A DNA stretch of 64,000 nucleotides from a virus. Lineage: Duplodnaviria; Caudoviricetes. Positions 1-64,000 of this stretch are shown in pieces; positions within the stretch are counted from its first letter, which is position 1, and every line of letters begins with the position of its first letter. Below the pieces are notes generated by a model that saw only the letters and a program-made list of their open reading frames with translations, searched no databases and was not told the origin of the DNA. Location of the stretch: positions 1,024-65,023 of IMG/VR virus record IMGVR_UViG_3300044712_000179; one strand, written 5' to 3'. The position numbers were made by a program, and so were the translations under genes.

Positions 1-1
1 C

Positions 2-427
2 CTTGAATTAGCCACAATTGGAGGGGAGGCGCATATTCCCGAGAATGTAGGCGCGGAGGCTATTAAAAAGGCGAAAAAGGTATCGGAGGAGGTACAAGCT
101 AGAAAAAAGGCTAATGCTGCAAGGCTTGACAAAATAGAGTCTTTAAGCCAAATTCTAAAGGATGTTAAGGAATTCGGAGGCGAATATTTAGGCCTAATTG
201 AGTCTAAATACAGCGTAAAAATAACCAATGATATGTTAAAAGCTGTTATCCCCTCAATGTTCTTGCATATGCAAACAGAAAAAGAAAGGGAAATTCAAGC
301 TAAAAATCCTAATCGTTGGAAATTCAACAAGGTATTGATATTAATAGCTCGCTACTACAAACAAAAATTAGCCACTGAAAAATTGGCAATTAGAACCGAA
401 AAGGTGTTAAGTAAATTGGAGGCGTAA
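2..427 (+). CDS. Hypothetical protein, 5'-truncated at window edge
   Basis: The frame of ORF 233..427 stays open back to position 2 (LELATIGGEAHIPENVG...). Confidence 0.75.
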   Translation, partial: LELATIGGEAHIPENVGAEAIKKAKKVSEEVQARKKANAARLDKIESLSQILKDVKEFGGEYLGLIESKYSVKITNDMLKAVIPSMFLHMQTEKEREIQAKNPNRWKFNKVLILIARYYKQKLATEKLAIRTEKVLSKLEA

Positions 428-429
428 TA

Positions 430-970
430 GCCCCTAATTAACCCTAATTAACGCTATTTAGTAGCGTGGTAATATCGAATATTAGTTAGGGTTCAAATAT
501 CGGGATTATGTCCCGAATATATAGACACATAATAAAATGTTGTAATGTGTTAAGGCTTGAAAATTGGGTAATGCTCAATTGATAGCCGAGCCAACAAAGT
601 ATCTTTGAAATATTTTCCTTGCCTCCTATCTTACAAATAGGAGCTAAAAAACGCGTGTAAGTTCCTTATATCTGTTTATACTTGCCTATTAAAATTACTT
701 GAAAAATAGTAAGGCCGTTACCTATAAAGTATATTAAGAATGATATTAAGGAGGTTTAGCTTACAAGAGGGAGCAATGCGCGAAAGCCTTGCAATAGCTA
801 TAAAATAGAACCCTACTTTATATGATAAAATATGTTAGCGTATCGCTGTACTAATGTATTCATATACTGACAACATAAAACAGCCACTCCGTAATCATAC
901 AGAGTATAAACCAATACAACACAAAAAAGATATTAAGGGGGCAAGTATGCAAATACGCGTCCCCTTTTTT
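430..970 (+). ncRNA. Candidate structured non-coding RNA/leader
   Basis: ORF-free, with many nested inverted repeats (ccctaattaa/ttagttaggg, tcggga/tcccga, ctcctat/ataggag, tgtaag..tccttatatc/gatattaagga..cttaca). Confidence 0.4.
936..970 (+). terminator. Rho-independent terminator candidate
   Basis: aaggggg...gtcccctt stem followed by T run. Confidence 0.55.
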
Positions 971-972
971 AT

Positions 973-1019
973 GCCCCTAATAGTTCCTTAGATTAGTGCA
1001 ATTCTAGTCAGGGGCGCAA
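973..1019 (+). ncRNA. tRNA-like minihelix (acceptor stem + T-arm only)
   Basis: GCCCCT/AGGGGC stem stacked on ATTAG-TGCAATT-CTAGT T-arm, 3' GCAA. Confidence 0.4.
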
Positions 1020-1058
1020 TGTGCAATACCGCACAGATACAAATAAATAACCAATAAA

Positions 1059-1241
1059 ATGGCACAAAAAGTCTATTCAACAACAGCACCCGTTAAATTA
1101 CGCAAACGATTGTATGTAAAGGACAAAATGATTCGAGCATACATACAACTAGGAATGCCCACGATTACCGCTGTGGGCAAGGTAGATTGTATTCTAAAGG
1201 AAATAGGATACAAGTCCTCACTTAAATTTCAAACCGCTTAA
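1059..1241 (+). CDS. Hypothetical protein
   Basis: ORF with A-rich start context. Confidence 0.65.
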   Translation: MAQKVYSTTAPVKLRKRLYVKDKMIRAYIQLGMPTITAVGKVDCILKEIGYKSSLKFQTA

Positions 1242-1252
1242 ATCGTCTACAA

Positions 1253-1450
1253 ATGCAAAAGAATTTATTTAAAGCTGTCTTATTTCTAATAATGACGATA
1301 GCAGGCATTGGGCTGTTTTTCTATTTTATGGAATACAGTTCAACAAGTATGGCAATGGTCTGTTATTTCTCCCTATCTGGGTTTCTATTGTCTTACAAGG
1401 AGTATTTAGATTATAAACAAACTAAAAAACCTTTAAGATGGCACGATTAA
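1253..1450 (+). CDS. Small membrane protein
   Basis: Two hydrophobic segments. Confidence 0.65.
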   Translation: MQKNLFKAVLFLIMTIAGIGLFFYFMEYSSTSMAMVCYFSLSGFLLSYKEYLDYKQTKKPLRWHD

Positions 1451-1590
1451 CAGAATGGTATTACAAAGCCTACTTCATCAACTTGATTACAACTGATGAG
1501 GGAACAGAGAGGTACAAGGTAGATATTGATGGGTCATTACACAACTCACTCAATACAGCCAAATCTCACATAGATTATTTAGCCAAATAA
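1438..1590 (+). CDS. Hypothetical 50-aa protein (not in ORF track)
   Basis: MARLTEWYYKAYFIN...HIDYLAK fills the gap between neighbours. Confidence 0.6.
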   Translation: MARLTEWYYKAYFINLITTDEGTERYKVDIDGSLHNSLNTAKSHIDYLAK

Positions 1591-1603
1591 AAACTATCAT
1601 CAA

Positions 1604-1975
1604 ATGAAGCACAACAAAGACACAATACTTAAAATAGCTGTTGATTTTGAGTTTGAAGGCGGGCCCTTACCCTCAAATAGTAAGACAGCTCAACAATGGT
1701 TTGGGCTACTATTAACCCCTAGCGAGTATGACAATATGATAGACTCGTTAAATGCATACAGGGGCGAAGATGGAGCTAATTCTATTCTAGGACAAATATT
1801 TTCTAATCCCGCTTCTGCTGTCAATGAGGCGTTCACTTGGTCAGAAACAGAACAAGGACACGAATATTGGAACAGGGTTTATAATAGAATGGAAGCATAT
1901 ACCCCCGATGAAGATGAGGAAGAAGAGGATGACGACTATGATGAATATGATGGGGATGAAGATGATGACTGGTAA
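1604..1975 (+). CDS. FxWxxTxxGxxYW-motif protein with acidic tail
   Basis: AFTWSETEQGHEYW motif shared with 5829..6146 and 6161..6472; D/E-rich C-terminus. Confidence 0.8.
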   Translation: MKHNKDTILKIAVDFEFEGGPLPSNSKTAQQWFGLLLTPSEYDNMIDSLNAYRGEDGANSILGQIFSNPASAVNEAFTWSETEQGHEYWNRVYNRMEAYTPDEDEEEEDDDYDEYDGDEDDDW

Positions 1976-2137
1976 TTAAATAAACATATACATTAACCTT
2001 TAAACCACCACTACAAAAATGGAAGCAATTCTCCACGCTGTCGGTCTATGCCCCGACTCAAGCACCCACTTTAACCTTGTCTTATTCTCTGCTTATGAGG
2101 TAAGACATTATTTATTCACACTTAAACACATAGCGTT

Positions 2138-3373
2138 ATGCCTAATCAAATTGTAACACAAGACGAGGCAGTTCAAACAGAAGAACCCCTTGTAGAACAT
2201 AGAGATTGCGACGGCTGTAATACACATCTGCCAACCTCTGAACTCCTATTTATTCGAGAAGACAACGAGTATTATTGCTCGGAATGTCAGCCAGAATTAG
2301 ACCATTGCGACAGATGCGAAAGCTATTCAACAGACTTAAATATGAGGGATGTTGTATGCCTTGACGGTACAGAATCCACTTGTCAAAATTGTCGTAGCGG
2401 TATGGATACTTTCAGATGCGACAGATGCGCTTGCACCTACAACGCTGATGAGTTCGAGTCAAGAGAGGTGCGAGGTTACGGCTCAATATGTGAACGCTGT
2501 GAGGAGCATCTAAATATCAATGACTGCATTAATTGTGGCGACTCTTTCGAGAGAGGTAACCTATACGAAACCTCCGACGGCTTATGTTGCGGAGATTGTA
2601 GAAGGTCATCAGACGGAGCATACATACACAATTACAGCTTCAAGCCTAAGACTAGGTTCATTATGTCAGAAGCAGAGAAGGCTTCTAATAAGAAACCAGA
2701 GCTGTTCTTTGGTTTAGAGTTGGAGGTAGAGAAATCAGGCTCTGTTCAAATTGATACCATAGCCAACAAGATACAGCAGAAAGGTATCTTATACTTCAAG
2801 AATGACGGCAGTCTAAATCACGGCTTTGAGATTGTATCTCATCCTATGTCTTACGATTTCATTATCGAACAGAAAGACAAGATGTTCTTGAATATACTCA
2901 ATACGCTTATCGAGAGTAAGTACAGGTCTTATGATACTTCTACTTGTGGTATGCATATCCACCTAAGTAAGAAAGCATTCGGCACTTGGCAGCTGTATAG
3001 ATTTATCAAGTTCTTTATGGAGAACAAGCAGTTCGTAACAGCTATCTCTCAACGCAAGTTGGAGAACTTAGATAGATGGGCGGCTATCGAGAGTGAGCCT
3101 GACTCCTCTATCATATACAAGGCTAAGAAAAAGTCTGGCAACTCTAAGAGATATGTAGCCATCAACTTACAGAACGAGCATACTGTTGAGCTTAGAATTT
3201 TTAGAGGTACGCTTAACATTCATTCATTCACTAAGAACATTGAGTTCTGTTATGCCTTGTTCAACTTCACTAGAGATGTCAATGATACATCTATCGAAGC
3301 ATTCAAGAAATATATCAATCAATCAAACGAGTACTCTGTACTTAAGAAATTTATTAAAACTAAAAACTTATAA
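2138..3373 (+). CDS. Putative amidoligase (COOH-NH2 ligase, Amidoligase_2-like) with N-terminal CxxC repeats
   Basis: FGLELEVE, DGSL, GFEIVSHP, TCGMHIHLS, RYVAINL, TVELRIFRGTL motifs; about ten CxxC pairs in first 155 aa. Confidence 0.85.
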   Translation: MPNQIVTQDEAVQTEEPLVEHRDCDGCNTHLPTSELLFIREDNEYYCSECQPELDHCDRCESYSTDLNMRDVVCLDGTESTCQNCRSGMDTFRCDRCACTYNADEFESREVRGYGSICERCEEHLNINDCINCGDSFERGNLYETSDGLCCGDCRRSSDGAYIHNYSFKPKTRFIMSEAEKASNKKPELFFGLELEVEKSGSVQIDTIANKIQQKGILYFKNDGSLNHGFEIVSHPMSYDFIIEQKDKMFLNILNTLIESKYRSYDTSTCGMHIHLSKKAFGTWQLYRFIKFFMENKQFVTAISQRKLENLDRWAAIESEPDSSIIYKAKKKSGNSKRYVAINLQNEHTVELRIFRGTLNIHSFTKNIEFCYALFNFTRDVNDTSIEAFKKYINQSNEYSVLKKFIKTKNL

Positions 3374-3378
3374 TTATT

Positions 3379-4323
3379 ATGTGTGTAATTGCAATACAAC
3401 CAAGAGGCGTTCAAATCAGTAGAGAATATTTGCAAAATTGTTGGGATACTAATAGTCACGGAGCTGGCTTAATGTATGCGCACAACGGCAAGATCATTGT
3501 CAAGAAAGAGATGGATTCATTTGACAAGTTTATGACTTATGTTCAGCAAGCATCCAAGCACGATTCAGCTGTTGTTATCCACTTCCGTATCGCTACGAGT
3601 GGCGGTATCAATGACTACAACTGTCATCCATTCAAGGTGCACAAGAATTTATATTTTTGCCACAACGGTATTTTAGATATTACAGTACCCCACGGCAGCA
3701 AGGAGAACGATACGCAGATATTCAACAATGGTTTGATGAAGCCACTTCCTTACAACTTCTACAAGAACAATGCTATTATGAACTTATTAGAGTTCACTAT
3801 CGGTAGTTACAACAAGTTTGTATTCTTAGATGATGCGGGCGACTACTATATCCTTAATGAGAAAGCGGGTGAGTGGTCAGAAGAAGGCGCGTGGTTCTCT
3901 AACACTTCATACAAAAGACCCAAGTATACAGCTCCCTCGCATTATGGCTACAATAAAGGATACTACGGAACAGGTTATTATCAAGGCAAGCCGTCTTATG
4001 ACTGGGATGACGACGACTACGCATACGCAAAGCCTAGCACGACGACCAAAGATGCATTCGAAGAAGAGGACAAAGAGATAACAGCTAAAGAAATAGCTGA
4101 CTTATCTACCGAGTATGATTTCTGTGACTCGTGTTCTAATTGGGTAGACTTAGGCGACACACGATTAATCTCTGATTATAATACTGTTATGTGTTCTGGT
4201 TGCAGAGAAGACTTTCAAGTTGGAGAGTTCAACCCCGATAGAAAGGTAACGGATGATATCGATAAGCCTGCAACACAATACAAGATGTTCGCTAATGCAG
4301 AAGACCATTTATATTACGACTAG
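3379..4323 (+). CDS. Class II (Ntn) glutamine amidotransferase
   Basis: N-terminal MC, NSHGAG, HFRIATSG, HPF, HNG, NDT motifs; Y/G-rich linker and CxxC..CxxC tail. Confidence 0.88.
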   Translation: MCVIAIQPRGVQISREYLQNCWDTNSHGAGLMYAHNGKIIVKKEMDSFDKFMTYVQQASKHDSAVVIHFRIATSGGINDYNCHPFKVHKNLYFCHNGILDITVPHGSKENDTQIFNNGLMKPLPYNFYKNNAIMNLLEFTIGSYNKFVFLDDAGDYYILNEKAGEWSEEGAWFSNTSYKRPKYTAPSHYGYNKGYYGTGYYQGKPSYDWDDDDYAYAKPSTTTKDAFEEEDKEITAKEIADLSTEYDFCDSCSNWVDLGDTRLISDYNTVMCSGCREDFQVGEFNPDRKVTDDIDKPATQYKMFANAEDHLYYD

Positions 4324-4345
4324 TATTCCCCATCTATAACAAAAG

Positions 4346-4388
4346 AACAACAGCCTTCTATCTCTAATAGGTAGGGGCTGTTTGTTTT
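4346..4388 (+). terminator. Rho-independent terminator
   Basis: cagccttcta...taggggctg hairpin plus T-rich tail after the GATase. Confidence 0.6.
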
Positions 4389-4414
4389 ATACATCATCAT
4401 TTAAATTATAATGT

Positions 4415-4765
4415 ATGGCACGAAATAGAAAGCTAACACTATGGGTTAGGAAGATGCCTAAGCCACTTAGGAAATATGCTATTCAAAGAGCTACTGAATT
4501 AGGCTGTGTCAATCATAAGTACAGCAGTTTACAAAATGTAGTTCGTATGACATCCAATTACAGAAATGGATTTGGTAGGGATAATAAACATAAGCGAGCA
4601 ATTAGAGAATGGTTTGAGCAAGAACAATTGAAACTAGAACAACAAATGGTATCAGCTGGTTTATCATCAAGCTATACTTATACATACGACAGAGCCGTAG
4701 TTAGGGCATTTGAATTGATAGCACAGCAAGCATTAGCGAATGATGTAGACCCCTTTAACTTTTAA
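4415..4765 (+). CDS. Paralog array member 1
   Basis: N-terminus RKLTLWVRKMP. Confidence 0.75.
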   Translation: MARNRKLTLWVRKMPKPLRKYAIQRATELGCVNHKYSSLQNVVRMTSNYRNGFGRDNKHKRAIREWFEQEQLKLEQQMVSAGLSSSYTYTYDRAVVRAFELIAQQALANDVDPFNF

Positions 4766-4776
4766 TATATAATACT

Positions 4777-5109
4777 ATGCCAAGAAGAAGACTATCGCTT
4801 ATTAAAAAGAAAATGCACAAGGATATCATAGAGATTATTGACAGAGGACTGTTGCCGTATACCGATAATAATAAGAAAGCTAAACTGAATGCCAAGTATA
4901 CTAGCGTTCAAGATGCGTTGTCTAATGTGTATGGATGGGGTGTTCTATCTCAACAAGACAGAGATAAGATAAGGATTTATTATAGACAATGGGATTTACA
5001 AAGCAGCCTATGTGAATTCGATTATCCCGCTGAAGGAATATTCGTGCAGACTAAGCGAGGCGACTATAAATACCAACCTATTGAAGAATATCAAACAGAA
5101 TGCATATGA
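4777..5109 (+). CDS. Paralog array member 2
   Basis: N-terminus RRLSLIKKKM; KYTSVQDA resembles KYSSLQNV and RYGSIRSA. Confidence 0.7.
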   Translation: MPRRRLSLIKKKMHKDIIEIIDRGLLPYTDNNKKAKLNAKYTSVQDALSNVYGWGVLSQQDRDKIRIYYRQWDLQSSLCEFDYPAEGIFVQTKRGDYKYQPIEEYQTECI

Positions 5110-5372
5110 GAAGGTATAGAAAACTATCATTAATCATTAGGGGCTGTTCTCCTAAGTTCAAGGAAATATTTGAGCGAAAGGTAAAGTATGGCGGAGTTAA
5201 TGCTAGTGAACGATACGGCTCAATAAGAAGTGCAGCTATGTCGTTATATAGAAGTGGCTCATACCTTGGAACTTTGGAAGACGACGCATTTATATACAAG
5301 AACTATATGCTACTTCCATATGATGATTACAAGCATCCATTTAAAGAAACTAAACAAGATTCATATGCCTAA
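5106..5372 (+). CDS. Paralog array member 3
   Basis: MRRYRKLSLIIRGCSPKFKEIFERK; duplicate of next ORF. Confidence 0.8.
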   Translation: MRRYRKLSLIIRGCSPKFKEIFERKVKYGGVNASERYGSIRSAAMSLYRSGSYLGTLEDDAFIYKNYMLLPYDDYKHPFKETKQDSYA

Positions 5373-5620
5373 GTATAGAAAACTTTCGTTAATAATGAGA
5401 GGCTGTTCGCCTAGATTCAAAGAGATATTTGAGCGAAAAATAAAGTATGGAGCAGTTAAGGCAGACCGTAAATTTGAGTCAATAAGAGCTGCGGCTGTTT
5501 ATGTGTATAGAGAGGGTTATTATCCTTCTAGTAAGGAAGATGACGATTTTATATATGATAACCATACATTACTTAATAGTAGCGGCTCTTCTAATCCATT
5601 TAAAGAAACTAAACAAGATT
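5335..5620 (+). repeat. 27-bp direct repeat marking tandem gene duplication
   Basis: atccatttaaagaaactaaacaagatt at 5335-5361 and 5594-5620. Confidence 0.9.
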
Positions 5621-5631
5621 GTTATGTTTAA
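5365..5631 (+). CDS. Paralog array member 4
   Basis: MPKYRKLSLIMRGCSPRFKEIFERK; start reassigned to ATG 5365 by paralogy. Confidence 0.8.
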   Translation: MPKYRKLSLIMRGCSPRFKEIFERKIKYGAVKADRKFESIRAAAVYVYREGYYPSSKEDDDFIYDNHTLLNSSGSSNPFKETKQDCYV

Positions 5632-5839
5632 AAGAAAAACAGTAAAGCTATGGCTTAGGAGTTTACCCGAGCCAGAGAGAACTCAAGCGTTATCTTATGA
5701 TATTCGTAATCAGTTCTCTAAGTTTAAGGCTACAGATATGCTTGATGCCTTGTTAACAGCTCACGCTGTAACAGACCGAAGTTTATTTATCAGTCTATAC
5801 AGAACAGAAAAACTTAAATCTATTGCATATGCAGCGTAA
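5624..5839 (+). CDS. Paralog array member 5
   Basis: MFKRKTVKLWLRSLPE; start reassigned to ATG 5624. Confidence 0.75.
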   Translation: MFKRKTVKLWLRSLPEPERTQALSYDIRNQFSKFKATDMLDALLTAHAVTDRSLFISLYRTEKLKSIAYAA

Positions 5840-6146
5840 AACAATCAATCTATGGCTAAGAGCGCTTCCTAAAGAGGTGGCTGAGAAAGCTATAACAGCA
5901 AGGAAAAATGAGACAAGGGGTATATACACGCCTAATCCTAAAGTAAAGAGACTATCCGAAGCCGTAGATATGGCATTTTCGTGGTCGCATACTCCCGAAG
6001 GGTGGGCGTATTGGTTTAGGGTAAAGCATAACTTAATTAGGCTAGAGGAGACTAGCCCTTCGCGATACGGAGAAGATTGGTCAATGTCTAATATAGATAA
6101 AGAGTGGAGTGGCTGTTATTATAGACAGAAATCTGCATTTGCTTAA
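5829..6146 (+). CDS. Paralog array member 6
   Basis: RKTINLWLRALP and AFSWSHTPEGWAYW. Confidence 0.8.
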   Translation: MQRKTINLWLRALPKEVAEKAITARKNETRGIYTPNPKVKRLSEAVDMAFSWSHTPEGWAYWFRVKHNLIRLEETSPSRYGEDWSMSNIDKEWSGCYYRQKSAFA

Positions 6147-6160
6147 TTAAAATATATTTT

Positions 6161-6472
6161 ATGGAAAGAATCTACGCTGGAAAGTCAAAAAGTATTGACC
6201 TTTGGTTTAAGAAATTGCCAAAACATATTCAAGAGAAAGCCTTTGCCAATAGGAAAAGATACTTATCTGGAAGGCTGAATCACAGTGCTGCTACAAGAAA
6301 GCAGATTAGCCTAAGCGATGCTATATTCTATGGATTTTGTTGGGCTGAAACGCCAGAAGAATTTGATTATTGGAAAATCATTAAAGAGAATACGGCAGAA
6401 CTTCATTACAGAACATCTAAAACTATTGATGATATAGAAGAAAAATGGGATGGGGTTGATTATAATAATTAA
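6161..6472 (+). CDS. Paralog array member 7
   Basis: KSIDLWFKKLP and GFCWAETPEEFDYW. Confidence 0.8.
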   Translation: MERIYAGKSKSIDLWFKKLPKHIQEKAFANRKRYLSGRLNHSAATRKQISLSDAIFYGFCWAETPEEFDYWKIIKENTAELHYRTSKTIDDIEEKWDGVDYNN

Positions 6473-6493
6473 ATCATTTAAAAACTATTAACA

Positions 6494-6910
6494 ATGAATT
6501 ATTCATTTTATTTATTCGTACAATTACGAACACTAATCTTAGGCAGTCCAGAAGCGTACGATGTACAATTCGGAGTTGATCAAAATTTATTTGTTATGTA
6601 TGAAAAGTCTACATATAACAGAGAAGACTTATCAGAGTACGAATGTATGGTTAACTTCTTGACCGCATACAAGAACGGAGAAGTGCATTGCATTATGGAC
6701 AGCTTCAATAACTACTTATCTAAAAACGATTGGGTAGTACTACTTGAAGATAGGGATATAGAACACGATATCATCAAGCCTAAAACAGGAGATGTATTGA
6801 AATTTATTAGAACTAACGACAACGACCCATTCATAGGAGAGTTCACTCATTTAGCTAGTAATCAGCCATTAAATATATTCGCTGACCGAACACTTAAATT
6901 AAACAAGTAA
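6494..6910 (+). CDS. Hypothetical protein
   Basis: ORF in dense operon. Confidence 0.7.
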   Translation: MNYSFYLFVQLRTLILGSPEAYDVQFGVDQNLFVMYEKSTYNREDLSEYECMVNFLTAYKNGEVHCIMDSFNNYLSKNDWVVLLEDRDIEHDIIKPKTGDVLKFIRTNDNDPFIGEFTHLASNQPLNIFADRTLKLNK

Positions 6911-6911
6911 T

Positions 6912-7100
6912 ATGGAAAAGATATATACAATTGGACAGCTAAAGGAAGCTATAAAATATTTTAATGACAACGATGAATTAGCCATTGAGATACACGAAGA
7001 CTCTCGCGGTGAAGGCTTATACATACCGTATATAGATGTTATACACGGAGTTGTAACCGCCAATGGGACATTCGTATCGGAAGTAAGGCTGTGTATTTAA
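6912..7100 (+). CDS. Hypothetical protein
   Basis: ORF abutting previous gene. Confidence 0.65.
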   Translation: MEKIYTIGQLKEAIKYFNDNDELAIEIHEDSRGEGLYIPYIDVIHGVVTANGTFVSEVRLCI

Positions 7101-7160
7101 TTAAAAATAAGCCATCTATTTATTGCAGAATTGCAAATAATGTACTAATTTTACAAAAAT

Positions 7161-7403
7161 ATGAAGACATATAAAGTTATCAGTGAATTAACAATACGCT
7201 CTGGAAGTAAGGAGCAGCGCGACTTTTCGTTTACAGACGAAGAATTAGCCAATCGTTTTTATAGAGATACACTCGGCAATATGGCTGAGGATATCGCTGA
7301 TTTTGGAGGGGAGTTCGTATCCACTATGATACAAGTAGACGAGAATGGATTAGAGTCTTATGCTAAAAGACATACCATATCAACAACACTAAACCCAATA
7401 TAA
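7161..7403 (+). CDS. Hypothetical protein
   Basis: ORF downstream of TAATTTTA -7-like box at 7146. Confidence 0.65.
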   Translation: MKTYKVISELTIRSGSKEQRDFSFTDEELANRFYRDTLGNMAEDIADFGGEFVSTMIQVDENGLESYAKRHTISTTLNPI

Positions 7404-7404
7404 T

Positions 7405-7632
7405 ATGAGTAAGACTAAAATTTACAAGCTGTACGAAGCATTGTCTGTTATCAAAGAAATAGACAGATTCAAGGATTGTGATATGATAGGAACTATTTAT
7501 AGAGAAACCGTACCCGAACATTACAAGTTAACGGAGTCAATGATTATCCATAACTATAATGTGGAGGTATACAATGCCGATGAGGTATATTTAATTTTAA
7601 TAAGACACTTAGGTATCTTTCAATGTATGTAA
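7405..7632 (+). CDS. Hypothetical protein
   Basis: ORF abutting previous gene. Confidence 0.6.
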   Translation: MSKTKIYKLYEALSVIKEIDRFKDCDMIGTIYRETVPEHYKLTESMIIHNYNVEVYNADEVYLILIRHLGIFQCM

Positions 7633-8057
7633 TTATGAGTATAGCAGAATGTGATGTGATAAGCCCATATGTGTACGCTGGTATAAGAAGAAAGAATTTA
7701 CCAAGCGACTTCAGGGATAGAATTAGAAGAAGAAGATGTAGGTATAAGATAGACTTTATATTTGAAGCTATCGAAATGGTTACAGAACATACCAAAGAAG
7801 AAATGCGTGGAAGGTACAGGGGAAGAACATTGGTTCAAGCAAGGCAAATGTATTGCCACTTTGCGAGTACTTTACTTGGATGGTCTTTAACAGATATAGG
7901 CAAGGCTATCAATAGAGACCACACTACCGTGATCCACTCGAAGGATGCGTTTAATGACCTATACCAAACGGATGATAATTTTAAAGATGATGCTGATAGA
8001 GTATTACAAGAAATAGAATGGATGACACAGGATATTATATTGAAAACGGAAGAGTAG
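7623..8057 (+). CDS. DnaA C-terminal (domain IV) HTH-like DNA-binding protein
   Basis: ARQMY...SLTDIGKAINRDHTTVIHS matches the DnaA domain IV signature. Confidence 0.85.
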   Translation: MYVIMSIAECDVISPYVYAGIRRKNLPSDFRDRIRRRRCRYKIDFIFEAIEMVTEHTKEEMRGRYRGRTLVQARQMYCHFASTLLGWSLTDIGKAINRDHTTVIHSKDAFNDLYQTDDNFKDDADRVLQEIEWMTQDIILKTEE

Positions 8058-8251
8058 TGTTTACGGAAAAATACCACTTAGAAAGGGGTTACTGTTGTAA
8101 CTCCGTTGGTGGTTGTAGGCATTGCCCTTATAAAAACAAACAAAATGGAAGTACTGAAAAAACTATTCACAACTCCGAGATCGGAGAAACCAACAATGAC
8201 TTACGACAAGGCTGTCCTTACAGCAGAATTGAGGACGAACCTATTGAATGA
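8018..8251 (+). CDS. DUF5522-like small Cys-rich protein
   Basis: YYIENGRVVFTEKYHLERGYCC..GCRHCPY. Confidence 0.7.
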   Translation: MDDTGYYIENGRVVFTEKYHLERGYCCNSVGGCRHCPYKNKQNGSTEKTIHNSEIGETNNDLRQGCPYSRIEDEPIE

Positions 8252-8531
8252 GCTGTTTGAGATACAGAGTAATATCCTAGATAAGAAAGGATATGACTAT
8301 GCGGGAGAAGATGTACTATCTAATTTTAGGCTTGCAGGGATGATTGTCAATCAAGGTAGCGCGCACCCTGACGCTGTCAATTGTCTTAACCTAATTGGAA
8401 CTAAGGTTGCAAGGTTGGGTCAATTACTATCATCAAACAAATCCGCACAAAATGAATCTGTACAGGATTCTATCGTAGACTTATGCAACTACTCGGCATT
8501 ACTTTACTTAATCTTAAAAATGGAGAAATAA
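8145..8531 (+). CDS. DUF1599 / nucleotide-modification-associated domain-like protein
   Basis: KKGYDYA..NF and DSIVDLCNYS motifs; start at ATG 8145. Confidence 0.65.
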   Translation: MEVLKKLFTTPRSEKPTMTYDKAVLTAELRTNLLNELFEIQSNILDKKGYDYAGEDVLSNFRLAGMIVNQGSAHPDAVNCLNLIGTKVARLGQLLSSNKSAQNESVQDSIVDLCNYSALLYLILKMEK

Positions 8532-8533
8532 TT

Positions 8534-8749
8534 ATGAAAAAAGAATTATCCTTATTAGAAAAAGCAAAACTTGTAAAAAGCAGTAAGAAAAATTATACTG
8601 AACAAGAAATAGAATTAGCTTTAGCTTGGGTAGACGGCTCGATTAGCCTTACGCAAATAGTAAAAGTGTTTCAACTTAAGTCTGTAACAGCAGGCTATAT
8701 ATTTATAGCTAATTGCCTTAAGTATTATATAAAAAATTCTAAAAAATAA
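8534..8749 (+). CDS. Hypothetical protein, possible HTH
   Basis: Start reassigned to ATG 8534. Confidence 0.6.
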   Translation: MKKELSLLEKAKLVKSSKKNYTEQEIELALAWVDGSISLTQIVKVFQLKSVTAGYIFIANCLKYYIKNSKK

Positions 8750-8752
8750 AAT

Positions 8753-8983
8753 ATGAAAACGCCAAAAGAAATTGCAATAGAATTAGTAGAAAAGTTTACA
8801 AGAAGTCAATATTATGGATGTCTTGGATGTGGAGAAGATTATGATGACAAACAAGAATCAGCTAAACAATGTGCATTAATAGCAGTAGATGAAATTATAA
8901 AATACTCCCCAAATAAACCTGATTATGAATCTGACCCAATAGAGTATTTTAATAAGGTTAAACAAGAAATAGAAAAATTATAA
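8753..8983 (+). CDS. Phage protein (TPKE..AKQCALIAVDE family)
   Basis: Paralog of 11775..12008. Confidence 0.8.
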   Translation: MKTPKEIAIELVEKFTRSQYYGCLGCGEDYDDKQESAKQCALIAVDEIIKYSPNKPDYESDPIEYFNKVKQEIEKL

Positions 8984-9001
8984 AATAAAAAAAACAAACA
9001 T

Positions 9002-9199
9002 ATGAAAAACATCATCAAATCATTGGCAGGCGGATTTCTAACATTCGCATTAATTTATTTAATATCCTGCTTTGTTGCGGCTGACTTTAATATTACTCAT
9101 TGGACACCGGCAGGAAGGTTTTTCTGTGGTCTTATGGGAGGAGTAACATCACTAACAATTACAGCTGTATCATTAAGCTTCTATGAAGAAAATAAATAA
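9002..9199 (+). CDS. Small membrane protein
   Basis: Two hydrophobic segments. Confidence 0.65.
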   Translation: MKNIIKSLAGGFLTFALIYLISCFVAADFNITHWTPAGRFFCGLMGGVTSLTITAVSLSFYEENK

Positions 9200-9202
9200 G
9201 TT

Positions 9203-9466
9203 ATGCAAAGTAAAAAATTAAATATAGACACCTCAAAATACAGGATAAAGGTAGTCAAAAGAGTAGCGGCAAGCGGAAGCGCTTACGAGAAATATATACC
9301 ACAGTATAATCGAACATTTCTTTTTGGATTCTTTTCCGAATGGATAGACTTAGGCTATATAGCAGAGAAATATGACATAGACAGCGCAATGAAGGTCATC
9401 GAAGAACATAAGTTATACGAGTTAAAGAGGATTAAAAAAATAGAGACAAGTTACATTTATTTATAA
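9203..9466 (+). CDS. Hypothetical protein
   Basis: ORF in cassette region. Confidence 0.7.
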   Translation: MQSKKLNIDTSKYRIKVVKRVAASGSAYEKYIPQYNRTFLFGFFSEWIDLGYIAEKYDIDSAMKVIEEHKLYELKRIKKIETSYIYL

Positions 9467-9476
9467 AAACAAACAT

Positions 9477-9635
9477 ATGAAAAAATTTATATACTCTTAC
9501 CTATGGATATTCTGGTTAAATGCTTCAATGGCATTAGCGGGAATTACAATAAATAATAAATGGTATTGGATAATGACCATACCAACTATATTCTTTGTTG
9601 AATTAAAAATGCTAACTAAAAATGATAAGCTATGA
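9477..9635 (+). CDS. Small membrane protein (not in ORF track)
   Basis: MKKFIYSYLWIFWL...; ATGA overlap with next ORF. Confidence 0.55.
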   Translation: MKKFIYSYLWIFWLNASMALAGITINNKWYWIMTIPTIFFVELKMLTKNDKL

Positions 9636-9841
9636 AACGACCACCAAAAGACACCATCTCCAAGAATATAATGCTGTTTCTAGGTCATCAAGACGAGGCT
9701 ACCCTCACAGAGATATCCAATCAGATAGACCTCCAAGAGGAGCTAACTAAACAGCTATTAGCTAACCTAATAGATAAAGGGTATGTAGGTATCAATAATG
9801 GTAAATACTACCCTAATTTTTTATATAACCAAAACAAATAA
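9632..9841 (+). CDS. Winged-HTH-like protein
   Basis: TLTEIS..L..L.DKGYV..NGKY pattern. Confidence 0.6.
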   Translation: MKRPPKDTISKNIMLFLGHQDEATLTEISNQIDLQEELTKQLLANLIDKGYVGINNGKYYPNFLYNQNK

Positions 9842-9843
9842 CT

Positions 9844-10038
9844 ATGGGATGGAAATCTACAGTTGACATTACAAGAGAGCAAGCAATAGCACTCGCTATT
9901 AAGGAATTATCCAATAAGATAACTAAGTTGTACTATATGTCAGATACAGAGCTTGAAGACTTATTGGAAGAAATAGGCTACGGAGATACTCAAGGTATGG
10001 AATACTTTGGGCATAATTTCAATATAATACACTTATAA
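9844..10038 (+). CDS. Hypothetical protein
   Basis: ORF in cassette region. Confidence 0.65.
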   Translation: MGWKSTVDITREQAIALAIKELSNKITKLYYMSDTELEDLLEEIGYGDTQGMEYFGHNFNIIHL

Positions 10039-10054
10039 CTAAATTAAATAACCT

Positions 10055-10414
10055 ATGAACAAAGAATTTATCCCTTATGAACAAGCATTAGAACTTAAAG
10101 AATTAGGTTTTAATGGAGCTGAATGTCTTGCAGTTTATAATATTAATAAAGAATTAGAAACAGGACTATTTCATAGTAATTATGACATTGATGCACCAAC
10201 ATACTCTCAAGCATTTAGATTTTTTAGAGAGAACTACCTTTTATTAACATCAATATTTATGTATCGTGATATGAATGGGTATATTTTTAATATTAATCAA
10301 ATTTGCCCTGATGGACTTTTTGTAAAGTTTAAGCATTTGGAACTAGAAGATACCTACGAAGAAGCAGAACTTGCTTGTATCATCAAGTTAATAGAAATAG
10401 CTAAAAATAAATAA
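10055..10414 (+). CDS. Phage protein (EFIPYEQALELKELGF family)
   Basis: N-terminus typical of Bacteroidota phage proteins; APTYSQAFR, TYEEAE. Confidence 0.75.
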   Translation: MNKEFIPYEQALELKELGFNGAECLAVYNINKELETGLFHSNYDIDAPTYSQAFRFFRENYLLLTSIFMYRDMNGYIFNINQICPDGLFVKFKHLELEDTYEEAELACIIKLIEIAKNK

Positions 10415-10415
10415 T

Positions 10416-10568
10416 ATGGAAGTAAGTTTTGATGCATTTATGGAACACGAAAGGGATAATGAAAGAGAAATTGATGATTTAAAATATAGGGCAAAGCAGT
10501 TAGAAGAGCAAGTAAAACAGTTAGAAGAACAAATAGAAAAATTAATTGAAATAGCAAAAAACAAATAA
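10416..10568 (+). CDS. 50-aa coiled-coil protein (not in ORF track)
   Basis: MEVSFDAF...KLIEIAKNK, same C-terminus as preceding gene. Confidence 0.65.
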   Translation: MEVSFDAFMEHERDNEREIDDLKYRAKQLEEQVKQLEEQIEKLIEIAKNK

Positions 10569-10570
10569 TT

Positions 10571-10774
10571 ATGAACATCATTGGAGAAAACATACAGCTA
10601 CACATCACTAGCCCATTCTATGGGGAAGATGACCAAAGTATCCTTATTGGCTTAAATATGATGGAGGGAGAATACGCCTGTGGATGCCCCCTATTAGCCA
10701 TTCAGATAGGCATTGGATTGATAACTATCACCATAACCATAGGAAATAACAATGAACATCACGCAACTACCTAA
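10571..10774 (+). CDS. Hypothetical protein
   Basis: ORF in operon. Confidence 0.55.
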   Translation: MNIIGENIQLHITSPFYGEDDQSILIGLNMMEGEYACGCPLLAIQIGIGLITITITIGNNNEHHATT

Positions 10775-11165
10775 CCTTCGAGAGGAAGAGCTGTTTCAAC
10801 AAATAAAGGATAATCTTATACCAGACTTGGTATCTATATCAGAATACTCATTTAATGACTCATACAGCCCTTTCCTTGACCTATATATAGAATTGAAGTG
10901 TAGGAGAACGCATTACGACAATATCCTCGTAGAACGCCTTAAATGGGATTCTTTGAGGAAGCTGTCTAATGTAAGGTACATTAACTCTACCCCAAAGGGG
11001 GTATACAGCTTTGATATAGGGCTCATAGAAGAACCTGAATGGAAGGATTGGAGATTGCCTAACACTACGGAATTTCAAGATAACAGCACCATCGTAAAGA
11101 GGATAGGGCTGTTGCCCATATCTTCCGCTAGGGATATCACAAGCATTCTAAATATAGAATCCTAA
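10752..11165 (+). CDS. PD-(D/E)xK-like nuclease-fold protein
   Basis: D...IELKCR motif. Confidence 0.55.
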   Translation: MNITQLPNLREEELFQQIKDNLIPDLVSISEYSFNDSYSPFLDLYIELKCRRTHYDNILVERLKWDSLRKLSNVRYINSTPKGVYSFDIGLIEEPEWKDWRLPNTTEFQDNSTIVKRIGLLPISSARDITSILNIES

Positions 11166-11172
11166 AAATAAA

Positions 11173-11203
11173 TTTGGAGGATATAATATTGTTTGTATCT
11201 TTG
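11173..11203 (+). promoter_or_regulatory. Bacteroidota primary-sigma promoter
   Basis: TTTG (11173) - 19 nt - TATCTTTG (11196). Confidence 0.8.
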
Positions 11204-11209
11204 TCTTAC

Positions 11210-11575
11210 AAATCCGATAAGGTAGGGGATGACTTTATCGGGTATGTTTCAAGAACTAACCCTTCTTAAGATATGCCCATTAGAATCCCCTCTAGTGGGC
11301 TTTTTTATTATCGGTAATGAAGAGAATTGGCGTTCCCCTCTCACAGTTCCGATACAAGGAAAGCAGTAGTAGTGCCTGCAAAGATTACACTTACTACGAA
11401 AACTCTTTTAAATGTATAGTATTCTTCTAGACTTGCGTAACTATACAGCCTCACTTCACTGAACTCATTGACTCATCGGTATGAATGGTAAGAATGTAAG
11501 TCATATCTCCTTTAGGGGGTAGGGGGTATGACTTCGTTTTACTTACCTTCTTTCAGAATCTATAAATCTATCGGT
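11210..11575 (+). ncRNA. Structured leader/small RNA with loop-loop complementarity and internal terminator
   Basis: Hairpin 11214-11241 (loop AGGGGATG), terminator 11275-11306 (loop ATCCCC), further stems to about 11550. Confidence 0.55.
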
Positions 11576-11607
11576 ATAAATTTATATAAACACCAAACAA
11601 AATATAT

Positions 11608-11778
11608 ATGGACATTAACAAAAGAGAGCTCTATAAGCTGTATATGCAGTGGGTAGATAGAGTATCAGAGGAACATCAGTGGAAGACACACTTCCACCCA
11701 AGAGAAATAGTAAACGCTATATGCGATATCCTAAAACAACACCCCGAATTAATTAACAGCAAAACAAACGAACTATGA
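11608..11778 (+). CDS. Hypothetical 56-aa protein (not in ORF track)
   Basis: MDINKRELYKLYMQWVD...; ATGA overlap with next ORF. Confidence 0.65.
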   Translation: MDINKRELYKLYMQWVDRVSEEHQWKTHFHPREIVNAICDILKQHPELINSKTNEL

Positions 11779-12008
11779 CACCGAAAGACAAGGCTCTTGA
11801 ATTAGTGGATAAGTATATGAGTGTAGAACAGACTAAGCTATCTGACTACTCTACAATATACCAACCTAAAGCTAAACAGTGCGCGATAATAGCAGTAGAT
11901 GAGGTTTTAATGGCTTTACAACAAGGTTATCCTACTGAATTAGTACTGATGCCTATTGAATTAATAGAGTACTGGCAACAAACCAAAACAGAAATAGAAA
12001 ACTTATGA
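11775..12008 (+). CDS. Phage protein (TPKD..AKQCAIIAVDE family)
   Basis: Paralog of 8753..8983. Confidence 0.8.
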   Translation: MTPKDKALELVDKYMSVEQTKLSDYSTIYQPKAKQCAIIAVDEVLMALQQGYPTELVLMPIELIEYWQQTKTEIENL

Positions 12009-12132
12009 AAATAACCACATTCAAAAACAGATTCTTCTTTGCTGTTTTACCTTGCATCCTAGTCTATAAAGGAGGATGGTTGATTGAGGTATCTTGGCTT
12101 AGATATAGTATTAATATTAAATTTATAAACAT

Positions 12133-12351
12133 ATGATAGGAACAGCTATTCTTATATTAATTGTAAATGCATTGGTTGCATTAGCAGTAAGGTCATTGAT
12201 ATATGACTCATCTATCGAGTGGATTAATTCAAAAGAACTTAGGATTCTTATGTTGATTCCTCCATTTGGTATTTTATCATTTATCATTATGGTTATTGCG
12301 GTAATTGTATGCCTCTTCATTATTAAAATGGGAGAATATTTTAATGATTAA
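12133..12351 (+). CDS. Small membrane protein
   Basis: Two hydrophobic segments. Confidence 0.65.
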   Translation: MIGTAILILIVNALVALAVRSLIYDSSIEWINSKELRILMLIPPFGILSFIIMVIAVIVCLFIIKMGEYFND

Positions 12352-12363
12352 AAACAAATAACT

Positions 12364-12870
12364 ATGAAAACAGCAGATTTTATTGGAACTATGGGATTTT
12401 TTAGTTGTGCCTTCAGAATGTTTTATGGATATAGGGTATATCCTACTGGGAGAATATTAAGTGCAAAAAGTAAAAGATTCTTAAAAGAAAGCACAAATGG
12501 AGTATATAAAAAATATAATTTATGTATTAATGGTAAAAAATTTAATGTAAATACACATAGATTATTAGCTGAATTATATATACCTAATCCAGAAAATAAA
12601 GAACAAGTAAATCATATTGATGGTAATAAACATAATAATTTATTAGAAAACTTAGAATGGGTCACTCGTTCCGAAAATAGTAAACACAGTTTTAAAAATG
12701 GGTTGCAAAAAGTAACAAAACCAAATAAAAAAGTAATTGATTTAGATGGGACTATTTATGAATCTGCAAAAGAAGCTGCAATTAAACTTGGTTACAATCA
12801 TAAGACTTTGTGTAATATGCTTAATCCTAAATTTAATCACACAAATAAAACAAATTTACGTTATGTCTAA
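12364..12870 (+). CDS. HNH homing endonuclease
   Basis: HRLLAE, VNHIDGNKHNN, NLEWVT..EN..H, C-terminal YESAKEAA NUMOD1-like motif; AT-rich. Confidence 0.92.
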   Translation: MKTADFIGTMGFFSCAFRMFYGYRVYPTGRILSAKSKRFLKESTNGVYKKYNLCINGKKFNVNTHRLLAELYIPNPENKEQVNHIDGNKHNNLLENLEWVTRSENSKHSFKNGLQKVTKPNKKVIDLDGTIYESAKEAAIKLGYNHKTLCNMLNPKFNHTNKTNLRYV

Positions 12871-13111
12871 AACAGCAATGCAGGAATTAATTGATGCTTA
12901 TTATTCAATAAAACATTTTACTGATTTTGATACTTGGATAGCAAATAATGAAAAAATGTTACTTGAAAAAGAAAAAGAGCAGATAATAAAAAGTTGGGAA
13001 AAAGGATATTCAACAGGATGTGTCGTTGGTTCAAATGATTATACAAATGAAGATGAAGAAAAAGATAATGGAAATTATTACTACAACCAAAAATATAACC
13101 AAAACAAATAA
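12863..13111 (+). CDS. Phage protein (KTAMQEL..EKEKEQI family)
   Basis: Start reassigned to ATG 12863; related to 13339..13551. Confidence 0.75.
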   Translation: MSKTAMQELIDAYYSIKHFTDFDTWIANNEKMLLEKEKEQIIKSWEKGYSTGCVVGSNDYTNEDEEKDNGNYYYNQKYNQNK

Positions 13112-13114
13112 CCT

Positions 13115-13324
13115 ATGAAACTAAGTTATGAATGGCAGAAATATAATGGTGATTACCAAAAGAAAATACAAGACATTAAGCTAAAGAATGGAGATATAGT
13201 ACCATTCTGTTGGCCAAATGCTGGGAAGTGGAACTGTATGGATGAGAAAAGCCCTTACTATGGTAAGGATATACATCATCTATCTGCTGAATTGGTTAGA
13301 TTAAATAAAGACTGGGATAAATAA
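13115..13324 (+). CDS. Hypothetical protein
   Basis: ORF in cassette region. Confidence 0.65.
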   Translation: MKLSYEWQKYNGDYQKKIQDIKLKNGDIVPFCWPNAGKWNCMDEKSPYYGKDIHHLSAELVRLNKDWDK

Positions 13325-13338
13325 AAACAAATAAACAT

Positions 13339-13551
13339 ATGAACACACAGCAACAAACAGCAATGGAGGAGCTATTACATTGGGTAAGAAAGACACTCCC
13401 AATGGATTTAGATTGGCCTCGTATGATTGAATCTAAGATAGAATCTCTCATACAAAAAGAACAGATACAGCGCATTAAAGATTTCCAATCAGGAATGCAG
13501 GCTGAATTTAACACATTATATGAACACTCAAAACCAAAGGAAGATTCGTGA
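13339..13551 (+). CDS. Phage protein (QTAMEEL family)
   Basis: N-terminal similarity to 12863..13111. Confidence 0.7.
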   Translation: MNTQQQTAMEELLHWVRKTLPMDLDWPRMIESKIESLIQKEQIQRIKDFQSGMQAEFNTLYEHSKPKEDS

Positions 13552-13832
13552 ACACATATCCGCACTTTAGGGATAGGCTGTTAGAGAGATATGGGTTAGA
13601 TATTACGGAGGAAGAGTATTTTGAATTATGCAATCAAGAGCACAGTATCGTTAATCGTAAATATGGACAATACAGAGTTATTGTAAGATTCAAAGGAGAA
13701 ACCATATATGCGCTACTTGGAGGCAGTAATATAAAACCCAGACTAACAACAGCCCTTCCTATAGAAAAATTACACAACCATTTAAACCAACACCTATTTA
13801 AAAATGATAATCAACAACAACACAAAGTATGA
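13548..13832 (+). CDS. Hypothetical protein
   Basis: GTGA overlap; HFRDRLLER motif. Confidence 0.65.
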   Translation: MNTYPHFRDRLLERYGLDITEEEYFELCNQEHSIVNRKYGQYRVIVRFKGETIYALLGGSNIKPRLTTALPIEKLHNHLNQHLFKNDNQQQHKV

Positions 13833-14136
13833 TATCGTTCTAGTTAGATTTAAAGATCGCTTAGTCAAGAGGGCTAGGTCTGTTAAGTTTATAGAATGGG
13901 ATAGCGATGAGGTAGGAGCTAAGATGGTAGAATACCACGACACTATTCCACCTTTGGAAGATACGCCATTTAGCGTTATTCTAGACCCAAGCGTAGCTGG
14001 ATACAGCTGGTTGACTACTCCTGTTCAAGAATACCATATAGAGTATATGGATTATGGAGAATTTGAAATGGAGTTCAAGACCAAGAACAGCTTCTATGTA
14101 TTAACTAAAAAATTAAAATATCCACCCAATGATTAA
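13804..14136 (+). CDS. Hypothetical protein
   Basis: WLTTPV..FKTKNSFY pattern. Confidence 0.7.
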   Translation: MIINNNTKYDIVLVRFKDRLVKRARSVKFIEWDSDEVGAKMVEYHDTIPPLEDTPFSVILDPSVAGYSWLTTPVQEYHIEYMDYGEFEMEFKTKNSFYVLTKKLKYPPND

Positions 14137-14235
14137 AGGCGCACTGTTTCTATTATCACCATTATTACTTATCCTAGGATACTGCACATACAGCATTATG
14201 ACGGATAAAAATCTTAAAAAATAAGTCTAAAAATA

Positions 14236-14267
14236 TTTGGACTATATTCTAACTCTTTGTAATTTTA
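14236..14267 (+). promoter_or_regulatory. Bacteroidota-type promoter
   Basis: TTTG - 20 nt - TAATTTTA. Confidence 0.65.
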
Positions 14268-14290
14268 CAAACAAATAAAATAAAACACAA

Positions 14291-14608
14291 ATGGAAAACA
14301 CAAAACCAACCAGCGACACACAAGCTCAAAAAGTATTACTTCACATCGAAGCTAGCCGAGAAGAAGGCGCAGAACAAACAGCTTTAAGAATCCAATTGGA
14401 AACAGAATGTTCTGGAAATTTCTTAGCAAACATATTCCATCAGTTATTTAAACAAGACGAGACATTGAAAGAAATCGTTTACACTGTTGTAATGAAAGAT
14501 ATGATGTCAGGATTAACTGAAGGACTTATTGAAGAAATGTTAGCTGATAAACACGCTTCTAAAGGTAAAGAAGCTGATATTTTTAACAATGTAAAAGCAC
14601 AAGCATAA
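14291..14608 (+). CDS. Hypothetical protein
   Basis: ORF with A-rich start after promoter. Confidence 0.75.
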   Translation: MENTKPTSDTQAQKVLLHIEASREEGAEQTALRIQLETECSGNFLANIFHQLFKQDETLKEIVYTVVMKDMMSGLTEGLIEEMLADKHASKGKEADIFNNVKAQA

Positions 14609-14609
14609 T

Positions 14610-15164
14610 ATGAAAAACTTACTCAAATCACTCGCTGCGTTCAATGCAGAATGTCCTGCTGTTTCAAAGTCAGCAGACAATCCGTTCTTTAAATCTAAGT
14701 ACGCTACCTTAGATGCGATACAGAATCACATCAAGCCTCATTTGGCTAAGAATGGTTTAGTAATTGTACAGGCTAATGAGATGTATGATGGCGGTATGCC
14801 AATCGTTAAGACAACCTTATTCCACGTGGAGTCTGGAGAATCTATCTCATCTGTATTCCCAGTAGTAGTTAATAAACAAACAGCTCAAGATTACGGTAGT
14901 GCTGTATCTTATGCAAAGCGTTATAGCTTATCTGGCTTATTGAACTTAATTATTGAAGATGAAGATGATGACGGCAACAAAGCATCAGGCAACACTACAG
15001 CTTCAAAAACAGCTCCTGATCCAGCTAAACCTTGGTTAGATAATAAGAACCCTAATTGGGCTGTTATCGTACAAGCATTGAAAGATGGTCAAACAAATAT
15101 GACTAGACTTAGAGATAAGTATAAAATATCAAAGGCTGTTGAGGCTGAATTAACAGCTCAATAA
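14610..15164 (+). CDS. erf: ERF-family single-strand annealing recombinase
   Basis: NPFFKSKYATL and QDYGSAVSYAKRYSL..EDDDG signature. Confidence 0.92.
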   Translation: MKNLLKSLAAFNAECPAVSKSADNPFFKSKYATLDAIQNHIKPHLAKNGLVIVQANEMYDGGMPIVKTTLFHVESGESISSVFPVVVNKQTAQDYGSAVSYAKRYSLSGLLNLIIEDEDDDGNKASGNTTASKTAPDPAKPWLDNKNPNWAVIVQALKDGQTNMTRLRDKYKISKAVEAELTAQ

Positions 15165-15293
15165 ACCCAACCAACATATTGCCCTTCTTCTAGACTGAAC
15201 CAATAAATCATATAATTTTAACAGGGGTGTTTTAGTTATGTCAAAAAGGTCTAGCGGAGGGGCATATTTTTTTTATTCAATCAAAATATATTT

Positions 15294-16024
15294 ATGAACA
15301 ATTTAAACAACGAAGTCCGAGATAATGGTGGAATGAGAATTCTCCATATCTCGGACACTTGACGCACGGATGTCACAACCAATTTCCAAAAGAAGTATTT
15401 GAAGGTATAGATATGGTTATTCATAGTGGAGACTGTTCTAACAGCGGATACTTACAGCATTCTATATTAGAAATAACCAACTTCTTAAATTGGTATGAAA
15501 TGATACCTGTTAGGTATAAGCTGCTAATCGGAGGAAATCACGACACAGCTATAGCTAGAAGAGCTATTAACAAAGAAGATATGGCTATGCGTGGTATTCA
15601 ATATCTAGAAAACGAATCTGTTGAAATAGAAGGAATTAAGATATGGGGCTCTCCCATTACGCCTACATTCGGAGACTGGTCTTTTATGAAAGCTAGAGAC
15701 AAGACACACGAAGTATGGAAAGAAATACCTGATGATACAGATATACTTGTAGTACACGGCCCACCAAAGAATATCAGAGACTTAACATTAAATAGGTCTA
15801 ATCAATTAGAAAGATGTGGAGACCTAGCTTTATTCAATAGAGTTAAATCAGTACAGCCTAAAATAATGATGTTTGGACATATCCATAACTTCAAAGACAT
15901 ACAGAATCAAGGCGTAAGCACCTACCACGAAATGGGTAGAACGCAGTTCTCTAATGCATCTTGCGTAGAGGATGGAAGATTCGATAAGGGTTTAACATCT
16001 TTTGGAAATAGATTTACAATTTAA
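15294..16024 (+). pseudogene. Calcineurin-like metallophosphoesterase with 5-nt disruption in motif I (pseudogene, recoded gene or sequence error)
   Basis: MRILHISDT then TGA at 15360; THG..HSGD, GGNHD, HGPP, FGHIH continue in another frame. Confidence 0.75.
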
Positions 16025-16035
16025 AAAAACACAAT

Positions 16036-16797
16036 ATGATTACACTTGAAAAATTAAACGAAAGACCATTGAGCTACAGCTCATTGAAGGAATTTTCAAA
16101 ATCACCTCGTCACTATATCGAGTATCTTAGAAAAGAATTCAAACCTACCCCAGCAATGGCGTTAGGTAGCCTAGTTCACTGTCTTTTATTGCAGCCTAAT
16201 GAATTAGGCAAACAGTTCTTTGTTATGCCTAATATAGACAAGAGAACGAAAGAAGGTAAGGCTAAATACGAAGAAGCTGTTGAAGCGTCTAAAGGCAAAC
16301 AGATTGTTACAGAGTCTGATTATGAAGATGCGAACAACTTGGTGAATAAGGTGCTGTCTGAAAGTCATATCGCAAACGCAATACAACAGTGCTTTAGATT
16401 TGAGCACGAATGGAAGCAAGAGATTTATGGTTTACCATTCAGAGGATTCTTTGATGGGGAGGCAGAAGATTATATCCTAGAGGTAAAGACTGCTAGCGAT
16501 GCTAATCCTAAAACTATCATCAATGATTTCTTTAATCGATCTTACCACATTCAAGGCGGTTTATATTCGATGGTTTCCAACAAGCCTGTTAAATACCTTA
16601 TCATAGAAACAACAGCTCCATACAATGTAGTATTGGCTGATGCAACAGAAGATTATATTCAATACGGAATTAAAGAAGTAGAGAGGCTGTCAGCTAGTTT
16701 CTTAGAGTGTATGAATAATCATATGTTCAATATGGGATACGATTATTTTACAGAAGGTAATATGGAAATAGGATTACCTAGTTGGTTAAAAAGATAA
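16036..16797 (+). CDS. PD-(D/E)xK exonuclease (DUF3799/RecE-like)
   Basis: LSYSSLK, SPRHY, TPAMALGSLVH, FD..EVKT, YHIQ..Y; near ERF. Confidence 0.85.
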   Translation: MITLEKLNERPLSYSSLKEFSKSPRHYIEYLRKEFKPTPAMALGSLVHCLLLQPNELGKQFFVMPNIDKRTKEGKAKYEEAVEASKGKQIVTESDYEDANNLVNKVLSESHIANAIQQCFRFEHEWKQEIYGLPFRGFFDGEAEDYILEVKTASDANPKTIINDFFNRSYHIQGGLYSMVSNKPVKYLIIETTAPYNVVLADATEDYIQYGIKEVERLSASFLECMNNHMFNMGYDYFTEGNMEIGLPSWLKR

Positions 16798-16798
16798 A

Positions 16799-16831
16799 TT
16801 TGGTAGTTTCACAAAATATTTTGTATATTCG
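16799..16831 (+). promoter_or_regulatory. Bacteroidota-type promoter
   Basis: TTTG - 21 nt - TATATTCG. Confidence 0.55.
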
Positions 16832-16905
16832 CAAGACAAGTTTTTCATTTTTGTGTGATTCAGGGGAGGCATAGCATAGAGTGCCTCCCTAATTTAAAAA
16901 AGATT

Positions 16906-17283
16906 ATGTCAAGATTTGACCAAATAAGAATAGACGCTAAGTTACTACCTACTTCAAACGCTCAGGAGTTAGAAGATTTGACTGACTTAGATTTTCAGAC
17001 AAAGGACTTAGATAGAGAATACCTAGACTACCACGTAGGAGAAGATGGGTATTTATACTTCGAAGACTTTGAATATGAAATATCACACATAGATAATCCG
17101 AAAGGCTTGTTTAATATAGAATTGACAAAGACCAACCAAACCATAAAGAAAAGCTACTTCACTGGAAAAGTTAGATTTTACGGAAAGCCATACGAGGTTT
17201 TCTATGTATTCGAAGCTGACTTCCACGACGGTAAGCTAGAACAAGTAAGCCTGATTTCCAAGAGTCAGGGCTTTAACCAATAA
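16906..17283 (+). CDS. Hypothetical protein
   Basis: MSRFDQI..FQTKDL; start reassigned to ATG 16906. Confidence 0.7.
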   Translation: MSRFDQIRIDAKLLPTSNAQELEDLTDLDFQTKDLDREYLDYHVGEDGYLYFEDFEYEISHIDNPKGLFNIELTKTNQTIKKSYFTGKVRFYGKPYEVFYVFEADFHDGKLEQVSLISKSQGFNQ

Positions 17284-17288
17284 ACCAT

Positions 17289-17564
17289 ATGACCAAAACA
17301 GCAACTAGAATCACGAGAGATAGAATGATTGAGGAGTATCCTAATCTTGCTAAAATCTTGGATAGAATCTACGAGAAAGACAGAAAGCAACACTATTGGT
17401 TTTTCGTAAACTATAGTGGAAAGTATAAGGATAAAGACGGCAACCCAAGGGCTGTTTCTTTAGGCTCTATTATTGAGCTGTTGCAAGAATACGGCTATGA
17501 TGTTTCTATTAGCGCAAGAAGGTCAGATGTTAATAAAAAACTTTGGGAGAAGTTATACAAATAA
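17289..17564 (+). CDS. Hypothetical protein
   Basis: ORF in operon. Confidence 0.7.
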   Translation: MTKTATRITRDRMIEEYPNLAKILDRIYEKDRKQHYWFFVNYSGKYKDKDGNPRAVSLGSIIELLQEYGYDVSISARRSDVNKKLWEKLYK

Positions 17565-17589
17565 GTAATTTTACAAAAAAAAGAATAAA

Positions 17590-17955
17590 ATGGCATTAGC
17601 AACTAGAACACCGCAACAATCATTGATTGAAGCGTTTTACGAATTAGAAATCGTATCTCATTTGGCTCACGTAAATACTCGTTCCTTTTCAGAACATAAA
17701 GCGTTTGGAGAATTCTACGACAGCGTAGGAGATTTCAAAGACAGATTAGTTGAGTATTTAATGGGAGAGGGTAAGTTAACTAAGTTAACCATTGCAGTAT
17801 TAGACCCAGCAGGAAGCACAGTAGCGTTAGCTGATTCATTAGCTACTAAGTTCTGTGACTTTGCTGAAAACGCAGAAGATGAAGCATTATGCAATATGGC
17901 GGGTGAGTTTGAAGAAGTTGTAGCTCACTTGAAGTACTTGTTAATGTTAAAATAG
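17590..17955 (+). CDS. Ferritin/Dps-like four-helix protein (DUF5856-like)
   Basis: HLAH.NT.SFSEHKAFGEFYD..D..VE pattern; own promoter at 17542-17573. Confidence 0.75.
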   Translation: MALATRTPQQSLIEAFYELEIVSHLAHVNTRSFSEHKAFGEFYDSVGDFKDRLVEYLMGEGKLTKLTIAVLDPAGSTVALADSLATKFCDFAENAEDEALCNMAGEFEEVVAHLKYLLMLK

Positions 17956-17991
17956 TTTTATACTAGGACATACACTTTCAAAGACAACAAT

Positions 17992-18022
17992 CCCCCTTTG
18001 GTTTCTACCAGAGGGGCTTTTT
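17992..18022 (+). terminator. Rho-independent terminator
   Basis: cccctttgg..ccagagggg stem plus T run. Confidence 0.65.
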
Positions 18023-18059
18023 ATCACAAGCATTTTTTAAACCAATAAATAAACACAAA

Positions 18060-18329
18060 ATGGCAGACAACACAATTTACTTTAATTCCCTACGCGGAAG
18101 AAAGACACAATTCGGAACTAAATTATCTATCAATGTAGAGAAGTTTATAGAAGAATTGAAGGCAAACCAAAATGAAAAAGGCTACGTTAATATTGAATTA
18201 AAAGAGCGTAGAGAAGCAGACAAGTACGGTAATACAACATACGCTGTATTAGATACTTGGAAGCCAAATAAGAATGCAACAACAGCTCCATCAGCTGCTC
18301 CTGTTGCGGAAGATTCTCTTCCATTCTAG
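18060..18329 (+). CDS. Putative ssDNA-binding protein
   Basis: Beta-rich core, P/A linker, acidic EDSLPF tail, directly upstream of primase-helicase. Confidence 0.6.
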   Translation: MADNTIYFNSLRGRKTQFGTKLSINVEKFIEELKANQNEKGYVNIELKERREADKYGNTTYAVLDTWKPNKNATTAPSAAPVAEDSLPF

Positions 18330-18410
18330 GATTTTTTATTTAATCTTTGTTTTTTAATTTTGCCCCTGCGTACCTAAAAAGTATGTAGGGGTTTTTTAAC
18401 CGCTACCTCT

Positions 18411-21308
18411 ATGCAAAAGGTCACCATATTTGAAAACATCAAGAACATTAGCGAACCTAAATTCGTTAATATAGAAGCTGTATTAGCCGCTATACAGAAC
18501 GGACGATACAAGGATAAAGTAGAGGCTATTAGAGCCTGTAAAGAAGAATATAAGATACCTTCTTTGAAAGCAAATCTACCTTGCGTATTATTTGCGGGGG
18601 AGTTTGGAAAACCAATTACGAAAACATATTCCAATGGAGATGAGTATATCTCTTACAGAGATGATAAGAGTTTAACCTCTCACAGCGGATTTGTACCTAT
18701 AGATATAGATGATATAGATAATTTAGACGAGAAGAGAGAAGAATTAATTAACAATCCTTATGTATATGCATTATGGGTTTCTTCTAGTGGTAAAGGATTA
18801 CACGGACTAGTGAAGATTGGAGATGGAAATAAACATACTCAACACTACAAGGCATTACTTAGCAAGATAGATGGTCTAGACCCAACAGCTAGAAATGTAT
18901 CTAGAGTGCTGTACTTGTCTTATGACCCTGATATATACATCAATACCTCTTGCTCTGTATTTTTCGATATAGAACAAGAAGAAGAACAGCAAGTAAGTAG
19001 AATTCACTTAGGAGATGGCTATACAGACTATAAGAAGATAGATGTGGCTTCTAGGATGATTCGACTAGCTCCTGATGGACAGAAACATCATATCTTATTG
19101 AAGGCTGCTCACCTATTGGGTGGATATGTAGCTACCAAGCATATTGAATACGAGGTAGCTAAGAATATTTTAACGCACGAGATAAGCAAGAAGCAAGTAG
19201 AAGATTTAGGATTGGCTATCAAGACGATTGAGGATGGATTAAGACACGGTATGACGATGCCTATCGCGGAGATAGAGACTTCTTATAGAGAAGCTGTTAG
19301 AGAAATAGGCGTTATGGAGGAGGATTTATCCTTCCTTACATCCAATACAAAAGACGATGATTTTATCTACAGATTTAGGTCTGGATTGATACCAATGGGA
19401 CTACCTTTTGGATACCACCATTTAGACGAGCATTTAAGGCTCAAGGAGGGCGAATTTTACGCTGCCTTGGCTCACACTGGAGTTGGCAAAGCGCAGCCTT
19501 TATCTAGTTCTATATTGACGCCTAAAGGATGGATGAAGTTCAGGGATGTCAAGGTAGGTGATATCATATGTGACACAAGAGGTAACACTCAATCCGTGTT
19601 AGGCGTATTCCCTCAAGGAGAGAGAGATGTGTATAAGGTTACTATGTCAGATAATTCTCACGTATTTTGCGATGGAGACCACCTATGGAGTGTTAATGGC
19701 CATTATAGAAGACATAGGGGGGTTAGAGATAAAGATGGAGTTAATAGATACACTCCAGATATGTCTTTTAAGACTATGAAGACTACCGATATGATACCTA
19801 CTGTAAAATTAACTGGTAAGTCTCAGGGTAATAGGAATAATTATTTATTGCCAGAGGTCTTGCCTGTTAAATTTGATTCTAAAGATGTTGCAATAGATCC
19901 GTATTTTTTAGGCGTGTTATTGGGAGATGGATGCATACCTTCTTTTAGTATATCTAATAATGATAAAGAATTAATGGATACTATTAAGGATGGAGAGTTT
20001 ATTAGTAGTATTAGTTTTTATAATAAAATTGTGGATGGGAAGAATAGGAGTATATATACTGCGTATATTAAGCGTACTATTAAGAAGCATCTGGAGCTTT
20101 ATGGATTATTAGGAGCTAAGTCTAGTAATAAATTTATACCCAATGACTATATATTTAATGATTACGAAACTAGATTAGCTCTACTTCAAGGATTAATGGA
20201 TACGGATGGCACTGTTGGTAAAGAGGGGCAGATTTCATACTCTACTATATCAGAAAGTCTTAAAGATGGAGTCATAAGCATCGTGAATTCTCTTGGTGGA
20301 AGAGCTACATACAAGTCTAAGATTAAAAAATATAGACACAAAGGGGAGCTTAGGTCTGGTGCTTTGTGCTACGAAGTTCAAATACAATTACCTTCTAGCA
20401 TAATGCCATTCAGATTGAGTAGAAAGATACAGAGAGTCCCTGTCAAAAGAAGAGATATTAGAAAGTATATTTCAAGTATAGAATTCTCTCATAGGGAAGA
20501 ATGCGCTTGCATTATGGTTAGCAATGAAAACAGCTTATATGTTACAGATAATTATATACCAACGCATAATAGTAGCCTGAATTTGTGGCTTATATTCCTT
20601 TCTGCGATACATTACGATTGGAACTGGATGTTGTATATGGGAGAGAACTCATCAGCAGCCGTAAAGATGAAGATGATGGAGTTCTTTATAGGCAAAAAAG
20701 TCACTCAAATGACAGACTTAGAGCACAATGTAGCACTAAAGTTCATAGACGAACACTTCTTCATCCTTTCTACGGAAAATATGTACACTTATAGTGAGAT
20801 ATTGGAACACTCTAAGATGTTGATGCAGTATAAGTCATTGAAGGGTATCTTTATAGACCCCTACAACAGCCTTAAAATGGAGTTAACAGCCGCTAAGAAC
20901 AAATACATATATGACTATGAGGCTTATAGTGAGATGTTAAACTATACTAGAAAATACAATACCACTATATTCTTATCTGTACATACTACTACAGAAGCTC
21001 AAAGAGACAGAGACAAGGATGGCAACCAAAGAATGCCACACGCGTCTCAAGCAGAGGGAGGTTCTGTTTTATCCAATAAGGTGGACAATTTTATGGTGTA
21101 TCACAGAAAGATGAAGTCTCCAGACGAGTGGATGTATACGCAGGTTTCTATTGATAAGGTAAGGTCTAGAGAAACAGGAGGAAAACCGACTGTGAACGGA
21201 GACCCTTGTGTATTAAGATTGAATAATGGAGTTGAGTTTGTGGACATACACAATCAACTTCCGTTCGATAGAGAAAAATTATTGTATAAACATAAATGTC
21301 TTTTTTAA
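18411..21308 (+). CDS. Primase (VirE-N/BT4734-like) fused to DnaB-like helicase, intein-containing
   Basis: SGFVPIDID, SSSGKGLH, LSYDP; Walker A AHTGVGK|S split by intein; IDPYN Walker B; KVR. Confidence 0.88.
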   Translation: MQKVTIFENIKNISEPKFVNIEAVLAAIQNGRYKDKVEAIRACKEEYKIPSLKANLPCVLFAGEFGKPITKTYSNGDEYISYRDDKSLTSHSGFVPIDIDDIDNLDEKREELINNPYVYALWVSSSGKGLHGLVKIGDGNKHTQHYKALLSKIDGLDPTARNVSRVLYLSYDPDIYINTSCSVFFDIEQEEEQQVSRIHLGDGYTDYKKIDVASRMIRLAPDGQKHHILLKAAHLLGGYVATKHIEYEVAKNILTHEISKKQVEDLGLAIKTIEDGLRHGMTMPIAEIETSYREAVREIGVMEEDLSFLTSNTKDDDFIYRFRSGLIPMGLPFGYHHLDEHLRLKEGEFYAALAHTGVGKAQPLSSSILTPKGWMKFRDVKVGDIICDTRGNTQSVLGVFPQGERDVYKVTMSDNSHVFCDGDHLWSVNGHYRRHRGVRDKDGVNRYTPDMSFKTMKTTDMIPTVKLTGKSQGNRNNYLLPEVLPVKFDSKDVAIDPYFLGVLLGDGCIPSFSISNNDKELMDTIKDGEFISSISFYNKIVDGKNRSIYTAYIKRTIKKHLELYGLLGAKSSNKFIPNDYIFNDYETRLALLQGLMDTDGTVGKEGQISYSTISESLKDGVISIVNSLGGRATYKSKIKKYRHKGELRSGALCYEVQIQLPSSIMPFRLSRKIQRVPVKRRDIRKYISSIEFSHREECACIMVSNENSLYVTDNYIPTHNSSLNLWLIFLSAIHYDWNWMLYMGENSSAAVKMKMMEFFIGKKVTQMTDLEHNVALKFIDEHFFILSTENMYTYSEILEHSKMLMQYKSLKGIFIDPYNSLKMELTAAKNKYIYDYEAYSEMLNYTRKYNTTIFLSVHTTTEAQRDRDKDGNQRMPHASQAEGGSVLSNKVDNFMVYHRKMKSPDEWMYTQVSIDKVRSRETGGKPTVNGDPCVLRLNNGVEFVDIHNQLPFDREKLLYKHKCLF
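19491..20570 (+). mobile_element. 360-aa intein with LAGLIDADG homing endonuclease, Ala1 (class 3 signature)
   Basis: Starts AQPLSS.ILTP.GW, block B DHLW, YFLGVLLGDG and LLQGLMDTDG, block F CACIMV, ends PTHN/S. Confidence 0.92.
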
Positions 21309-21559
21309 ATCATATGTACGAATTTATAGATGAGTCAAGAGTAACTATATTAGCTTACGATTTAAGTATTGAGAATATAGAAGAGAGAAGAAAGAAAGCA
21401 TTAGAATTCAAGACCCTTAAACTAGCCGAACAGAAACTCCGATGCGGTCAGAATGTTATCAAGCGTGCCCTAAAAAACAGAGGACGCGTATTTTCAGATT
21501 CTTACCAAAAAGAATTTGCATTAAGAATTAAACCCAAAAACAATGAAACAGGTATTTAA
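21296..21559 (+). CDS. Hypothetical protein
   Basis: ORF in operon. Confidence 0.6.
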   Translation: MSFLNHMYEFIDESRVTILAYDLSIENIEERRKKALEFKTLKLAEQKLRCGQNVIKRALKNRGRVFSDSYQKEFALRIKPKNNETGI

Positions 21560-21929
21560 AGAAGGCTCTGTAGAGCAAACAGATTTTGAAAATTGTGTAC
21601 ACTCATACGGCAACTTTAGAACAGTTGTTGCCGAGAAGGTAGATTTAACTAACCCAGACGAGATATTAAAGGCATTATCTAATATGACCAATGCAATGAC
21701 ATTAGGCATAATGACTAAGGTAAAGCTGTCTGAGCTAACAGATAAGCTGTCTATGAAGAATTTGATGACCTTGAATGCTGAAGCAATGTCTGATGCAGAG
21801 AAGAAGGTTAAGTTAGCGTTTAGCATAGGAGATTGTAGTTTTTACAATGTTGCTATGGAAATGCTGATACAAAGTGCCTATACTAAGATAGATACTTTAA
21901 AATATTCTTTGCAATATCACAAGAAGTAA
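21543..21929 (+). CDS. Hypothetical helical protein
   Basis: ORF in operon. Confidence 0.7.
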   Translation: MKQVFKEGSVEQTDFENCVHSYGNFRTVVAEKVDLTNPDEILKALSNMTNAMTLGIMTKVKLSELTDKLSMKNLMTLNAEAMSDAEKKVKLAFSIGDCSFYNVAMEMLIQSAYTKIDTLKYSLQYHKK

Positions 21930-21938
21930 TTACATTTG
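21908..21938 (+). promoter_or_regulatory. Bacteroidota-type promoter
   Basis: TTTG - 19 nt - TACATTTG. Confidence 0.7.
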
Positions 21939-21955
21939 TCATCATAAACAACCTT

Positions 21956-22159
21956 ATGGAAGAAGATTTAAATATATACAGAGCTACCGTTAAGATAATA
22001 GAGCGCTGTTGGTATGATAAAAAGAGGTTCCCATTAATAAAAGATATATCCAATGTTACTAAGTGTTCATCCAAAACTATCTGGAGAATTGCTAGTGAAA
22101 ATGGTATGCAACACCGTAATACAATAAGCAGATATGCGACAAATAAAGAAAGTGCATAA
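21956..22159 (+). CDS. Small HTH-like protein
   Basis: IKDIS..TKCSSKTIWR. Confidence 0.6.
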   Translation: MEEDLNIYRATVKIIERCWYDKKRFPLIKDISNVTKCSSKTIWRIASENGMQHRNTISRYATNKESA

Positions 22160-22499
22160 ATACGGAGAGAAGTTCGACTCTAAATTAGAGTTGTATTTCT
22201 ACGAGTTGCTTTTGGAGGCCAAGATTCCATTTGATTTTCAATCTCCTTATGAATTAGTTCCGTCATTCAAATACAATGGTAAAACCATTAGACCAATGAC
22301 ATTGACTGTTGATTTTGATTTTACGGACTATGGATTGAATGTTATTGTAGACACTAAAGGGTTTTGGAGAGAGGCGAACAAAATGAAATGGAAGCTGTTG
22401 CAATGGGGATTGAGCGACAAACAGCCTATACTATTCTTCCCTTCCTCTAGGAGGGCTTGTGTAGAGGTTATTGAAGAACTTAAAAAGCTAATCAAATGA
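22134..22499 (+). CDS. DUF1064-like endonuclease
   Basis: FDSKLE, Q.PYEL, VDF, VDTKG motifs. Confidence 0.8.
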   Translation: MRQIKKVHKYGEKFDSKLELYFYELLLEAKIPFDFQSPYELVPSFKYNGKTIRPMTLTVDFDFTDYGLNVIVDTKGFWREANKMKWKLLQWGLSDKQPILFFPSSRRACVEVIEELKKLIK

Positions 22500-22693
22500 T
22501 GTCAGTAGAGAGGGCCTTAGAGACCTATATTAATGTCTGTAGAAAATGCAAACATAAATGGAGGGTTATATGCGAGGTAGATTTGATTCATTGGGGAACA
22601 GGAGATGCGAGTATTCTATCTCCAAAAGAGATACAGTGCCCTGTTTGTATGACATTTTCCGAAAGAAAGAAGATGTCTGAAAGAGACTCTTAA
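22496..22693 (+). CDS. Zinc-ribbon protein
   Basis: CRKC..CPVC. Confidence 0.6.
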   Translation: MMSVERALETYINVCRKCKHKWRVICEVDLIHWGTGDASILSPKEIQCPVCMTFSERKKMSERDS

Positions 22694-22762
22694 AACATTT
22701 TTTTGTTATTTAAAATATAAATTTGTAGTTTAGCAAACTTATAACCAATCTAACCAATCCAA

Positions 22763-23809
22763 ATGAGCAAAAAACCATTTAGACCAAGGCTGTCGGAAGA
22801 AGAGTATACTCTTTTACAAAGCATCAGAAACGAACATACAGCCTTAGAGGCGGAATGTAAGGCACAGGGTATTCCTGTGGAGTCAATTAAACAATACTGG
22901 TTCAAGGGAGAACACTTCTCTATCAATGCAAAAGGCTTATCAGGCCCTTCTTACGAAGATATTAAAGAGGAGATTATAAATGATATGAAAGCTCACGCTC
23001 CTCAATATCCTAAAATAAAGAGAAATCCAGAAAGCTTAAAATTAAACGGACACTTGCTTGTGTTAGACCCTGCCGATGTTCATATTGGTAAATTAGGAAG
23101 GTCTATTGAGGTTGGAGAAGAATATAATTCATTAATAGCTGTTCAGCGTGTTATGGAAGGTGTTTATGGAATATTAGATAAGTCTTCTGGATTTAATATT
23201 GATAAGATTTTATACATCATTGGTAATGATATTTTACATATAGATACTCCAAAGAGACAAACTACTAGCGGAACACCTCAAGATACAGATGGTATGTTCT
23301 ATGATTCATTCCAAACAGCTAGAAAGTTGCACGTAGAAGTGATTGAGATATTAAGAGAGATTGCTGATGTTCACGTTCAGTATGACCCATCTAATCACGA
23401 TTATATGAGCGGTATGTTTTTAGCGGACTCTATTAATTCTTGGTTTCACAATGACCAGCACGTAACATTTAATGTAACTCCTTCTCATAGAAAGTATTTT
23501 CATTATCACAACAATCTTATAGGAACTACGCACGGAGATGGTGCTAAGGAAAATGATTTGCCATTATTAATGGCTCACGAAGCTAAACAAGAGTGGAGTA
23601 TATCAGACCATAAATATTGGTATACGCATCATATTCATCACAAGCGTTCTAAGGATATTATGGGCGTTACTGTGGAGGCTTTAAGAAGCCCATCAGGCCC
23701 CGATTCGTGGCATTTCCGTAATGGCTACTGCCATTCACCGAAAGCTGTTGAAGGATTTATTCACCATAAGATTCACGGCCAAGTCGCTCGAATAACCAAT
23801 TTATTTTAA
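22763..23809 (+). CDS. Calcineurin-like metallophosphoesterase
   Basis: DVHIG, GNDILH, SNHD, THGD, HHIHH. Confidence 0.8.
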   Translation: MSKKPFRPRLSEEEYTLLQSIRNEHTALEAECKAQGIPVESIKQYWFKGEHFSINAKGLSGPSYEDIKEEIINDMKAHAPQYPKIKRNPESLKLNGHLLVLDPADVHIGKLGRSIEVGEEYNSLIAVQRVMEGVYGILDKSSGFNIDKILYIIGNDILHIDTPKRQTTSGTPQDTDGMFYDSFQTARKLHVEVIEILREIADVHVQYDPSNHDYMSGMFLADSINSWFHNDQHVTFNVTPSHRKYFHYHNNLIGTTHGDGAKENDLPLLMAHEAKQEWSISDHKYWYTHHIHHKRSKDIMGVTVEALRSPSGPDSWHFRNGYCHSPKAVEGFIHHKIHGQVARITNLF

Positions 23810-23827
23810 ACAATAAAACATACAACA

Positions 23828-24085
23828 ATGGAAGAAAGTTTTTCATTCGGATCCGCTATTGAGTTCCTTAAGAACGGATTTAAAGTATCTAGATTAGGAT
23901 GGAATGGAGTTGGTATATTTATTAAACTCCAACAGCCAGACCAAAACAGTCATATGACTAGTCCTTATATCTATATAGATACTACAGAATTAGTTACTAC
24001 AAATCCTAATGCACCTAAATCAAGGGTTCCTTGGTTAGCATCTCAAACAGATATGTTAGCTAATGACTGGATTACAGTAGATTAA
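23828..24085 (+). CDS. DUF2829 / Tad2-like anti-defence sponge protein
   Basis: FGSAIEFLKNG.KV.R.GWNG..PWLASQTDMLANDW. Confidence 0.82.
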   Translation: MEESFSFGSAIEFLKNGFKVSRLGWNGVGIFIKLQQPDQNSHMTSPYIYIDTTELVTTNPNAPKSRVPWLASQTDMLANDWITVD

Positions 24086-24133
24086 GAACTTCCCTATAAT
24101 CTCAGTATTATAGGTCTGCTCCTAATAGGAGTC

Positions 24134-24206
24134 GTCTAGGTAGTTTAAGTAGCTAAAACAGCAGCCCTCTAATCTGCAATCGGATGTGCAAGTCATCCCC
24201 TAGACT
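24134..24206 (+). tRNA. Atypical tRNA; anticodon TCT (Arg) or, in shifted register, CTA
   Basis: Acceptor GTCTAGG/CCTAGAC, D-stem GTTT/AAAC, anticodon arm GCAGC-CCTCTAA-TCTGC, T-arm GGATG-TGCAAGT-CATCC; no encoded CCA. Confidence 0.75.
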
Positions 24207-24411
24207 CTAATTAGCATAGATATAAGATAACAAGAATGGGTCATCTGGCTTAGCCATTATCCCATCATCATTGGAGATGTATAGATTTAAATCTAGTTCA
24301 TCCAAGAATTCTTTGCTATTTTTATTAGTGCACAGGTATATAATGAAATTACAATCATTGTCTGCGTGTGGTTGAAGTAATAGTATCATAATATTATAAT
24401 AACAGCGTTAT

Positions 24412-24576
24412 ATGAAGGTAATAACAATAAGTGAATTGAGGGAAGACGAAAAGAAGATAGAGGCTTTAAAAAAGAAGAAAGCTGTTATAGAACACCAATT
24501 GAAAGTGGTGGAAGATGAAATTAGGAGTATTATATATAAATACGACTCAGGAAAGATAGATTATACTACTCGGTAG
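24412..24576 (+). CDS. 54-aa coiled-coil protein (not in ORF track)
   Basis: MKVITISELREDEKK...; last + strand ORF at the convergence point. Confidence 0.55.
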   Translation: MKVITISELREDEKKIEALKKKKAVIEHQLKVVEDEIRSIIYKYDSGKIDYTTR

Positions 24577-24778
24577 TAGAGCTAGAACTGCTCTGTTTTT
24601 TATACTCCTTTAATCTCAAAGCTATACCAATCGACAAATATGCGATAGATAACAAAGAGATTACGATGGTAAGAGACATACTAATATTGGACAAATTGAA
24701 CATTTTCATTACGTTTAACATTATAGCAGCCATTGTACTTGGCACACCAACAGAATCTGAGATTTTAAAATGTTCCAT
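24566..24778 (-). CDS. Holin-like membrane protein
   Basis: Hydrophobic helices, basic C-terminus, near endolysin. Confidence 0.55.
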   Translation of the reverse strand: MEHFKISDSVGVPSTMAAIMLNVMKMFNLSNISMSLTIVISLLSIAYLSIGIALRLKEYKKQSSSSSTTE

Positions 24779-24812
24779 TCATTATATTAATTATAGTGCA
24801 AATATATAAATT

Positions 24813-25763
24813 TTAATCTATTTCTGACACTACTGGCATACCCATTCGATACCTAACGCCATTGTAAAGACTACCTTTTGAGCAGTTGTCACTTTCGTAT
24901 AATGGCTGTAAATTGTCTAGTGAAAATGCTTTTATCAACCATTCGGGATCCTCTTTATCGAATGAAGCCAATGGCCTTATATGGTCAATATGCCATCCCC
25001 CTCTACCGTAATTATCCCAAGTCATACCTTCTGAAAACTTACTTTCAAGATGATTAACTAAGTCAAAATTTGAATAACCAAGCATTGAAAATGTCCTACC
25101 CGTTTTATACTTAGCGTAAGATGAAATCATACTTCGCATCCTCATAGCCATTTTTATTGATGGTACTTTTATAGCTTTTTTATAATATTTTTTATCAGAT
25201 TTTGCCTTTATTAATTTATATTTTTCAGTTTTTCTGCTAGCTATAATTTTTTCTTTATTTCTTTCCCTGTATTCTTTATCTAATTTAGATTTTAATTCCT
25301 TATTTTCCAAAGTCCATTTTCGAAGATATTCTTTTCTTGAAGGCTCCTTTTTTCTACATAATTTACATATACTACGTTTCCCATATTTACCTTTTTTACT
25401 ATTTCCGAATTTGCTAAATGGTAATCTTTGATTACAAGCAGAACAGCATTTACACCCGTCATCAATATAGTTTAACATATTATTGTTTTTAATAATATCT
25501 GAAACTACGCCAAAGTAAGTATTGAGATTTCTTGCTATTTTCTTTTTTGAAAATCCTTGTTCATATAATTCTTTAATAGGATTAATTAAATGATCTTTTG
25601 GTATTTTTTTTCTAATATAAATATTCTCATTTAATTCATTATCTTCCAATATTTCTCTAATACGCCCTACTGAAGTATTTAATTTGCTTGCTATTTTTGT
25701 TGAAGACAATCCAATAGAATGTAAAGAAATAACATCATTGTTATTTATAATAGCTTTTCTCAT
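24813..25763 (-). CDS. HNH endonuclease with HTH repeats and Zn finger
   Basis: Two HTH-like units, CSAC..CKLC, GMTWDNYG..WHIDHIRP..NLQPL..N.SK; AT-rich; start likely 25763. Confidence 0.85.
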   Translation of the reverse strand: MRKAIINNNDVISLHSIGLSSTKIASKLNTSVGRIREILEDNELNENIYIRKKIPKDHLINPIKELYEQGFSKKKIARNLNTYFGVVSDIIKNNNMLNYIDDGCKCCSACNQRLPFSKFGNSKKGKYGKRSICKLCRKKEPSRKEYLRKWTLENKELKSKLDKEYRERNKEKIIASRKTEKYKLIKAKSDKKYYKKAIKVPSIKMAMRMRSMISSYAKYKTGRTFSMLGYSNFDLVNHLESKFSEGMTWDNYGRGGWHIDHIRPLASFDKEDPEWLIKAFSLDNLQPLYESDNCSKGSLYNGVRYRMGMPVVSEID

Positions 25764-25767
25764 ATTA

Positions 25768-26049
25768 TTAGAGCTTTGTACTGCCGCCTCCTTGGCCATT
25801 CCTCTGTCTATTCTTTTTCCTATCCTCTAAAACCATTCTTCCGTCTTTAGTATGGCTCATATCCTTCTTATCCCCATTACCATAAGTTCCCGCCTTACGA
25901 TTCGCCTTATTTAATTCAGCCCTATACTTCTTCTGTTTTTCAGAGGATGCATACTTCTTATCATAAGCTCTTTTACGAGCTATAGAAGATGGACTCCAGT
26001 TTAATTTTAGATAGCTAGGGTGTTTACCCGCCATAGAATTCTTAGCCAT
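25768..26049 (-). CDS. Small basic protein with degenerate HNH-like motif
   Basis: DMSH.K....NR.RN. Confidence 0.6.
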   Translation of the reverse strand: MAKNSMAGKHPSYLKLNWSPSSIARKRAYDKKYASSEKQKKYRAELNKANRKAGTYGNGDKKDMSHTKDGRMVLEDRKKNRQRNGQGGGSTKL

Positions 26050-26137
26050 TAATTACCAGTTTTTTGAGGTCATCCAAAGTTACTGAATTAACAGCGATAG
26101 AAGAAGGCTGTTCAGCTGGCTTATTTGTATTTGACAT
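26042..26137 (-). CDS. 31-aa ORF (not in ORF track)
   Basis: MSNTNKPAEQPSS...LVING overlaps both neighbours and fills the gap. Confidence 0.35.
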   Translation of the reverse strand: MSNTNKPAEQPSSIAVNSVTLDDLKKLVING

Positions 26138-26585
26138 AGACTGTTTTATTATTTTGTTTTATAGCCCTTAATATCTCTTTGCGTTGTTTGCCGTCTGGGC
26201 TGAAGGAAACGTGCACCCAAGCAGGGTTCTTATCGTCTCCGAATTCGTATATAAGCTGATTAAAGGGTAGGTTATCCTTGATAAACATAAATAGTTTCTT
26301 ATTATCTACACCTTCTACACCCTCTACATCTAAATCAACAGCCTGACCTAAAGTATGCTCGCTATTAGAAGCACCTCCTATAAGGCGATTTAAGGCCTTA
26401 CATCTGTATCCTGATGATATATGTATCGGAATGGAGAAGTGGTCTCTAATGGGCTCTAAAACATTAATACAGAGCTTTTTCAGGTTCTCTATGTGGTCGG
26501 CTGGAGGCATATTGTTAATTCCTGCTCTTTTAGCTGATTCACTGATAATAAACTCGTTTAGGTTGAAGTGTTTAGATAATTGCAT
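26121..26585 (-). CDS. Endolysin, peptidase M15A family
   Basis: SSGYRC..LN, SEH..G.A.D, WVHVS zinc motifs. Confidence 0.92.
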   Translation of the reverse strand: MQLSKHFNLNEFIISESAKRAGINNMPPADHIENLKKLCINVLEPIRDHFSIPIHISSGYRCKALNRLIGGASNSEHTLGQAVDLDVEGVEGVDNKKLFMFIKDNLPFNQLIYEFGDDKNPAWVHVSFSPDGKQRKEILRAIKQNNKTVYVKYK

Positions 26586-26595
26586 ATTTCGGTAG

Positions 26596-26799
26596 TTATT
26601 CTTCTGAAAATAGGTTAGAAATAAACTTTCCTATGAAAGCTGAGGCTAAAATGATGTATGATACAGCTTTGTAATCCTGTGCAAAACTAAAGGCAGAGGC
26701 AGCCAATGCTGCTGCGGATAAGCTGTCTGCTATCTTCCTAATCTTCTTGGGGGTAGGTTTCCAATATTCAGATAATCCAAATTTAGTTTTCATATGCAT
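26596..26799 (-). CDS. Putative holin
   Basis: YWKPTPKK.RK then two TM segments, adjacent to endolysin. Confidence 0.65.
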   Translation of the reverse strand: MHMKTKFGLSEYWKPTPKKIRKIADSLSAAALAASAFSFAQDYKAVSYIILASAFIGKFISNLFSEE

Positions 26800-27399
26800 T
26801 TATTTTATTTTCCAATAAGATCCTATAGAGATAACGGTATTAGCCTGATGGTCTATACCTGCTCCTAATGTGAATATTCTATCTTGTTTAGTCTTCACTA
26901 GTAGATTTACGGTAATGGAGTTTACGAAACTTCTAGGGTCAAATGCGGGGGTGATGCCTCCGTAGATGGAGAGACGCTTGGGAGGGGTAACTATCATCTC
27001 TTTGCTGATGACAGGGTATTTAAGCGAAGCCTTGTATTCCCTTGAGAAGATGCTGTTCTTTTGAATGGTATCTCTAACGGCTATATATCCCAAGGAATCC
27101 ATATGAAGTGTATCTAGGTAAACAGCCTTTGCCATATAATCTTTTAGGATGGCATTGGTATCTATATCGATTGTTCCGTCTACATAGATGGTTGTATCCC
27201 TAAATATCGTATCTCCCTTTACCTTTTTATAGACATTATGAGGGTAATATTGGGTATCTACCACATATTTGATGATATCATACTCTTTTCCAGAGATAGT
27301 GGCTGTATTGCCCTTATTTTGCTGTTTAGTGGGCGATATGATGACTACTGCCGCAATAAAGGCTATCAAGCCATAAAACAAGATATTAAACTGTTTCAT
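26800..27399 (-). CDS. Membrane-anchored lysis-cluster protein (spanin-like)
   Basis: N-terminal TM, repeated DT motifs, C-terminal beta strands ending YWKIK. Confidence 0.5.
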   Translation of the reverse strand: MKQFNILFYGLIAFIAAVVIISPTKQQNKGNTATISGKEYDIIKYVVDTQYYPHNVYKKVKGDTIFRDTTIYVDGTIDIDTNAILKDYMAKAVYLDTLHMDSLGYIAVRDTIQKNSIFSREYKASLKYPVISKEMIVTPPKRLSIYGGITPAFDPRSFVNSITVNLLVKTKQDRIFTLGAGIDHQANTVISIGSYWKIK

Positions 27400-27400
27400 C

Positions 27401-28447
27401 TTATTTATTTTCTAGGTATGCGATTCGTTGTTCTTGTGATTCTATGATTGCTTGTTGTTCTTGGATTGCTTTGGTTAATAATGCTACCATATTTTGATAA
27501 GCTAATGCATCTGGAGTACCATCTTCTGCGTATTGTACAAACTCTGTCAATCCTAATTCTTGTACTTCTTCAGCTATTAAACCAGCAAATGTTTTATCAG
27601 CATCTATATTTCCTTTCCCCTCATAAGAAACTGGTCTTAATTGCATTACTTCTGCTAATCCTTTAGTATAATCTTGGACATTCTTTTTATACTTAATAGA
27701 AGATGTAGAACGATATAAATCTCCTCCACTTGGATTAATCCACGCATTTGCAGCGTTACCAGTTGTCCAAGTAGAAGCAGTTTTAGGAAATGAAATTAAA
27801 CCATCATTTCTGGCTAATATTAAATTATTATTTGATGAATTTTGAATTATTATAGCAAATCCAGAACTATCACTTTGTCCACCAATTAAATAAGTTCCAC
27901 TTCCTCCATTAACTTGTAATCTATAAGTTGGGCTGCTTGTTCCTATACCAACATCACCCCCACTTGTAATACGCATTCTTTCGGTAAAACTATTAGATGT
28001 ACCAAATATTAAATTATTAGTTGAAACTATTGCTAAATCGGTACTTGAAGCTCCACCAGTAAATGCTGAGTGCTGACCTAAATAACCATAAATTGTACCA
28101 CTATATTTATAAACACTAAATGCATATCCATTTGTAACTGCATCATAATTACCATATGATGTATTAGCTGGTACAGAAAAATTAAATTGACCAGCATTTA
28201 AAGTAGCATATCCATTCCCACTATTTAATAAAAAGAAAGTACCAGCATTATGTTGTATTCTTGCTACACTTGTAACATCTCCAATAGAAAATCCATAAGT
28301 GCTTGTAACAGATAAATTACCTGTAAATCTACCAGTACCAGTAACATCTAATCTATACGCAGGAGCTGATGTATTGATTCCAACATTGCCATTAGCATCA
28401 ACAGTCAGTCCATTTATTAAATTACCCAATTTTTGCGTATTACCCAT
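27401..28447 (-). CDS. Tail fibre/RBP with S74 chaperone domain
   Basis: GNVGI repeats, SS.KYKKN, GLIAEEV, C-terminal coiled coil. Confidence 0.88.
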   Translation of the reverse strand: MGNTQKLGNLINGLTVDANGNVGINTSAPAYRLDVTGTGRFTGNLSVTSTYGFSIGDVTSVARIQHNAGTFFLLNSGNGYATLNAGQFNFSVPANTSYGNYDAVTNGYAFSVYKYSGTIYGYLGQHSAFTGGASSTDLAIVSTNNLIFGTSNSFTERMRITSGGDVGIGTSSPTYRLQVNGGSGTYLIGGQSDSSGFAIIIQNSSNNNLILARNDGLISFPKTASTWTTGNAANAWINPSGGDLYRSTSSIKYKKNVQDYTKGLAEVMQLRPVSYEGKGNIDADKTFAGLIAEEVQELGLTEFVQYAEDGTPDALAYQNMVALLTKAIQEQQAIIESQEQRIAYLENK

Positions 28448-28493
28448 ATTAATCTTATTTATTATGGCAAATTTACGCTATTTAGGGGCCATA

Positions 28494-28526
28494 AAAAAGC
28501 CCCCTACCTTGTGAGATAGGAGGCTT
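28494..28526 (-). terminator. Rho-independent terminator
   Basis: Hairpin followed by T run on - strand. Confidence 0.6.
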
Positions 28527-28552
28527 ATATATCAGTTCAATCACACCCCGCT

Positions 28553-29014
28553 CTACATTGGAACTACAGGAGCTTCTGTAGGAGCTGTTGTAGGTTCTTC
28601 TTTCTTAGCCAATACCTTATCCAATAAGATAGGCCAATACTCATCTGTTTCAATGTTATACAATTCACCTACATTCAACTTAGGAACTTCCACCTTCTTC
28701 TCGATAGACTCTAATTCCTCAATCTTCTTCGCTAATTCCGCTTGATGGTCTGGTGGAATAAGGTAAGTACCATTCTTTTCTTCTCCCTTTCCTTCCTCTA
28801 CCATCTCCTTGAATAGAGATAATCTTGTTTCTTCATATGCCTTCACTTCTTCTAAAATCTTATTAGATAATTCTGTCTGTAAGATGTGTTTAGCGCGAAT
28901 GCTTAATTTGTGACCTAATACGCCTTTTGTTTTAAACGCTGGGTCTTGGCTGTTATTGCCATTTAATTCTCCAAATAAGTTAACTACTTCTCCGAGTGTT
29001 AGTGTTACTTTCAT
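28553..29014 (-). CDS. Hypothetical protein
   Basis: ORF in tail region. Confidence 0.75.
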   Translation of the reverse strand: MKVTLTLGEVVNLFGELNGNNSQDPAFKTKGVLGHKLSIRAKHILQTELSNKILEEVKAYEETRLSLFKEMVEEGKGEEKNGTYLIPPDHQAELAKKIEELESIEKKVEVPKLNVGELYNIETDEYWPILLDKVLAKKEEPTTAPTEAPVVPM

Positions 29015-29034
29015 AATTGGTTATTGATTGATGA

Positions 29035-29373
29035 TTAAATAATTTCTTCTAAATTACCCTGTTCTACATTCCATATAATAGAATGAACCATAGGGTGCTG
29101 GTTATTGATTTCTACCACCTCTCCCTCTTGGAAGTGTTGATAGGTGGTTGTATTCTCTGTAGTAGCAATGACTCCGCTAAATGCCTTTAATGCCTTAAAT
29201 TTACGCGTATAGGAGGCGTATGGGAATAGTTCATTCAGGTATTGCTGTCTTTCATCGCAGCCGCATCCTTCCGCTCCTGCTAGTTTAGCAACAGCGTCCG
29301 CTACCTTATCTATGCCTAATGCGTGTGTAAATTTAGCGATAGTATCGCCTAATCCTTTGCTTTCCGTGCTCAT
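29035..29373 (-). CDS. Phage protein (GLGDTI..CGC family)
   Basis: GLGDTIAKFT..GCGCDER..LN motif. Confidence 0.75.
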   Translation of the reverse strand: MSTESKGLGDTIAKFTHALGIDKVADAVAKLAGAEGCGCDERQQYLNELFPYASYTRKFKALKAFSGVIATTENTTTYQHFQEGEVVEINNQHPMVHSIIWNVEQGNLEEII

Positions 29374-29389
29374 TGGTTAATTGCTTTGG

Positions 29390-29782
29390 TTATTGAGCTG
29401 GAGATACAGGCATTTCTGGAACAGTAGCTGGCTCTTCAGGAGTAGGTTCTACAGGTGTAGGAGCCCAAGGGAGTGGCAAATTTATCAGAGGCGGGTTCTT
29501 GATGTTCTCTAATTGTTGAGCTAAACTAGCGTCTAGTGCTTCTACATCTAAACCATTTTCAAGCCACTGGCATACTTGAGCCTCCGTCAAATCAGGATAT
29601 GCGGTAAAGTCTGTTTCTGAGGGGGTTGCGCAAGCCATAGCGCCATATACATCTGCTATAATTTCCTTCTCATTGAAGATTTCACTTGCTTGTCTGCGCC
29701 AATGTACGCAAGAGACCACATCCAATAATCCTTCAGACTTCGGCTTGGTATCCATTGCGCTAATAATCCACTTTGTATTCAT
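29390..29782 (-). CDS. Tail-fibre-associated protein
   Basis: V..VHW, F.AY..LTE.QV..W, LPW; adjacent to fibre genes. Confidence 0.65.
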   Translation of the reverse strand: MNTKWIISAMDTKPKSEGLLDVVSCVHWRRQASEIFNEKEIIADVYGAMACATPSETDFTAYPDLTEAQVCQWLENGLDVEALDASLAQQLENIKNPPLINLPLPWAPTPVEPTPEEPATVPEMPVSPAQ

Positions 29783-29829
29783 ATGTTTATTTTTTGTAAA
29801 ATTACTAATTTATTGCGTACGATTTATAT

Positions 29830-31044
29830 TTATTTTGACTTAAGTATATCTATTTCTGCTTTTAATTCTTTAATAGCTTCTGCCATTAAGGAAACTAAAG
29901 ATGGATAGTCAACCATATATAAATCAGTATGCTCAAAATAATTAACTGCTTCTGGCACTATTTCTTGAACATCTTGGGCTATAAATCCAATCTGCTTTTT
30001 ATCAGGAGTTTCTATTTTGTTAAAATATACACCTTTTAATTTCATTACTTTATCTAATCCATTTTCTATTGGAATGATATTTTCTTTAATTCTTCTATCT
30101 GATGTAACATTAAATGCTGTTGCATACATAGCCCCCATTGCGTAAGACTCTGAAGTATAAATCATTGTTCCGTTTGTACAAGCTCTACCCCAGTTATAAG
30201 TAGTTGAACCACCTATACCTACACAGTTATTTCCAGCTGAGTAATATATAGTCCATTTTGATGAGGCAGATCTATAAAATCCTCCAGACCCATCTGACGT
30301 GTGCATTACAGCCATTCCGCTATAAACATCAACAAAACCTCCATATCCTCCCTTGCTTCCATCCATTTGCCAAGGAGAATATCCGGTATTATTATTCGCT
30401 GCAAAAGTTCCACTATATCCATCACTGTAATAAATAGTAGATGCTACTGATTGAGCATAGAAGTTTCCTTGAACGTGAAGTTTATAACTAGGACTTGTAG
30501 TTCCTATTCCTACACTTCCGGTAGATATTATTCTAACAGCTTCTGAATTTCCTCCAAGAGTTAATACTCCGCTACTAGACCTTATATCACTTGCTCCGAT
30601 AGTAACTCCATTGGCTGTAAAGTTACCTGATATTGTACCTACACCAGCGTTAGTAATTCTGAATTTTTCACTCCAAGTTATAGTCGTACTTGCAGTTCCG
30701 CTTGCAGCAGTTTGAAAAACAAATTGACCACTATCAGTAGTAATTAATGTAGCAAAGTTATTTGTTCTATAAATCCAATTTGTGCCATTATGAGTGGCAT
30801 TATTAGTTATTGCCATTTGACCACTGCCTCCATAAAATCCACCAGTATCTCCAAAGAACATAGCGTTAAATGAACTTAAACCCCAAGTGCTTGATGATGC
30901 TCCTAATTGTAATGTACCAGTAAATCTACCAGTGCCATTCACATCTAATCTATAAGAAGGAGAAGTTGTATTTATCCCCACATTACCATTGCTATCTACA
31001 GATAACCCATTGACTAATCTACTGCTATTGTAATTCTTTCCCAT
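29830..31044 (-). CDS. Tail fibre/RBP with S74 chaperone domain
   Basis: SDRRIKENI, GFIAQDV; N-terminus paralogous to 27401..28447. Confidence 0.88.
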   Translation of the reverse strand: MGKNYNSSRLVNGLSVDSNGNVGINTTSPSYRLDVNGTGRFTGTLQLGASSSTWGLSSFNAMFFGDTGGFYGGSGQMAITNNATHNGTNWIYRTNNFATLITTDSGQFVFQTAASGTASTTITWSEKFRITNAGVGTISGNFTANGVTIGASDIRSSSGVLTLGGNSEAVRIISTGSVGIGTTSPSYKLHVQGNFYAQSVASTIYYSDGYSGTFAANNNTGYSPWQMDGSKGGYGGFVDVYSGMAVMHTSDGSGGFYRSASSKWTIYYSAGNNCVGIGGSTTYNWGRACTNGTMIYTSESYAMGAMYATAFNVTSDRRIKENIIPIENGLDKVMKLKGVYFNKIETPDKKQIGFIAQDVQEIVPEAVNYFEHTDLYMVDYPSLVSLMAEAIKELKAEIDILKSK

Positions 31045-31045
31045 C

Positions 31046-33571
31046 TTAGTTTATATTATTTCTTGTTAGAATAGATTTTAAGTTATCGTTTTCTGCTTTT
31101 AATTCTTGAATTGCTTTTACTAATACTGGAACTAATTCTTGATAACGAACTCCAAGCATTTCGTCTGCATTTGTATCAATTACTTCAGGAAACACCTTTT
31201 GTACATCTTGTGCAATTAATCCTAAATTAACTTTTTCACTGGTATCTTTTTTCCAAGTGTACTTAACTGTTCTTAATGTCAATAATGAATCAATAGCATT
31301 TTCTATATTGCCAGTTATATTTTTTAATCTTTCATCAGAGTTTGCAGTCCAAGAGGTATTCCCGCTTGTTAAATAAACTCCAGTTGTATCACTATTTTCA
31401 ACTCTAAAAATATTTGTAGCATTATAGTTATTAGGACCAAATGACCAAACTGTTGAAGAAGCAGGTGCTTTTAAATAAAATAAAGCAGTAGCACTTGCAC
31501 TACTTGTACCAACAGATACTTGCCCTCCACTTGTGATACGCATTCTTTCGGTATCACCAGTATTAAATAACAATGGAACTGACTGTACGGAACTTAAAAC
31601 AGTATTTATAGAATTAGTATATAAATATGCCCCTCTTGTTGAACCATAGTTTATTTCTAAAATTGAATTACTTGTTCCACTAATTGTTAATGCCCTATCT
31701 ACACTTGCACTATTTGGACTGCTTGTTCCAATTCCTACATTACCAGTTGAGGTGATTCTCATCCTCTCAGTATCGTTAGACTTGAATATTACACCACCAG
31801 CATTAGATCCTAATTGAATAAAGCTACCATCCTGATATAAGAAACCTCTATCGGTTCCTGATGCTCTAAACATAATACCTTGAGAAGAGGCTCCGTCAAT
31901 AGTTAATGTTCTTGAGAAATAGTTAGCAATCGTAGCTGTTCCAAATCCTGCGTTAGTTCCATCATCAAAGAATATACTATTCCCCAGCGTACCACTTGCT
32001 GTCCACTTAGATAAGTATCCAGCTGTTCCTGAGCCACCCACACCTGTAAATCCAGTTGCGTTGTATGTGTATGCAATTACTTCTACCTTATCATTTAATA
32101 CACAAGCTGTATTGAATACAATACTAGTTCCATTGGTAGCTGTATATTCAGTATCATCTAATTTAGAACCATTATAGAACACATCTACTAAACCTACGGA
32201 GTAAGTAACAGTAAATGTAGTTTGTCCAGCTGTAGCTGTAAATAAAGTCTTTTGTCTTAAAGCATTTGTAGCGATAAATTGAGAACCATATTTATATACT
32301 TCTACAATATCACCTGAAGCAGGAGTGCTAGCTATAACAACAGTTGTTCCATTGGAAGCCGTAAATTCTGTAGCATTATCTAGTTTAATACCATTGATAA
32401 ATACATCCACCATACCTACCGCATATCCACCTGTAATTGTATAGGTAGCAGATGAACCATCAGCAGTAAATTTCTGTATCGTTCTAGTAGAAGCTGAAGT
32501 AGAATCGATTGTCCAAGAGCGATTCGCACTTAAATCATATGTAGTTCCATTGATTGTAAGTGTTCTAGATGTAGGTACATAAGAGCTTAAATCACTTGTT
32601 AAAGCAACAGTACCACTTGCATCTGGGAATGTATATGTTCTTGGGAAAGTAGGAGATGCAGTCTTGAATAAAATATCGTTTGCTGCACCAAAACTAATAC
32701 CTAAAGAATCTGTACTTATAGCGTATATAGAAGTAAATCCAGATATGCCTGTTGAACCAGAAGCGTATTGTTTAAATCCTAAAAATGCACTACCGGAGCC
32801 ATTATCAATTCTAATGTTATTTGAGAATGTTTTAGCGCCGGTGATTGTCTCCATTCCAGCTATGTGCACTACTGAAGCATCATTTGCTGGTGTAAATCCT
32901 AGCCATCCAGATATTGTTTTATTTACCCATAATGTACCATTATATCCTAATATATGCCCATTGATAGGAGTAGTTGTTTTTAAATCAACATTGTGTAATT
33001 CTTCAAGCTCAAATCCATTCTGCACCTTTACAAAAATCTCACCATTATTAGCGTTAATTCTTGTAACAATACCTATGAATACCATATGAGCAGGAGCGCT
33101 AGGTTTATTCGCTAATCCATATATCAAGTTTCCATTTGTTCCTAACCATACAGGGTCTCCAGCAGATGTAGCGCCTGTTGTATCTAATCCAGCTAATAAA
33201 CCTTCCGTAATAACATTTCCTATTCCATTTAAAGATAATGTAGATTCTATTAATCCCATTGTCTTAGATGATGTAGCTTCGGCATCGTTAGATGCTTTAC
33301 TAACAACCATATTAGTACCATCCGCACTTGTAACATAAACAGCCTGTCCTTTTATTAATGCTACACCAGCTTTGACAGCGTGTTTTACGGTAGATGTATA
33401 ACCAGCAGGTAGATTAGCTATGTTCAAATCCGAGTACAATTCAGCCGCAGTTCTAAAATCTACATTGCCAGAAGCATCAAGCACTAAAAACTTGTCAGTA
33501 TTTACGCCAGCGTTGGCTACGGAGTTAGCTGTTATTGTACCATTAAATATGGCATTACTTTGAAACTTCAT
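31046..33571 (-). CDS. Long tail fibre with S74 chaperone domain
   Basis: Duplicated FTA.G..T.Y.VG.VDVF.NG.KL modules, ERMRITS repeats, SDERLK, GLIAQDV. Confidence 0.88.
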   Translation of the reverse strand: MKFQSNAIFNGTITANSVANAGVNTDKFLVLDASGNVDFRTAAELYSDLNIANLPAGYTSTVKHAVKAGVALIKGQAVYVTSADGTNMVVSKASNDAEATSSKTMGLIESTLSLNGIGNVITEGLLAGLDTTGATSAGDPVWLGTNGNLIYGLANKPSAPAHMVFIGIVTRINANNGEIFVKVQNGFELEELHNVDLKTTTPINGHILGYNGTLWVNKTISGWLGFTPANDASVVHIAGMETITGAKTFSNNIRIDNGSGSAFLGFKQYASGSTGISGFTSIYAISTDSLGISFGAANDILFKTASPTFPRTYTFPDASGTVALTSDLSSYVPTSRTLTINGTTYDLSANRSWTIDSTSASTRTIQKFTADGSSATYTITGGYAVGMVDVFINGIKLDNATEFTASNGTTVVIASTPASGDIVEVYKYGSQFIATNALRQKTLFTATAGQTTFTVTYSVGLVDVFYNGSKLDDTEYTATNGTSIVFNTACVLNDKVEVIAYTYNATGFTGVGGSGTAGYLSKWTASGTLGNSIFFDDGTNAGFGTATIANYFSRTLTIDGASSQGIMFRASGTDRGFLYQDGSFIQLGSNAGGVIFKSNDTERMRITSTGNVGIGTSSPNSASVDRALTISGTSNSILEINYGSTRGAYLYTNSINTVLSSVQSVPLLFNTGDTERMRITSGGQVSVGTSSASATALFYLKAPASSTVWSFGPNNYNATNIFRVENSDTTGVYLTSGNTSWTANSDERLKNITGNIENAIDSLLTLRTVKYTWKKDTSEKVNLGLIAQDVQKVFPEVIDTNADEMLGVRYQELVPVLVKAIQELKAENDNLKSILTRNNIN

Positions 33572-33574
33572 TTA

Positions 33575-34669
33575 TTATTTTTTAATAACTACACGATAAG
33601 CATTTGCTGAAGGAGCTGTTGCAAAACTAACTGCAATTGCAGCTGTAGTGCTCATTACAACATCCGCATAAACTTGCTCATATGTAGCGTTATCATATAT
33701 TAAAACAGTTACATCTCTTGTATTCAAGTTATGTGTAACAGTATAGCTTGTTAAAGAACCATTACCCACATTCGCGGCATAACCACCCACAGCGTTTGCT
33801 AACAATGTAGCTAACTTCAATGGAGTTACGAATGCTGTATCATTTGTTCCTGTACTTACTTCTGTTTGAGTAGCAATCCTAGCCACACCCAATACAGTCT
33901 CTGTAGCTTGGTCTCTATTTACTTCTAATTGAATCCAATCAGAAGCAAGTGTAGTAGAAGCGTTATCTATCTTAGCGATAATTACATCACCCACATTGAA
34001 TGCTACACCACCCGTTGTACCAGCTGTTGTTACATACCAATAATCACCTTTCTTAGTCCCAGCTACTGGAGTAGAGCCTACTGGGAATATACCGCTTGAA
34101 GCGTTCCATCCACCCTCTAGATTACCTAATCCACCAACTGCTGCATCGATATAAGCCTTCACTGAACTTGAAGTAGCTAAGGTTGTTGAACTAGCAGAAG
34201 CTAAATCTGTTACAATCACTACCTCTGAAACATTCGCTGCACCACCAGAAGTATTACCTAAAACTCTAAGGTTAGCTATTTGAGCAATCTTAGCTAAGGT
34301 AACTTGGTTATCTCCTATCTTAATGGTAGTAACAGCCCCATCATTTAATTTAGCTGTTGTAATACCTAAATCTTTAACACGAACAGTATCTGTATTGATT
34401 TCAATGGTAGCATTATCTACATTCACATCTAATGTTACATCTCCACCGCTACCACCACCAGTCAAACCAGCACCTGCAATAACAGCTGTAATATCACCTG
34501 TTAAGTCTATCCAAGCTGTTCCATTGTATAAGAACAACTTCTTTACGCCAGTAGTAGTATCAAAATAGATTTGACCAGCTACAGGGCTAGACGGAGCTCC
34601 AGCATTGTTATGTACTGCGACATTTACTATCTGGTTTTTGTTTAAGTCAATGTTGGTAAGAAATTTCAT
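33575..34669 (-). CDS. Tail/virion fibre protein
   Basis: GQIYF, ITTAKL, IATQ.EV..GT..VTP..L, THNLNT motifs. Confidence 0.75.
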   Translation of the reverse strand: MKFLTNIDLNKNQIVNVAVHNNAGAPSSPVAGQIYFDTTTGVKKLFLYNGTAWIDLTGDITAVIAGAGLTGGGSGGDVTLDVNVDNATIEINTDTVRVKDLGITTAKLNDGAVTTIKIGDNQVTLAKIAQIANLRVLGNTSGGAANVSEVVIVTDLASASSTTLATSSSVKAYIDAAVGGLGNLEGGWNASSGIFPVGSTPVAGTKKGDYWYVTTAGTTGGVAFNVGDVIIAKIDNASTTLASDWIQLEVNRDQATETVLGVARIATQTEVSTGTNDTAFVTPLKLATLLANAVGGYAANVGNGSLTSYTVTHNLNTRDVTVLIYDNATYEQVYADVVMSTTAAIAVSFATAPSANAYRVVIKK

Positions 34670-34676
34670 TTCGTTT

Positions 34677-35291
34677 CTAGTTTAAGTACGCTTTACCACT
34701 AACAGCAGAGGTAAATGTTATTGTAAGTTGATTTAAAGAATTATATCTAACCTCTCCCATAATAATATCATTAGCTGTATCAACGATATTAATAGAAGGG
34801 TATTTATTCATATTATGATTGACTGTCCAAGTGGCATTTGCTACTTGTTGGTCGTGTAAATAATAATCTCTAACCTGATCTTTAATATAAGTAAAATCAA
34901 GGTTAATCATTACGCTAGCTCCTGTAAAATCAGTAGAGCCATTCATACCAGCACCTAATGATAAAGGAGTAGCCTTTAAGAAGTATGGAGAAACAGAGCT
35001 AATAGCATTACTATATACTACATCGGAATACAAAGGAGTTAGTTTTCCGTAGTTATAGATATTACACTTAGCTTCTAATTTCTCTGCTAACTTATCTAAA
35101 ACAGGTGTACCTAAATAGAAATTATCACCCCATTCAACAGCCTTCTTATAAATATATATAATGTCTCTCTCGTAGTCTAGCGTCTCACTATCTTCCGCAA
35201 ACATATCATTATAGGCATCTGCGCCTAGTCGATATACTGTTTTATCGGCTTTCAGTAAAATCTCGTCTATCTGTCCTTGGGTGTAACCCAT
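34677..35291 (-). CDS. Virion structural protein
   Basis: C-terminal W.V.HN..KYPS module; tail context. Confidence 0.65.
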   Translation of the reverse strand: MGYTQGQIDEILLKADKTVYRLGADAYNDMFAEDSETLDYERDIIYIYKKAVEWGDNFYLGTPVLDKLAEKLEAKCNIYNYGKLTPLYSDVVYSNAISSVSPYFLKATPLSLGAGMNGSTDFTGASVMINLDFTYIKDQVRDYYLHDQQVANATWTVNHNMNKYPSINIVDTANDIIMGEVRYNSLNQLTITFTSAVSGKAYLN

Positions 35292-35292
35292 A

Positions 35293-35823
35293 TTAGTATC
35301 CTATTTTAAGGTTATCATTAATAAACTGACCTCTATCAAGGCAAGCCTGCGCAGCTCCTAAGTCTCCATCAGTACCTGCTTTCTTAGCAGATTCTTGCTC
35401 AATAAATAGACGCATTACATCTTTTACAAATCTATAATCCTTTTCTAATCCGGGATTTATAGCCATTTTATGGCTGTTTGTGTAGAATGAACTTAATATA
35501 AAGCAAGTCAATACAGGAAGTTCTGTTTTAGTGTAAACACTGCCCGGTTGAGGACTATTAGAAGTTAATGTTAAAATAACTTTATATGCATAATCCTTAT
35601 CTAATCCTGTAAAGCTAATAGCATTTCCAGCCGTAAATGGCCAAGTATAGTTATTGTATGTGATTCCGTTAGCTGTCAAATAAGTACCATCAGATTTCTG
35701 TATGGTAAGTTTTCTTAAAGAAAAAGTATTTTGAGCTTCCACATTATATGTAGATACATCATTAACAGCAAATTGGCTACAATCTGCTCCTTGGGTGATG
35801 CTTATGGCTGTAATAAAAGGCAT
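35293..35823 (-). CDS. Virion structural protein
   Basis: Start reassigned to ATG 35823 downstream of TATATTTG box. Confidence 0.6.
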   Translation of the reverse strand: MPFITAISITQGADCSQFAVNDVSTYNVEAQNTFSLRKLTIQKSDGTYLTANGITYNNYTWPFTAGNAISFTGLDKDYAYKVILTLTSNSPQPGSVYTKTELPVLTCFILSSFYTNSHKMAINPGLEKDYRFVKDVMRLFIEQESAKKAGTDGDLGAAQACLDRGQFINDNLKIGY

Positions 35824-35857
35824 ATTAAAACGTTTATGCAAATATACCTAAAATCTC

Positions 35858-38800
35858 CTATTCCTCTTCTATTGCCCTGATTGCCATCTCGTATTCTGGG
35901 CTATTCTCTTTTACAGTTTCTCTAAGCTTTTTACCGAATAAAGAAAGACCGCTATCGTTCAATAATCCATATTCCATACCCCATTTCAAAGTGTTGTAAA
36001 ACTTCTCTTCTCCCATAGCCTTCTTCATCTCCATCATCTTAAACACTCTTGATTCTTGGCTCTTTAGAGAGAATAGTCTTCCGAACTTCATCTTATCTTC
36101 ATCTCCGCTTGTAATGGCTGTAACATTGGCTGCTGTAGCGTCGTCTAAAATCTTAGCCAAAGGGTTCTTGCCACTTTCTGTTTCAGCTTCGTCAGCTGCT
36201 GCCATAGCCTTCATAAATGCCTCACCACCCTTCTTATACAGCGATATAAGGTATTTAGCTCTTGATTCTGGGTCTTTATATCCAGCAGCCTTAGCAATAC
36301 CTACCTTTACATCAACAGGAGCTTCTGAGGTAGGAAGAGCCTTAATGGCATCATATGCCTCTTTTTGCTGTTTATTCATAGCCTTGCCTTCGATAGCCTT
36401 CATTGTAGCGTTTGGAAGATTGTCAGCAGGAAGAATGCCTAACTGAGAAGCTACATTGATAGCCGCCATCGCAGCCGCTAATCCTCTATCTTCATCAGCT
36501 ATCTTTTGAACATAATCTTTACCGAAATAAGACTTCACTACATCTCCGCTAATTCCCTCATTAATCATTGTGCCAGCTTGAGAAGCCTTCTTCATTGCGA
36601 TACCCGCAAATCCTAAGTTATCAAACTCATCCTTATTATCTCCTTGATATAAATTAAATCTTAAATCAGAAGGAGTTCCTTTATACACTGTATTGTTTAA
36701 AACAGCATTAATACCTCTATCTACAATCTTATCAGTAAATGGCAATGGAGATAAGATGTCGTTAAACATATTTGTAGTCATTGACTTGATGGCTCTGTTG
36801 TACAAATCTTCCTTCTCCTTCTCTCCTAAAACTACTCCAGCTAATGCGTTAGCGGCTGTTGTGTAGGCAATCATTTGAGCAGACTTTACGGCAGAGAAAA
36901 CAGCCATCTCCGCAGCAAGTGCATATAGAGACCTTCTAGCCTTCTGTCTGTCCTGTAGCGTATTTGTCTTAGAGCCAGCGTTCTTAATATCCGATAACAT
37001 TCTAGCCTTTTGGTTAATATTGAAGCTACCGAATGGCATTAAGGTATTTCTAATGAATGTTTTAGTATTATCCCTAGATGCCATAAACTCTCCAGCCAAT
37101 GCTCTATCGGTTACGTTCTGTTGAACATCCACCATATTTTGAGCATAGTCTGCTGCAAAGTCATTTATCTTATGATTCTTCCAATCTATTCCATTAGGGT
37201 CAATTCCTTGTTCTTTTAAAGATTGTCTATAATAAGCCATAAATGATATGATAGCAGCGTTCTTATCGAAGTTTCCTAACATCTTTTGTAACCACCATTT
37301 GTTTATATCTACAATCTTACCGCCTAGCTTAGATAGAGGGCCAGAAGCTGTCTTATCTAATATCTTATTAGTAGATTCAATAAATCCTTCTGCTTCTATA
37401 CCTCTATTAGCGATAGCTCTTCCAGAGTTCTTTATAAAATTAATTACATCAGGGTCTCTAAAGTCTCCAATCTTAACATTGCTTGCACCAGCGTTCACTA
37501 ATGTATTCGTAAGTGTTGGAATAGTTTGTTTTACAGGAGCCCATAAACTAGCCAAAGACCTTGAGGCAACAAGTGTATTCAATCCATTAAATGTCCTTCT
37601 TAGTTCTGTATAACTAGAAGGGTCTACTGCATCAAAACCTCTTGCTCTAACAATATAATTCTTCATCTTATCCAAAGCTAAATTAGCTTGGTCTTGAGAG
37701 TTGAATATCTTATTATAGTTCTTAGACTTTACAAATGATCTTAACTTCTTAATATCTCTAGCGGTATAGATGTCTGTTAAAGCTCTATCCATCGCCTTTG
37801 ATGTATTGTAGTCAAAATTAAAGTCAATATATCTTCCAGCAGGAACATCTGATAATGGAGTTGTCTTCATTAATACACCACTTTTCTTAGAAGGTATATT
37901 ATCTGCATACGAAGCAAAAGCACCTGTTTCTAATGGGTCTTGCTCTGCATTAGCTTCTCTCTTAAGCGTTCTAAATATAACTGGGTTATATCGATTATCG
38001 TTGCCTAAGTCTTGATTGTATATATTTAAAGACACATCTTTTAATTCAGGATAATACTCTGCCCACTTATTTGTCCACCAATCAACAGCCTCTATATTAG
38101 TCTTATCCATTTTAGCCTCTACATCTTGTATAGTATTTGCATCTGCTAATATCTTATCATATATTTCTTGATATACTTCAGCTACGGCAGCATCATCACC
38201 TCCGCTTTCTCTCATTGCATTGATGGAACTTTGAGCTAACTCTTTCTTCTTTAAGAATTCTGCTTGATTTTGTTTCTCATCTAATCCTAAATTTCTTCTT
38301 ACATATGCATAAATACCTCTCTCAAATACATTATTTTGACTAGAGAAATCTTCTCCGTTTGGCTTCTTCTTTTCAAATGTTTTTACAAAATTATCAATCA
38401 TTGTATTGATGGTGGTAACAGCTTTTGCTCTACCATTCTCTACACCTTTGAATCCAGACTTTTCTAAGAACTCCGTTGATTTAGTATCTCCAAATATAGT
38501 ATTGAAGTATACAGGAATAGAACTAAAGTTTTCTAAGAATGCATTAATTCCCTTTGTCCCAAGTTCTTTTGCGAATTTGGTAAACCCTTTCTTCTTTATA
38601 GCCTTGCTATTTGCAACAGCGTCAGAAGGAGCTTTAGGATACTTCTTAGCAAATGCCTCTGAATTAACATCGCCTTCGTGTCCTGCTAAAACAGCATCTA
38701 AGCCAGATGTCTGTCCATTAGTAGTAAAATTGGATAATGCTTCTATTGCTCTATATGCATCATCTAATTTCATTGAAGTAATATCTATCTTCAATAATTC

Positions 38801-41683
38801 CTCTATTCTAGCTTTGTCTTTAGGAGATACATCAAATGTAACACTTGAAAATCCGTCTGTTCCATTTGCTAAAATACTTTTAGCTATAGCAGATAATGAA
38901 CCAAATCTCTTATCTATATAAGCCTTTATATATCTTGATTTATCTTTAATGTCTTGTGTTTCAGCGCCTGATTCTATAGCTGCAATCATCTCCTCCATTT
39001 GGTCAAATGACATATCTGGAGTTATCACTCCGCTATCCACCAAGTCTTGATATTCTGCCATCTTGGCGTTCTTAGCAGCTGTTTCTTGGTCTGCTATTTC
39101 CTCTCTAATATATTTACCAACAGTCTCTGTATTAAACGGCTGATTGAATGAAACCTCAGTTCCTACTCTTCTGCTTGGTTTAATTCCATTGATAATTGTA
39201 TTAGCTACCTTGGCGTATCTAGGTAAATCTTTTACTTTAGATGGGTCTATTGATAAGAATGCTTTTGCAGCAGCAGATAGGTTTTGTTGACCTACCTTAG
39301 ACTTGGCATACTTTTTAATCAACCCTTTAAATCTATTAGCATCAGATAACTGCTTATCGTAATTAGCATCGTTAATTACATTAGAAACATATTCAACAAA
39401 TTTATCTACGCTTTCGTTATTAGATAGATTAACAGCATCATACTTCTTTAAGATACTCTGTAATTGAGCTGTCTTAATAGTGCCTCTTCTAGCTAATTCA
39501 GAAAGACCCTTAGATATTGTCTGTCTTGTATCCTTGATCCAAGTAGCTGTTTCTCTAGAAGCCTGTTCTTGTCTTTTAAGTAGTCTTTTAAGTGCTGTAG
39601 ATTCGTCAACGGTAATTTTCTTTTTTACATTACCTAAGATTCTATCTACCGAAGGAGCAGACTTCTGCTTAGTTCCAAATAGTTCAGTATCTAAATCTCT
39701 CAACATTTGCTCTCTAGTAACATCATTCGCTAATTCAAAAGCCTTAGACTTTTTGAAATTTTGAATAACATTATCTCTAACAGCGTCTTGCTTTCTACCT
39801 CTTTTAACGGATTCTTCTTGAACCTTCTTAGCTGTATTCCAAGCGGTCTTTCCGTCTTCTGTATTAAAAGATTCTGGAATTACTTCTTGTTGCGTCTCGC
39901 TGCTGATAGGGCGATTGCTATTATCTGCTTCATTGGTCGCTTGTTTTTGCTCGCCTTCAGTTCCCTGATATTGGCTGATATTGCTTGTTGTTGGGCCTTC
40001 TTGCTTTTGCCCTTCGCTGATTGTAGTGGCATTTTCTTCTGGTTTTATTTGTGATGTTGTTGTAGTTGCTTGTTCAGTAGGAGTTATTGTAACACCTTCT
40101 TCATCTACTTCTCCAGCCAATGGCTCAGGATTAGTATTAGCTTCGTTTATTCTCTTATCTAAATTTGAAATCTGTTGTGCTATCTCTGCTTGATTTGACT
40201 CATCCGCTTTTTTCAAAGCATCGCTTAATTGTCTCTTCTGCATAATTAATCCATAGATAGTAGGCTGTTTCTCTTCAGGAACATTTGGATTATCTTGTCT
40301 AATCTTATTCCACTCATCTATCTTTTTCATCTCATCCTTCACTTGCTGTTCAGTCATAAGACCTTCAGCTTGCTTATTCTTGAGTTCAGATTCAACGAAG
40401 TTTCTATCTAATGTAGATAGGTAATTTGTAGCTTGAGATTTATACCATTTATCTATCTTTCTTGAAGCAGCACCTCCAGCGCCAGCTATCGTAGCAATAG
40501 CACCGCCTGCAATTAACTCTCCTTTTGCATTATCTAACGCTCTATCAAGAACATTTAAATCCTGCCCTGTAGTGGTCTCTGTGGCTAAGTCTCTAATAGA
40601 ACTAGCAAGACCAGCAACAGATGCATCTAATGCTAAACTAACAGCTGGTTCTTTTGCTTTTTGCAAATAAGCCTTAGTGGCATTTACAAATCCTTCTCCA
40701 GCTTTCTTCGTAGCAGCGGAGAATGCCTTTCCGATTTGAGCGTCAGCAAGTGTGCTAATAACCCCTTCTAATGCACCACTAGATAAATAGGTAAATCTAT
40801 TAGCCTTAGATACATCGTAGGCATCTTGCTCAGAAAGACCTTGGTCTCTAGCAATATTATACGCTTCTTCTTCTGATTGATTTCCCTGAGATAGTGCATT
40901 GATAGCAGCTTGTAATCCAGAGTTGGCGGCTGATATCTTAATAGCATCAAGACCAACTTTCGCTAATTTAGCTCCAACTCCAGCAGCGCCAATAGGTGCA
41001 AATGTAGTAGCTAATTGAGCGGCTGTTTGACCAGCCATTTCTCCATATTCTCTAGCCTTACTAGCTTCTTCATCTATAACCATTTGGTTATATCTTCTTT
41101 TGGATTCTCTTTCTCTTATTTTATCTTCTTCTGAAACAAATGGGTTGTAATACTTTACAGACTCTTCTATACCATTGAAATATCCATTCCACCCATCAGC
41201 GATAGCACCTAAAACAGATGGTGCACTTCTGATAATTTCTTTATTTCCTTGCTCGTCTTCTGTAATTTTAAAGTCTCCTGTTTGAACACCTTTAGCTAAG
41301 TTTGTTCTATATACATCTTCTGGCATAACACCAGTTCTGAACTTCTTTGCAACAGTATTTTCTATGGCTGTTTTAAGCTCTTTATTAGCCTCTACATTTT
41401 GATTAATGATAGGCTCTAATACATCTTGGGATATAATAGGCTTAGCCTGTACAGGCATAGGCGCAGGAGTAGCTGTCTTTTGCTCTGATTTTACCTTAGT
41501 TGGCTTCTCTTGTTTCTTGTATGGAGAAAACGCAGTACTCTCAGGACTTTGTTCTAGGATTTTTTTAAGCAATCCAGCTTTCGGTCTTTGGTAGTCAACT
41601 GATGTATTTAAACCCTCGTATGAAAGGTTATTAGGTGTATCTTTTTGAGTTAAATCTATCTTGTCAAATGTTCCTTTAGCCAT
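35858..41683 (-). CDS. Large internal virion/ejection protein (1941 aa)
   Basis: Size, Ala/Gly-rich helical segments, position after tail genes. Confidence 0.6.
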   Translation of the reverse strand: MAKGTFDKIDLTQKDTPNNLSYEGLNTSVDYQRPKAGLLKKILEQSPESTAFSPYKKQEKPTKVKSEQKTATPAPMPVQAKPIISQDVLEPIINQNVEANKELKTAIENTVAKKFRTGVMPEDVYRTNLAKGVQTGDFKITEDEQGNKEIIRSAPSVLGAIADGWNGYFNGIEESVKYYNPFVSEEDKIRERESKRRYNQMVIDEEASKAREYGEMAGQTAAQLATTFAPIGAAGVGAKLAKVGLDAIKISAANSGLQAAINALSQGNQSEEEAYNIARDQGLSEQDAYDVSKANRFTYLSSGALEGVISTLADAQIGKAFSAATKKAGEGFVNATKAYLQKAKEPAVSLALDASVAGLASSIRDLATETTTGQDLNVLDRALDNAKGELIAGGAIATIAGAGGAASRKIDKWYKSQATNYLSTLDRNFVESELKNKQAEGLMTEQQVKDEMKKIDEWNKIRQDNPNVPEEKQPTIYGLIMQKRQLSDALKKADESNQAEIAQQISNLDKRINEANTNPEPLAGEVDEEGVTITPTEQATTTTSQIKPEENATTISEGQKQEGPTTSNISQYQGTEGEQKQATNEADNSNRPISSETQQEVIPESFNTEDGKTAWNTAKKVQEESVKRGRKQDAVRDNVIQNFKKSKAFELANDVTREQMLRDLDTELFGTKQKSAPSVDRILGNVKKKITVDESTALKRLLKRQEQASRETATWIKDTRQTISKGLSELARRGTIKTAQLQSILKKYDAVNLSNNESVDKFVEYVSNVINDANYDKQLSDANRFKGLIKKYAKSKVGQQNLSAAAKAFLSIDPSKVKDLPRYAKVANTIINGIKPSRRVGTEVSFNQPFNTETVGKYIREEIADQETAAKNAKMAEYQDLVDSGVITPDMSFDQMEEMIAAIESGAETQDIKDKSRYIKAYIDKRFGSLSAIAKSILANGTDGFSSVTFDVSPKDKARIEELLKIDITSMKLDDAYRAIEALSNFTTNGQTSGLDAVLAGHEGDVNSEAFAKKYPKAPSDAVANSKAIKKKGFTKFAKELGTKGINAFLENFSSIPVYFNTIFGDTKSTEFLEKSGFKGVENGRAKAVTTINTMIDNFVKTFEKKKPNGEDFSSQNNVFERGIYAYVRRNLGLDEKQNQAEFLKKKELAQSSINAMRESGGDDAAVAEVYQEIYDKILADANTIQDVEAKMDKTNIEAVDWWTNKWAEYYPELKDVSLNIYNQDLGNDNRYNPVIFRTLKREANAEQDPLETGAFASYADNIPSKKSGVLMKTTPLSDVPAGRYIDFNFDYNTSKAMDRALTDIYTARDIKKLRSFVKSKNYNKIFNSQDQANLALDKMKNYIVRARGFDAVDPSSYTELRRTFNGLNTLVASRSLASLWAPVKQTIPTLTNTLVNAGASNVKIGDFRDPDVINFIKNSGRAIANRGIEAEGFIESTNKILDKTASGPLSKLGGKIVDINKWWLQKMLGNFDKNAAIISFMAYYRQSLKEQGIDPNGIDWKNHKINDFAADYAQNMVDVQQNVTDRALAGEFMASRDNTKTFIRNTLMPFGSFNINQKARMLSDIKNAGSKTNTLQDRQKARRSLYALAAEMAVFSAVKSAQMIAYTTAANALAGVVLGEKEKEDLYNRAIKSMTTNMFNDILSPLPFTDKIVDRGINAVLNNTVYKGTPSDLRFNLYQGDNKDEFDNLGFAGIAMKKASQAGTMINEGISGDVVKSYFGKDYVQKIADEDRGLAAAMAAINVASQLGILPADNLPNATMKAIEGKAMNKQQKEAYDAIKALPTSEAPVDVKVGIAKAAGYKDPESRAKYLISLYKKGGEAFMKAMAAADEAETESGKNPLAKILDDATAANVTAITSGDEDKMKFGRLFSLKSQESRVFKMMEMKKAMGEEKFYNTLKWGMEYGLLNDSGLSLFGKKLRETVKENSPEYEMAIRAIEEE

Positions 41684-41733
41684 AATCTACATTGTTATGC
41701 AAATCTAGCCATTTTTTGCCATTAAGGAGCTTA

Positions 41734-42948
41734 TTATTGACCTGTAAACGCGTTTAATCTACTTCCCTTTCCCTTCTTACTCTTAGCGAAATTAATCTGT
41801 GATTGTCTTACATCTTTTAAGTCTACACCTTTCTTTTTAGCAGCCGCTTGTACAGATGGAACGTTCTCAGAGCCAGCCTTCAAGAAGTTATTTAACATAT
41901 CTTTTTCTTGAGTGTATCCAAACTTATCAAATTGCAATCCAAGAGACTGAGCAGCTAATCTATACTTCTTCTCTCCAAGCTTACTCTTCATATCTTGTAA
42001 AACAGCCTTAAACTTAGTCTCGTCAGGCTTTTGCTTTGCAATAGTAGGCTCTAACAATCCAGTTGAACCTGCAAGTACCAATGCTGGGGTAAATTCATTC
42101 TCGTCAGTAGAACCTTGCATTAATCTCTGGTATTTATCCATAGCTATCTTTCTTTGAGAAAGCGCTAATGGGTCAGTTGTATCTTCTGGTATATTTAATC
42201 CAGCTTGTATCTCATCATATAAATCTTTAGCTGTATTTGCTAATCCAGAATCAATAGCCATTAATCCACCAGCAGCATCCATCATAGCTTTTCTGCTTCT
42301 TAACTTAGGAGTTACCATATATGGTATTGCAACATCTCCATATCCTGTAATAGTAACCTTTTTTGATAATTCTGGCTGTTCATATGCAACGCCTTCACCA
42401 AGAGGAATAGCTTTTAATGTAGCAGCCAATCTATTCAAGCTGTCTTTGCCGGCTGTTAATGGTAATTTATAAGGAGAATCAAATTGTGAAAAATCCATCT
42501 CTGAAGCTGGCTTAGTTGTAAGATACATTAACTCATCACTTACCTGAGATGGCATAGACCTATTCTGCTTGTACAGATTGTTTCTATATTCTATTCTTTC
42601 ATTAATCAAGTTCTTAGCTGTAGCAGAGTTCTTATAGATAGTATTCATACTGTTTAACGCCTTGTCTTTCAATGCGCTAGCCAATGCTATTTCCTCTGGT
42701 TTTGCTCCAGCTTGATTTAATCTAGAGTATCTTAATGCAGCATCTTTGTATTGCTTGAAAGAAGATATAAAGTCAGGTAAATCGCTGTCTCTCAACTTCT
42801 TAGCATCATAGTTGTCCTGATAATCTTCTAGCTGTTTTTGAACTAGTTGATCTTGTTTAAACTTAATTTCAGCAGCTTGATTAATGCCATTGATTAATCC
42901 TTGCGTCATTCCCGATGTGTCTACAAAAGATGGTTTATATTGAGCCAT
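41734..42948 (-). CDS. Putative internal virion protein
   Basis: Helical protein in ejection-protein position. Confidence 0.55.
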   Translation of the reverse strand: MAQYKPSFVDTSGMTQGLINGINQAAEIKFKQDQLVQKQLEDYQDNYDAKKLRDSDLPDFISSFKQYKDAALRYSRLNQAGAKPEEIALASALKDKALNSMNTIYKNSATAKNLINERIEYRNNLYKQNRSMPSQVSDELMYLTTKPASEMDFSQFDSPYKLPLTAGKDSLNRLAATLKAIPLGEGVAYEQPELSKKVTITGYGDVAIPYMVTPKLRSRKAMMDAAGGLMAIDSGLANTAKDLYDEIQAGLNIPEDTTDPLALSQRKIAMDKYQRLMQGSTDENEFTPALVLAGSTGLLEPTIAKQKPDETKFKAVLQDMKSKLGEKKYRLAAQSLGLQFDKFGYTQEKDMLNNFLKAGSENVPSVQAAAKKKGVDLKDVRQSQINFAKSKKGKGSRLNAFTGQ

Positions 42949-42951
42949 ATG

Positions 42952-43713
42952 TTAATATAGTGGTTTTCTTAATAAAGAATTAGATAATGCTCTTTGAGAA
43001 GCAGATGGTCTAGGCGTAACTCCTAATAAAGGAGCTCCGTATGTTTTAGGGCTTAATCCGCTAAATGGAGCTTTAGGAAGAGATGATACAGGCATTGTTT
43101 GTAATGCTTGTTGACCACCACCTAAATTCATTCCTCCGCCAGTAGGTATTTTCATAGCGTCTAATTTAAACGCGCTACCAACAGCATCTCCAATACCCTT
43201 TAATGCAGAAGAAATAGAGGCATCAGACTCTTGTCTTTGATTTCCCCAGTAGTCGGCAGCTTCTTGTCTTTTTCTCAATTCATTCTGTTGTTCTAATCCA
43301 GCGATATTAAATAAAGCCTGATTTGCAGCTTGTTGACCCTGTCTTCTTAAATTCTCATCCATAGTGGCCATTTCTAGCGCATTATCGCCAGCATTAGCCA
43401 CAACTGAACCTATACCTCCTAAAGCAGCACGACGGCCAGAAAGAGCTCCTAATGCCGCTGATTGAGCTCTACCAGCTTGTTGGCTGTATAATGCTCTCGC
43501 AGCGTCTCCAATTCCTTGTTGAGCCTGAGACTGCATATTCTTTAAATAGTCGTAATACTTAGAGCCAATGCCCATAGATTGACTTGCGTCAAAGTTCTTC
43601 TTTAACTCTCTACTAGCTAATCTTTTCTTACCGCTAAATAAGCTATTTTCTCCTATCAGGAGCTGTCCTATTGAAGGGGCTGCTTGTATTGCTGCCATCG
43701 CTAATGGGCCCAT
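42952..43713 (-). CDS. Putative DNA-pilot/ejection protein
   Basis: A/G/Q-rich with hydrophobic N-terminus, follows the muzzle gene. Confidence 0.55.
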   Translation of the reverse strand: MGPLAMAAIQAAPSIGQLLIGENSLFSGKKRLASRELKKNFDASQSMGIGSKYYDYLKNMQSQAQQGIGDAARALYSQQAGRAQSAALGALSGRRAALGGIGSVVANAGDNALEMATMDENLRRQGQQAANQALFNIAGLEQQNELRKRQEAADYWGNQRQESDASISSALKGIGDAVGSAFKLDAMKIPTGGGMNLGGGQQALQTMPVSSLPKAPFSGLSPKTYGAPLLGVTPRPSASQRALSNSLLRKPLY

Positions 43714-43716
43714 ATT

Positions 43717-46700
43717 CTATCTATTATTATAAGGTTGTAAAATTCCAAGTTCCATATAGTACAAATCTACTAAGTTTTGCGGATTTACTGGCGTAAATTT
43801 AATTTCTATCCAGCTACCCTTCAATACATTGCCATTATACAGCCCACCTGCACTATTGATATCTCTCTTAAATGCAGCGTGATATTTGTCATCTTTGATT
43901 CTAAAATCAGATGCAACTAACTGAGATTGCTGATTCATATTAGTATTGATATCACCAGCTGTAGGAGCAATCCAAGTGGTGTTCCCTAAAGTAGTTAATG
44001 TATTGTAATGCTTTTTGATGTTTTGAGAATCGTTGAATACCACCTTTAAGCTAGGTGTCTTCTGTTCTCCATAGAAATTAGCATAAGCTGAAGTATTGTT
44101 ATGAACCCATAATTCTCCGTCTTTCCAACTGATAATTAAGTTACCAGCCGTCTCTATCCATTCTGGGTAGTAGTCGTAGAAGGCGCTATATGCATTTCTA
44201 GCCTCAGAGAATCCGAATGTATAGTCTGGTAATTCAGATCCACTTCCTTGCATACAAGTAATGAACTCTTCTTCAAATGCATCATATACTCCAAGTATCT
44301 TAGCGTATCCACCATCTCCAAATTTATCAGCATAAGTAGTTTTTTGATACTTAGATATCTTATCTGTGAAGAAGAAGTGTGTTTTGTATGTTTCTGTCAA
44401 AGATGTCATACCTCCATCAGACAATCTAATCTGACATCCTAATACAGGGTCTGTAAAGTAGTCTGCTCTAGCAGATGATGCTAATGAGCAGTATTGACCA
44501 CCTATTCCATAATCTCCCTTGTAGTATTGAATTTTATTCAATATCTCTGTACTTTGAGCAACAACAGTATTTCCATCTGCTGTTTGTAGCATATTTTGTA
44601 AGATAGGAGCCATACCACAAGCCCTACTTTGGAATACTCTTAATTCTCTACCTCTTGTCTTTAATCTTTGAATATCTCCTCTTTCTCTATCATAATCATC
44701 CAAGTTTCCAGAAAGGAATTTATTGGTATTATTGATACTTGTATTTTGTTGATACTCTAAAGAATATCTAACAGTACTTGGGTAATATGTTTCTTTAGCG
44801 TAATCATCTATTACCAATGCTCTTCCAGTATTAGATATCTTAGATGCATACTTATCTGAAACAGATTTATCAAATATGTACAATCCTCCTCTATTTCTAG
44901 AATAAACATCCCCTCTACTGAATATGAACATAGCTGGTGTAGGCATTGTTACGCCAAGTTGATTGTCAGCTGTATTATCCGTATAAGTGGTAGTAGTATT
45001 ATCATTGATTGTAGCCAATAATTTATACTGAGAACTATTTGCTGTTGTTCTATATATTTTTCTTTGTGTAGTTCCAGTAGGGCCTATAGCAATATTACTT
45101 AAGGCAATCTTAGTAGAACCTGTAACAGTAGTTATCGTATTAGATTCATTACTAGGAGTAGATACTCCGCTAGGTGTAACGAACTCTACTCTGTACTTAT
45201 ACTTACCTAAATTAATATTACCGGCTTCCACTAATAGTGTAGCTGTTAAAGCAGAAGGAACAAGTATACTAGAGTTTGTTCCAGATACCTGAGATAAAAG
45301 TTGACCTTGGTGAACCCTCTGACCATTAATATCCGTAATAATTTTATATGTCTCTCCAAATTCATAGAATACTTGTAAGTTAGGGTCTGTAGAGCCAACT
45401 GCAGGAGTGTATACCTCTATGAAATACTCATTAGCTACAACAGCTCCAGCTGATTCCCATCCAGACATAAATGTTGAATCATATGCTAATTTTAAATAAG
45501 AACCAGTAGTATTTAATAATGTAGGAAGCATATCTAAGATAGCGTAATCCTTCACTGTTACTATAGCGCTGTTTCTTAATCCGTATATTCTAACTCTATC
45601 CCCTTTACTAAAAGTGTATATTGGATATCCAGCTGTATTAGTATTATAAGGAGTAATATTTAAATATCCGTAATTCGTATCCTTGTAAGTATTCAAGGTA
45701 GTCATCATCTTAAACTCTCCTACTGTAGTATTATTCGTTCTTACGAAAGAATAGTATTTTGCCCAAGTTGGAGGAGTATGATTTATTTTAATTGTAACCT
45801 CTGGTACGCTTAATGGCTTATTACCAACATTAGTACACTGAGCCTCTGGCATCAATATTTTTAAACCTTCATTTGTTATAACGCCATTTGTTACACCATA
45901 TTCATCAAAATAAGCAATACCAAACTGATACTTAGAGCTATGCTTGTAAACAGCACTATTAATTTCTGTTGGGATGGTTGATGAAGCGTATACAATTTGG
46001 TACACTCCTGTAACTACATCTGTGCCAACAGTGCTTCCAAATGTAACTCCGGGATTTCCACCAGAAGTAATATCAATAGCTGTATATCCATCAGCAATAG
46101 CTTGAGCTTGTAAGTCATCTATAATAGATGCTAAAGTATCTCCAGTGATTACTGTATGGTCGTAATATCTATAAGTTACAGGGCCAGAATCTGGTGTAAT
46201 TGTTAAAACAACTTTAACATAATCTCCTACTACTGGTGTTCCGTAGAATACATATGAATATTTTCTTCCAGAAGCAAAAGCAGAGATGGTCATAGGAATT
46301 TCATTTCCTGCACCACCTGCAACTACAGATGCAACTGAAGCTATAATATCTGTTGTGCTTACAGGAGTATTACCCTCTGTAATACCGCCATAAACAATTA
46401 CATTACCATTCAATAATTCTTGTGCATTTGCTTTCTTAGGAACATAGTCAAATAATTGAACAGAATCTGTACTATCCGCTAAAGGATATGCACCATCATT
46501 CAAGAATCTAAATGTATAGGTTGATTCATTCGCAATGCCTAATGTAGACTTTGTAAGAGTAGTTACGATAGCTCTATCAGAAAATACACTAGAAACGGCT
46601 TCTCTTACTGATATCTCTATTTTTACTGCATCAGCTGGACCTGTCTCTATAATAGAGTCTATAGCGTTGTTCTTAGTTGGATCTGATTCTATGGCTAAAT

Positions 46701-47232
46701 CATCTGTACTATAAGGCGCAGACATCTTACCCCAAGGACTCCAACAAGACTTTGTATTATCATTATATACCCATCTATAACTAAATTGAAACAGCTTATT
46801 TTTTAAGTTGTTTACATTGATAGGGGTTCCGTTAGGAGCGATAGCATTTTGATAAGTAGAGATAGGTGCAACCAAAGGCATCTTTCTAGCAACAGTCAAA
46901 TATTCTTTCTTCCAAGCTGTTCCGTACAGCTTATCTAAAGCATCCTTGATATTCAATTTCATAGGTCTATTCAACCTATCTGTCCAATGTAAAATATCCC
47001 CATCAGCCTCTGTTCTATATAATATATTCACAGACGCAATAGGATATTTGGGGTCAAACCCAAATAGGTCTTCCGCGCTGTCTACAAAAGATATCAATAA
47101 CGGAGTAATTGTATTTAATTTAACATCATATACATATATACCGCTATATCCAGCAGAGTTGTAGTTAAAGAAGAATACCCTATGCTTTAATTCATCATAA
47201 TGAGAACCTATACATTGATTGGTAGAAGCCAT
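43717..47232 (-). CDS. Tail stabilisation/muzzle-like protein lacking its usual N-terminal module
   Basis: CIG..DE..R.FF, L.WTD..N.P.K.N, YGIG..SLAS, SAFYDYYPE, W.HN, NFYG, LKG.W; inserted FN3-like domain. Confidence 0.75.
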   Translation of the reverse strand: MASTNQCIGSHYDELKHRVFFFNYNSAGYSGIYVYDVKLNTITPLLISFVDSAEDLFGFDPKYPIASVNILYRTEADGDILHWTDRLNRPMKLNIKDALDKLYGTAWKKEYLTVARKMPLVAPISTYQNAIAPNGTPINVNNLKNKLFQFSYRWVYNDNTKSCWSPWGKMSAPYSTDDLAIESDPTKNNAIDSIIETGPADAVKIEISVREAVSSVFSDRAIVTTLTKSTLGIANESTYTFRFLNDGAYPLADSTDSVQLFDYVPKKANAQELLNGNVIVYGGITEGNTPVSTTDIIASVASVVAGGAGNEIPMTISAFASGRKYSYVFYGTPVVGDYVKVVLTITPDSGPVTYRYYDHTVITGDTLASIIDDLQAQAIADGYTAIDITSGGNPGVTFGSTVGTDVVTGVYQIVYASSTIPTEINSAVYKHSSKYQFGIAYFDEYGVTNGVITNEGLKILMPEAQCTNVGNKPLSVPEVTIKINHTPPTWAKYYSFVRTNNTTVGEFKMMTTLNTYKDTNYGYLNITPYNTNTAGYPIYTFSKGDRVRIYGLRNSAIVTVKDYAILDMLPTLLNTTGSYLKLAYDSTFMSGWESAGAVVANEYFIEVYTPAVGSTDPNLQVFYEFGETYKIITDINGQRVHQGQLLSQVSGTNSSILVPSALTATLLVEAGNINLGKYKYRVEFVTPSGVSTPSNESNTITTVTGSTKIALSNIAIGPTGTTQRKIYRTTANSSQYKLLATINDNTTTTYTDNTADNQLGVTMPTPAMFIFSRGDVYSRNRGGLYIFDKSVSDKYASKISNTGRALVIDDYAKETYYPSTVRYSLEYQQNTSINNTNKFLSGNLDDYDRERGDIQRLKTRGRELRVFQSRACGMAPILQNMLQTADGNTVVAQSTEILNKIQYYKGDYGIGGQYCSLASSARADYFTDPVLGCQIRLSDGGMTSLTETYKTHFFFTDKISKYQKTTYADKFGDGGYAKILGVYDAFEEEFITCMQGSGSELPDYTFGFSEARNAYSAFYDYYPEWIETAGNLIISWKDGELWVHNNTSAYANFYGEQKTPSLKVVFNDSQNIKKHYNTLTTLGNTTWIAPTAGDINTNMNQQSQLVASDFRIKDDKYHAAFKRDINSAGGLYNGNVLKGSWIEIKFTPVNPQNLVDLYYMELGILQPYNNR

Positions 47233-47246
47233 TTATTAAGTTTTAA

Positions 47247-47486
47247 TTAGCTTTTGAAACGCATTGTTACAGACGATACGCAAGTTCCAGTTGATTGTAC
47301 TTTAATTTGAAAAGCACTATCTGGAACATCAGAATACCTAACAGCTACTCCCTGAGTGAAAGATTGACCTGTTTTAGGCCATCCGCTAGCAGAGATATCT
47401 GCTCCAGCATTATCCACAGGTGTAACAATAAAGTTAGCTGTATCTGCGCCTTTTGTCGAAAGTGTAACATCTACAATTTGAGCCAT
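47247..47486 (-). CDS. Small beta-rich virion-associated protein
   Basis: VPD..IKVQSTGTC; preceded by TATCTTTG box at 47508-47515. Confidence 0.6.
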   Translation of the reverse strand: MAQIVDVTLSTKGADTANFIVTPVDNAGADISASGWPKTGQSFTQGVAVRYSDVPDSAFQIKVQSTGTCVSSVTMRFKS

Positions 47487-47534
47487 AATTAATCTATTTT
47501 AAGTCGTTCAAAGATACGATTTTATGCTTGTTGA

Positions 47535-49064
47535 TTATACGCACTCGCAACCTGAATCTGGATACCAATTGTAAATCTGAGTTCCACTAGGAGAAGATGT
47601 AGTACCTGTAACAGTTAAACAAGTTCCAGTATCAGAAGAATATCCTTTTCCACCACCAGTTCCTGTTCCTGCCATATAGTAAATAGCTCCTGTACAGTTG
47701 TCATAGAATTGAGTAAATTCTGGACATCCAGTTTGACCTGTACTAGTCAATGCGTAAGAGCCAGCGTTTCCAGTTGATGTTACTGCTGTGATAACGAATG
47801 TAGCGCCACTTGCTGTAACTCTTTGTCCTACAGAGAATGAACCCTTAGTGTACACTATAGAGAATCCTGTTCCACCACTCATACAATCACTCAATACATA
47901 TACTTCAGAACAAGTGTTTGAATTATATTCTATAGGATAATCTCTTACGCCATTGTAATTTACAGCGCAAGGGTTGATTTGAATTTGAGGCTGATACAAT
48001 GTCGTTCCAGAACAATAGTTAGCGCCATTTGGCTGCCAGTTCTGTGTTGTATCAGGAGCTGTATTACTAGGGTTGGAAGAATAAGTAGTTCCACCTCCAA
48101 CAGAAGTGTACCACTGATTTCCACCGAAGCAAGGGTTAGAGTTTCTAAGAACAGCATATGTATTTACAGTTCCATTAGAACATACATACAATGTGCCATC
48201 GTTAATGCTGTACACAGCAGCTGTTGATTGACCGCAACATCCTCCACAATCGGTAGAATTAGATTGAGCCAACCCACCTTGTCTTGTCGCTAAATATTGA
48301 GAAGCACAAGGATTAGTCTGTTGTTCTACATAATATTTATCACATCCAGAACATTGATACTGACCGAATAGTACAGTCCAAGTTTGGTTGTAATTACAAG
48401 CAGAGCCTCCATTAATCCATCTCAGGTTATTGTAGCTAGGAGAACAAGGATTAATATCTCTTTGTTCTATTTGGCTTACACAGTTATTACATCTTGTAGC
48501 ACCAGTATTTTGCCAGTTTTCTGTATAGTTACAGCTTCCCGGAGTTGGAGATACATATCCATAATAAGTGTATCCTTCTGTTGGAGAACCTGCTCTAAAC
48601 TTCTGATACTCAGGAGAGAATGGATTTGTATCCATTTGAACTTGGAATGTATTACAAGGAGATACACAAGTGGTATATCCTTGATTTACCCAGTTAGGAG
48701 TATTATTTCCAATTAGTGAAGCTCCACCAGCTAAAGAGCATAATCTAAGAACAGATGTTCCAGCTAATGTACATTGAGGAATATAAGCGGCTGTTCCTGC
48801 TAATCCACAGGCTGCATACAAGAATGAAGTTCCCGCTAAATTACAGTTTGGTATATATGTTGCAGAACCCTCTAATCTACAGTTACTAACTACAAGAGAG
48901 CTGTTTGATATCTTTTGATTACCTCTGATTGCAGTAAAATGCATCTCAGGGCTATTGCCCTTAAATACGCCATTTCTAGCCTCTTTATGGTGCGAATTAG
49001 GAAATACATCGTTAGAGTCATCCAGATTCATTATACCCTGCAATGTCTTTCTTTCTGCTCCCAT
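47535..49064 (-). CDS. Muzzle-type N-terminal module fused to Cys-rich repeat protein
   Basis: GIMNLDD..P..H.EARN..I.GN, five C.L.G repeats, then W..G..C..NPC repeats. Confidence 0.75.
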   Translation of the reverse strand: MGAERKTLQGIMNLDDSNDVFPNSHHKEARNGVFKGNSPEMHFTAIRGNQKISNSSLVVSNCRLEGSATYIPNCNLAGTSFLYAACGLAGTAAYIPQCTLAGTSVLRLCSLAGGASLIGNNTPNWVNQGYTTCVSPCNTFQVQMDTNPFSPEYQKFRAGSPTEGYTYYGYVSPTPGSCNYTENWQNTGATRCNNCVSQIEQRDINPCSPSYNNLRWINGGSACNYNQTWTVLFGQYQCSGCDKYYVEQQTNPCASQYLATRQGGLAQSNSTDCGGCCGQSTAAVYSINDGTLYVCSNGTVNTYAVLRNSNPCFGGNQWYTSVGGGTTYSSNPSNTAPDTTQNWQPNGANYCSGTTLYQPQIQINPCAVNYNGVRDYPIEYNSNTCSEVYVLSDCMSGGTGFSIVYTKGSFSVGQRVTASGATFVITAVTSTGNAGSYALTSTGQTGCPEFTQFYDNCTGAIYYMAGTGTGGGKGYSSDTGTCLTVTGTTSSPSGTQIYNWYPDSGCECV

Positions 49065-49065
49065 A

Positions 49066-49257
49066 TTATGGTCTATCTATGGTTTTTAAATTGCTGTTAG
49101 TTATTTTAGTGTTGCCTTTGATTGACTGAAACTTAATAAGGCTTCCATTGCCTCTAAATACCCCATTTCTAGCTTCTCTGTGATGAGTACTAGGGAAAGT
49201 GTCTTTAGGGTCATCAAGGTTCATAATGCCGCTTATAGTCTTTCTTTCAGTCTTCAT
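49066..49257 (-). CDS. Stand-alone muzzle-type N-terminal module (63 aa)
   Basis: Paralogous to first ~57 aa of 47535..49064; abuts both neighbours with 1-nt gaps. Confidence 0.75.
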   Translation of the reverse strand: MKTERKTISGIMNLDDPKDTFPSTHHREARNGVFRGNGSLIKFQSIKGNTKITNSNLKTIDRP

Positions 49258-49258
49258 T

Positions 49259-50029
49259 TTATGATTTAGCCACTAATTTCTGACCCATTCTGATAATCTC
49301 ATTAGCATCCCATAACATAATAGGATTCTCTCTAAGATTAGCCAATCTCTTTTGGTTATAATATTCTTTTCTACGCATCTGTTTGTCTCCAAGACTAGCT
49401 CTTCTTCCAAGAGGCAAATGCTCTATATCTTTCCAAGCTATCCAAGCTAAAACAGCTTCCTTAATTTGTACGGGGATTTTGTAGTCTACATCATCAGCAG
49501 GAGATGACATATATTCTAATACAACATAGTCATATGAGTAATCATTCTGTAAATACAATAATCCATCTTCTTCTGAAATATCAAATTCGCCCGGACTATT
49601 TAAAACAGCACCAGCTCCAAATATATTTACATATCTAGCTCCATCAAAGTAGTTTACAAAAGCTAAGTCCTGTAATCTATAAGTGCTTCCAGTTGTATTA
49701 TCTGTATTGCTAGATGTTCTGTCTGATTGCAATATCTTGTATGAACTAAGTGCGACATTTCTTCTAAGTGTAGCAACTTCTCCTTTTTCATTAAATACGC
49801 CAGCCTTAGAAAATGCAACATAGTCTAGTGGTAATGATACTGTCTTGTTTGCGTTAACAGGTAATTTGACAGTCTTCTTGGTGTTATAAACATCCATACC
49901 TAACTCTTCTACACCTCTTACGCCAATAGTCCAAAGTCTTCTATATTCAGCATTAGACAGCTTTGCTTGGTCTATATACTGATAGATAACTTCTGATAAA
50001 CCTATATATTTGCTTGTATCCTTACTCAT
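49259..50029 (-). CDS. Tail ring/tubular protein (putative)
   Basis: LP.DYV, VVLEY, P..KEA..A.I.W pattern; position. Confidence 0.6.
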   Translation of the reverse strand: MSKDTSKYIGLSEVIYQYIDQAKLSNAEYRRLWTIGVRGVEELGMDVYNTKKTVKLPVNANKTVSLPLDYVAFSKAGVFNEKGEVATLRRNVALSSYKILQSDRTSSNTDNTTGSTYRLQDLAFVNYFDGARYVNIFGAGAVLNSPGEFDISEEDGLLYLQNDYSYDYVVLEYMSSPADDVDYKIPVQIKEAVLAWIAWKDIEHLPLGRRASLGDKQMRRKEYYNQKRLANLRENPIMLWDANEIIRMGQKLVAKS

Positions 50030-50046
50030 ATCTTATAGTATAATTA

Positions 50047-50670
50047 TTAAGCTAAATCAACGCCATCGTTCGCACGATCTTCAGGTGTTGCTTTTCTAAT
50101 TTTTAATTGATTTAACACAAGTGTAATGATGTCTGTAATATACTCTTGAGGTACATTTAATTCATCATCCAATGCAGCACTCTCTGTACTTACCATTCTT
50201 ACGATAGCATTCTTGCCTGTAAGATTCGCATAACTCTTGAACCATAATTTCTTCCCCTCTGGCCAGTAGTATATTTTACTAGGTGGCTGTTTCAATTGAT
50301 CCATATAGTCTAATTCTCTAACAGAGATAGGAATTGGAGATTTAGCCAACCCTGTACTTGTAGGGAATGTTACAGTAGATATACCATATCCTCTAGCTAA
50401 TCCAACTGGAACTTGAGGAAGTGTTGCATAGTAATATCCAGTATCAGAATCTCTAGCAACAGTCAATCCCTTGAATGTCATATAGAATACATCATTTACT
50501 GTCTCTATACCATCTAGCTTAATAGCGTCAGTGTAGTTCACCTTTGCCATATAAGCCAATGCTTCATTGATATAGATATTTACTTCCGCTTCAGACAAAG
50601 AAGCGTCATCGTTAGCTACTCCTCCGTAGAAGATACGCCTAATCTGTTCTATTAATACTCTTCTAGTCAT
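50047..50670 (-). CDS. Tail ring/adaptor protein (putative)
   Basis: Position and E...YIN.A / VP.EY pattern. Confidence 0.6.
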   Translation of the reverse strand: MTRRVLIEQIRRIFYGGVANDDASLSEAEVNIYINEALAYMAKVNYTDAIKLDGIETVNDVFYMTFKGLTVARDSDTGYYYATLPQVPVGLARGYGISTVTFPTSTGLAKSPIPISVRELDYMDQLKQPPSKIYYWPEGKKLWFKSYANLTGKNAIVRMVSTESAALDDELNVPQEYITDIITLVLNQLKIRKATPEDRANDGVDLA

Positions 50671-51329
50671 TATTGACCATCGTTTTTAACTGTTTGTGCT
50701 ACTCTTAGCAAATCTGCATCTTTCAAATTCACGCCTATAATACCTAATGTTCTATAGATAATATCTATGTGGTCATTCTCTGGCCATTCTAATTGAACGC
50801 TATTAGCTGGGTCGTAAACCAAGTTTCCTGTATAAGCCCATTTAGCATCTGCTGGCTTTTTGAAATAAACAATCTTAGCTGTTGCTAAGTTACTAGGCCA
50901 GAATTTAAAAGTATTCCCTAATTCAGTATAGAATGGAGAAGTTGTTGTAGCTGGATCAATAGGGTTATTTACATATGCAAATACCTTATCAGCTCCAATT
51001 CTTCTAATGAAATAATCGTCATCAGTAGTTCTCATTGCCGATATTTTGTAGAAATCATTAGGCTGAGGAGCTATCTGAGTTGTAATGGTCAATGTAGCTT
51101 CTTTAATAAAAGCAGACAAAGAACCTCCTGTAGTAACATCATCTTTAATACCACTCTGTCTTCTAGGTGTTCTGCTTTGAGTAAATTCAGCAGTCTCTCC
51201 TGTAAGGAAATTCATATACTGCTTTTGAGCAGCATTGATTGACATATTGAAATCGTCTGGTGATAAGTAAGTTCCCTGATACTTATCCACCATATACGAA
51301 ACTAGCTTGTATATTTCATCGATATTCAT
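50670..51329 (-). CDS. Head-tail ring protein (putative)
   Basis: YLSP.DFN..IN.AQ, Y.KKP, LE.P motifs; start reassigned to 51329. Confidence 0.65.
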   Translation of the reverse strand: MNIDEIYKLVSYMVDKYQGTYLSPDDFNMSINAAQKQYMNFLTGETAEFTQSRTPRRQSGIKDDVTTGGSLSAFIKEATLTITTQIAPQPNDFYKISAMRTTDDDYFIRRIGADKVFAYVNNPIDPATTTSPFYTELGNTFKFWPSNLATAKIVYFKKPADAKWAYTGNLVYDPANSVQLEWPENDHIDIIYRTLGIIGVNLKDADLLRVAQTVKNDGQ

Positions 51330-51405
51330 ATTGCAAATATAAACAAAAAAGCCCGCGTAGAAACGCAGGCCCTTTAACCAATAAACCATATAACACAAAG
51401 CGTCT

Positions 51406-52329
51406 TTAGTCGTTTACAATGTGCTTAATCTGAGAATAGAACTCCTTACCTTGAGCTGTCAAACAGAACTCCGCTAAGAACTGTAATGACTGCTTTCCGT
51501 CTGGAATCTGAACAATAAATGATTTACTGTCTCCCCAAATAGCTTGACCCTTAATACTGCTAGTATCAACCAATCCAGCGTTCATTGCCTTTTGTACAAT
51601 GTACTGAATCTTTACTAATGGATTGTTATATGTTTTGATGAACATATCAGGGTTCTTATCCGCAATATTTAAATAGTCAAATCTAATAGCCTTCTCTCCT
51701 CTTTCTACATTCTGTCTATTAACGAATGCAATGCCAAGGTACTTAGCGTGAGGAATCATCATATCCAATGGAGCATCCATAGCAATACGCATAGCATCCA
51801 TACGAACCTCTGCCTTTTCCATATTCTTAGTCTCTTCAGCTTGGAAGTCTAACATCTTGTATAGAGGCTGTGTGCCTGCCATACGATTCTTGTTAGAAGC
51901 ATTCATATTGCTCTTCATTAAGAATTGCAATAAAGAAGGCTTATTTGAAGGAACTCTTAAGTATCCGTTTACGAATCTAATATCAGGTCTAGCATTTTGC
52001 TTTTGCTCAGACAAATGCTCTTGCTCGTCTTCGTAAATAGTGCTAACTCCTTCTAGGTATCTAATGTTTCTTTCTGTGTTAGTCTCTTCATCATAGATGA
52101 TATCTCTATTCTTTACCAACCAGTTTTCTGGATAAGGTAACTTATCTGGAGAGTTTTGATAAACAGTTCTAACTAATTGGAATACATAGAAATCAGGTTT
52201 TTTAGCCTGCTTCTTAATTGGGGTAGCTTTAATATCAGCTACTTCTGAAATTTCGTTTTGAGGTGCTACATCTACTTCAACAATGTTGCCATTGTCATCA
52301 ATAGTTTGCTTTTTGATTGCTTTTGCCAT
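51406..52329 (-). CDS. Structural/assembly protein downstream of capsid gene
   Basis: Position; IRY..SIY.DEQ, F.NG.L.V; start reassigned to 52329. Confidence 0.6.
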   Translation of the reverse strand: MAKAIKKQTIDDNGNIVEVDVAPQNEISEVADIKATPIKKQAKKPDFYVFQLVRTVYQNSPDKLPYPENWLVKNRDIIYDEETNTERNIRYLEGVSTIYEDEQEHLSEQKQNARPDIRFVNGYLRVPSNKPSLLQFLMKSNMNASNKNRMAGTQPLYKMLDFQAEETKNMEKAEVRMDAMRIAMDAPLDMMIPHAKYLGIAFVNRQNVERGEKAIRFDYLNIADKNPDMFIKTYNNPLVKIQYIVQKAMNAGLVDTSSIKGQAIWGDSKSFIVQIPDGKQSLQFLAEFCLTAQGKEFYSQIKHIVND

Positions 52330-52369
52330 AATGGTTATTTTATATGTGTTACAAATATACATAAAAAAG

Positions 52370-52401
52370 AAAAACCCTAGGCTTTCACCTAGGGCTTCTT
52401 T
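52370..52401 (-). terminator. Terminator after capsid gene
   Basis: ccctagg/cctaggg stem with flanking A/T runs. Confidence 0.7.
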
Positions 52402-52420
52402 TATCCTGTAATATTAAATA

Positions 52421-53764
52421 TTAAGGCTTGATGTTTATGTACTGATTAGCACCAAACAATTGGATACCGCAGTATGCCATATGATGTACATTTAATTCCA
52501 TCTTATCAGATGTAGGAACTTTAGCTAATGCACCAGTTTCCCAAACCTTGATGTCCTTGCCCGGCTCTACTTCGTTAGAAACGATACGTAAAGAAGGGAT
52601 TTTATCACCAGTCTGAGCATCTCTACCTTCCTTAACAGGAATTAAGATACCGCTGTTCTTGTAGTACTCAGTTGTTGGAGCAACACCGTATACAGCTTCA
52701 GCATTGAATGGTAAATATTTCTTCAAGTGGAAAGTTGTACCGTCGATCTTGATAGAATCAAAACCATACTTAATAGCAACTTCTTGAGAACCACCTACAG
52801 CAGCCCATTGGATAGCACCAGCTGTGTATTTGCTGAAGATAGCGTCATCAACAACAGTTCTTAAGTAAGAATCCATCAAGAAATGGTATTCGCTAGAACC
52901 ACCGTTAAAGTCAGCTAAACGAGCTAAAGCGTGGAAATCTTCGATAGTGAAACCGCTAGAACTTGCATTCCATTGGTAAGTTTGACCACCAGCTTCAACT
53001 TGAGGAATTAAACCAGTTGTACCAACTGTTCCAGAAATGTTATCTGTAGGCTTACCGAACATTAACTTGAACTCCTTGTTGTTCATAAATCTACGAACAG
53101 CTTCATCTAAACCTTTGTAAGTGTAGTAAGCTTGTCCGTTAACTTCGAAGTATAATTCTTCGATCTTAGCTCTATCTGTGATAGAGAAATCTTCACGGAT
53201 TTCAGTTGTGTAGAAAGTCTTCTTCTCAGTTAAACCTGTTAAAGAACTGAACTTGCTAGATGCTTCACCAGCTTCTGTAATACCACGGAATAACAAATGA
53301 GCTGTAGAGTTTGCACCTAAGTCATCATTAGCATCGATAGTAGAACTTAAAGGCTTGATTGTACATACTGTAGCAGAAGCAACAGCTGTAATCTTGTACT
53401 GAGCACCAGTTGCAGCGTTCTCAACAACTTCACCTACGCGTAATGGAGACTTACCACCATTTACGAAAGCAGAAGAAATTTCTACATCTACAGCAGCGCC
53501 TGGAGCTACAGAAGCTAAAGCACCACCGTTTAATTGTACTGCAGAATGCAATTTACCACGAGTCTCGAAGTGGAAGAATTCACGAGAAGGAACTGTAGCT
53601 TTCATACCTAAAGCTTCCAATAATTGAGTATAGTTCTGAGAACCATATTTCTCAATAAATTTATCATAGTACTGAGGTTTTAAGATTGACAAGTCAGAAA
53701 CGAACTGACGTGTAACCTGACCACTAGTAGGTTGTACTGAACCCGGTTGTAATGGAGTTGCCAT
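52421..53764 (-). CDS. Major capsid protein
   Basis: 447 aa after scaffold, biased codons, followed by terminator, TTGLIPQ motif. Confidence 0.8.
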   Translation of the reverse strand: MATPLQPGSVQPTSGQVTRQFVSDLSILKPQYYDKFIEKYGSQNYTQLLEALGMKATVPSREFFHFETRGKLHSAVQLNGGALASVAPGAAVDVEISSAFVNGGKSPLRVGEVVENAATGAQYKITAVASATVCTIKPLSSTIDANDDLGANSTAHLLFRGITEAGEASSKFSSLTGLTEKKTFYTTEIREDFSITDRAKIEELYFEVNGQAYYTYKGLDEAVRRFMNNKEFKLMFGKPTDNISGTVGTTGLIPQVEAGGQTYQWNASSSGFTIEDFHALARLADFNGGSSEYHFLMDSYLRTVVDDAIFSKYTAGAIQWAAVGGSQEVAIKYGFDSIKIDGTTFHLKKYLPFNAEAVYGVAPTTEYYKNSGILIPVKEGRDAQTGDKIPSLRIVSNEVEPGKDIKVWETGALAKVPTSDKMELNVHHMAYCGIQLFGANQYINIKP

Positions 53765-53793
53765 TTTTTTCTTATTTTATTTTTTAAAATTAA

Positions 53794-54960
53794 TTATGAT
53801 CTAAACATTACATCCACCATCTTATCAAAGTCGCTTGCATCCGCTGCCGCTGCTGATCTTGGAGTGTTGCTATAATCAATGTTTTTAATACCCTTCAAAA
53901 AGTCTGCCTTTGCTTTGCTAACAGCCTGTGTTACCATTGCATTAACAACCTTTTCTCTGTTTTGCAACAAGTAGATGTCTTCCGCTAATTGCTTGGTATC
54001 ATACTTACCATCCTTGTAGTATCTGTTACCATAAAAAGACTCGAGGTCAAATGCCTTCATTGTTTCTTGAAGTTGTGCTTTGTCTTCTTGTGTAAGATTA
54101 AAAGCTCCGTCAAATTGGACATCCTCGTCCTTGTAATTGACTTTAAAACCTTCAAAATCCTTCAAGCCAGTTTCGATACTTTGTTCAAATACCTGTCTAG
54201 CTTGTTTCAGTGCTTCTTCCTCTTCTGCTTGTTTTGCAGTTAAAAACTGATTTACAATTTCTTCAGGATTCACATTTGGCTGTGTTTGCTGTTGAAACTG
54301 ACTCAGAATATCTGGAAAATCAATGTCCTGTCTCATACCTTGCAAGAACTCTTTCGCATCTCTCACATCTTTCTTCAACTCTCTTGCAATGGCCTTTTCT
54401 TGCTTCTCGATTTGTCTGCGTTTAGCAGCAATCTCTTCATCAGTCATTAAAGACTCATCAAAGTCTTTATCGATTGAATACTTAGAAGCAAATTCTTCCT
54501 CGATTTCTTGTGGAGTTAAATCTGGATATTCGTAAGCTAATTTTAACTTTAAAATATCAGACTCATCCATCGTGTCTAACTCAGAAAGAACTTTTTGTTC
54601 ATACATCATATCTGCTATTTCTGAAATGTTTCCAGAAACCAGACTTTCATATATGTTCTTTGCTGTATCGTTTGCCCACTCAAATTGAATAGGTGTAGGA
54701 TCAGCTGGGTTTGCATCATCAGCTTCATCTGTTTTTGCAGCTGGAGCTGGGTCTGCTTGTGTTCCTGTATTCGTATCTACTGGCGCTGGATCAGCAGGTG
54801 CTGGATCTTGTGCTGGTGGATTTCCGTCCGCTGGATCAGCAGGTGCTGGATCGGTTGGCGTAGGGTCTACAGGGTCTTTTGTTTCGTCAACTGGTGTTGG
54901 TTCATTTGGCGTGGTAGTATAACTAGACACGTCAAAAGGGTTGCTTGTCTCTTCTGCCAT
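53794..54960 (-). CDS. Capsid scaffolding protein (putative)
   Basis: Acidic, P/D/A-repeat N-terminus, coiled coils, between portal and capsid. Confidence 0.7.
   Translation of the reverse strand: MAEETSNPFDVSSYTTTPNEPTPVDETKDPVDPTPTDPAPADPADGNPPAQDPAPADPAPVDTNTGTQADPAPAAKTDEADDANPADPTPIQFEWANDTAKNIYESLVSGNISEIADMMYEQKVLSELDTMDESDILKLKLAYEYPDLTPQEIEEEFASKYSIDKDFDESLMTDEEIAAKRRQIEKQEKAIARELKKDVRDAKEFLQGMRQDIDFPDILSQFQQQTQPNVNPEEIVNQFLTAKQAEEEEALKQARQVFEQSIETGLKDFEGFKVNYKDEDVQFDGAFNLTQEDKAQLQETMKAFDLESFYGNRYYKDGKYDTKQLAEDIYLLQNREKVVNAMVTQAVSKAKADFLKGIKNIDYSNTPRSAAAADASDFDKMVDVMFRS
54784..54852. repeat. 24-bp direct repeat encoding DPAPADPA
   Basis: cgctggatcagcaggtgctggatc at 54784-54807 and 54829-54852. 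Confidence 0.85.
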
Positions 54961-55004
54961 ATTGGTTTATTTTATTATGCAAATATAGATATAATATCAT
55001 TCAT

Positions 55005-57314
55005 TTATTGCTGACCTTCAGCTGCTTGAGCTTCTGCCATTTGTTGCTCTTGCATTGCTTGTTGTTGCATCGCCATTTGCTCTTGTTGTTTCTTGGTAAA
55101 GAACTCGTCTACCAATGCTTGCAATGGTTCTGTTAAAGGCTTGCCTGTTTCGTAAGACTTCAATAAAATATTTTGAATAAATTCTTGTTGAGATAATTCT
55201 TGCTTCATCTTCATCTCAGTAGTAGTAACAGCTAACTTACCTTGAGTTTCTGCCTGAACAGTTTGTTGTCTAGCTTGCTCTGCTACCATAGCTGATTGTT
55301 GTTGAGCTTGAGCATTCATTTCTGAATTCTGCTTAGCCTCTTCCATCTTTTGCTTTTGCTTATTCTTTTTAGCCTTTGTAAGATACATCTCAGCTAGCTT
55401 AGTATTCTTAATACTTCTAACTCTAAATGCATCTTCAAATTCAATCATACCAGCAGACAATGCTGTTTGAATCATAGACTCCACAAATTGTCTTTCTGAT
55501 ATATCAGGCATTACTTCTATCTTAACATCAAATACCTTACCCTTAACCTTATCTGGGCTTAAGTAGTTTTCGTACTGCTTGCCTCCGTATAATACAGAAT
55601 CGTATAATAACAACGCAATCTTAAATGATGTTTGTTGGTATATGTTTAAGTAAGCATCGTAAATAAAGTCAGTAGCATTATTAGACGCTTGAATTTGAGA
55701 TTGTTGAACACCTAATCCGGTCTTAGGATTAATTGCGGCACCTTCTCTATATTCGTTTACGCCAATCTCGTCTCTTAATCTATCTAAATAGTGATTGTAA
55801 ACAGAAATCAATTCTTGAATCTGACTTACGCTTCCAGCGTTAGGAGCTTCTTGAATAGGCAATCCATTCATTTGGTCTCCATCTTCCGTTCTTCTCTTAT
55901 AGTAGATATTACCAGTTTGGTCGTACACTCTTTGTAATTCAAGAGGATTTAAAGCTTTACCTTGACCTATGTTAATATCTGATAATGAATCAATATCGAT
56001 AATCAATCCAGAAGGTCTTAGTTTAGCTACCAATTGCTGTATCTTTAAGTGAGCTAAAGTCATTTGACGAATAGACGTCTCCATTCTTTCTGGAATAGCC
56101 ATATTCTCTAAATCCAAATTCTCTGGCATATAGATGCTATAACTGAAGAATGCATCAGCCATTTCCTTAACAGTAGATGGCTTAATCATATTCTTAGCAA
56201 TACCCCACTCTAACATCGTGTCGCTATTTAAAACATAAACTCCACGATAGATAACAAACATATCCTTAGTAATCAATTGTTTGTTCTCTCCTAATTTTTG
56301 AGGAACCTTGTCCTTTCTGTCAACAGCTGTAAGATTACCATACTTGTTAGTCTTAGCTTGATATAAGACATTATCAATTGTCTTAATCTCATAATCTAAT
56401 ACATCAACAGTCCAATCATCGTAAGGTCTATCTATAGCATATCTGAATCTGTCATCCCATTTTACAGTCTGTGTATATTGCTTTGCTCTTTGAGCTAACT
56501 TCCAAATCTCCTCCTCTGACATATTAGGATATTGATTTCTAATATCTACCAGCTTCATAGAGATAACTTCTCCGATGAATGATACATCTCTAAAATCATC
56601 ATATGTAGAGAATCCATAGAAGCTATTCTCTGGAACAACTCTTCTAACGTGTATCTTACCATTATTACCAACGCTTACTTTAGTAGCACCGATACCAGTC
56701 TCACTAATATCTTCTAACAGCTTTCTTTTGATAACATTCCATCCATTTTCATAGAATACATATTCGCATCCTTTTTCAAATAAAATCTCTTCAGCTAATT
56801 GGTATTCTAATCCAAAGTACAATTCTAACTCTTCGTAGTCTTCTGGAGTGAACTGACCTTCTGACATTAATTTAACGCCAGATTGTTCTTCTATACCTCT
56901 TACCTCTTCTCCGAAGTTCATTCTAAACTCAGCCTCATCCTTATCATATTTCTTTCTATCTACAGAAACTGGGTCTACAGCAGTTGCTCTAACCTTCTCA
57001 TCACGCTTCATAAATCCACCTATGATAACCTGCATAAACTTAGGAGCAATCGCAGGAGCTTTCATATCTAGGTTTACGAATGCTTCTTTACCATCCACAT
57101 TCAATAAATCTAAGAATTCAGCCATAGGCTGTTTACCTCTAGAAAACTTTCTGTTCTTTTCAAACTTTCTATTTCTTCTATTGAAGTAACCGCTGTTGTA
57201 AGCTTTTTGTAAGAATTTAGATATCTTTAAGCCTTCAGCAGTATCTCTTTTCAACTTGGAGTTGCCAAGGTGAAAGTTTAAAATCTCTTTAGTTGTTGCG
57301 TTGTTATCACTCAT
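55005..57314 (-). CDS. Portal protein
   Basis: 769 aa after terminase; PKF..VI.G, QTGN, G.NE.R.G, Q-rich tail. Confidence 0.85.
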   Translation of the reverse strand: MSDNNATTKEILNFHLGNSKLKRDTAEGLKISKFLQKAYNSGYFNRRNRKFEKNRKFSRGKQPMAEFLDLLNVDGKEAFVNLDMKAPAIAPKFMQVIIGGFMKRDEKVRATAVDPVSVDRKKYDKDEAEFRMNFGEEVRGIEEQSGVKLMSEGQFTPEDYEELELYFGLEYQLAEEILFEKGCEYVFYENGWNVIKRKLLEDISETGIGATKVSVGNNGKIHVRRVVPENSFYGFSTYDDFRDVSFIGEVISMKLVDIRNQYPNMSEEEIWKLAQRAKQYTQTVKWDDRFRYAIDRPYDDWTVDVLDYEIKTIDNVLYQAKTNKYGNLTAVDRKDKVPQKLGENKQLITKDMFVIYRGVYVLNSDTMLEWGIAKNMIKPSTVKEMADAFFSYSIYMPENLDLENMAIPERMETSIRQMTLAHLKIQQLVAKLRPSGLIIDIDSLSDINIGQGKALNPLELQRVYDQTGNIYYKRRTEDGDQMNGLPIQEAPNAGSVSQIQELISVYNHYLDRLRDEIGVNEYREGAAINPKTGLGVQQSQIQASNNATDFIYDAYLNIYQQTSFKIALLLYDSVLYGGKQYENYLSPDKVKGKVFDVKIEVMPDISERQFVESMIQTALSAGMIEFEDAFRVRSIKNTKLAEMYLTKAKKNKQKQKMEEAKQNSEMNAQAQQQSAMVAEQARQQTVQAETQGKLAVTTTEMKMKQELSQQEFIQNILLKSYETGKPLTEPLQALVDEFFTKKQQEQMAMQQQAMQEQQMAEAQAAEGQQ

Positions 57315-57340
57315 AAGTATAGCAAAAGTACAAAATTAGA

Positions 57341-59365
57341 TTACACATCTATCTTGTAGGTTTTAAGTGGCAATGTTGCCAGTTTAACTTCTTGTTTGTT
57401 ACTCTCCAAAGATACGCCAGAAAGTAGACTAATCATAAACGCCACCGTTCTATCGAATGGCGTTCTATTCTCGTGGTCGTACACTAACAACTCTTCCAAT
57501 AAGTCTGGGAAATATATTTTCTCACAATGACTCTCCACATAGTTGATTCCAGTATCTAGCTGTCTTGCCAAAGCAAACGCATCTGCAGAAGCTACTCCAT
57601 ACTTTGAAGGCCCAGACCTTCTTTTGAATTTATCAATAGCAGACTCTGGAGTCTTCATCAGGTAACTTCTATATCCTTTGTTAGCAAAGTAGTCCACGAA
57701 GTCATCACCGACATCATTCTCGTAACAAGCCTTGTATCCATAAAATACAGCTGCCTTTAACATCTCCTCGTGAAATAGACTCTTTAATCTAGGTCTGTCT
57801 AGATATTCTGCTATAGGTAATCCTGTATTAGCAGGGTCTTTCATATCTAATTTTTCAAATATATAACAAGCTCCCATAGAGCCCTTGCCATTAATAATAG
57901 AGGATCTGAATGGGTCAATGCCATTGGAGTACCTATCGGTATTTGCTGGAGTTCTGATTCCATTAATCTCTACAGAATGATTCTGAAGGTCTTTTGGTGG
58001 GAACTTGTGAATCAGCCAAGACCCGTTAGGGTCATCTGCCCAATCAACAGTCTTTGTATCTTTCCAGAAGAATCTAACCCTTCTCATAGGAACTCTTTCT
58101 TCCTTTAAGAAGTCTATCTGGTTGTATATTTTATCGGCATTGAAATAACACTTCTTAGCATCAATCATAAAGGCTTCGTCTTCCGTAAACGGATTCATAC
58201 GAACCTCCTCTGATAACGCTTTCTTATCTGTGATAATCTTTCTTTGGTTAAGCAAGTATTCCTTACTTCCGTGCTCTATGGAAATACCCCATTTATTTAA
58301 AATGAAATCTTTTTGTTCTTGAGTAGGCGTATCTACAATAGACATACCATATTCGTCTATAAAACCTTCATATCCATCATATGCTGGACAGAAGTATCTG
58401 TACAACCCAGTAGCGGTGATTTGAGTCTCAAACTGATTGCTGCCATCAAATAGCTCCTTGTATGGCTCACCACCAGACTTGGCATCGTTGGCTGTAGAAG
58501 GTATTAAACAGAATCCAACCTTAATAGCACCTCTTCCAAGCGTCTTTTTAACGATTGGCCAATACTGATTCACAGGAACTTCTTTTGGGTATTTACCAGC
58601 CTCATCCATAAGAAGGGCGGTAACTCTACCAGAGTCGTATGAGTTCAGTGCTGTATTCTTATAGCTTATCTTGGATTCTAATCCAATATCATCATCGAAT
58701 ATTTTACCCTTCTCCCTGCCCTTATTTTTCTTCTTATCCTTCTTCTTCTTGAATACCAATTCAGTCTTAGTCTCTTCATCCTCTGCTCTAGGCTTAAGGA
58801 ATATAGGTAGATTACGATATCCGTTCATTACCATATACACAAACGCATCTGAGGCATCCTTACCTGTCTTAGATACGATACCACAGAAAGACTTTCTTTG
58901 TGTAATAGATTTCCATACTAGATAAGCAGTAGCCTGAGAGGTAGCACCCTCACGACGCTTCTTGATACGAACAATCCCAAAACAGAATGGTAATGACTCT
59001 GTATGTTGTTGGAAATAGAAATACCTTCTATCTACATCTCTATAGTCTGGTCTATTACCATCCTCTAGTGTCCAGTAATTTATATAAAAATAATGCAGTC
59101 CTGTAATGTAAGTAGGCGTTCCATTATTATAAAACCAATATCCATTATTTATCTTCTTCCATTCCTTGATAACAAATGCAGTTTGTTCTTCAGAATAGAT
59201 GGCATTCCCTTCGTCATCAAACTCTAGGTCATCAAAATAATCCGGTATAGTTATCTCTCTAAACTTCTGTTCTTTCTTAGGAAGATTATACCCATCAATA
59301 TCTTTCTTATTGGGTTCATCTGGTATCTTGTATTTGATTCCGTATATCTCTTCTATTCTACTCAT
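57341..59365 (-). CDS. terL: Terminase large subunit
   Basis: YITG.HY, KKRREGAT, DEAGK, STAN, GIDP, FD.TVA. Confidence 0.9.
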   Translation of the reverse strand: MSRIEEIYGIKYKIPDEPNKKDIDGYNLPKKEQKFREITIPDYFDDLEFDDEGNAIYSEEQTAFVIKEWKKINNGYWFYNNGTPTYITGLHYFYINYWTLEDGNRPDYRDVDRRYFYFQQHTESLPFCFGIVRIKKRREGATSQATAYLVWKSITQRKSFCGIVSKTGKDASDAFVYMVMNGYRNLPIFLKPRAEDEETKTELVFKKKKDKKKNKGREKGKIFDDDIGLESKISYKNTALNSYDSGRVTALLMDEAGKYPKEVPVNQYWPIVKKTLGRGAIKVGFCLIPSTANDAKSGGEPYKELFDGSNQFETQITATGLYRYFCPAYDGYEGFIDEYGMSIVDTPTQEQKDFILNKWGISIEHGSKEYLLNQRKIITDKKALSEEVRMNPFTEDEAFMIDAKKCYFNADKIYNQIDFLKEERVPMRRVRFFWKDTKTVDWADDPNGSWLIHKFPPKDLQNHSVEINGIRTPANTDRYSNGIDPFRSSIINGKGSMGACYIFEKLDMKDPANTGLPIAEYLDRPRLKSLFHEEMLKAAVFYGYKACYENDVGDDFVDYFANKGYRSYLMKTPESAIDKFKRRSGPSKYGVASADAFALARQLDTGINYVESHCEKIYFPDLLEELLVYDHENRTPFDRTVAFMISLLSGVSLESNKQEVKLATLPLKTYKIDV

Positions 59366-59999
59366 TTGTTATATTGAATTGTCGTTTTGTGAATTTATCT
59401 ATCTTATTGAACAGATCTAAACCAGTAGCGGTTAATGCAAATTGCTTTATCTTGTTATCGGTATTGACTGCTACTACAAAATTACGCTTTCTAAAATAAG
59501 TGGATAATTTATAGAAGCTGTATTTAGAATTAGGATTATCTGCAACATAATCCTTGCGCGTAAAGAAGGTGTATCTACCAGCCCATAATATGAATGCACA
59601 TCTACCTAAATCCAGCTCAAGTATGGTTGTTACATTATCTACCTGAAGTAAGAATTCGTACATCTTGATAACAGAATATTCTCTTACCCTTACCTTGCCC
59701 TTACCCTTCTCAAATCCTTCTCTCTTTGCCTGAGCCTTTGCCCTATTAATGAACCATTGAAGTCTAGCGATGTGCTTTTCCTTGATATAAATCTTTCTAT
59801 TAGCTTTATACAGCTTATACTTCAGTTTATTATATACCTCGTTCTTATGCTTTCTAAGTTTAGCCCTGTCTTCCTTATGCTTTGAATTAGTATGCCTTAC
59901 CCTCTTTAATTCCTTTTGAGTTTTAATGTACGCTTCATATATCTCTTCCTTAGTAGCGTCTTTGGTTATATAGGCAATCCCTTCGCTTCTTTTACGCAT
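59358..59999 (-). CDS. Basic coiled-coil protein with possible C-terminal wHTH
   Basis: Lys-rich N-half; FALT.TG. Confidence 0.55.
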   Translation of the reverse strand: MRKRSEGIAYITKDATKEEIYEAYIKTQKELKRVRHTNSKHKEDRAKLRKHKNEVYNKLKYKLYKANRKIYIKEKHIARLQWFINRAKAQAKREGFEKGKGKVRVREYSVIKMYEFLLQVDNVTTILELDLGRCAFILWAGRYTFFTRKDYVADNPNSKYSFYKLSTYFRKRNFVVAVNTDNKIKQFALTATGLDLFNKIDKFTKRQFNITNE

Positions 60000-60000
60000 A

Positions 60001-60291
60001 CTACAGCAATTCCTCTATTAAAGGTTTTCTTCTTGACTTATCTTTTGACTCATCTCCTGATAGAGAATTATCTATCTTTAACTTCTTCATAACATCATTG
60101 ATATCTCCAACGCTATTGAAGAACTTCATAACCCTCTCCATAGTTCCATCATCCTTATCGGCTAAGTCTAGTTTAGATAGGTTACTATTGTTTAATAGTG
60201 TCGTAATCTCATTGAGCTTCCTATTAAGCGCATAATACGCACCAACAATGCCATCTTGCTCATATAGTGCTAATTTCTCTTTATCTGTCAT
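60001..60291 (-). CDS. Hypothetical protein (terminase small subunit candidate)
   Basis: Small helical protein upstream of terL; positional inference only. Confidence 0.45.
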   Translation of the reverse strand: MTDKEKLALYEQDGIVGAYYALNRKLNEITTLLNNSNLSKLDLADKDDGTMERVMKFFNSVGDINDVMKKLKIDNSLSGDESKDKSRRKPLIEELL

Positions 60292-60896
60292 AATATCTCT
60301 TTAGCTAAACAATCTGAATACTTCAATCTAATTAGCTTCTTATGCTGACCATTCACTACGTGCGTCATTTCATAGTCTGAGTATTTGTATACAACAGCTA
60401 TATCTCCCACCTCGAAATCTGTAATAGATTGTGGCTTTCCTAATATCTTTAATTTGTTTGGGATTTGCTTTGGTTCACTCACTAGGATAATTCCAGCTGG
60501 AGACACAGGCTCTTCTTCATACAGCCTTTCTGCTAACATATATCCATCTACACAGATGACATCATCTTCATCTACTCCAAAGTATAGGAAGTTCTCATCT
60601 ACTGCAAATATCTTTTTGCCAGTAGGTGTATCTGGGTAATCTACCTCATTCTCCTCTCCTGTACTATTGTGATGAATTAAGACTTTTGTACCAGCGGTAA
60701 GATTCTTGTAATCTGTTAGTAAAGTTCCCTGAGTAAATCCAGTTACTCTACCATCCCAAGAATAGTCAATAGAAACTTCTAATGTGAGTGTCTTACCTTC
60801 TCCTAAATTTAAAGCGTGTTCTCTTTTTTCTTGTGGGTCTACTAAGACAATAACACGCCTACCCACAGGCTTAATCTTGTTGTATAATGCTTTCAT
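60288..60896 (-). CDS. GroES-like co-chaperonin protein, apparently two domains
   Basis: IKPVGRRVIV, SPAGIIL, EVGD.AV. Confidence 0.6.
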   Translation of the reverse strand: MKALYNKIKPVGRRVIVLVDPQEKREHALNLGEGKTLTLEVSIDYSWDGRVTGFTQGTLLTDYKNLTAGTKVLIHHNSTGEENEVDYPDTPTGKKIFAVDENFLYFGVDEDDVICVDGYMLAERLYEEEPVSPAGIILVSEPKQIPNKLKILGKPQSITDFEVGDIAVVYKYSDYEMTHVVNGQHKKLIRLKYSDCLAKEIL

Positions 60897-60944
60897 TGGT
60901 TAAATGTATACGCAAATATACGTATATATCTTTATCCGTATCCG

Positions 60945-61250
60945 CTATTTGAATCGCCCTCCCTTGCCTGAACTTTTACCTGAACGATATACTTGAGAAC
61001 TCTTAGACCATAGATGATGATACGCCCACCATCCAGCAGTTAACTTAGATGAGTTAGCTTCTTTAGCGTGACGCTTACGATATTGTTGTCTAGCTTCAGG
61101 ACTATAGTTAGAAGAATAACCTTTAGCACCAAATCTTACGATGCGCACTTTGTCTCCTTCCTTTGCTAATACTACTTTCTTATGAACACCATCTGATGCA
61201 TTTTTTGGCTTATTATAGCCTGCAAACTTTTCACCACGATACTCTATCAT
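60945..61250 (-). CDS. Small basic phage protein
   Basis: GYNKPK..HKKVVLAK..VRFG..R.RH..W. Confidence 0.7.
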   Translation of the reverse strand: MIEYRGEKFAGYNKPKNASDGVHKKVVLAKEGDKVRIVRFGAKGYSSNYSPEARQQYRKRHAKEANSSKLTAGWWAYHHLWSKSSQVYRSGKSSGKGGRFK

Positions 61251-61636
61251 TATCTATATTTTTTAGCAATCTTAGCTATGCCAGATGGCTGTTTAACAAA
61301 TTGTTTTCCTTGACTGCTACCTTTTGCCTTTGCTCTATTTGTTGCTGCTCTTTGAGCTGGACTCAACGCCTTCCAAGCTGCTGCTGGTAAATATCTTCTT
61401 TTACCTTCAGATGGTTTACCTGAAGATGTAGTCCACTTTTGTTTAGTCCATTTAGATAAAGAGTTGCTTGATGATTTAGCTCCTCTATATCCACCACCAG
61501 CCTTCTTATACATTGCTACAGCTAACTGAGCTTTACGAGCACTCCACTGACCAGAATTACCACCCTTGCTTCCAGACTTTACTCTAGATACAATGGTCTT
61601 CCATAATGCTGGTTTTGTTTTTTGTGCTGTACTCAT
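61250..61636 (-). CDS. DUF5872-like basic protein
   Basis: GQWSARKAQL, WTKQKW, RYLP. Confidence 0.75.
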   Translation of the reverse strand: MSTAQKTKPALWKTIVSRVKSGSKGGNSGQWSARKAQLAVAMYKKAGGGYRGAKSSSNSLSKWTKQKWTTSSGKPSEGKRRYLPAAAWKALSPAQRAATNRAKAKGSSQGKQFVKQPSGIAKIAKKYR

Positions 61637-61640
61637 ACAC

Positions 61641-62486
61641 CTATTGTAATGCTTTTCTTAATTTAGGATCAGCCATTAATAATGCTCTTGTAGCAGCTAC
61701 TTCTGCTGGATATGTTTTAGACCCCGGATTGTATCCAGCTACTCCTCTCTTAGACAAGAAAGCCGCAGCTAAGTCTAATACAGTTGAATTCTTTGGAAGC
61801 CCTTTTGTTTTATTTTTGATATAGTCTTTATATTCAGCTAATATATTCTCTTTGCCTTCTAATGACTTTAATGCTAGCTTTGGATCACTCACATAAAAAT
61901 CACCACTCTTCTTATCAGATGATATACCCTTAACACCCTTATCTGCTAAATATCTGTATACATCTTTAGGCATATATTCATCAGCCACATCCCATCCAGA
62001 AGTCATTTGTTGTTGAGTGGGTTGTCTTGTAAATCCTCCTGACTTAGACTGCTCTTGAGCCACAGTAGATTCTTGAGCGATATTCGTCATTAAATCCATT
62101 GGAGGAAGTTTCTTTGTTTTCTTAGCAGAAGCTATAACATCATTCACTAGTTCTGTAGGTATTTTAACACCAGCTAGTTTACCCTTAGACAGCACAGTAA
62201 ACGGATTGGCATTTAAATCATATCTCTTATTCATCGTAGACAATGTATCTAATTTAGCATTAGACAATTGTTGATACGCATTCATCTGGTCAGATATCTT
62301 ACCTTCTAACGCTAACATATCTGGATCTCCACCTTCAGCAGGTTTACCAAACTGAACTCTCTTTGTTTTGTTTACATTAGGGTCAAATCTATTGATATCA
62401 GCAGCTCTTGCAGCAGCTTTATTCTTAGCAGCTCTATTAGCCATAAAGGCTATAATCTGTGGTAAGTTATTTAAAATTGGATTCAT
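61641..62486 (-). CDS. Putative lytic transglycosylase (SLT-like) protein
   Basis: I.SAK..LPP..L.TNIAQES and GYNPG..Y motifs. Confidence 0.5.
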   Translation of the reverse strand: MNPILNNLPQIIAFMANRAAKNKAAARAADINRFDPNVNKTKRVQFGKPAEGGDPDMLALEGKISDQMNAYQQLSNAKLDTLSTMNKRYDLNANPFTVLSKGKLAGVKIPTELVNDVIASAKKTKKLPPMDLMTNIAQESTVAQEQSKSGGFTRQPTQQQMTSGWDVADEYMPKDVYRYLADKGVKGISSDKKSGDFYVSDPKLALKSLEGKENILAEYKDYIKNKTKGLPKNSTVLDLAAAFLSKRGVAGYNPGSKTYPAEVAATRALLMADPKLRKALQ

Positions 62487-62605
62487 CGACCTTGCCCCCT
62501 ATATGCCTTTGGTTTGGGACTGTGCTTGTTGTATGACTTCTTTGCAGAGCCACACTTCCTTTTCCCAAAGTTTTGTTTATTGCTGTTAGTAGATTGTTTT
62601 GCCAT
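62483..62605 (-). CDS. 40-aa basic protein ending YRGQGR (not in ORF track)
   Basis: MAKQSTNS...KAYRGQGR; ATGA overlap; TACTTTTG box 5 nt upstream. Confidence 0.7.
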   Translation of the reverse strand: MAKQSTNSNKQNFGKRKCGSAKKSYNKHSPKPKAYRGQGR

Positions 62606-62619
62606 AGACACAAAAGTAA

Positions 62620-63240
62620 CTATTTCTTAGAATAATATTTCAGTATGTGTTCTTGCATATCTTTAGGTACATTTCTATAAGACTTCCTGAATTTCTTAGG
62701 AGCCATCTTAGCAAGCACCATATCAGAATAGATGCCTGTAGGAAAACGCTTTATCTGAGGAAGCATATGGTAACTATATAGGTAAGTGTTAGCCTTCTGT
62801 ATATAAGGAGCTATAGGTATAGGCAAATCCCACTTCCTAATCTTTTCTACAGCCCTCATTTCACAATCTCTCTCCATCTCCACCATATCATCCAAAATAG
62901 CCAACAGCTGTTTATTATTCAACATAATATCTCCTGCTAGCCAATCCCAAGTCTTACCTGTAGAATCATTCCACTTAGACCACCTCTCATCTGACTTCCA
63001 CTGCTCCATATGAGAGAACTCGTGCACCAGTATCTCAAACCAATCCTTGAATGGTTTACCACACGCCACTACGATAGCCTTGTCCACATCACAGAAATAA
63101 CCGCTACATTCCTGTAAGAAATCATCTGTTAATACAACTTGTTTAGATGGAGATAATACTAACTCTATACCATATGCCTTGCATTGACGCTTTACAGACG
63201 AAATGAAGGGCTTATACTCTTCGGGAATGTTATACCTCAT
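62620..63240 (-). CDS. HEXXH metallopeptidase-like protein
   Basis: LVHEFSH..Q plus downstream E; start likely 63240. Confidence 0.7.
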   Translation of the reverse strand: MRYNIPEEYKPFISSVKRQCKAYGIELVLSPSKQVVLTDDFLQECSGYFCDVDKAIVVACGKPFKDWFEILVHEFSHMEQWKSDERWSKWNDSTGKTWDWLAGDIMLNNKQLLAILDDMVEMERDCEMRAVEKIRKWDLPIPIAPYIQKANTYLYSYHMLPQIKRFPTGIYSDMVLAKMAPKKFRKSYRNVPKDMQEHILKYYSKK

Positions 63241-63269
63241 ACAGACCAATTTAGAGGCAAATTTAAGCC

Positions 63270-63734
63270 TTATTTTGACTGCATTAATCTTATCCTATTC
63301 CCATTGAAGAAGATGTTTGGGTTAATCCAGAACTCTATCGTAGAACCTAGCTTCTGAGCTATAACCTGAGCCTCTATCAACTCGCATATAGCACTTCTTA
63401 CTGTAGCATCAGAGGCGAACCCTGTAACAGCCTTAACATCTGGAGTATGAAATATGACAACTTTGCTAAGCGGTCTTATACTACACATACCGTACATTAA
63501 TATTTTTAAGGCAGATCCAGATAGCTTCATTAGTGTATCCCTTCCATCTACGAACAGCTTAGTATATACCATAGAGTCGTTGATCACCCTCTTATTCTTA
63601 CTTATCTTCTTGGCTACATATAGGTCTCCATTCTGGGTTTCCCATAAGTTTTCATCTTCTTTGGTTATATACTGCTTTTCAGAAATACCCTCTATTTTAA
63701 AGGGGCTGTTTAGGTACGATTCGTACTTTTTCAT
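63270..63734 (-). CDS. RepL-like winged-HTH protein
   Basis: YTKLF, TV..AI.EL, FWINPNIFFNGNR; start likely 63734. Confidence 0.7.
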   Translation of the reverse strand: MKKYESYLNSPFKIEGISEKQYITKEDENLWETQNGDLYVAKKISKNKRVINDSMVYTKLFVDGRDTLMKLSGSALKILMYGMCSIRPLSKVVIFHTPDVKAVTGFASDATVRSAICELIEAQVIAQKLGSTIEFWINPNIFFNGNRIRLMQSK

Positions 63735-64000
63735 ATCTTTGGTTTTTGGTTTTAGAGAACACAAATATATGCATTTTCAAGGTTAAAATCTAGAAAGTGC
63801 ATATTTTTTTGTACTCAAATTGAAAAACTATATTTGATTATCAGTGAGTTATGAGATTTCCTTCTTATATATATTATATATAGAATCTCTGTTCTTTCAT
63901 AAAGTCTATTATTTCATAAAGTATATTCTTTCAGAATACCCTTATTTCTTTTTAGGTGTATGGGTGTGTGGGTGTAATCACCCCACCCACCCCAAAGCCC

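Follow-up and report, generated by a model that had tools for sequence, protein, structure and literature searches.

The muzzle protein of phicrAss001, gp44 (7QOK/7QOL; PF25731 and PF25729), is described as an N-terminal ring-joining domain followed by a seven-bladed beta-propeller like that of the T7 nozzle (PMC10172136). A split nozzle has been described in the Pseudomonas podophage A1002, in which nozzle-rope gp39 and nozzle-base gp42 share the platform and the propeller via beta-strand complementation; the complementing domains of gp39 are C-terminal and make up for a truncation of the platform and for the missing parts of two blades, and the same protein carries a fiber-dock rope that holds receptor-binding parts (PMC13730344, PLoS Biol 2026).

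The locus presented here lies in a window of 64,000 nucleotides (the whole stretch of phage DNA that was analyzed). Its muzzle belongs to the same fold family as gp44, with about 11% sequence identity in the fold alignment, but whereas gp44 is one polypeptide, the ring-joining N-terminal module is encoded apart here, and twice. As in A1002, the nozzle fold would be completed by a second polypeptide, a prediction in our case, and where the complementing protein of A1002 bears its rope, the protein that we call P509 has a Cys-rich beta cargo 450 aa long. Compared with the published description of A1002 (PMC13730344), the whole N-terminal module is detached in our locus and is N-terminal in all 117 matches to its profile, alternative paralogous modules (bare and cargo-bearing) are found instead of the one complementing protein described there, and the cargo itself looks like a fiber, gp39 and gp42 being compared by their description only. 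A first-pass annotation of this DNA had not recognized the arrangement as described; the A1002 split nozzle is a precedent (PMC13730344) and, by analogy, the nearest one.

Unsplit homologues in cultured phages, gp097 of phi38:1/Calle and gp22 of elemoF (both "virion structural protein"), share the gene position, behind two to three small virion genes, and are 25 to 28% identical to the window protein over the N- and C-terminal parts (52 to 53% of the query covered). Both have the N-terminal module pattern seen here, each within one ORF (1324 and 1493 aa), and no separate module genes were present in the stretches viewed.

A muzzle gene without its N-terminal module

On the minus strand of the window, the ORF list gave, in gene order, N63, P509, P79, and the 1171-aa body (Table 1). 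The gene upstream of them, UP256, was syntenic across all related loci, and its stop was 1 nt from the start of N63. The N63 stop was TAA, followed by one base and then the P509 ATG, and in-frame TAA TAA stood just before the body ATG. The N63, P509, and body ORFs, all on the minus strand, and the in-frame TAA before the body ATG were where the first-pass annotation had placed them, but the conserved 79-aa ORF between cargo and body had been overlooked. Farther upstream, a 207-aa ORF matched PF25702 CrAss_Ring_2 over its full length with an E of 0.01 and 15.9 bits, which is below the cutoff of 27.

Table 1. Features of the split muzzle locus in the window
Feature	Position	Strand	Basis
Possible tail ring protein, 207 aa	50047..50670	-	PF25702 CrAss_Ring_2, weak
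UP256, upstream virion structural gene, 256 aa	49259..50029	-	phrog_13977 at 5e-19
N63, bare N-terminal module, 63 aa	49066..49257	-	ORF; gapless alignment; dN/dS; docking model
P509, module plus cargo protein, 509 aa, 29 Cys	47535..49064	-	ORF; 45 homologues; AF2 model
N-module of P509, residues 1-57, N63 paralogue	48894..49064	-	Alignment to N63
Five 12-residue CxLxG(T/S)A repeats of P509, residues 62-121	48702..48881	-	Repeat count
Cys-rich beta-repeat region and C-terminal domain of P509, residues 122-509	47538..48701	-	AF2
Conserved box TCGTATCTTTGA	47508..47519	-	Within the 48-nt intergenic stretch preceding P79
P79, small conserved ORF, 79 aa	47247..47486	-	Co-occurs with cargo
Muzzle/nozzle body without N-terminal module, 1171 aa	43717..47232	-	PF25729, phrog_14478

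Residues 1049 to 1124 of the body matched PF25729 crAss_MUZ_C (36 bits; cutoff, 27), and relatives of the body also matched PF25731 crAss_MUZ. A phmmer search of the body against PDB sequences gave nothing at an E of ≤1. The fold match was judged on an unsplit relative, P0084, not on the whole window body. P0084 is 54% identical to the body and to P0006, the representative of the body's cluster (99% identical to the body), and its AF2 model (pLDDT 88.3) had the crAss001 muzzle 7qok_A as its best PDB match (E 3e-37, TMq 0.55), followed by the podophage nozzles of SU10, A4, GP4, and P22. According to this modeling, the fold of the body family is a beta-propeller into which Ig-like and distal domains are inserted, as in solved muzzles and nozzles. 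The genome is only distantly related to crAss-like phages and lies outside Crassvirales proper; its nearest named relatives are Cellulophaga phi38:1/Calle and the Flavobacterium elemo phages.

The N-terminal ring-joining/platform module is absent from the body polypeptide and is encoded by separate ORFs. The body matched phrog_14478 from profile position 59 onward only, and its residue 1 aligned to position 58 to 61 of unsplit proteins, none of the module being kept; correspondingly, unsplit phi38:1 gp097 and elemoF gp22 start approximately 59 to 63 codons ahead of the point aligning to body residue 1. The first ~57 residues of both N63 and P509 aligned without gaps to the N termini of unsplit proteins, with 14 invariant columns among 16 sequences, which bears out the earlier suggestion that the missing segment is encoded twice upstream, once bare and once fused. 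N63 consists of the equivalent of unsplit residues 1 to 57 and a 6-residue tail of its own, KTIDRP, with the conserved pattern NLKT.DRP. Identity between the P509 N-module and N63 was 60% at the amino acid level and 65% at the nucleotide level, with dS saturated. The break lies in a linker: unsplit proteins read "...GNRLITNSLPSGNNQCIG", whereas N63 ends in "...GNTKITNSNLKTIDRP*" and the body begins with MASTNQCIG. The AF2 model of unsplit P0084 showed five strands in residues 1 to 57 (pLDDT 89 to 95), with the next strand starting at residue 62.

No family match was found for N63 in PHROGs or Pfam. A profile of the module, searched against 1.84 billion representatives, had 117 matches, in all of which the module started within the first 10 residues, and 16 of the 117 were module plus Cys-rich cargo with no body. 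Two matches from another lineage (P0201 and P0226) combined the module with Ig-like cargo; in that lineage, a module-bearing accessory protein may coexist with an unsplit muzzle.

Conservation of the split and selection on its pieces

The body started at M[AP]STNQCIG in 68 of the 120 best homologues (372 had an E of ≤1e-10) and was unsplit in the other 52; split bodies formed at least 68 clusters at 90% identity. They formed one clade: a single branch set them apart from the unsplit bodies in a tree of 104 rows (23 split; SH-like support, 100) and again in a tree of 17 rows rooted on 5 unsplit rows (8 split; SH-aLRT, 99). Among 62 IMG/VR loci, the 10 that were split each had 1 to 3 separate module ORFs, and in the 52 unsplit loci no second module ORF was found within ±6.5 kb. 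The same split recurred in related phages with variable cargo: one locus (L004) had a bare module only, with a 26-nt spacer and TAA directly before the body ATG, four (L005, L012, L014, and L015) had one module-cargo protein of 210 aa, the window and L006 to L009 had a bare module and cargo of 509 to 1068 aa, and L027 had two bare modules and cargo of 839 aa. Overall, relatives had 0 to 2 bare modules and 0 to 1 cargo-bearing module, with cargo ranging from 210 to 1068 aa.

Contigs from 4 runs in 4 studies were colinear, without joints, and the sole length change among them was a net 3-nt indel inside P509. An assembly artifact was ruled out by this colinearity in the DNA assemblies of 4 independent studies. 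The split is real and old. Its pieces are under purifying selection: dN/dS was 0 to 0.24 for N63 (the ratio being defined for 12 of 15 pairs, with dS at or near saturation) and 0.07 to 0.24 for the module of P509-type cargo. The length of N63 was constant (62 to 63 aa in 6 loci), and N63 was also found as a 50%-identity cluster representative, P0127.

P79 was present in 10 of 10 cargo-bearing sequences (the window, L005 to L009, L012, L014, L015, and L027), whereas neither L004 nor the unsplit loci compared had it. By hhalign, P79 matched the N terminus of the cargo homologues P0250 to P0252 over 31 columns (probability, 91%; E 9e-7). Our best model assigns no role to P79, though it always accompanies cargo. 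The 12-mer box upstream of the 79-aa gene was kept in 7 of 7 sequences compared (the window, L005, L006, L007, L008, L012, and L027; L009, L014, and L015 were left out of this comparison). It contains TAnnTTTG, which we take to be the Bacteroidota -7 promoter consensus, and this motif was not enriched in the window (78 found versus 77.4 expected). The promoter box of the first-pass annotation exists, but it precedes P79 rather than standing directly ahead of the body; the promoter-like box would serve P79 and the body.

Cargo of P509 and predicted docking of N63

The approximately 450 aa of Cys-rich repeats that had been noted as fused to the module were confirmed in P509, in which Cys made up 5.7% of residues and five 12-residue CxLxG repeats and five "..NPC/F.." repeats were counted. 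The CxLxG repeats are probably a linker or stalk, and other cargo proteins also have this repeat type behind the module. As modeled by AF2, P509 residues 119 to 509 were all-beta with a pLDDT of 85 to 96, and residues 1 to 118 (module and CxLxG repeats) had a pLDDT of <50 with the protein modeled alone; the low value for the module may stem from a shallow alignment. The cargo had no family match in Pfam or PHROG, and its model had no fold match in the PDB at an E of ≤0.001. Of its 45 homologues, 15 had the muzzle module, and 30 had other N termini or were fragments. Across phages, the cargo was found behind at least five different N termini, and in L088 a cargo homologue came directly after two genes matching tail-fiber PHROGs (E 2e-27 and 1e-81). 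The same distal domain is thus found with different N-terminal anchors and in a tail-module location, the pattern of a modular anchor. These contexts point to a fiber- or adhesin-like cargo (residues 122 to 509) and a putative receptor-binding module; the label "adhesin" is drawn from context only, because the cargo has no recognizable family or solved fold.

Tail fibers and tailspikes have a conserved virion anchor at the N terminus and exchangeable distal domains. The cargo resembles them in standing behind varied N termini, in one case within a tail-fiber cluster. Unlike fibers and tailspikes with a dedicated anchor, it has as its anchor a detached piece of the nozzle/muzzle fold, so that fiber and tail tip would depend on one complementation site.

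N63 was predicted to dock on the N- and C-terminal blades of the body. The complex model had ipSAE values of 0.82, 0.83, and 0.83 in three runs, and the best of 3 controls reached 0.01. When the complex tool was calibrated, 58 of 80 solved complexes attained the mark that it sets for this score, as did 2 of 110 mismatched pairs; our input differed from that calibration in using its own alignments and the body as two chains (residues 1 to 260 and 758 to 1171). At least 88% of contacts were shared by the runs, the partner pLDDT was at least 80, and approximately 230 contacts involved nearly all of N63 residues 1 to 60. The docking score may reflect likeness to solved nozzle or muzzle structures or the fact that the two partners are halves of one fold, and a pass by likeness would show likeness, not binding by this copy. 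Binding of N63 to the body is thus a prediction of the model; together with the alignment, it supports the proposal of the first-pass annotation that the N-module completes the muzzle fold in trans, and none of the refuting outcomes named with that proposal was obtained.

Proposed complementation in trans, alternatives, and meaning

In our reading, which we consider probable, the ring-joining/platform domain is complemented in trans, and this is used to mount a fiber-like arm; we infer that the module proteins enter the virion, that occupancy is mixed, and that the cargo acts as an adhesin. The tail-tip gene of this podophage, a homologue of the crAss001 muzzle and T7-type nozzle, is split between the N-terminal beta module and propeller blade 1, in the loop that joins them, the detached module of ~57 residues being the putative ring-joining or "platform" part. 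The 1171-aa body would be made without the module, and two paralogous genes would supply it in trans, P509 carrying the module, then a Cys-ladder linker, and then the Cys-rich, all-beta, fiber-like cargo. From the models, the module appears unable to fold alone and would pack on body residues 3 to 47 and the C-terminal blades (approximately 949 to 1166), so that the domain joining the hexameric muzzle to the tail ring would be rebuilt. Since it would be rebuilt in trans, each body subunit could accept a bare or a cargo-bearing module; in accepting the latter, it would hold the cargo, an accessory adhesin or fiber, where ring and muzzle meet, and the bare module would fill sites without cargo.

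The module might instead be an autonomous adaptor of ~57 residues that docks on the last tail ring or on another tail part and not on the body, which would then attach by other surfaces, the module proteins being accessory fibers and a decoy that share the old anchor of the muzzle. Tail fibers commonly share a portable N-terminal anchor, and our module is always at the extreme N terminus with varied cargo behind it, including the Ig-like proteins P0201 and P0226 in another lineage. The name "ring-joining," given to the crAss001 domain (PMC10172136), also fits an adaptor. We nevertheless regard this as unlikely: in the docking model, N63 residues 1 to 60 are almost entirely buried on the body through some 230 contacts, the module was modeled as unfolded by itself, and separate module ORFs occurred in 10 of 10 split versus 0 of 52 unsplit loci. 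N63 could also hold a place during assembly, keeping the body soluble or capping an open sheet until cargo modules or the ring replace it, or, in a variant, could tune timing, N63 and P509 being translationally coupled and P79 and the body having their own promoter-like box. The 1-nt spacings between UP256 and N63 and between N63 and P509, the conserved box upstream of P79 and the body, and the existence of class C phages without a bare module and of L004 without cargo are in line with such a role, which we hold to be quite improbable. L004 has the bare module alone, which would make it a permanent partner there, if the module is needed at all, and the conserved tail NLKT.DRP and strong purifying selection of N63 are expected of a structural piece, although a chaperone is still compatible with them.

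It is very improbable that a cassette insertion left the 63-aa ORF behind to decay and that the body works without an N-module. Small ORFs are common beside insertion scars, and the lack of a PHROGs or Pfam family match for N63 would suit a remnant, but its dN/dS of 0 to 0.24 with dS at or near saturation, its length of 62 to 63 aa in 6 loci, its retention in L004, its duplication in L027, and its occurrence as the cluster representative P0127 all argue against decay. Covalent rejoining of the pieces at the RNA or protein level (by an intron, trans-splicing, recoding, or stop read-through) would have a parallel in the recoded stops of crAss-like phages, for instance in the zeta crAss-like phage Lera, where TGA codes for Trp (PMC12386605). 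We find it scarcely credible here: every stop involved is TAA, what separates N63, P509, and the body is conserved ORFs under selection and not intron-like sequence, N63 and P509 are in different frames, as are P79 and the body, L004 has its 26-nt spacer with TAA directly before the body ATG, and no joined form was present among the DNA contigs.

With complementation in trans as the preferred reading, we tentatively suggest, as a possibility that we ourselves rather doubt, that the module gene set is a dial for the valency or pattern of appendages on the six-fold tail tip, bare and cargo modules competing for, or being ordered on, six sites. If so, cargo only would give six arms, a bare module plus cargo fewer, perhaps three, two different bare modules plus cargo (L027) fewer still, perhaps two, and a bare module only (L004) none. 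An essential tail protein whose fold is complemented would then act as a plug-in socket, in which adhesins may be swapped or dropped by lineages with the body gene untouched.

The usual view of podophage nozzles and crass muzzles is that of a gatekeeper of genome ejection made from a single chain; in a whole, widespread freshwater lineage, the ring-joining piece would have been turned into a detachable socket. If true, this would be a second, independent split nozzle after that of A1002, complementation would be usable with alternative partners, and foreign domains could be mounted on a phage tail tip by means of a simple scaffold that occurs in nature. For annotation, where a muzzle gene is truncated, short "hypothetical" ORFs and Cys-rich proteins encoded upstream of it would be read as tail-tip parts, not junk.

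A muzzle homolog without its N-terminus

The 1171-aa protein at the locus (the body) matched PF25729 (crAss_MUZ_C) with 36 bits against a cut-off of 27, and its match to phrog_14478 began only at profile position 59. Its nearest named relatives, found in the Cellulophaga phages phi38:1 and Calle and in the Flavobacterium elemo phages (25 to 28% identity), were single ORFs annotated as virion structural proteins, the starts of which lay about 59 to 63 codons upstream of the position aligning to body residue 1. A phmmer search of the body against PDB sequences returned nothing at an E value of ≤1. As a stand-in, the unsplit homolog P0084 (1154 aa) was modeled from an alignment of 104 rows; it was 54% identical to the body itself and to P0006, the representative of the body's cluster, which was 99% identical to the body. 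Among solved structures, the P0084 model (pLDDT, 88.3; pTM, 0.75) came closest to the phicrAss001 muzzle (7qok_A; E = 3e-37; TMq, 0.55); next came the podophage nozzles SU10, A4, P-SCSP1u, GP4, and P22. The crAss001 report describes gp44 as a ring-joining domain, a seven-bladed propeller like that of the T7 nozzle, two Ig-like domains, and a "crass" domain (PMC10172136). Judged by homology, the body is a predicted muzzle/nozzle protein devoid of the family N-terminus, as the first-pass annotation had read it from sequence.

The three ORFs which that annotation had named, the bare 63-aa module (N63), the 509-aa module with Cys-rich cargo (P509), and the body, were all found in place on the minus strand, with spacers as short as 1 nt (1 nt between the 256-aa gene and N63 and between N63 and P509, 14 nt between P79 and the body). 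The in-frame TAA claimed ahead of the body ATG was present as TAA TAA, directly before it. P79, the 79-aa ORF between P509 and the body, had been overlooked, and the promoter box that had been assigned to the body exists but directly precedes P79.

Features of the muzzle locus and its surroundings in the window
Feature	Position	Strand	Remark
207-aa ORF	50047-50670	minus	Full-length CrAss_Ring_2 match, below cut-off (E = 0.01)
Virion gene, 256 aa	49259-50029	minus	phrog_13977 match (virion structural)
N63, 63 aa	49066-49257	minus	ORF
P509, 509 aa	47535-49064	minus	ORF
Box TCGTATCTTTGA	47508-47519	minus	In the 48-nt gap between P509 and P79
P79, 79 aa	47247-47486	minus	ORF
Body, 1171 aa	43717-47232	minus	ORF
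1941-aa ORF	35858-41683	minus	In the virion module downstream of the muzzle

The 207-aa and 256-aa ORFs may encode the tail rings to which the module joins. The virus record of 65,023 bp, which the window covers except for its first 1,023 bases, has direct terminal repeats, and the sign of the GC skew in the window changed near 24 kb (24000-26000), coinciding with the switch in gene strand.

In a gapless alignment of 16 rows, which had 14 invariant columns, N63 and P509, over their first ~57 residues, matched the N-termini of unsplit relatives, so that the missing segment is indeed encoded twice upstream. Unsplit proteins read "...GNRLITNSLPSGNNQCIG" across the break, N63 ends in "...GNTKITNSNLKTIDRP(stop)", and the body starts with "MASTNQCIG...". 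The break falls in a loop; residues 1 to 57 of the P0084 model formed five beta strands (pLDDT, 89 to 95), with the next strand starting from residue 62. N63 had no family in PHROGs or Pfam and no tblastn match in 50,697 phage records. A word-based search for longer proteins with its module found only three, all 210-aa module-cargo proteins of loci without a bare module, and was superseded by an exhaustive profile search of 1.84 billion representatives (E ≤ 1e-3). This yielded 117 proteins, in every one of which the module started within the first 10 residues. It was followed by a muzzle body in 86 and by Cys-rich cargo in 16 (158 to 1134 aa); the rest were 2 bare modules (63 and 64 aa), 3 proteins of another lineage with Ig-like cargo, and 10 short, unsorted proteins. 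In the three proteins with Ig-like cargo (P0201, P0226, and P0203), of a more distant lineage, the muzzle N-module was fused to Ig-like repeats, not to Cys-rich cargo. The C-terminus of P0226 (CLVPETKI...ILTHN) looked Hint/intein-like by eye; Pfam gave no such domain at an E value of ≤0.1, and no loci encoding P0226 were found among viral contigs.

Distribution and age of the split

Among 16 IMG/VR loci in a first survey, 9 were split and 7 were unsplit (L003, L010, L011, L013, L016, L017, and L018, two of them partial). One split locus, L004, consisted of a module (62 to 68 aa), a 26-nt spacer, and the body. One 210-aa module-cargo protein, P79, and the body made up L005, L012, L014, and L015, and a bare 63-aa module preceded a module-cargo protein (509 aa in the window, 846 to 1068 aa in L006 to L009), P79, and the body in the other five. 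A second survey, of 62 loci (nine on contigs shared with the first), added L027 (3316-6493), with two bare 62-aa modules in tandem, an 839-aa module-cargo protein, a 74-aa P79-like ORF, and the body. The recurrence of the split with variable cargo that the first-pass annotation had proposed to look for was thus found, with cargo proteins of 210 to 1068 aa and 0 to 2 bare modules. All 10 split loci of the second survey had one to three separate module ORFs; a second module ORF within ±6.5 kb was found in none of its 52 unsplit loci, in 38 of which the muzzle's own module was picked up by the profile. In L006, two extra genes (3153-4675) lay between cargo and P79. One was a 308-aa ORF to which no family could be assigned; the other, of 213 aa, matched methyltransferases weakly (Methyltransf_25; E = 3e-5, below cut-off). 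A possible role for the pair is modification of the cargo or of the host surface.

We sorted the best 120 of the 372 body homologs with an E value of ≤1e-10 (118 by script, P0068 and P0125 by eye), and 68 began at M[AP]STNQCIG-like residues, the other 52 having the module. Four runs, each from a different study, gave contigs that were 90 to 99% alike and colinear over 46900-49500 without joints, the sole length change being a net 3-nt indel inside P509; these independent DNA data bear out the split and, with the split start in 68 of the best 120 homologs, rule out an assembly artifact. The stretch was partly present in 20 DNA runs from 12 studies, with no RNA run among those listed. By the labels of these runs and the hosts of related phages, the clade may infect freshwater Bacteroidota. 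Split bodies occupied one side of a single branch in one tree, with one change (SH-like support, 100; 23 of 104 rows), and in another, rooted on five unsplit rows (8 of 17 rows; SH-aLRT, 99). The dN/dS of N63 was 0 to 0.24 (12 of 15 pairs, those with defined dS), on the basis of which a pseudogene remnant was rejected, and that of the module of cargo proteins was 0.07 to 0.24 (8 of 15 pairs). Stop-codon recoding or splicing, either of which would rejoin the pieces covalently, was also rejected, on the DNA evidence that every stop involved is TAA and that the contigs contain no joined form. Because the two modules within one genome were 61 to 66% identical in DNA, with dS high and in 3 of 4 genomes saturated, their duplication is judged to be old. 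Comparative sequence evidence thus indicates that the split is real, old, and under selection. In environmental strains, P509 carried many substitutions spread along its length, and small deletions summing to 3 nt, which leaves the frame intact, were seen at 47649-47659, in its C-terminal domain, in 3 of 4 runs.

Cys-rich cargo and P79

P509 has 29 Cys residues and comprises, after the module, five 12-residue CxLxG repeats (62-121), another five repeats, of beta type, with the pattern "...D.NPC...", and a C-terminal domain; Tandem Repeats Finder detected no repeats in 47400-49300. No family was found for P509 in PHROGs or Pfam. The ESM Atlas gave the cargo no usable feature match (structural rows at TM 0.22 to 0.34 only), and a fold search with the cargo model had 0 matches in the PDB and 3 in BFVD at an E value of ≤0.001, the latter all viral and uncharacterized. 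The muzzle module was present in 15 of 45 cargo homologs (E ≤ 1e-5), and the remaining 30 had other N-termini, of at least five types, or were fragments; ten homologs with other anchors had no family in PHROGs. On a 111-kb contig (L088, 1672-10298), a cargo homolog with a different N-terminal anchor came right after two genes matching tail-fiber PHROGs (E = 2e-27 and 1e-81), which encode proteins of 1223 and 585 aa, the latter collagen-like. Given these varied N-termini and tail-fiber neighbors, we read the cargo as a fiber- or adhesin-like distal module, mounted in the split clade via the muzzle's detached N-module.

All 10 sequences with cargo (the window, L005 to L009, L012, L014, L015, and L027) had P79, whereas it was missing in L004 and in the unsplit loci of the first survey. 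It had no PHROGs or Pfam family. Its C-terminal half resembled the N-terminus of cargo homologs P0250 to P0252 (hhalign probability, 91%; E = 9e-7; 31 columns), a signal from profile-profile comparison only; with P79 as query, phmmer found no match among the 45 cargo homologs at an E value of ≤10. Conceivable roles of P79 are those of a partner, of a chaperone, or of a second anchor. Upstream of it, the box T(C/T)GTATCTTTGA was conserved in 7 of 7 sequences compared among these 10. The box contains TAnnTTTG, the Bacteroidota −7 promoter consensus; since TAnnTTTG alone was not enriched within the window, only the conservation of the box counts.

Predicted docking of the module and a precedent

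A complex was modeled from three chains with custom alignments, body residues 1 to 260 and 758 to 1171 with N63 as partner. The ipSAE was 0.82, 0.83, and 0.83 in three runs, compared to 0.01 for the best of three controls, values to be read with the caveat that halves of one fold, or likeness to solved muzzle/nozzle structures, can pass through what the predictor has learned. Of solved complexes, 58 of 80 pass the mark used, as do 2 of 110 mismatched pairs, in a calibration on jobs of a kind other than one with the body in two chains. Contact agreement between runs was at least 88% and partner pLDDT at least 80, with ~230 predicted contacts from N63 residues 1 to 60 to body residues 3-47, 949-955, 987-1070, and 1140-1166. 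The model supports binding of N63 to the body, the docking that the first-pass annotation had anticipated. When P509 was modeled alone with AF2, residues 1 to 118 (module and CxLxG repeats) had a pLDDT below 50 and residues 119 to 509 one of 85 to 96, which is consistent with a module whose folding would require the body; alternatively, the low values could stem from a shallow alignment.

Completion of the muzzle in trans, as proposed in the first-pass annotation, is supported by every computational test proposed there. Probably, the module and the first and last blades of the body jointly re-form the ring-joining/platform part, for which a module of either kind, bare or cargo-bearing, would suffice. 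That the module instead acts as an autonomous adaptor, binding the ring, is unlikely, and a role as transient placeholder is slightly less likely still.

In a literature search of main texts, we found no described split muzzle, in keeping with the earlier impression of an arrangement not yet described; that impression did not hold for the split nozzle of phage A1002, reported in the sole precedent paper. According to that paper, the truncated nozzle-base protein gp42 is completed by platform and propeller pieces from the C-terminus of gp39, a nozzle-rope protein, which also bears a fiber-dock rope (PMC13730344), and A1002 is the closest precedent. The complementing pieces are C-terminal in A1002 as described there, whereas here the module is N-terminal and detached whole. 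Unlike the A1002 nozzle in the same account, the present muzzle has alternative paralogous versions of its module, which vary in copy number between relatives, and the appendage itself is predicted to be fiber-like.
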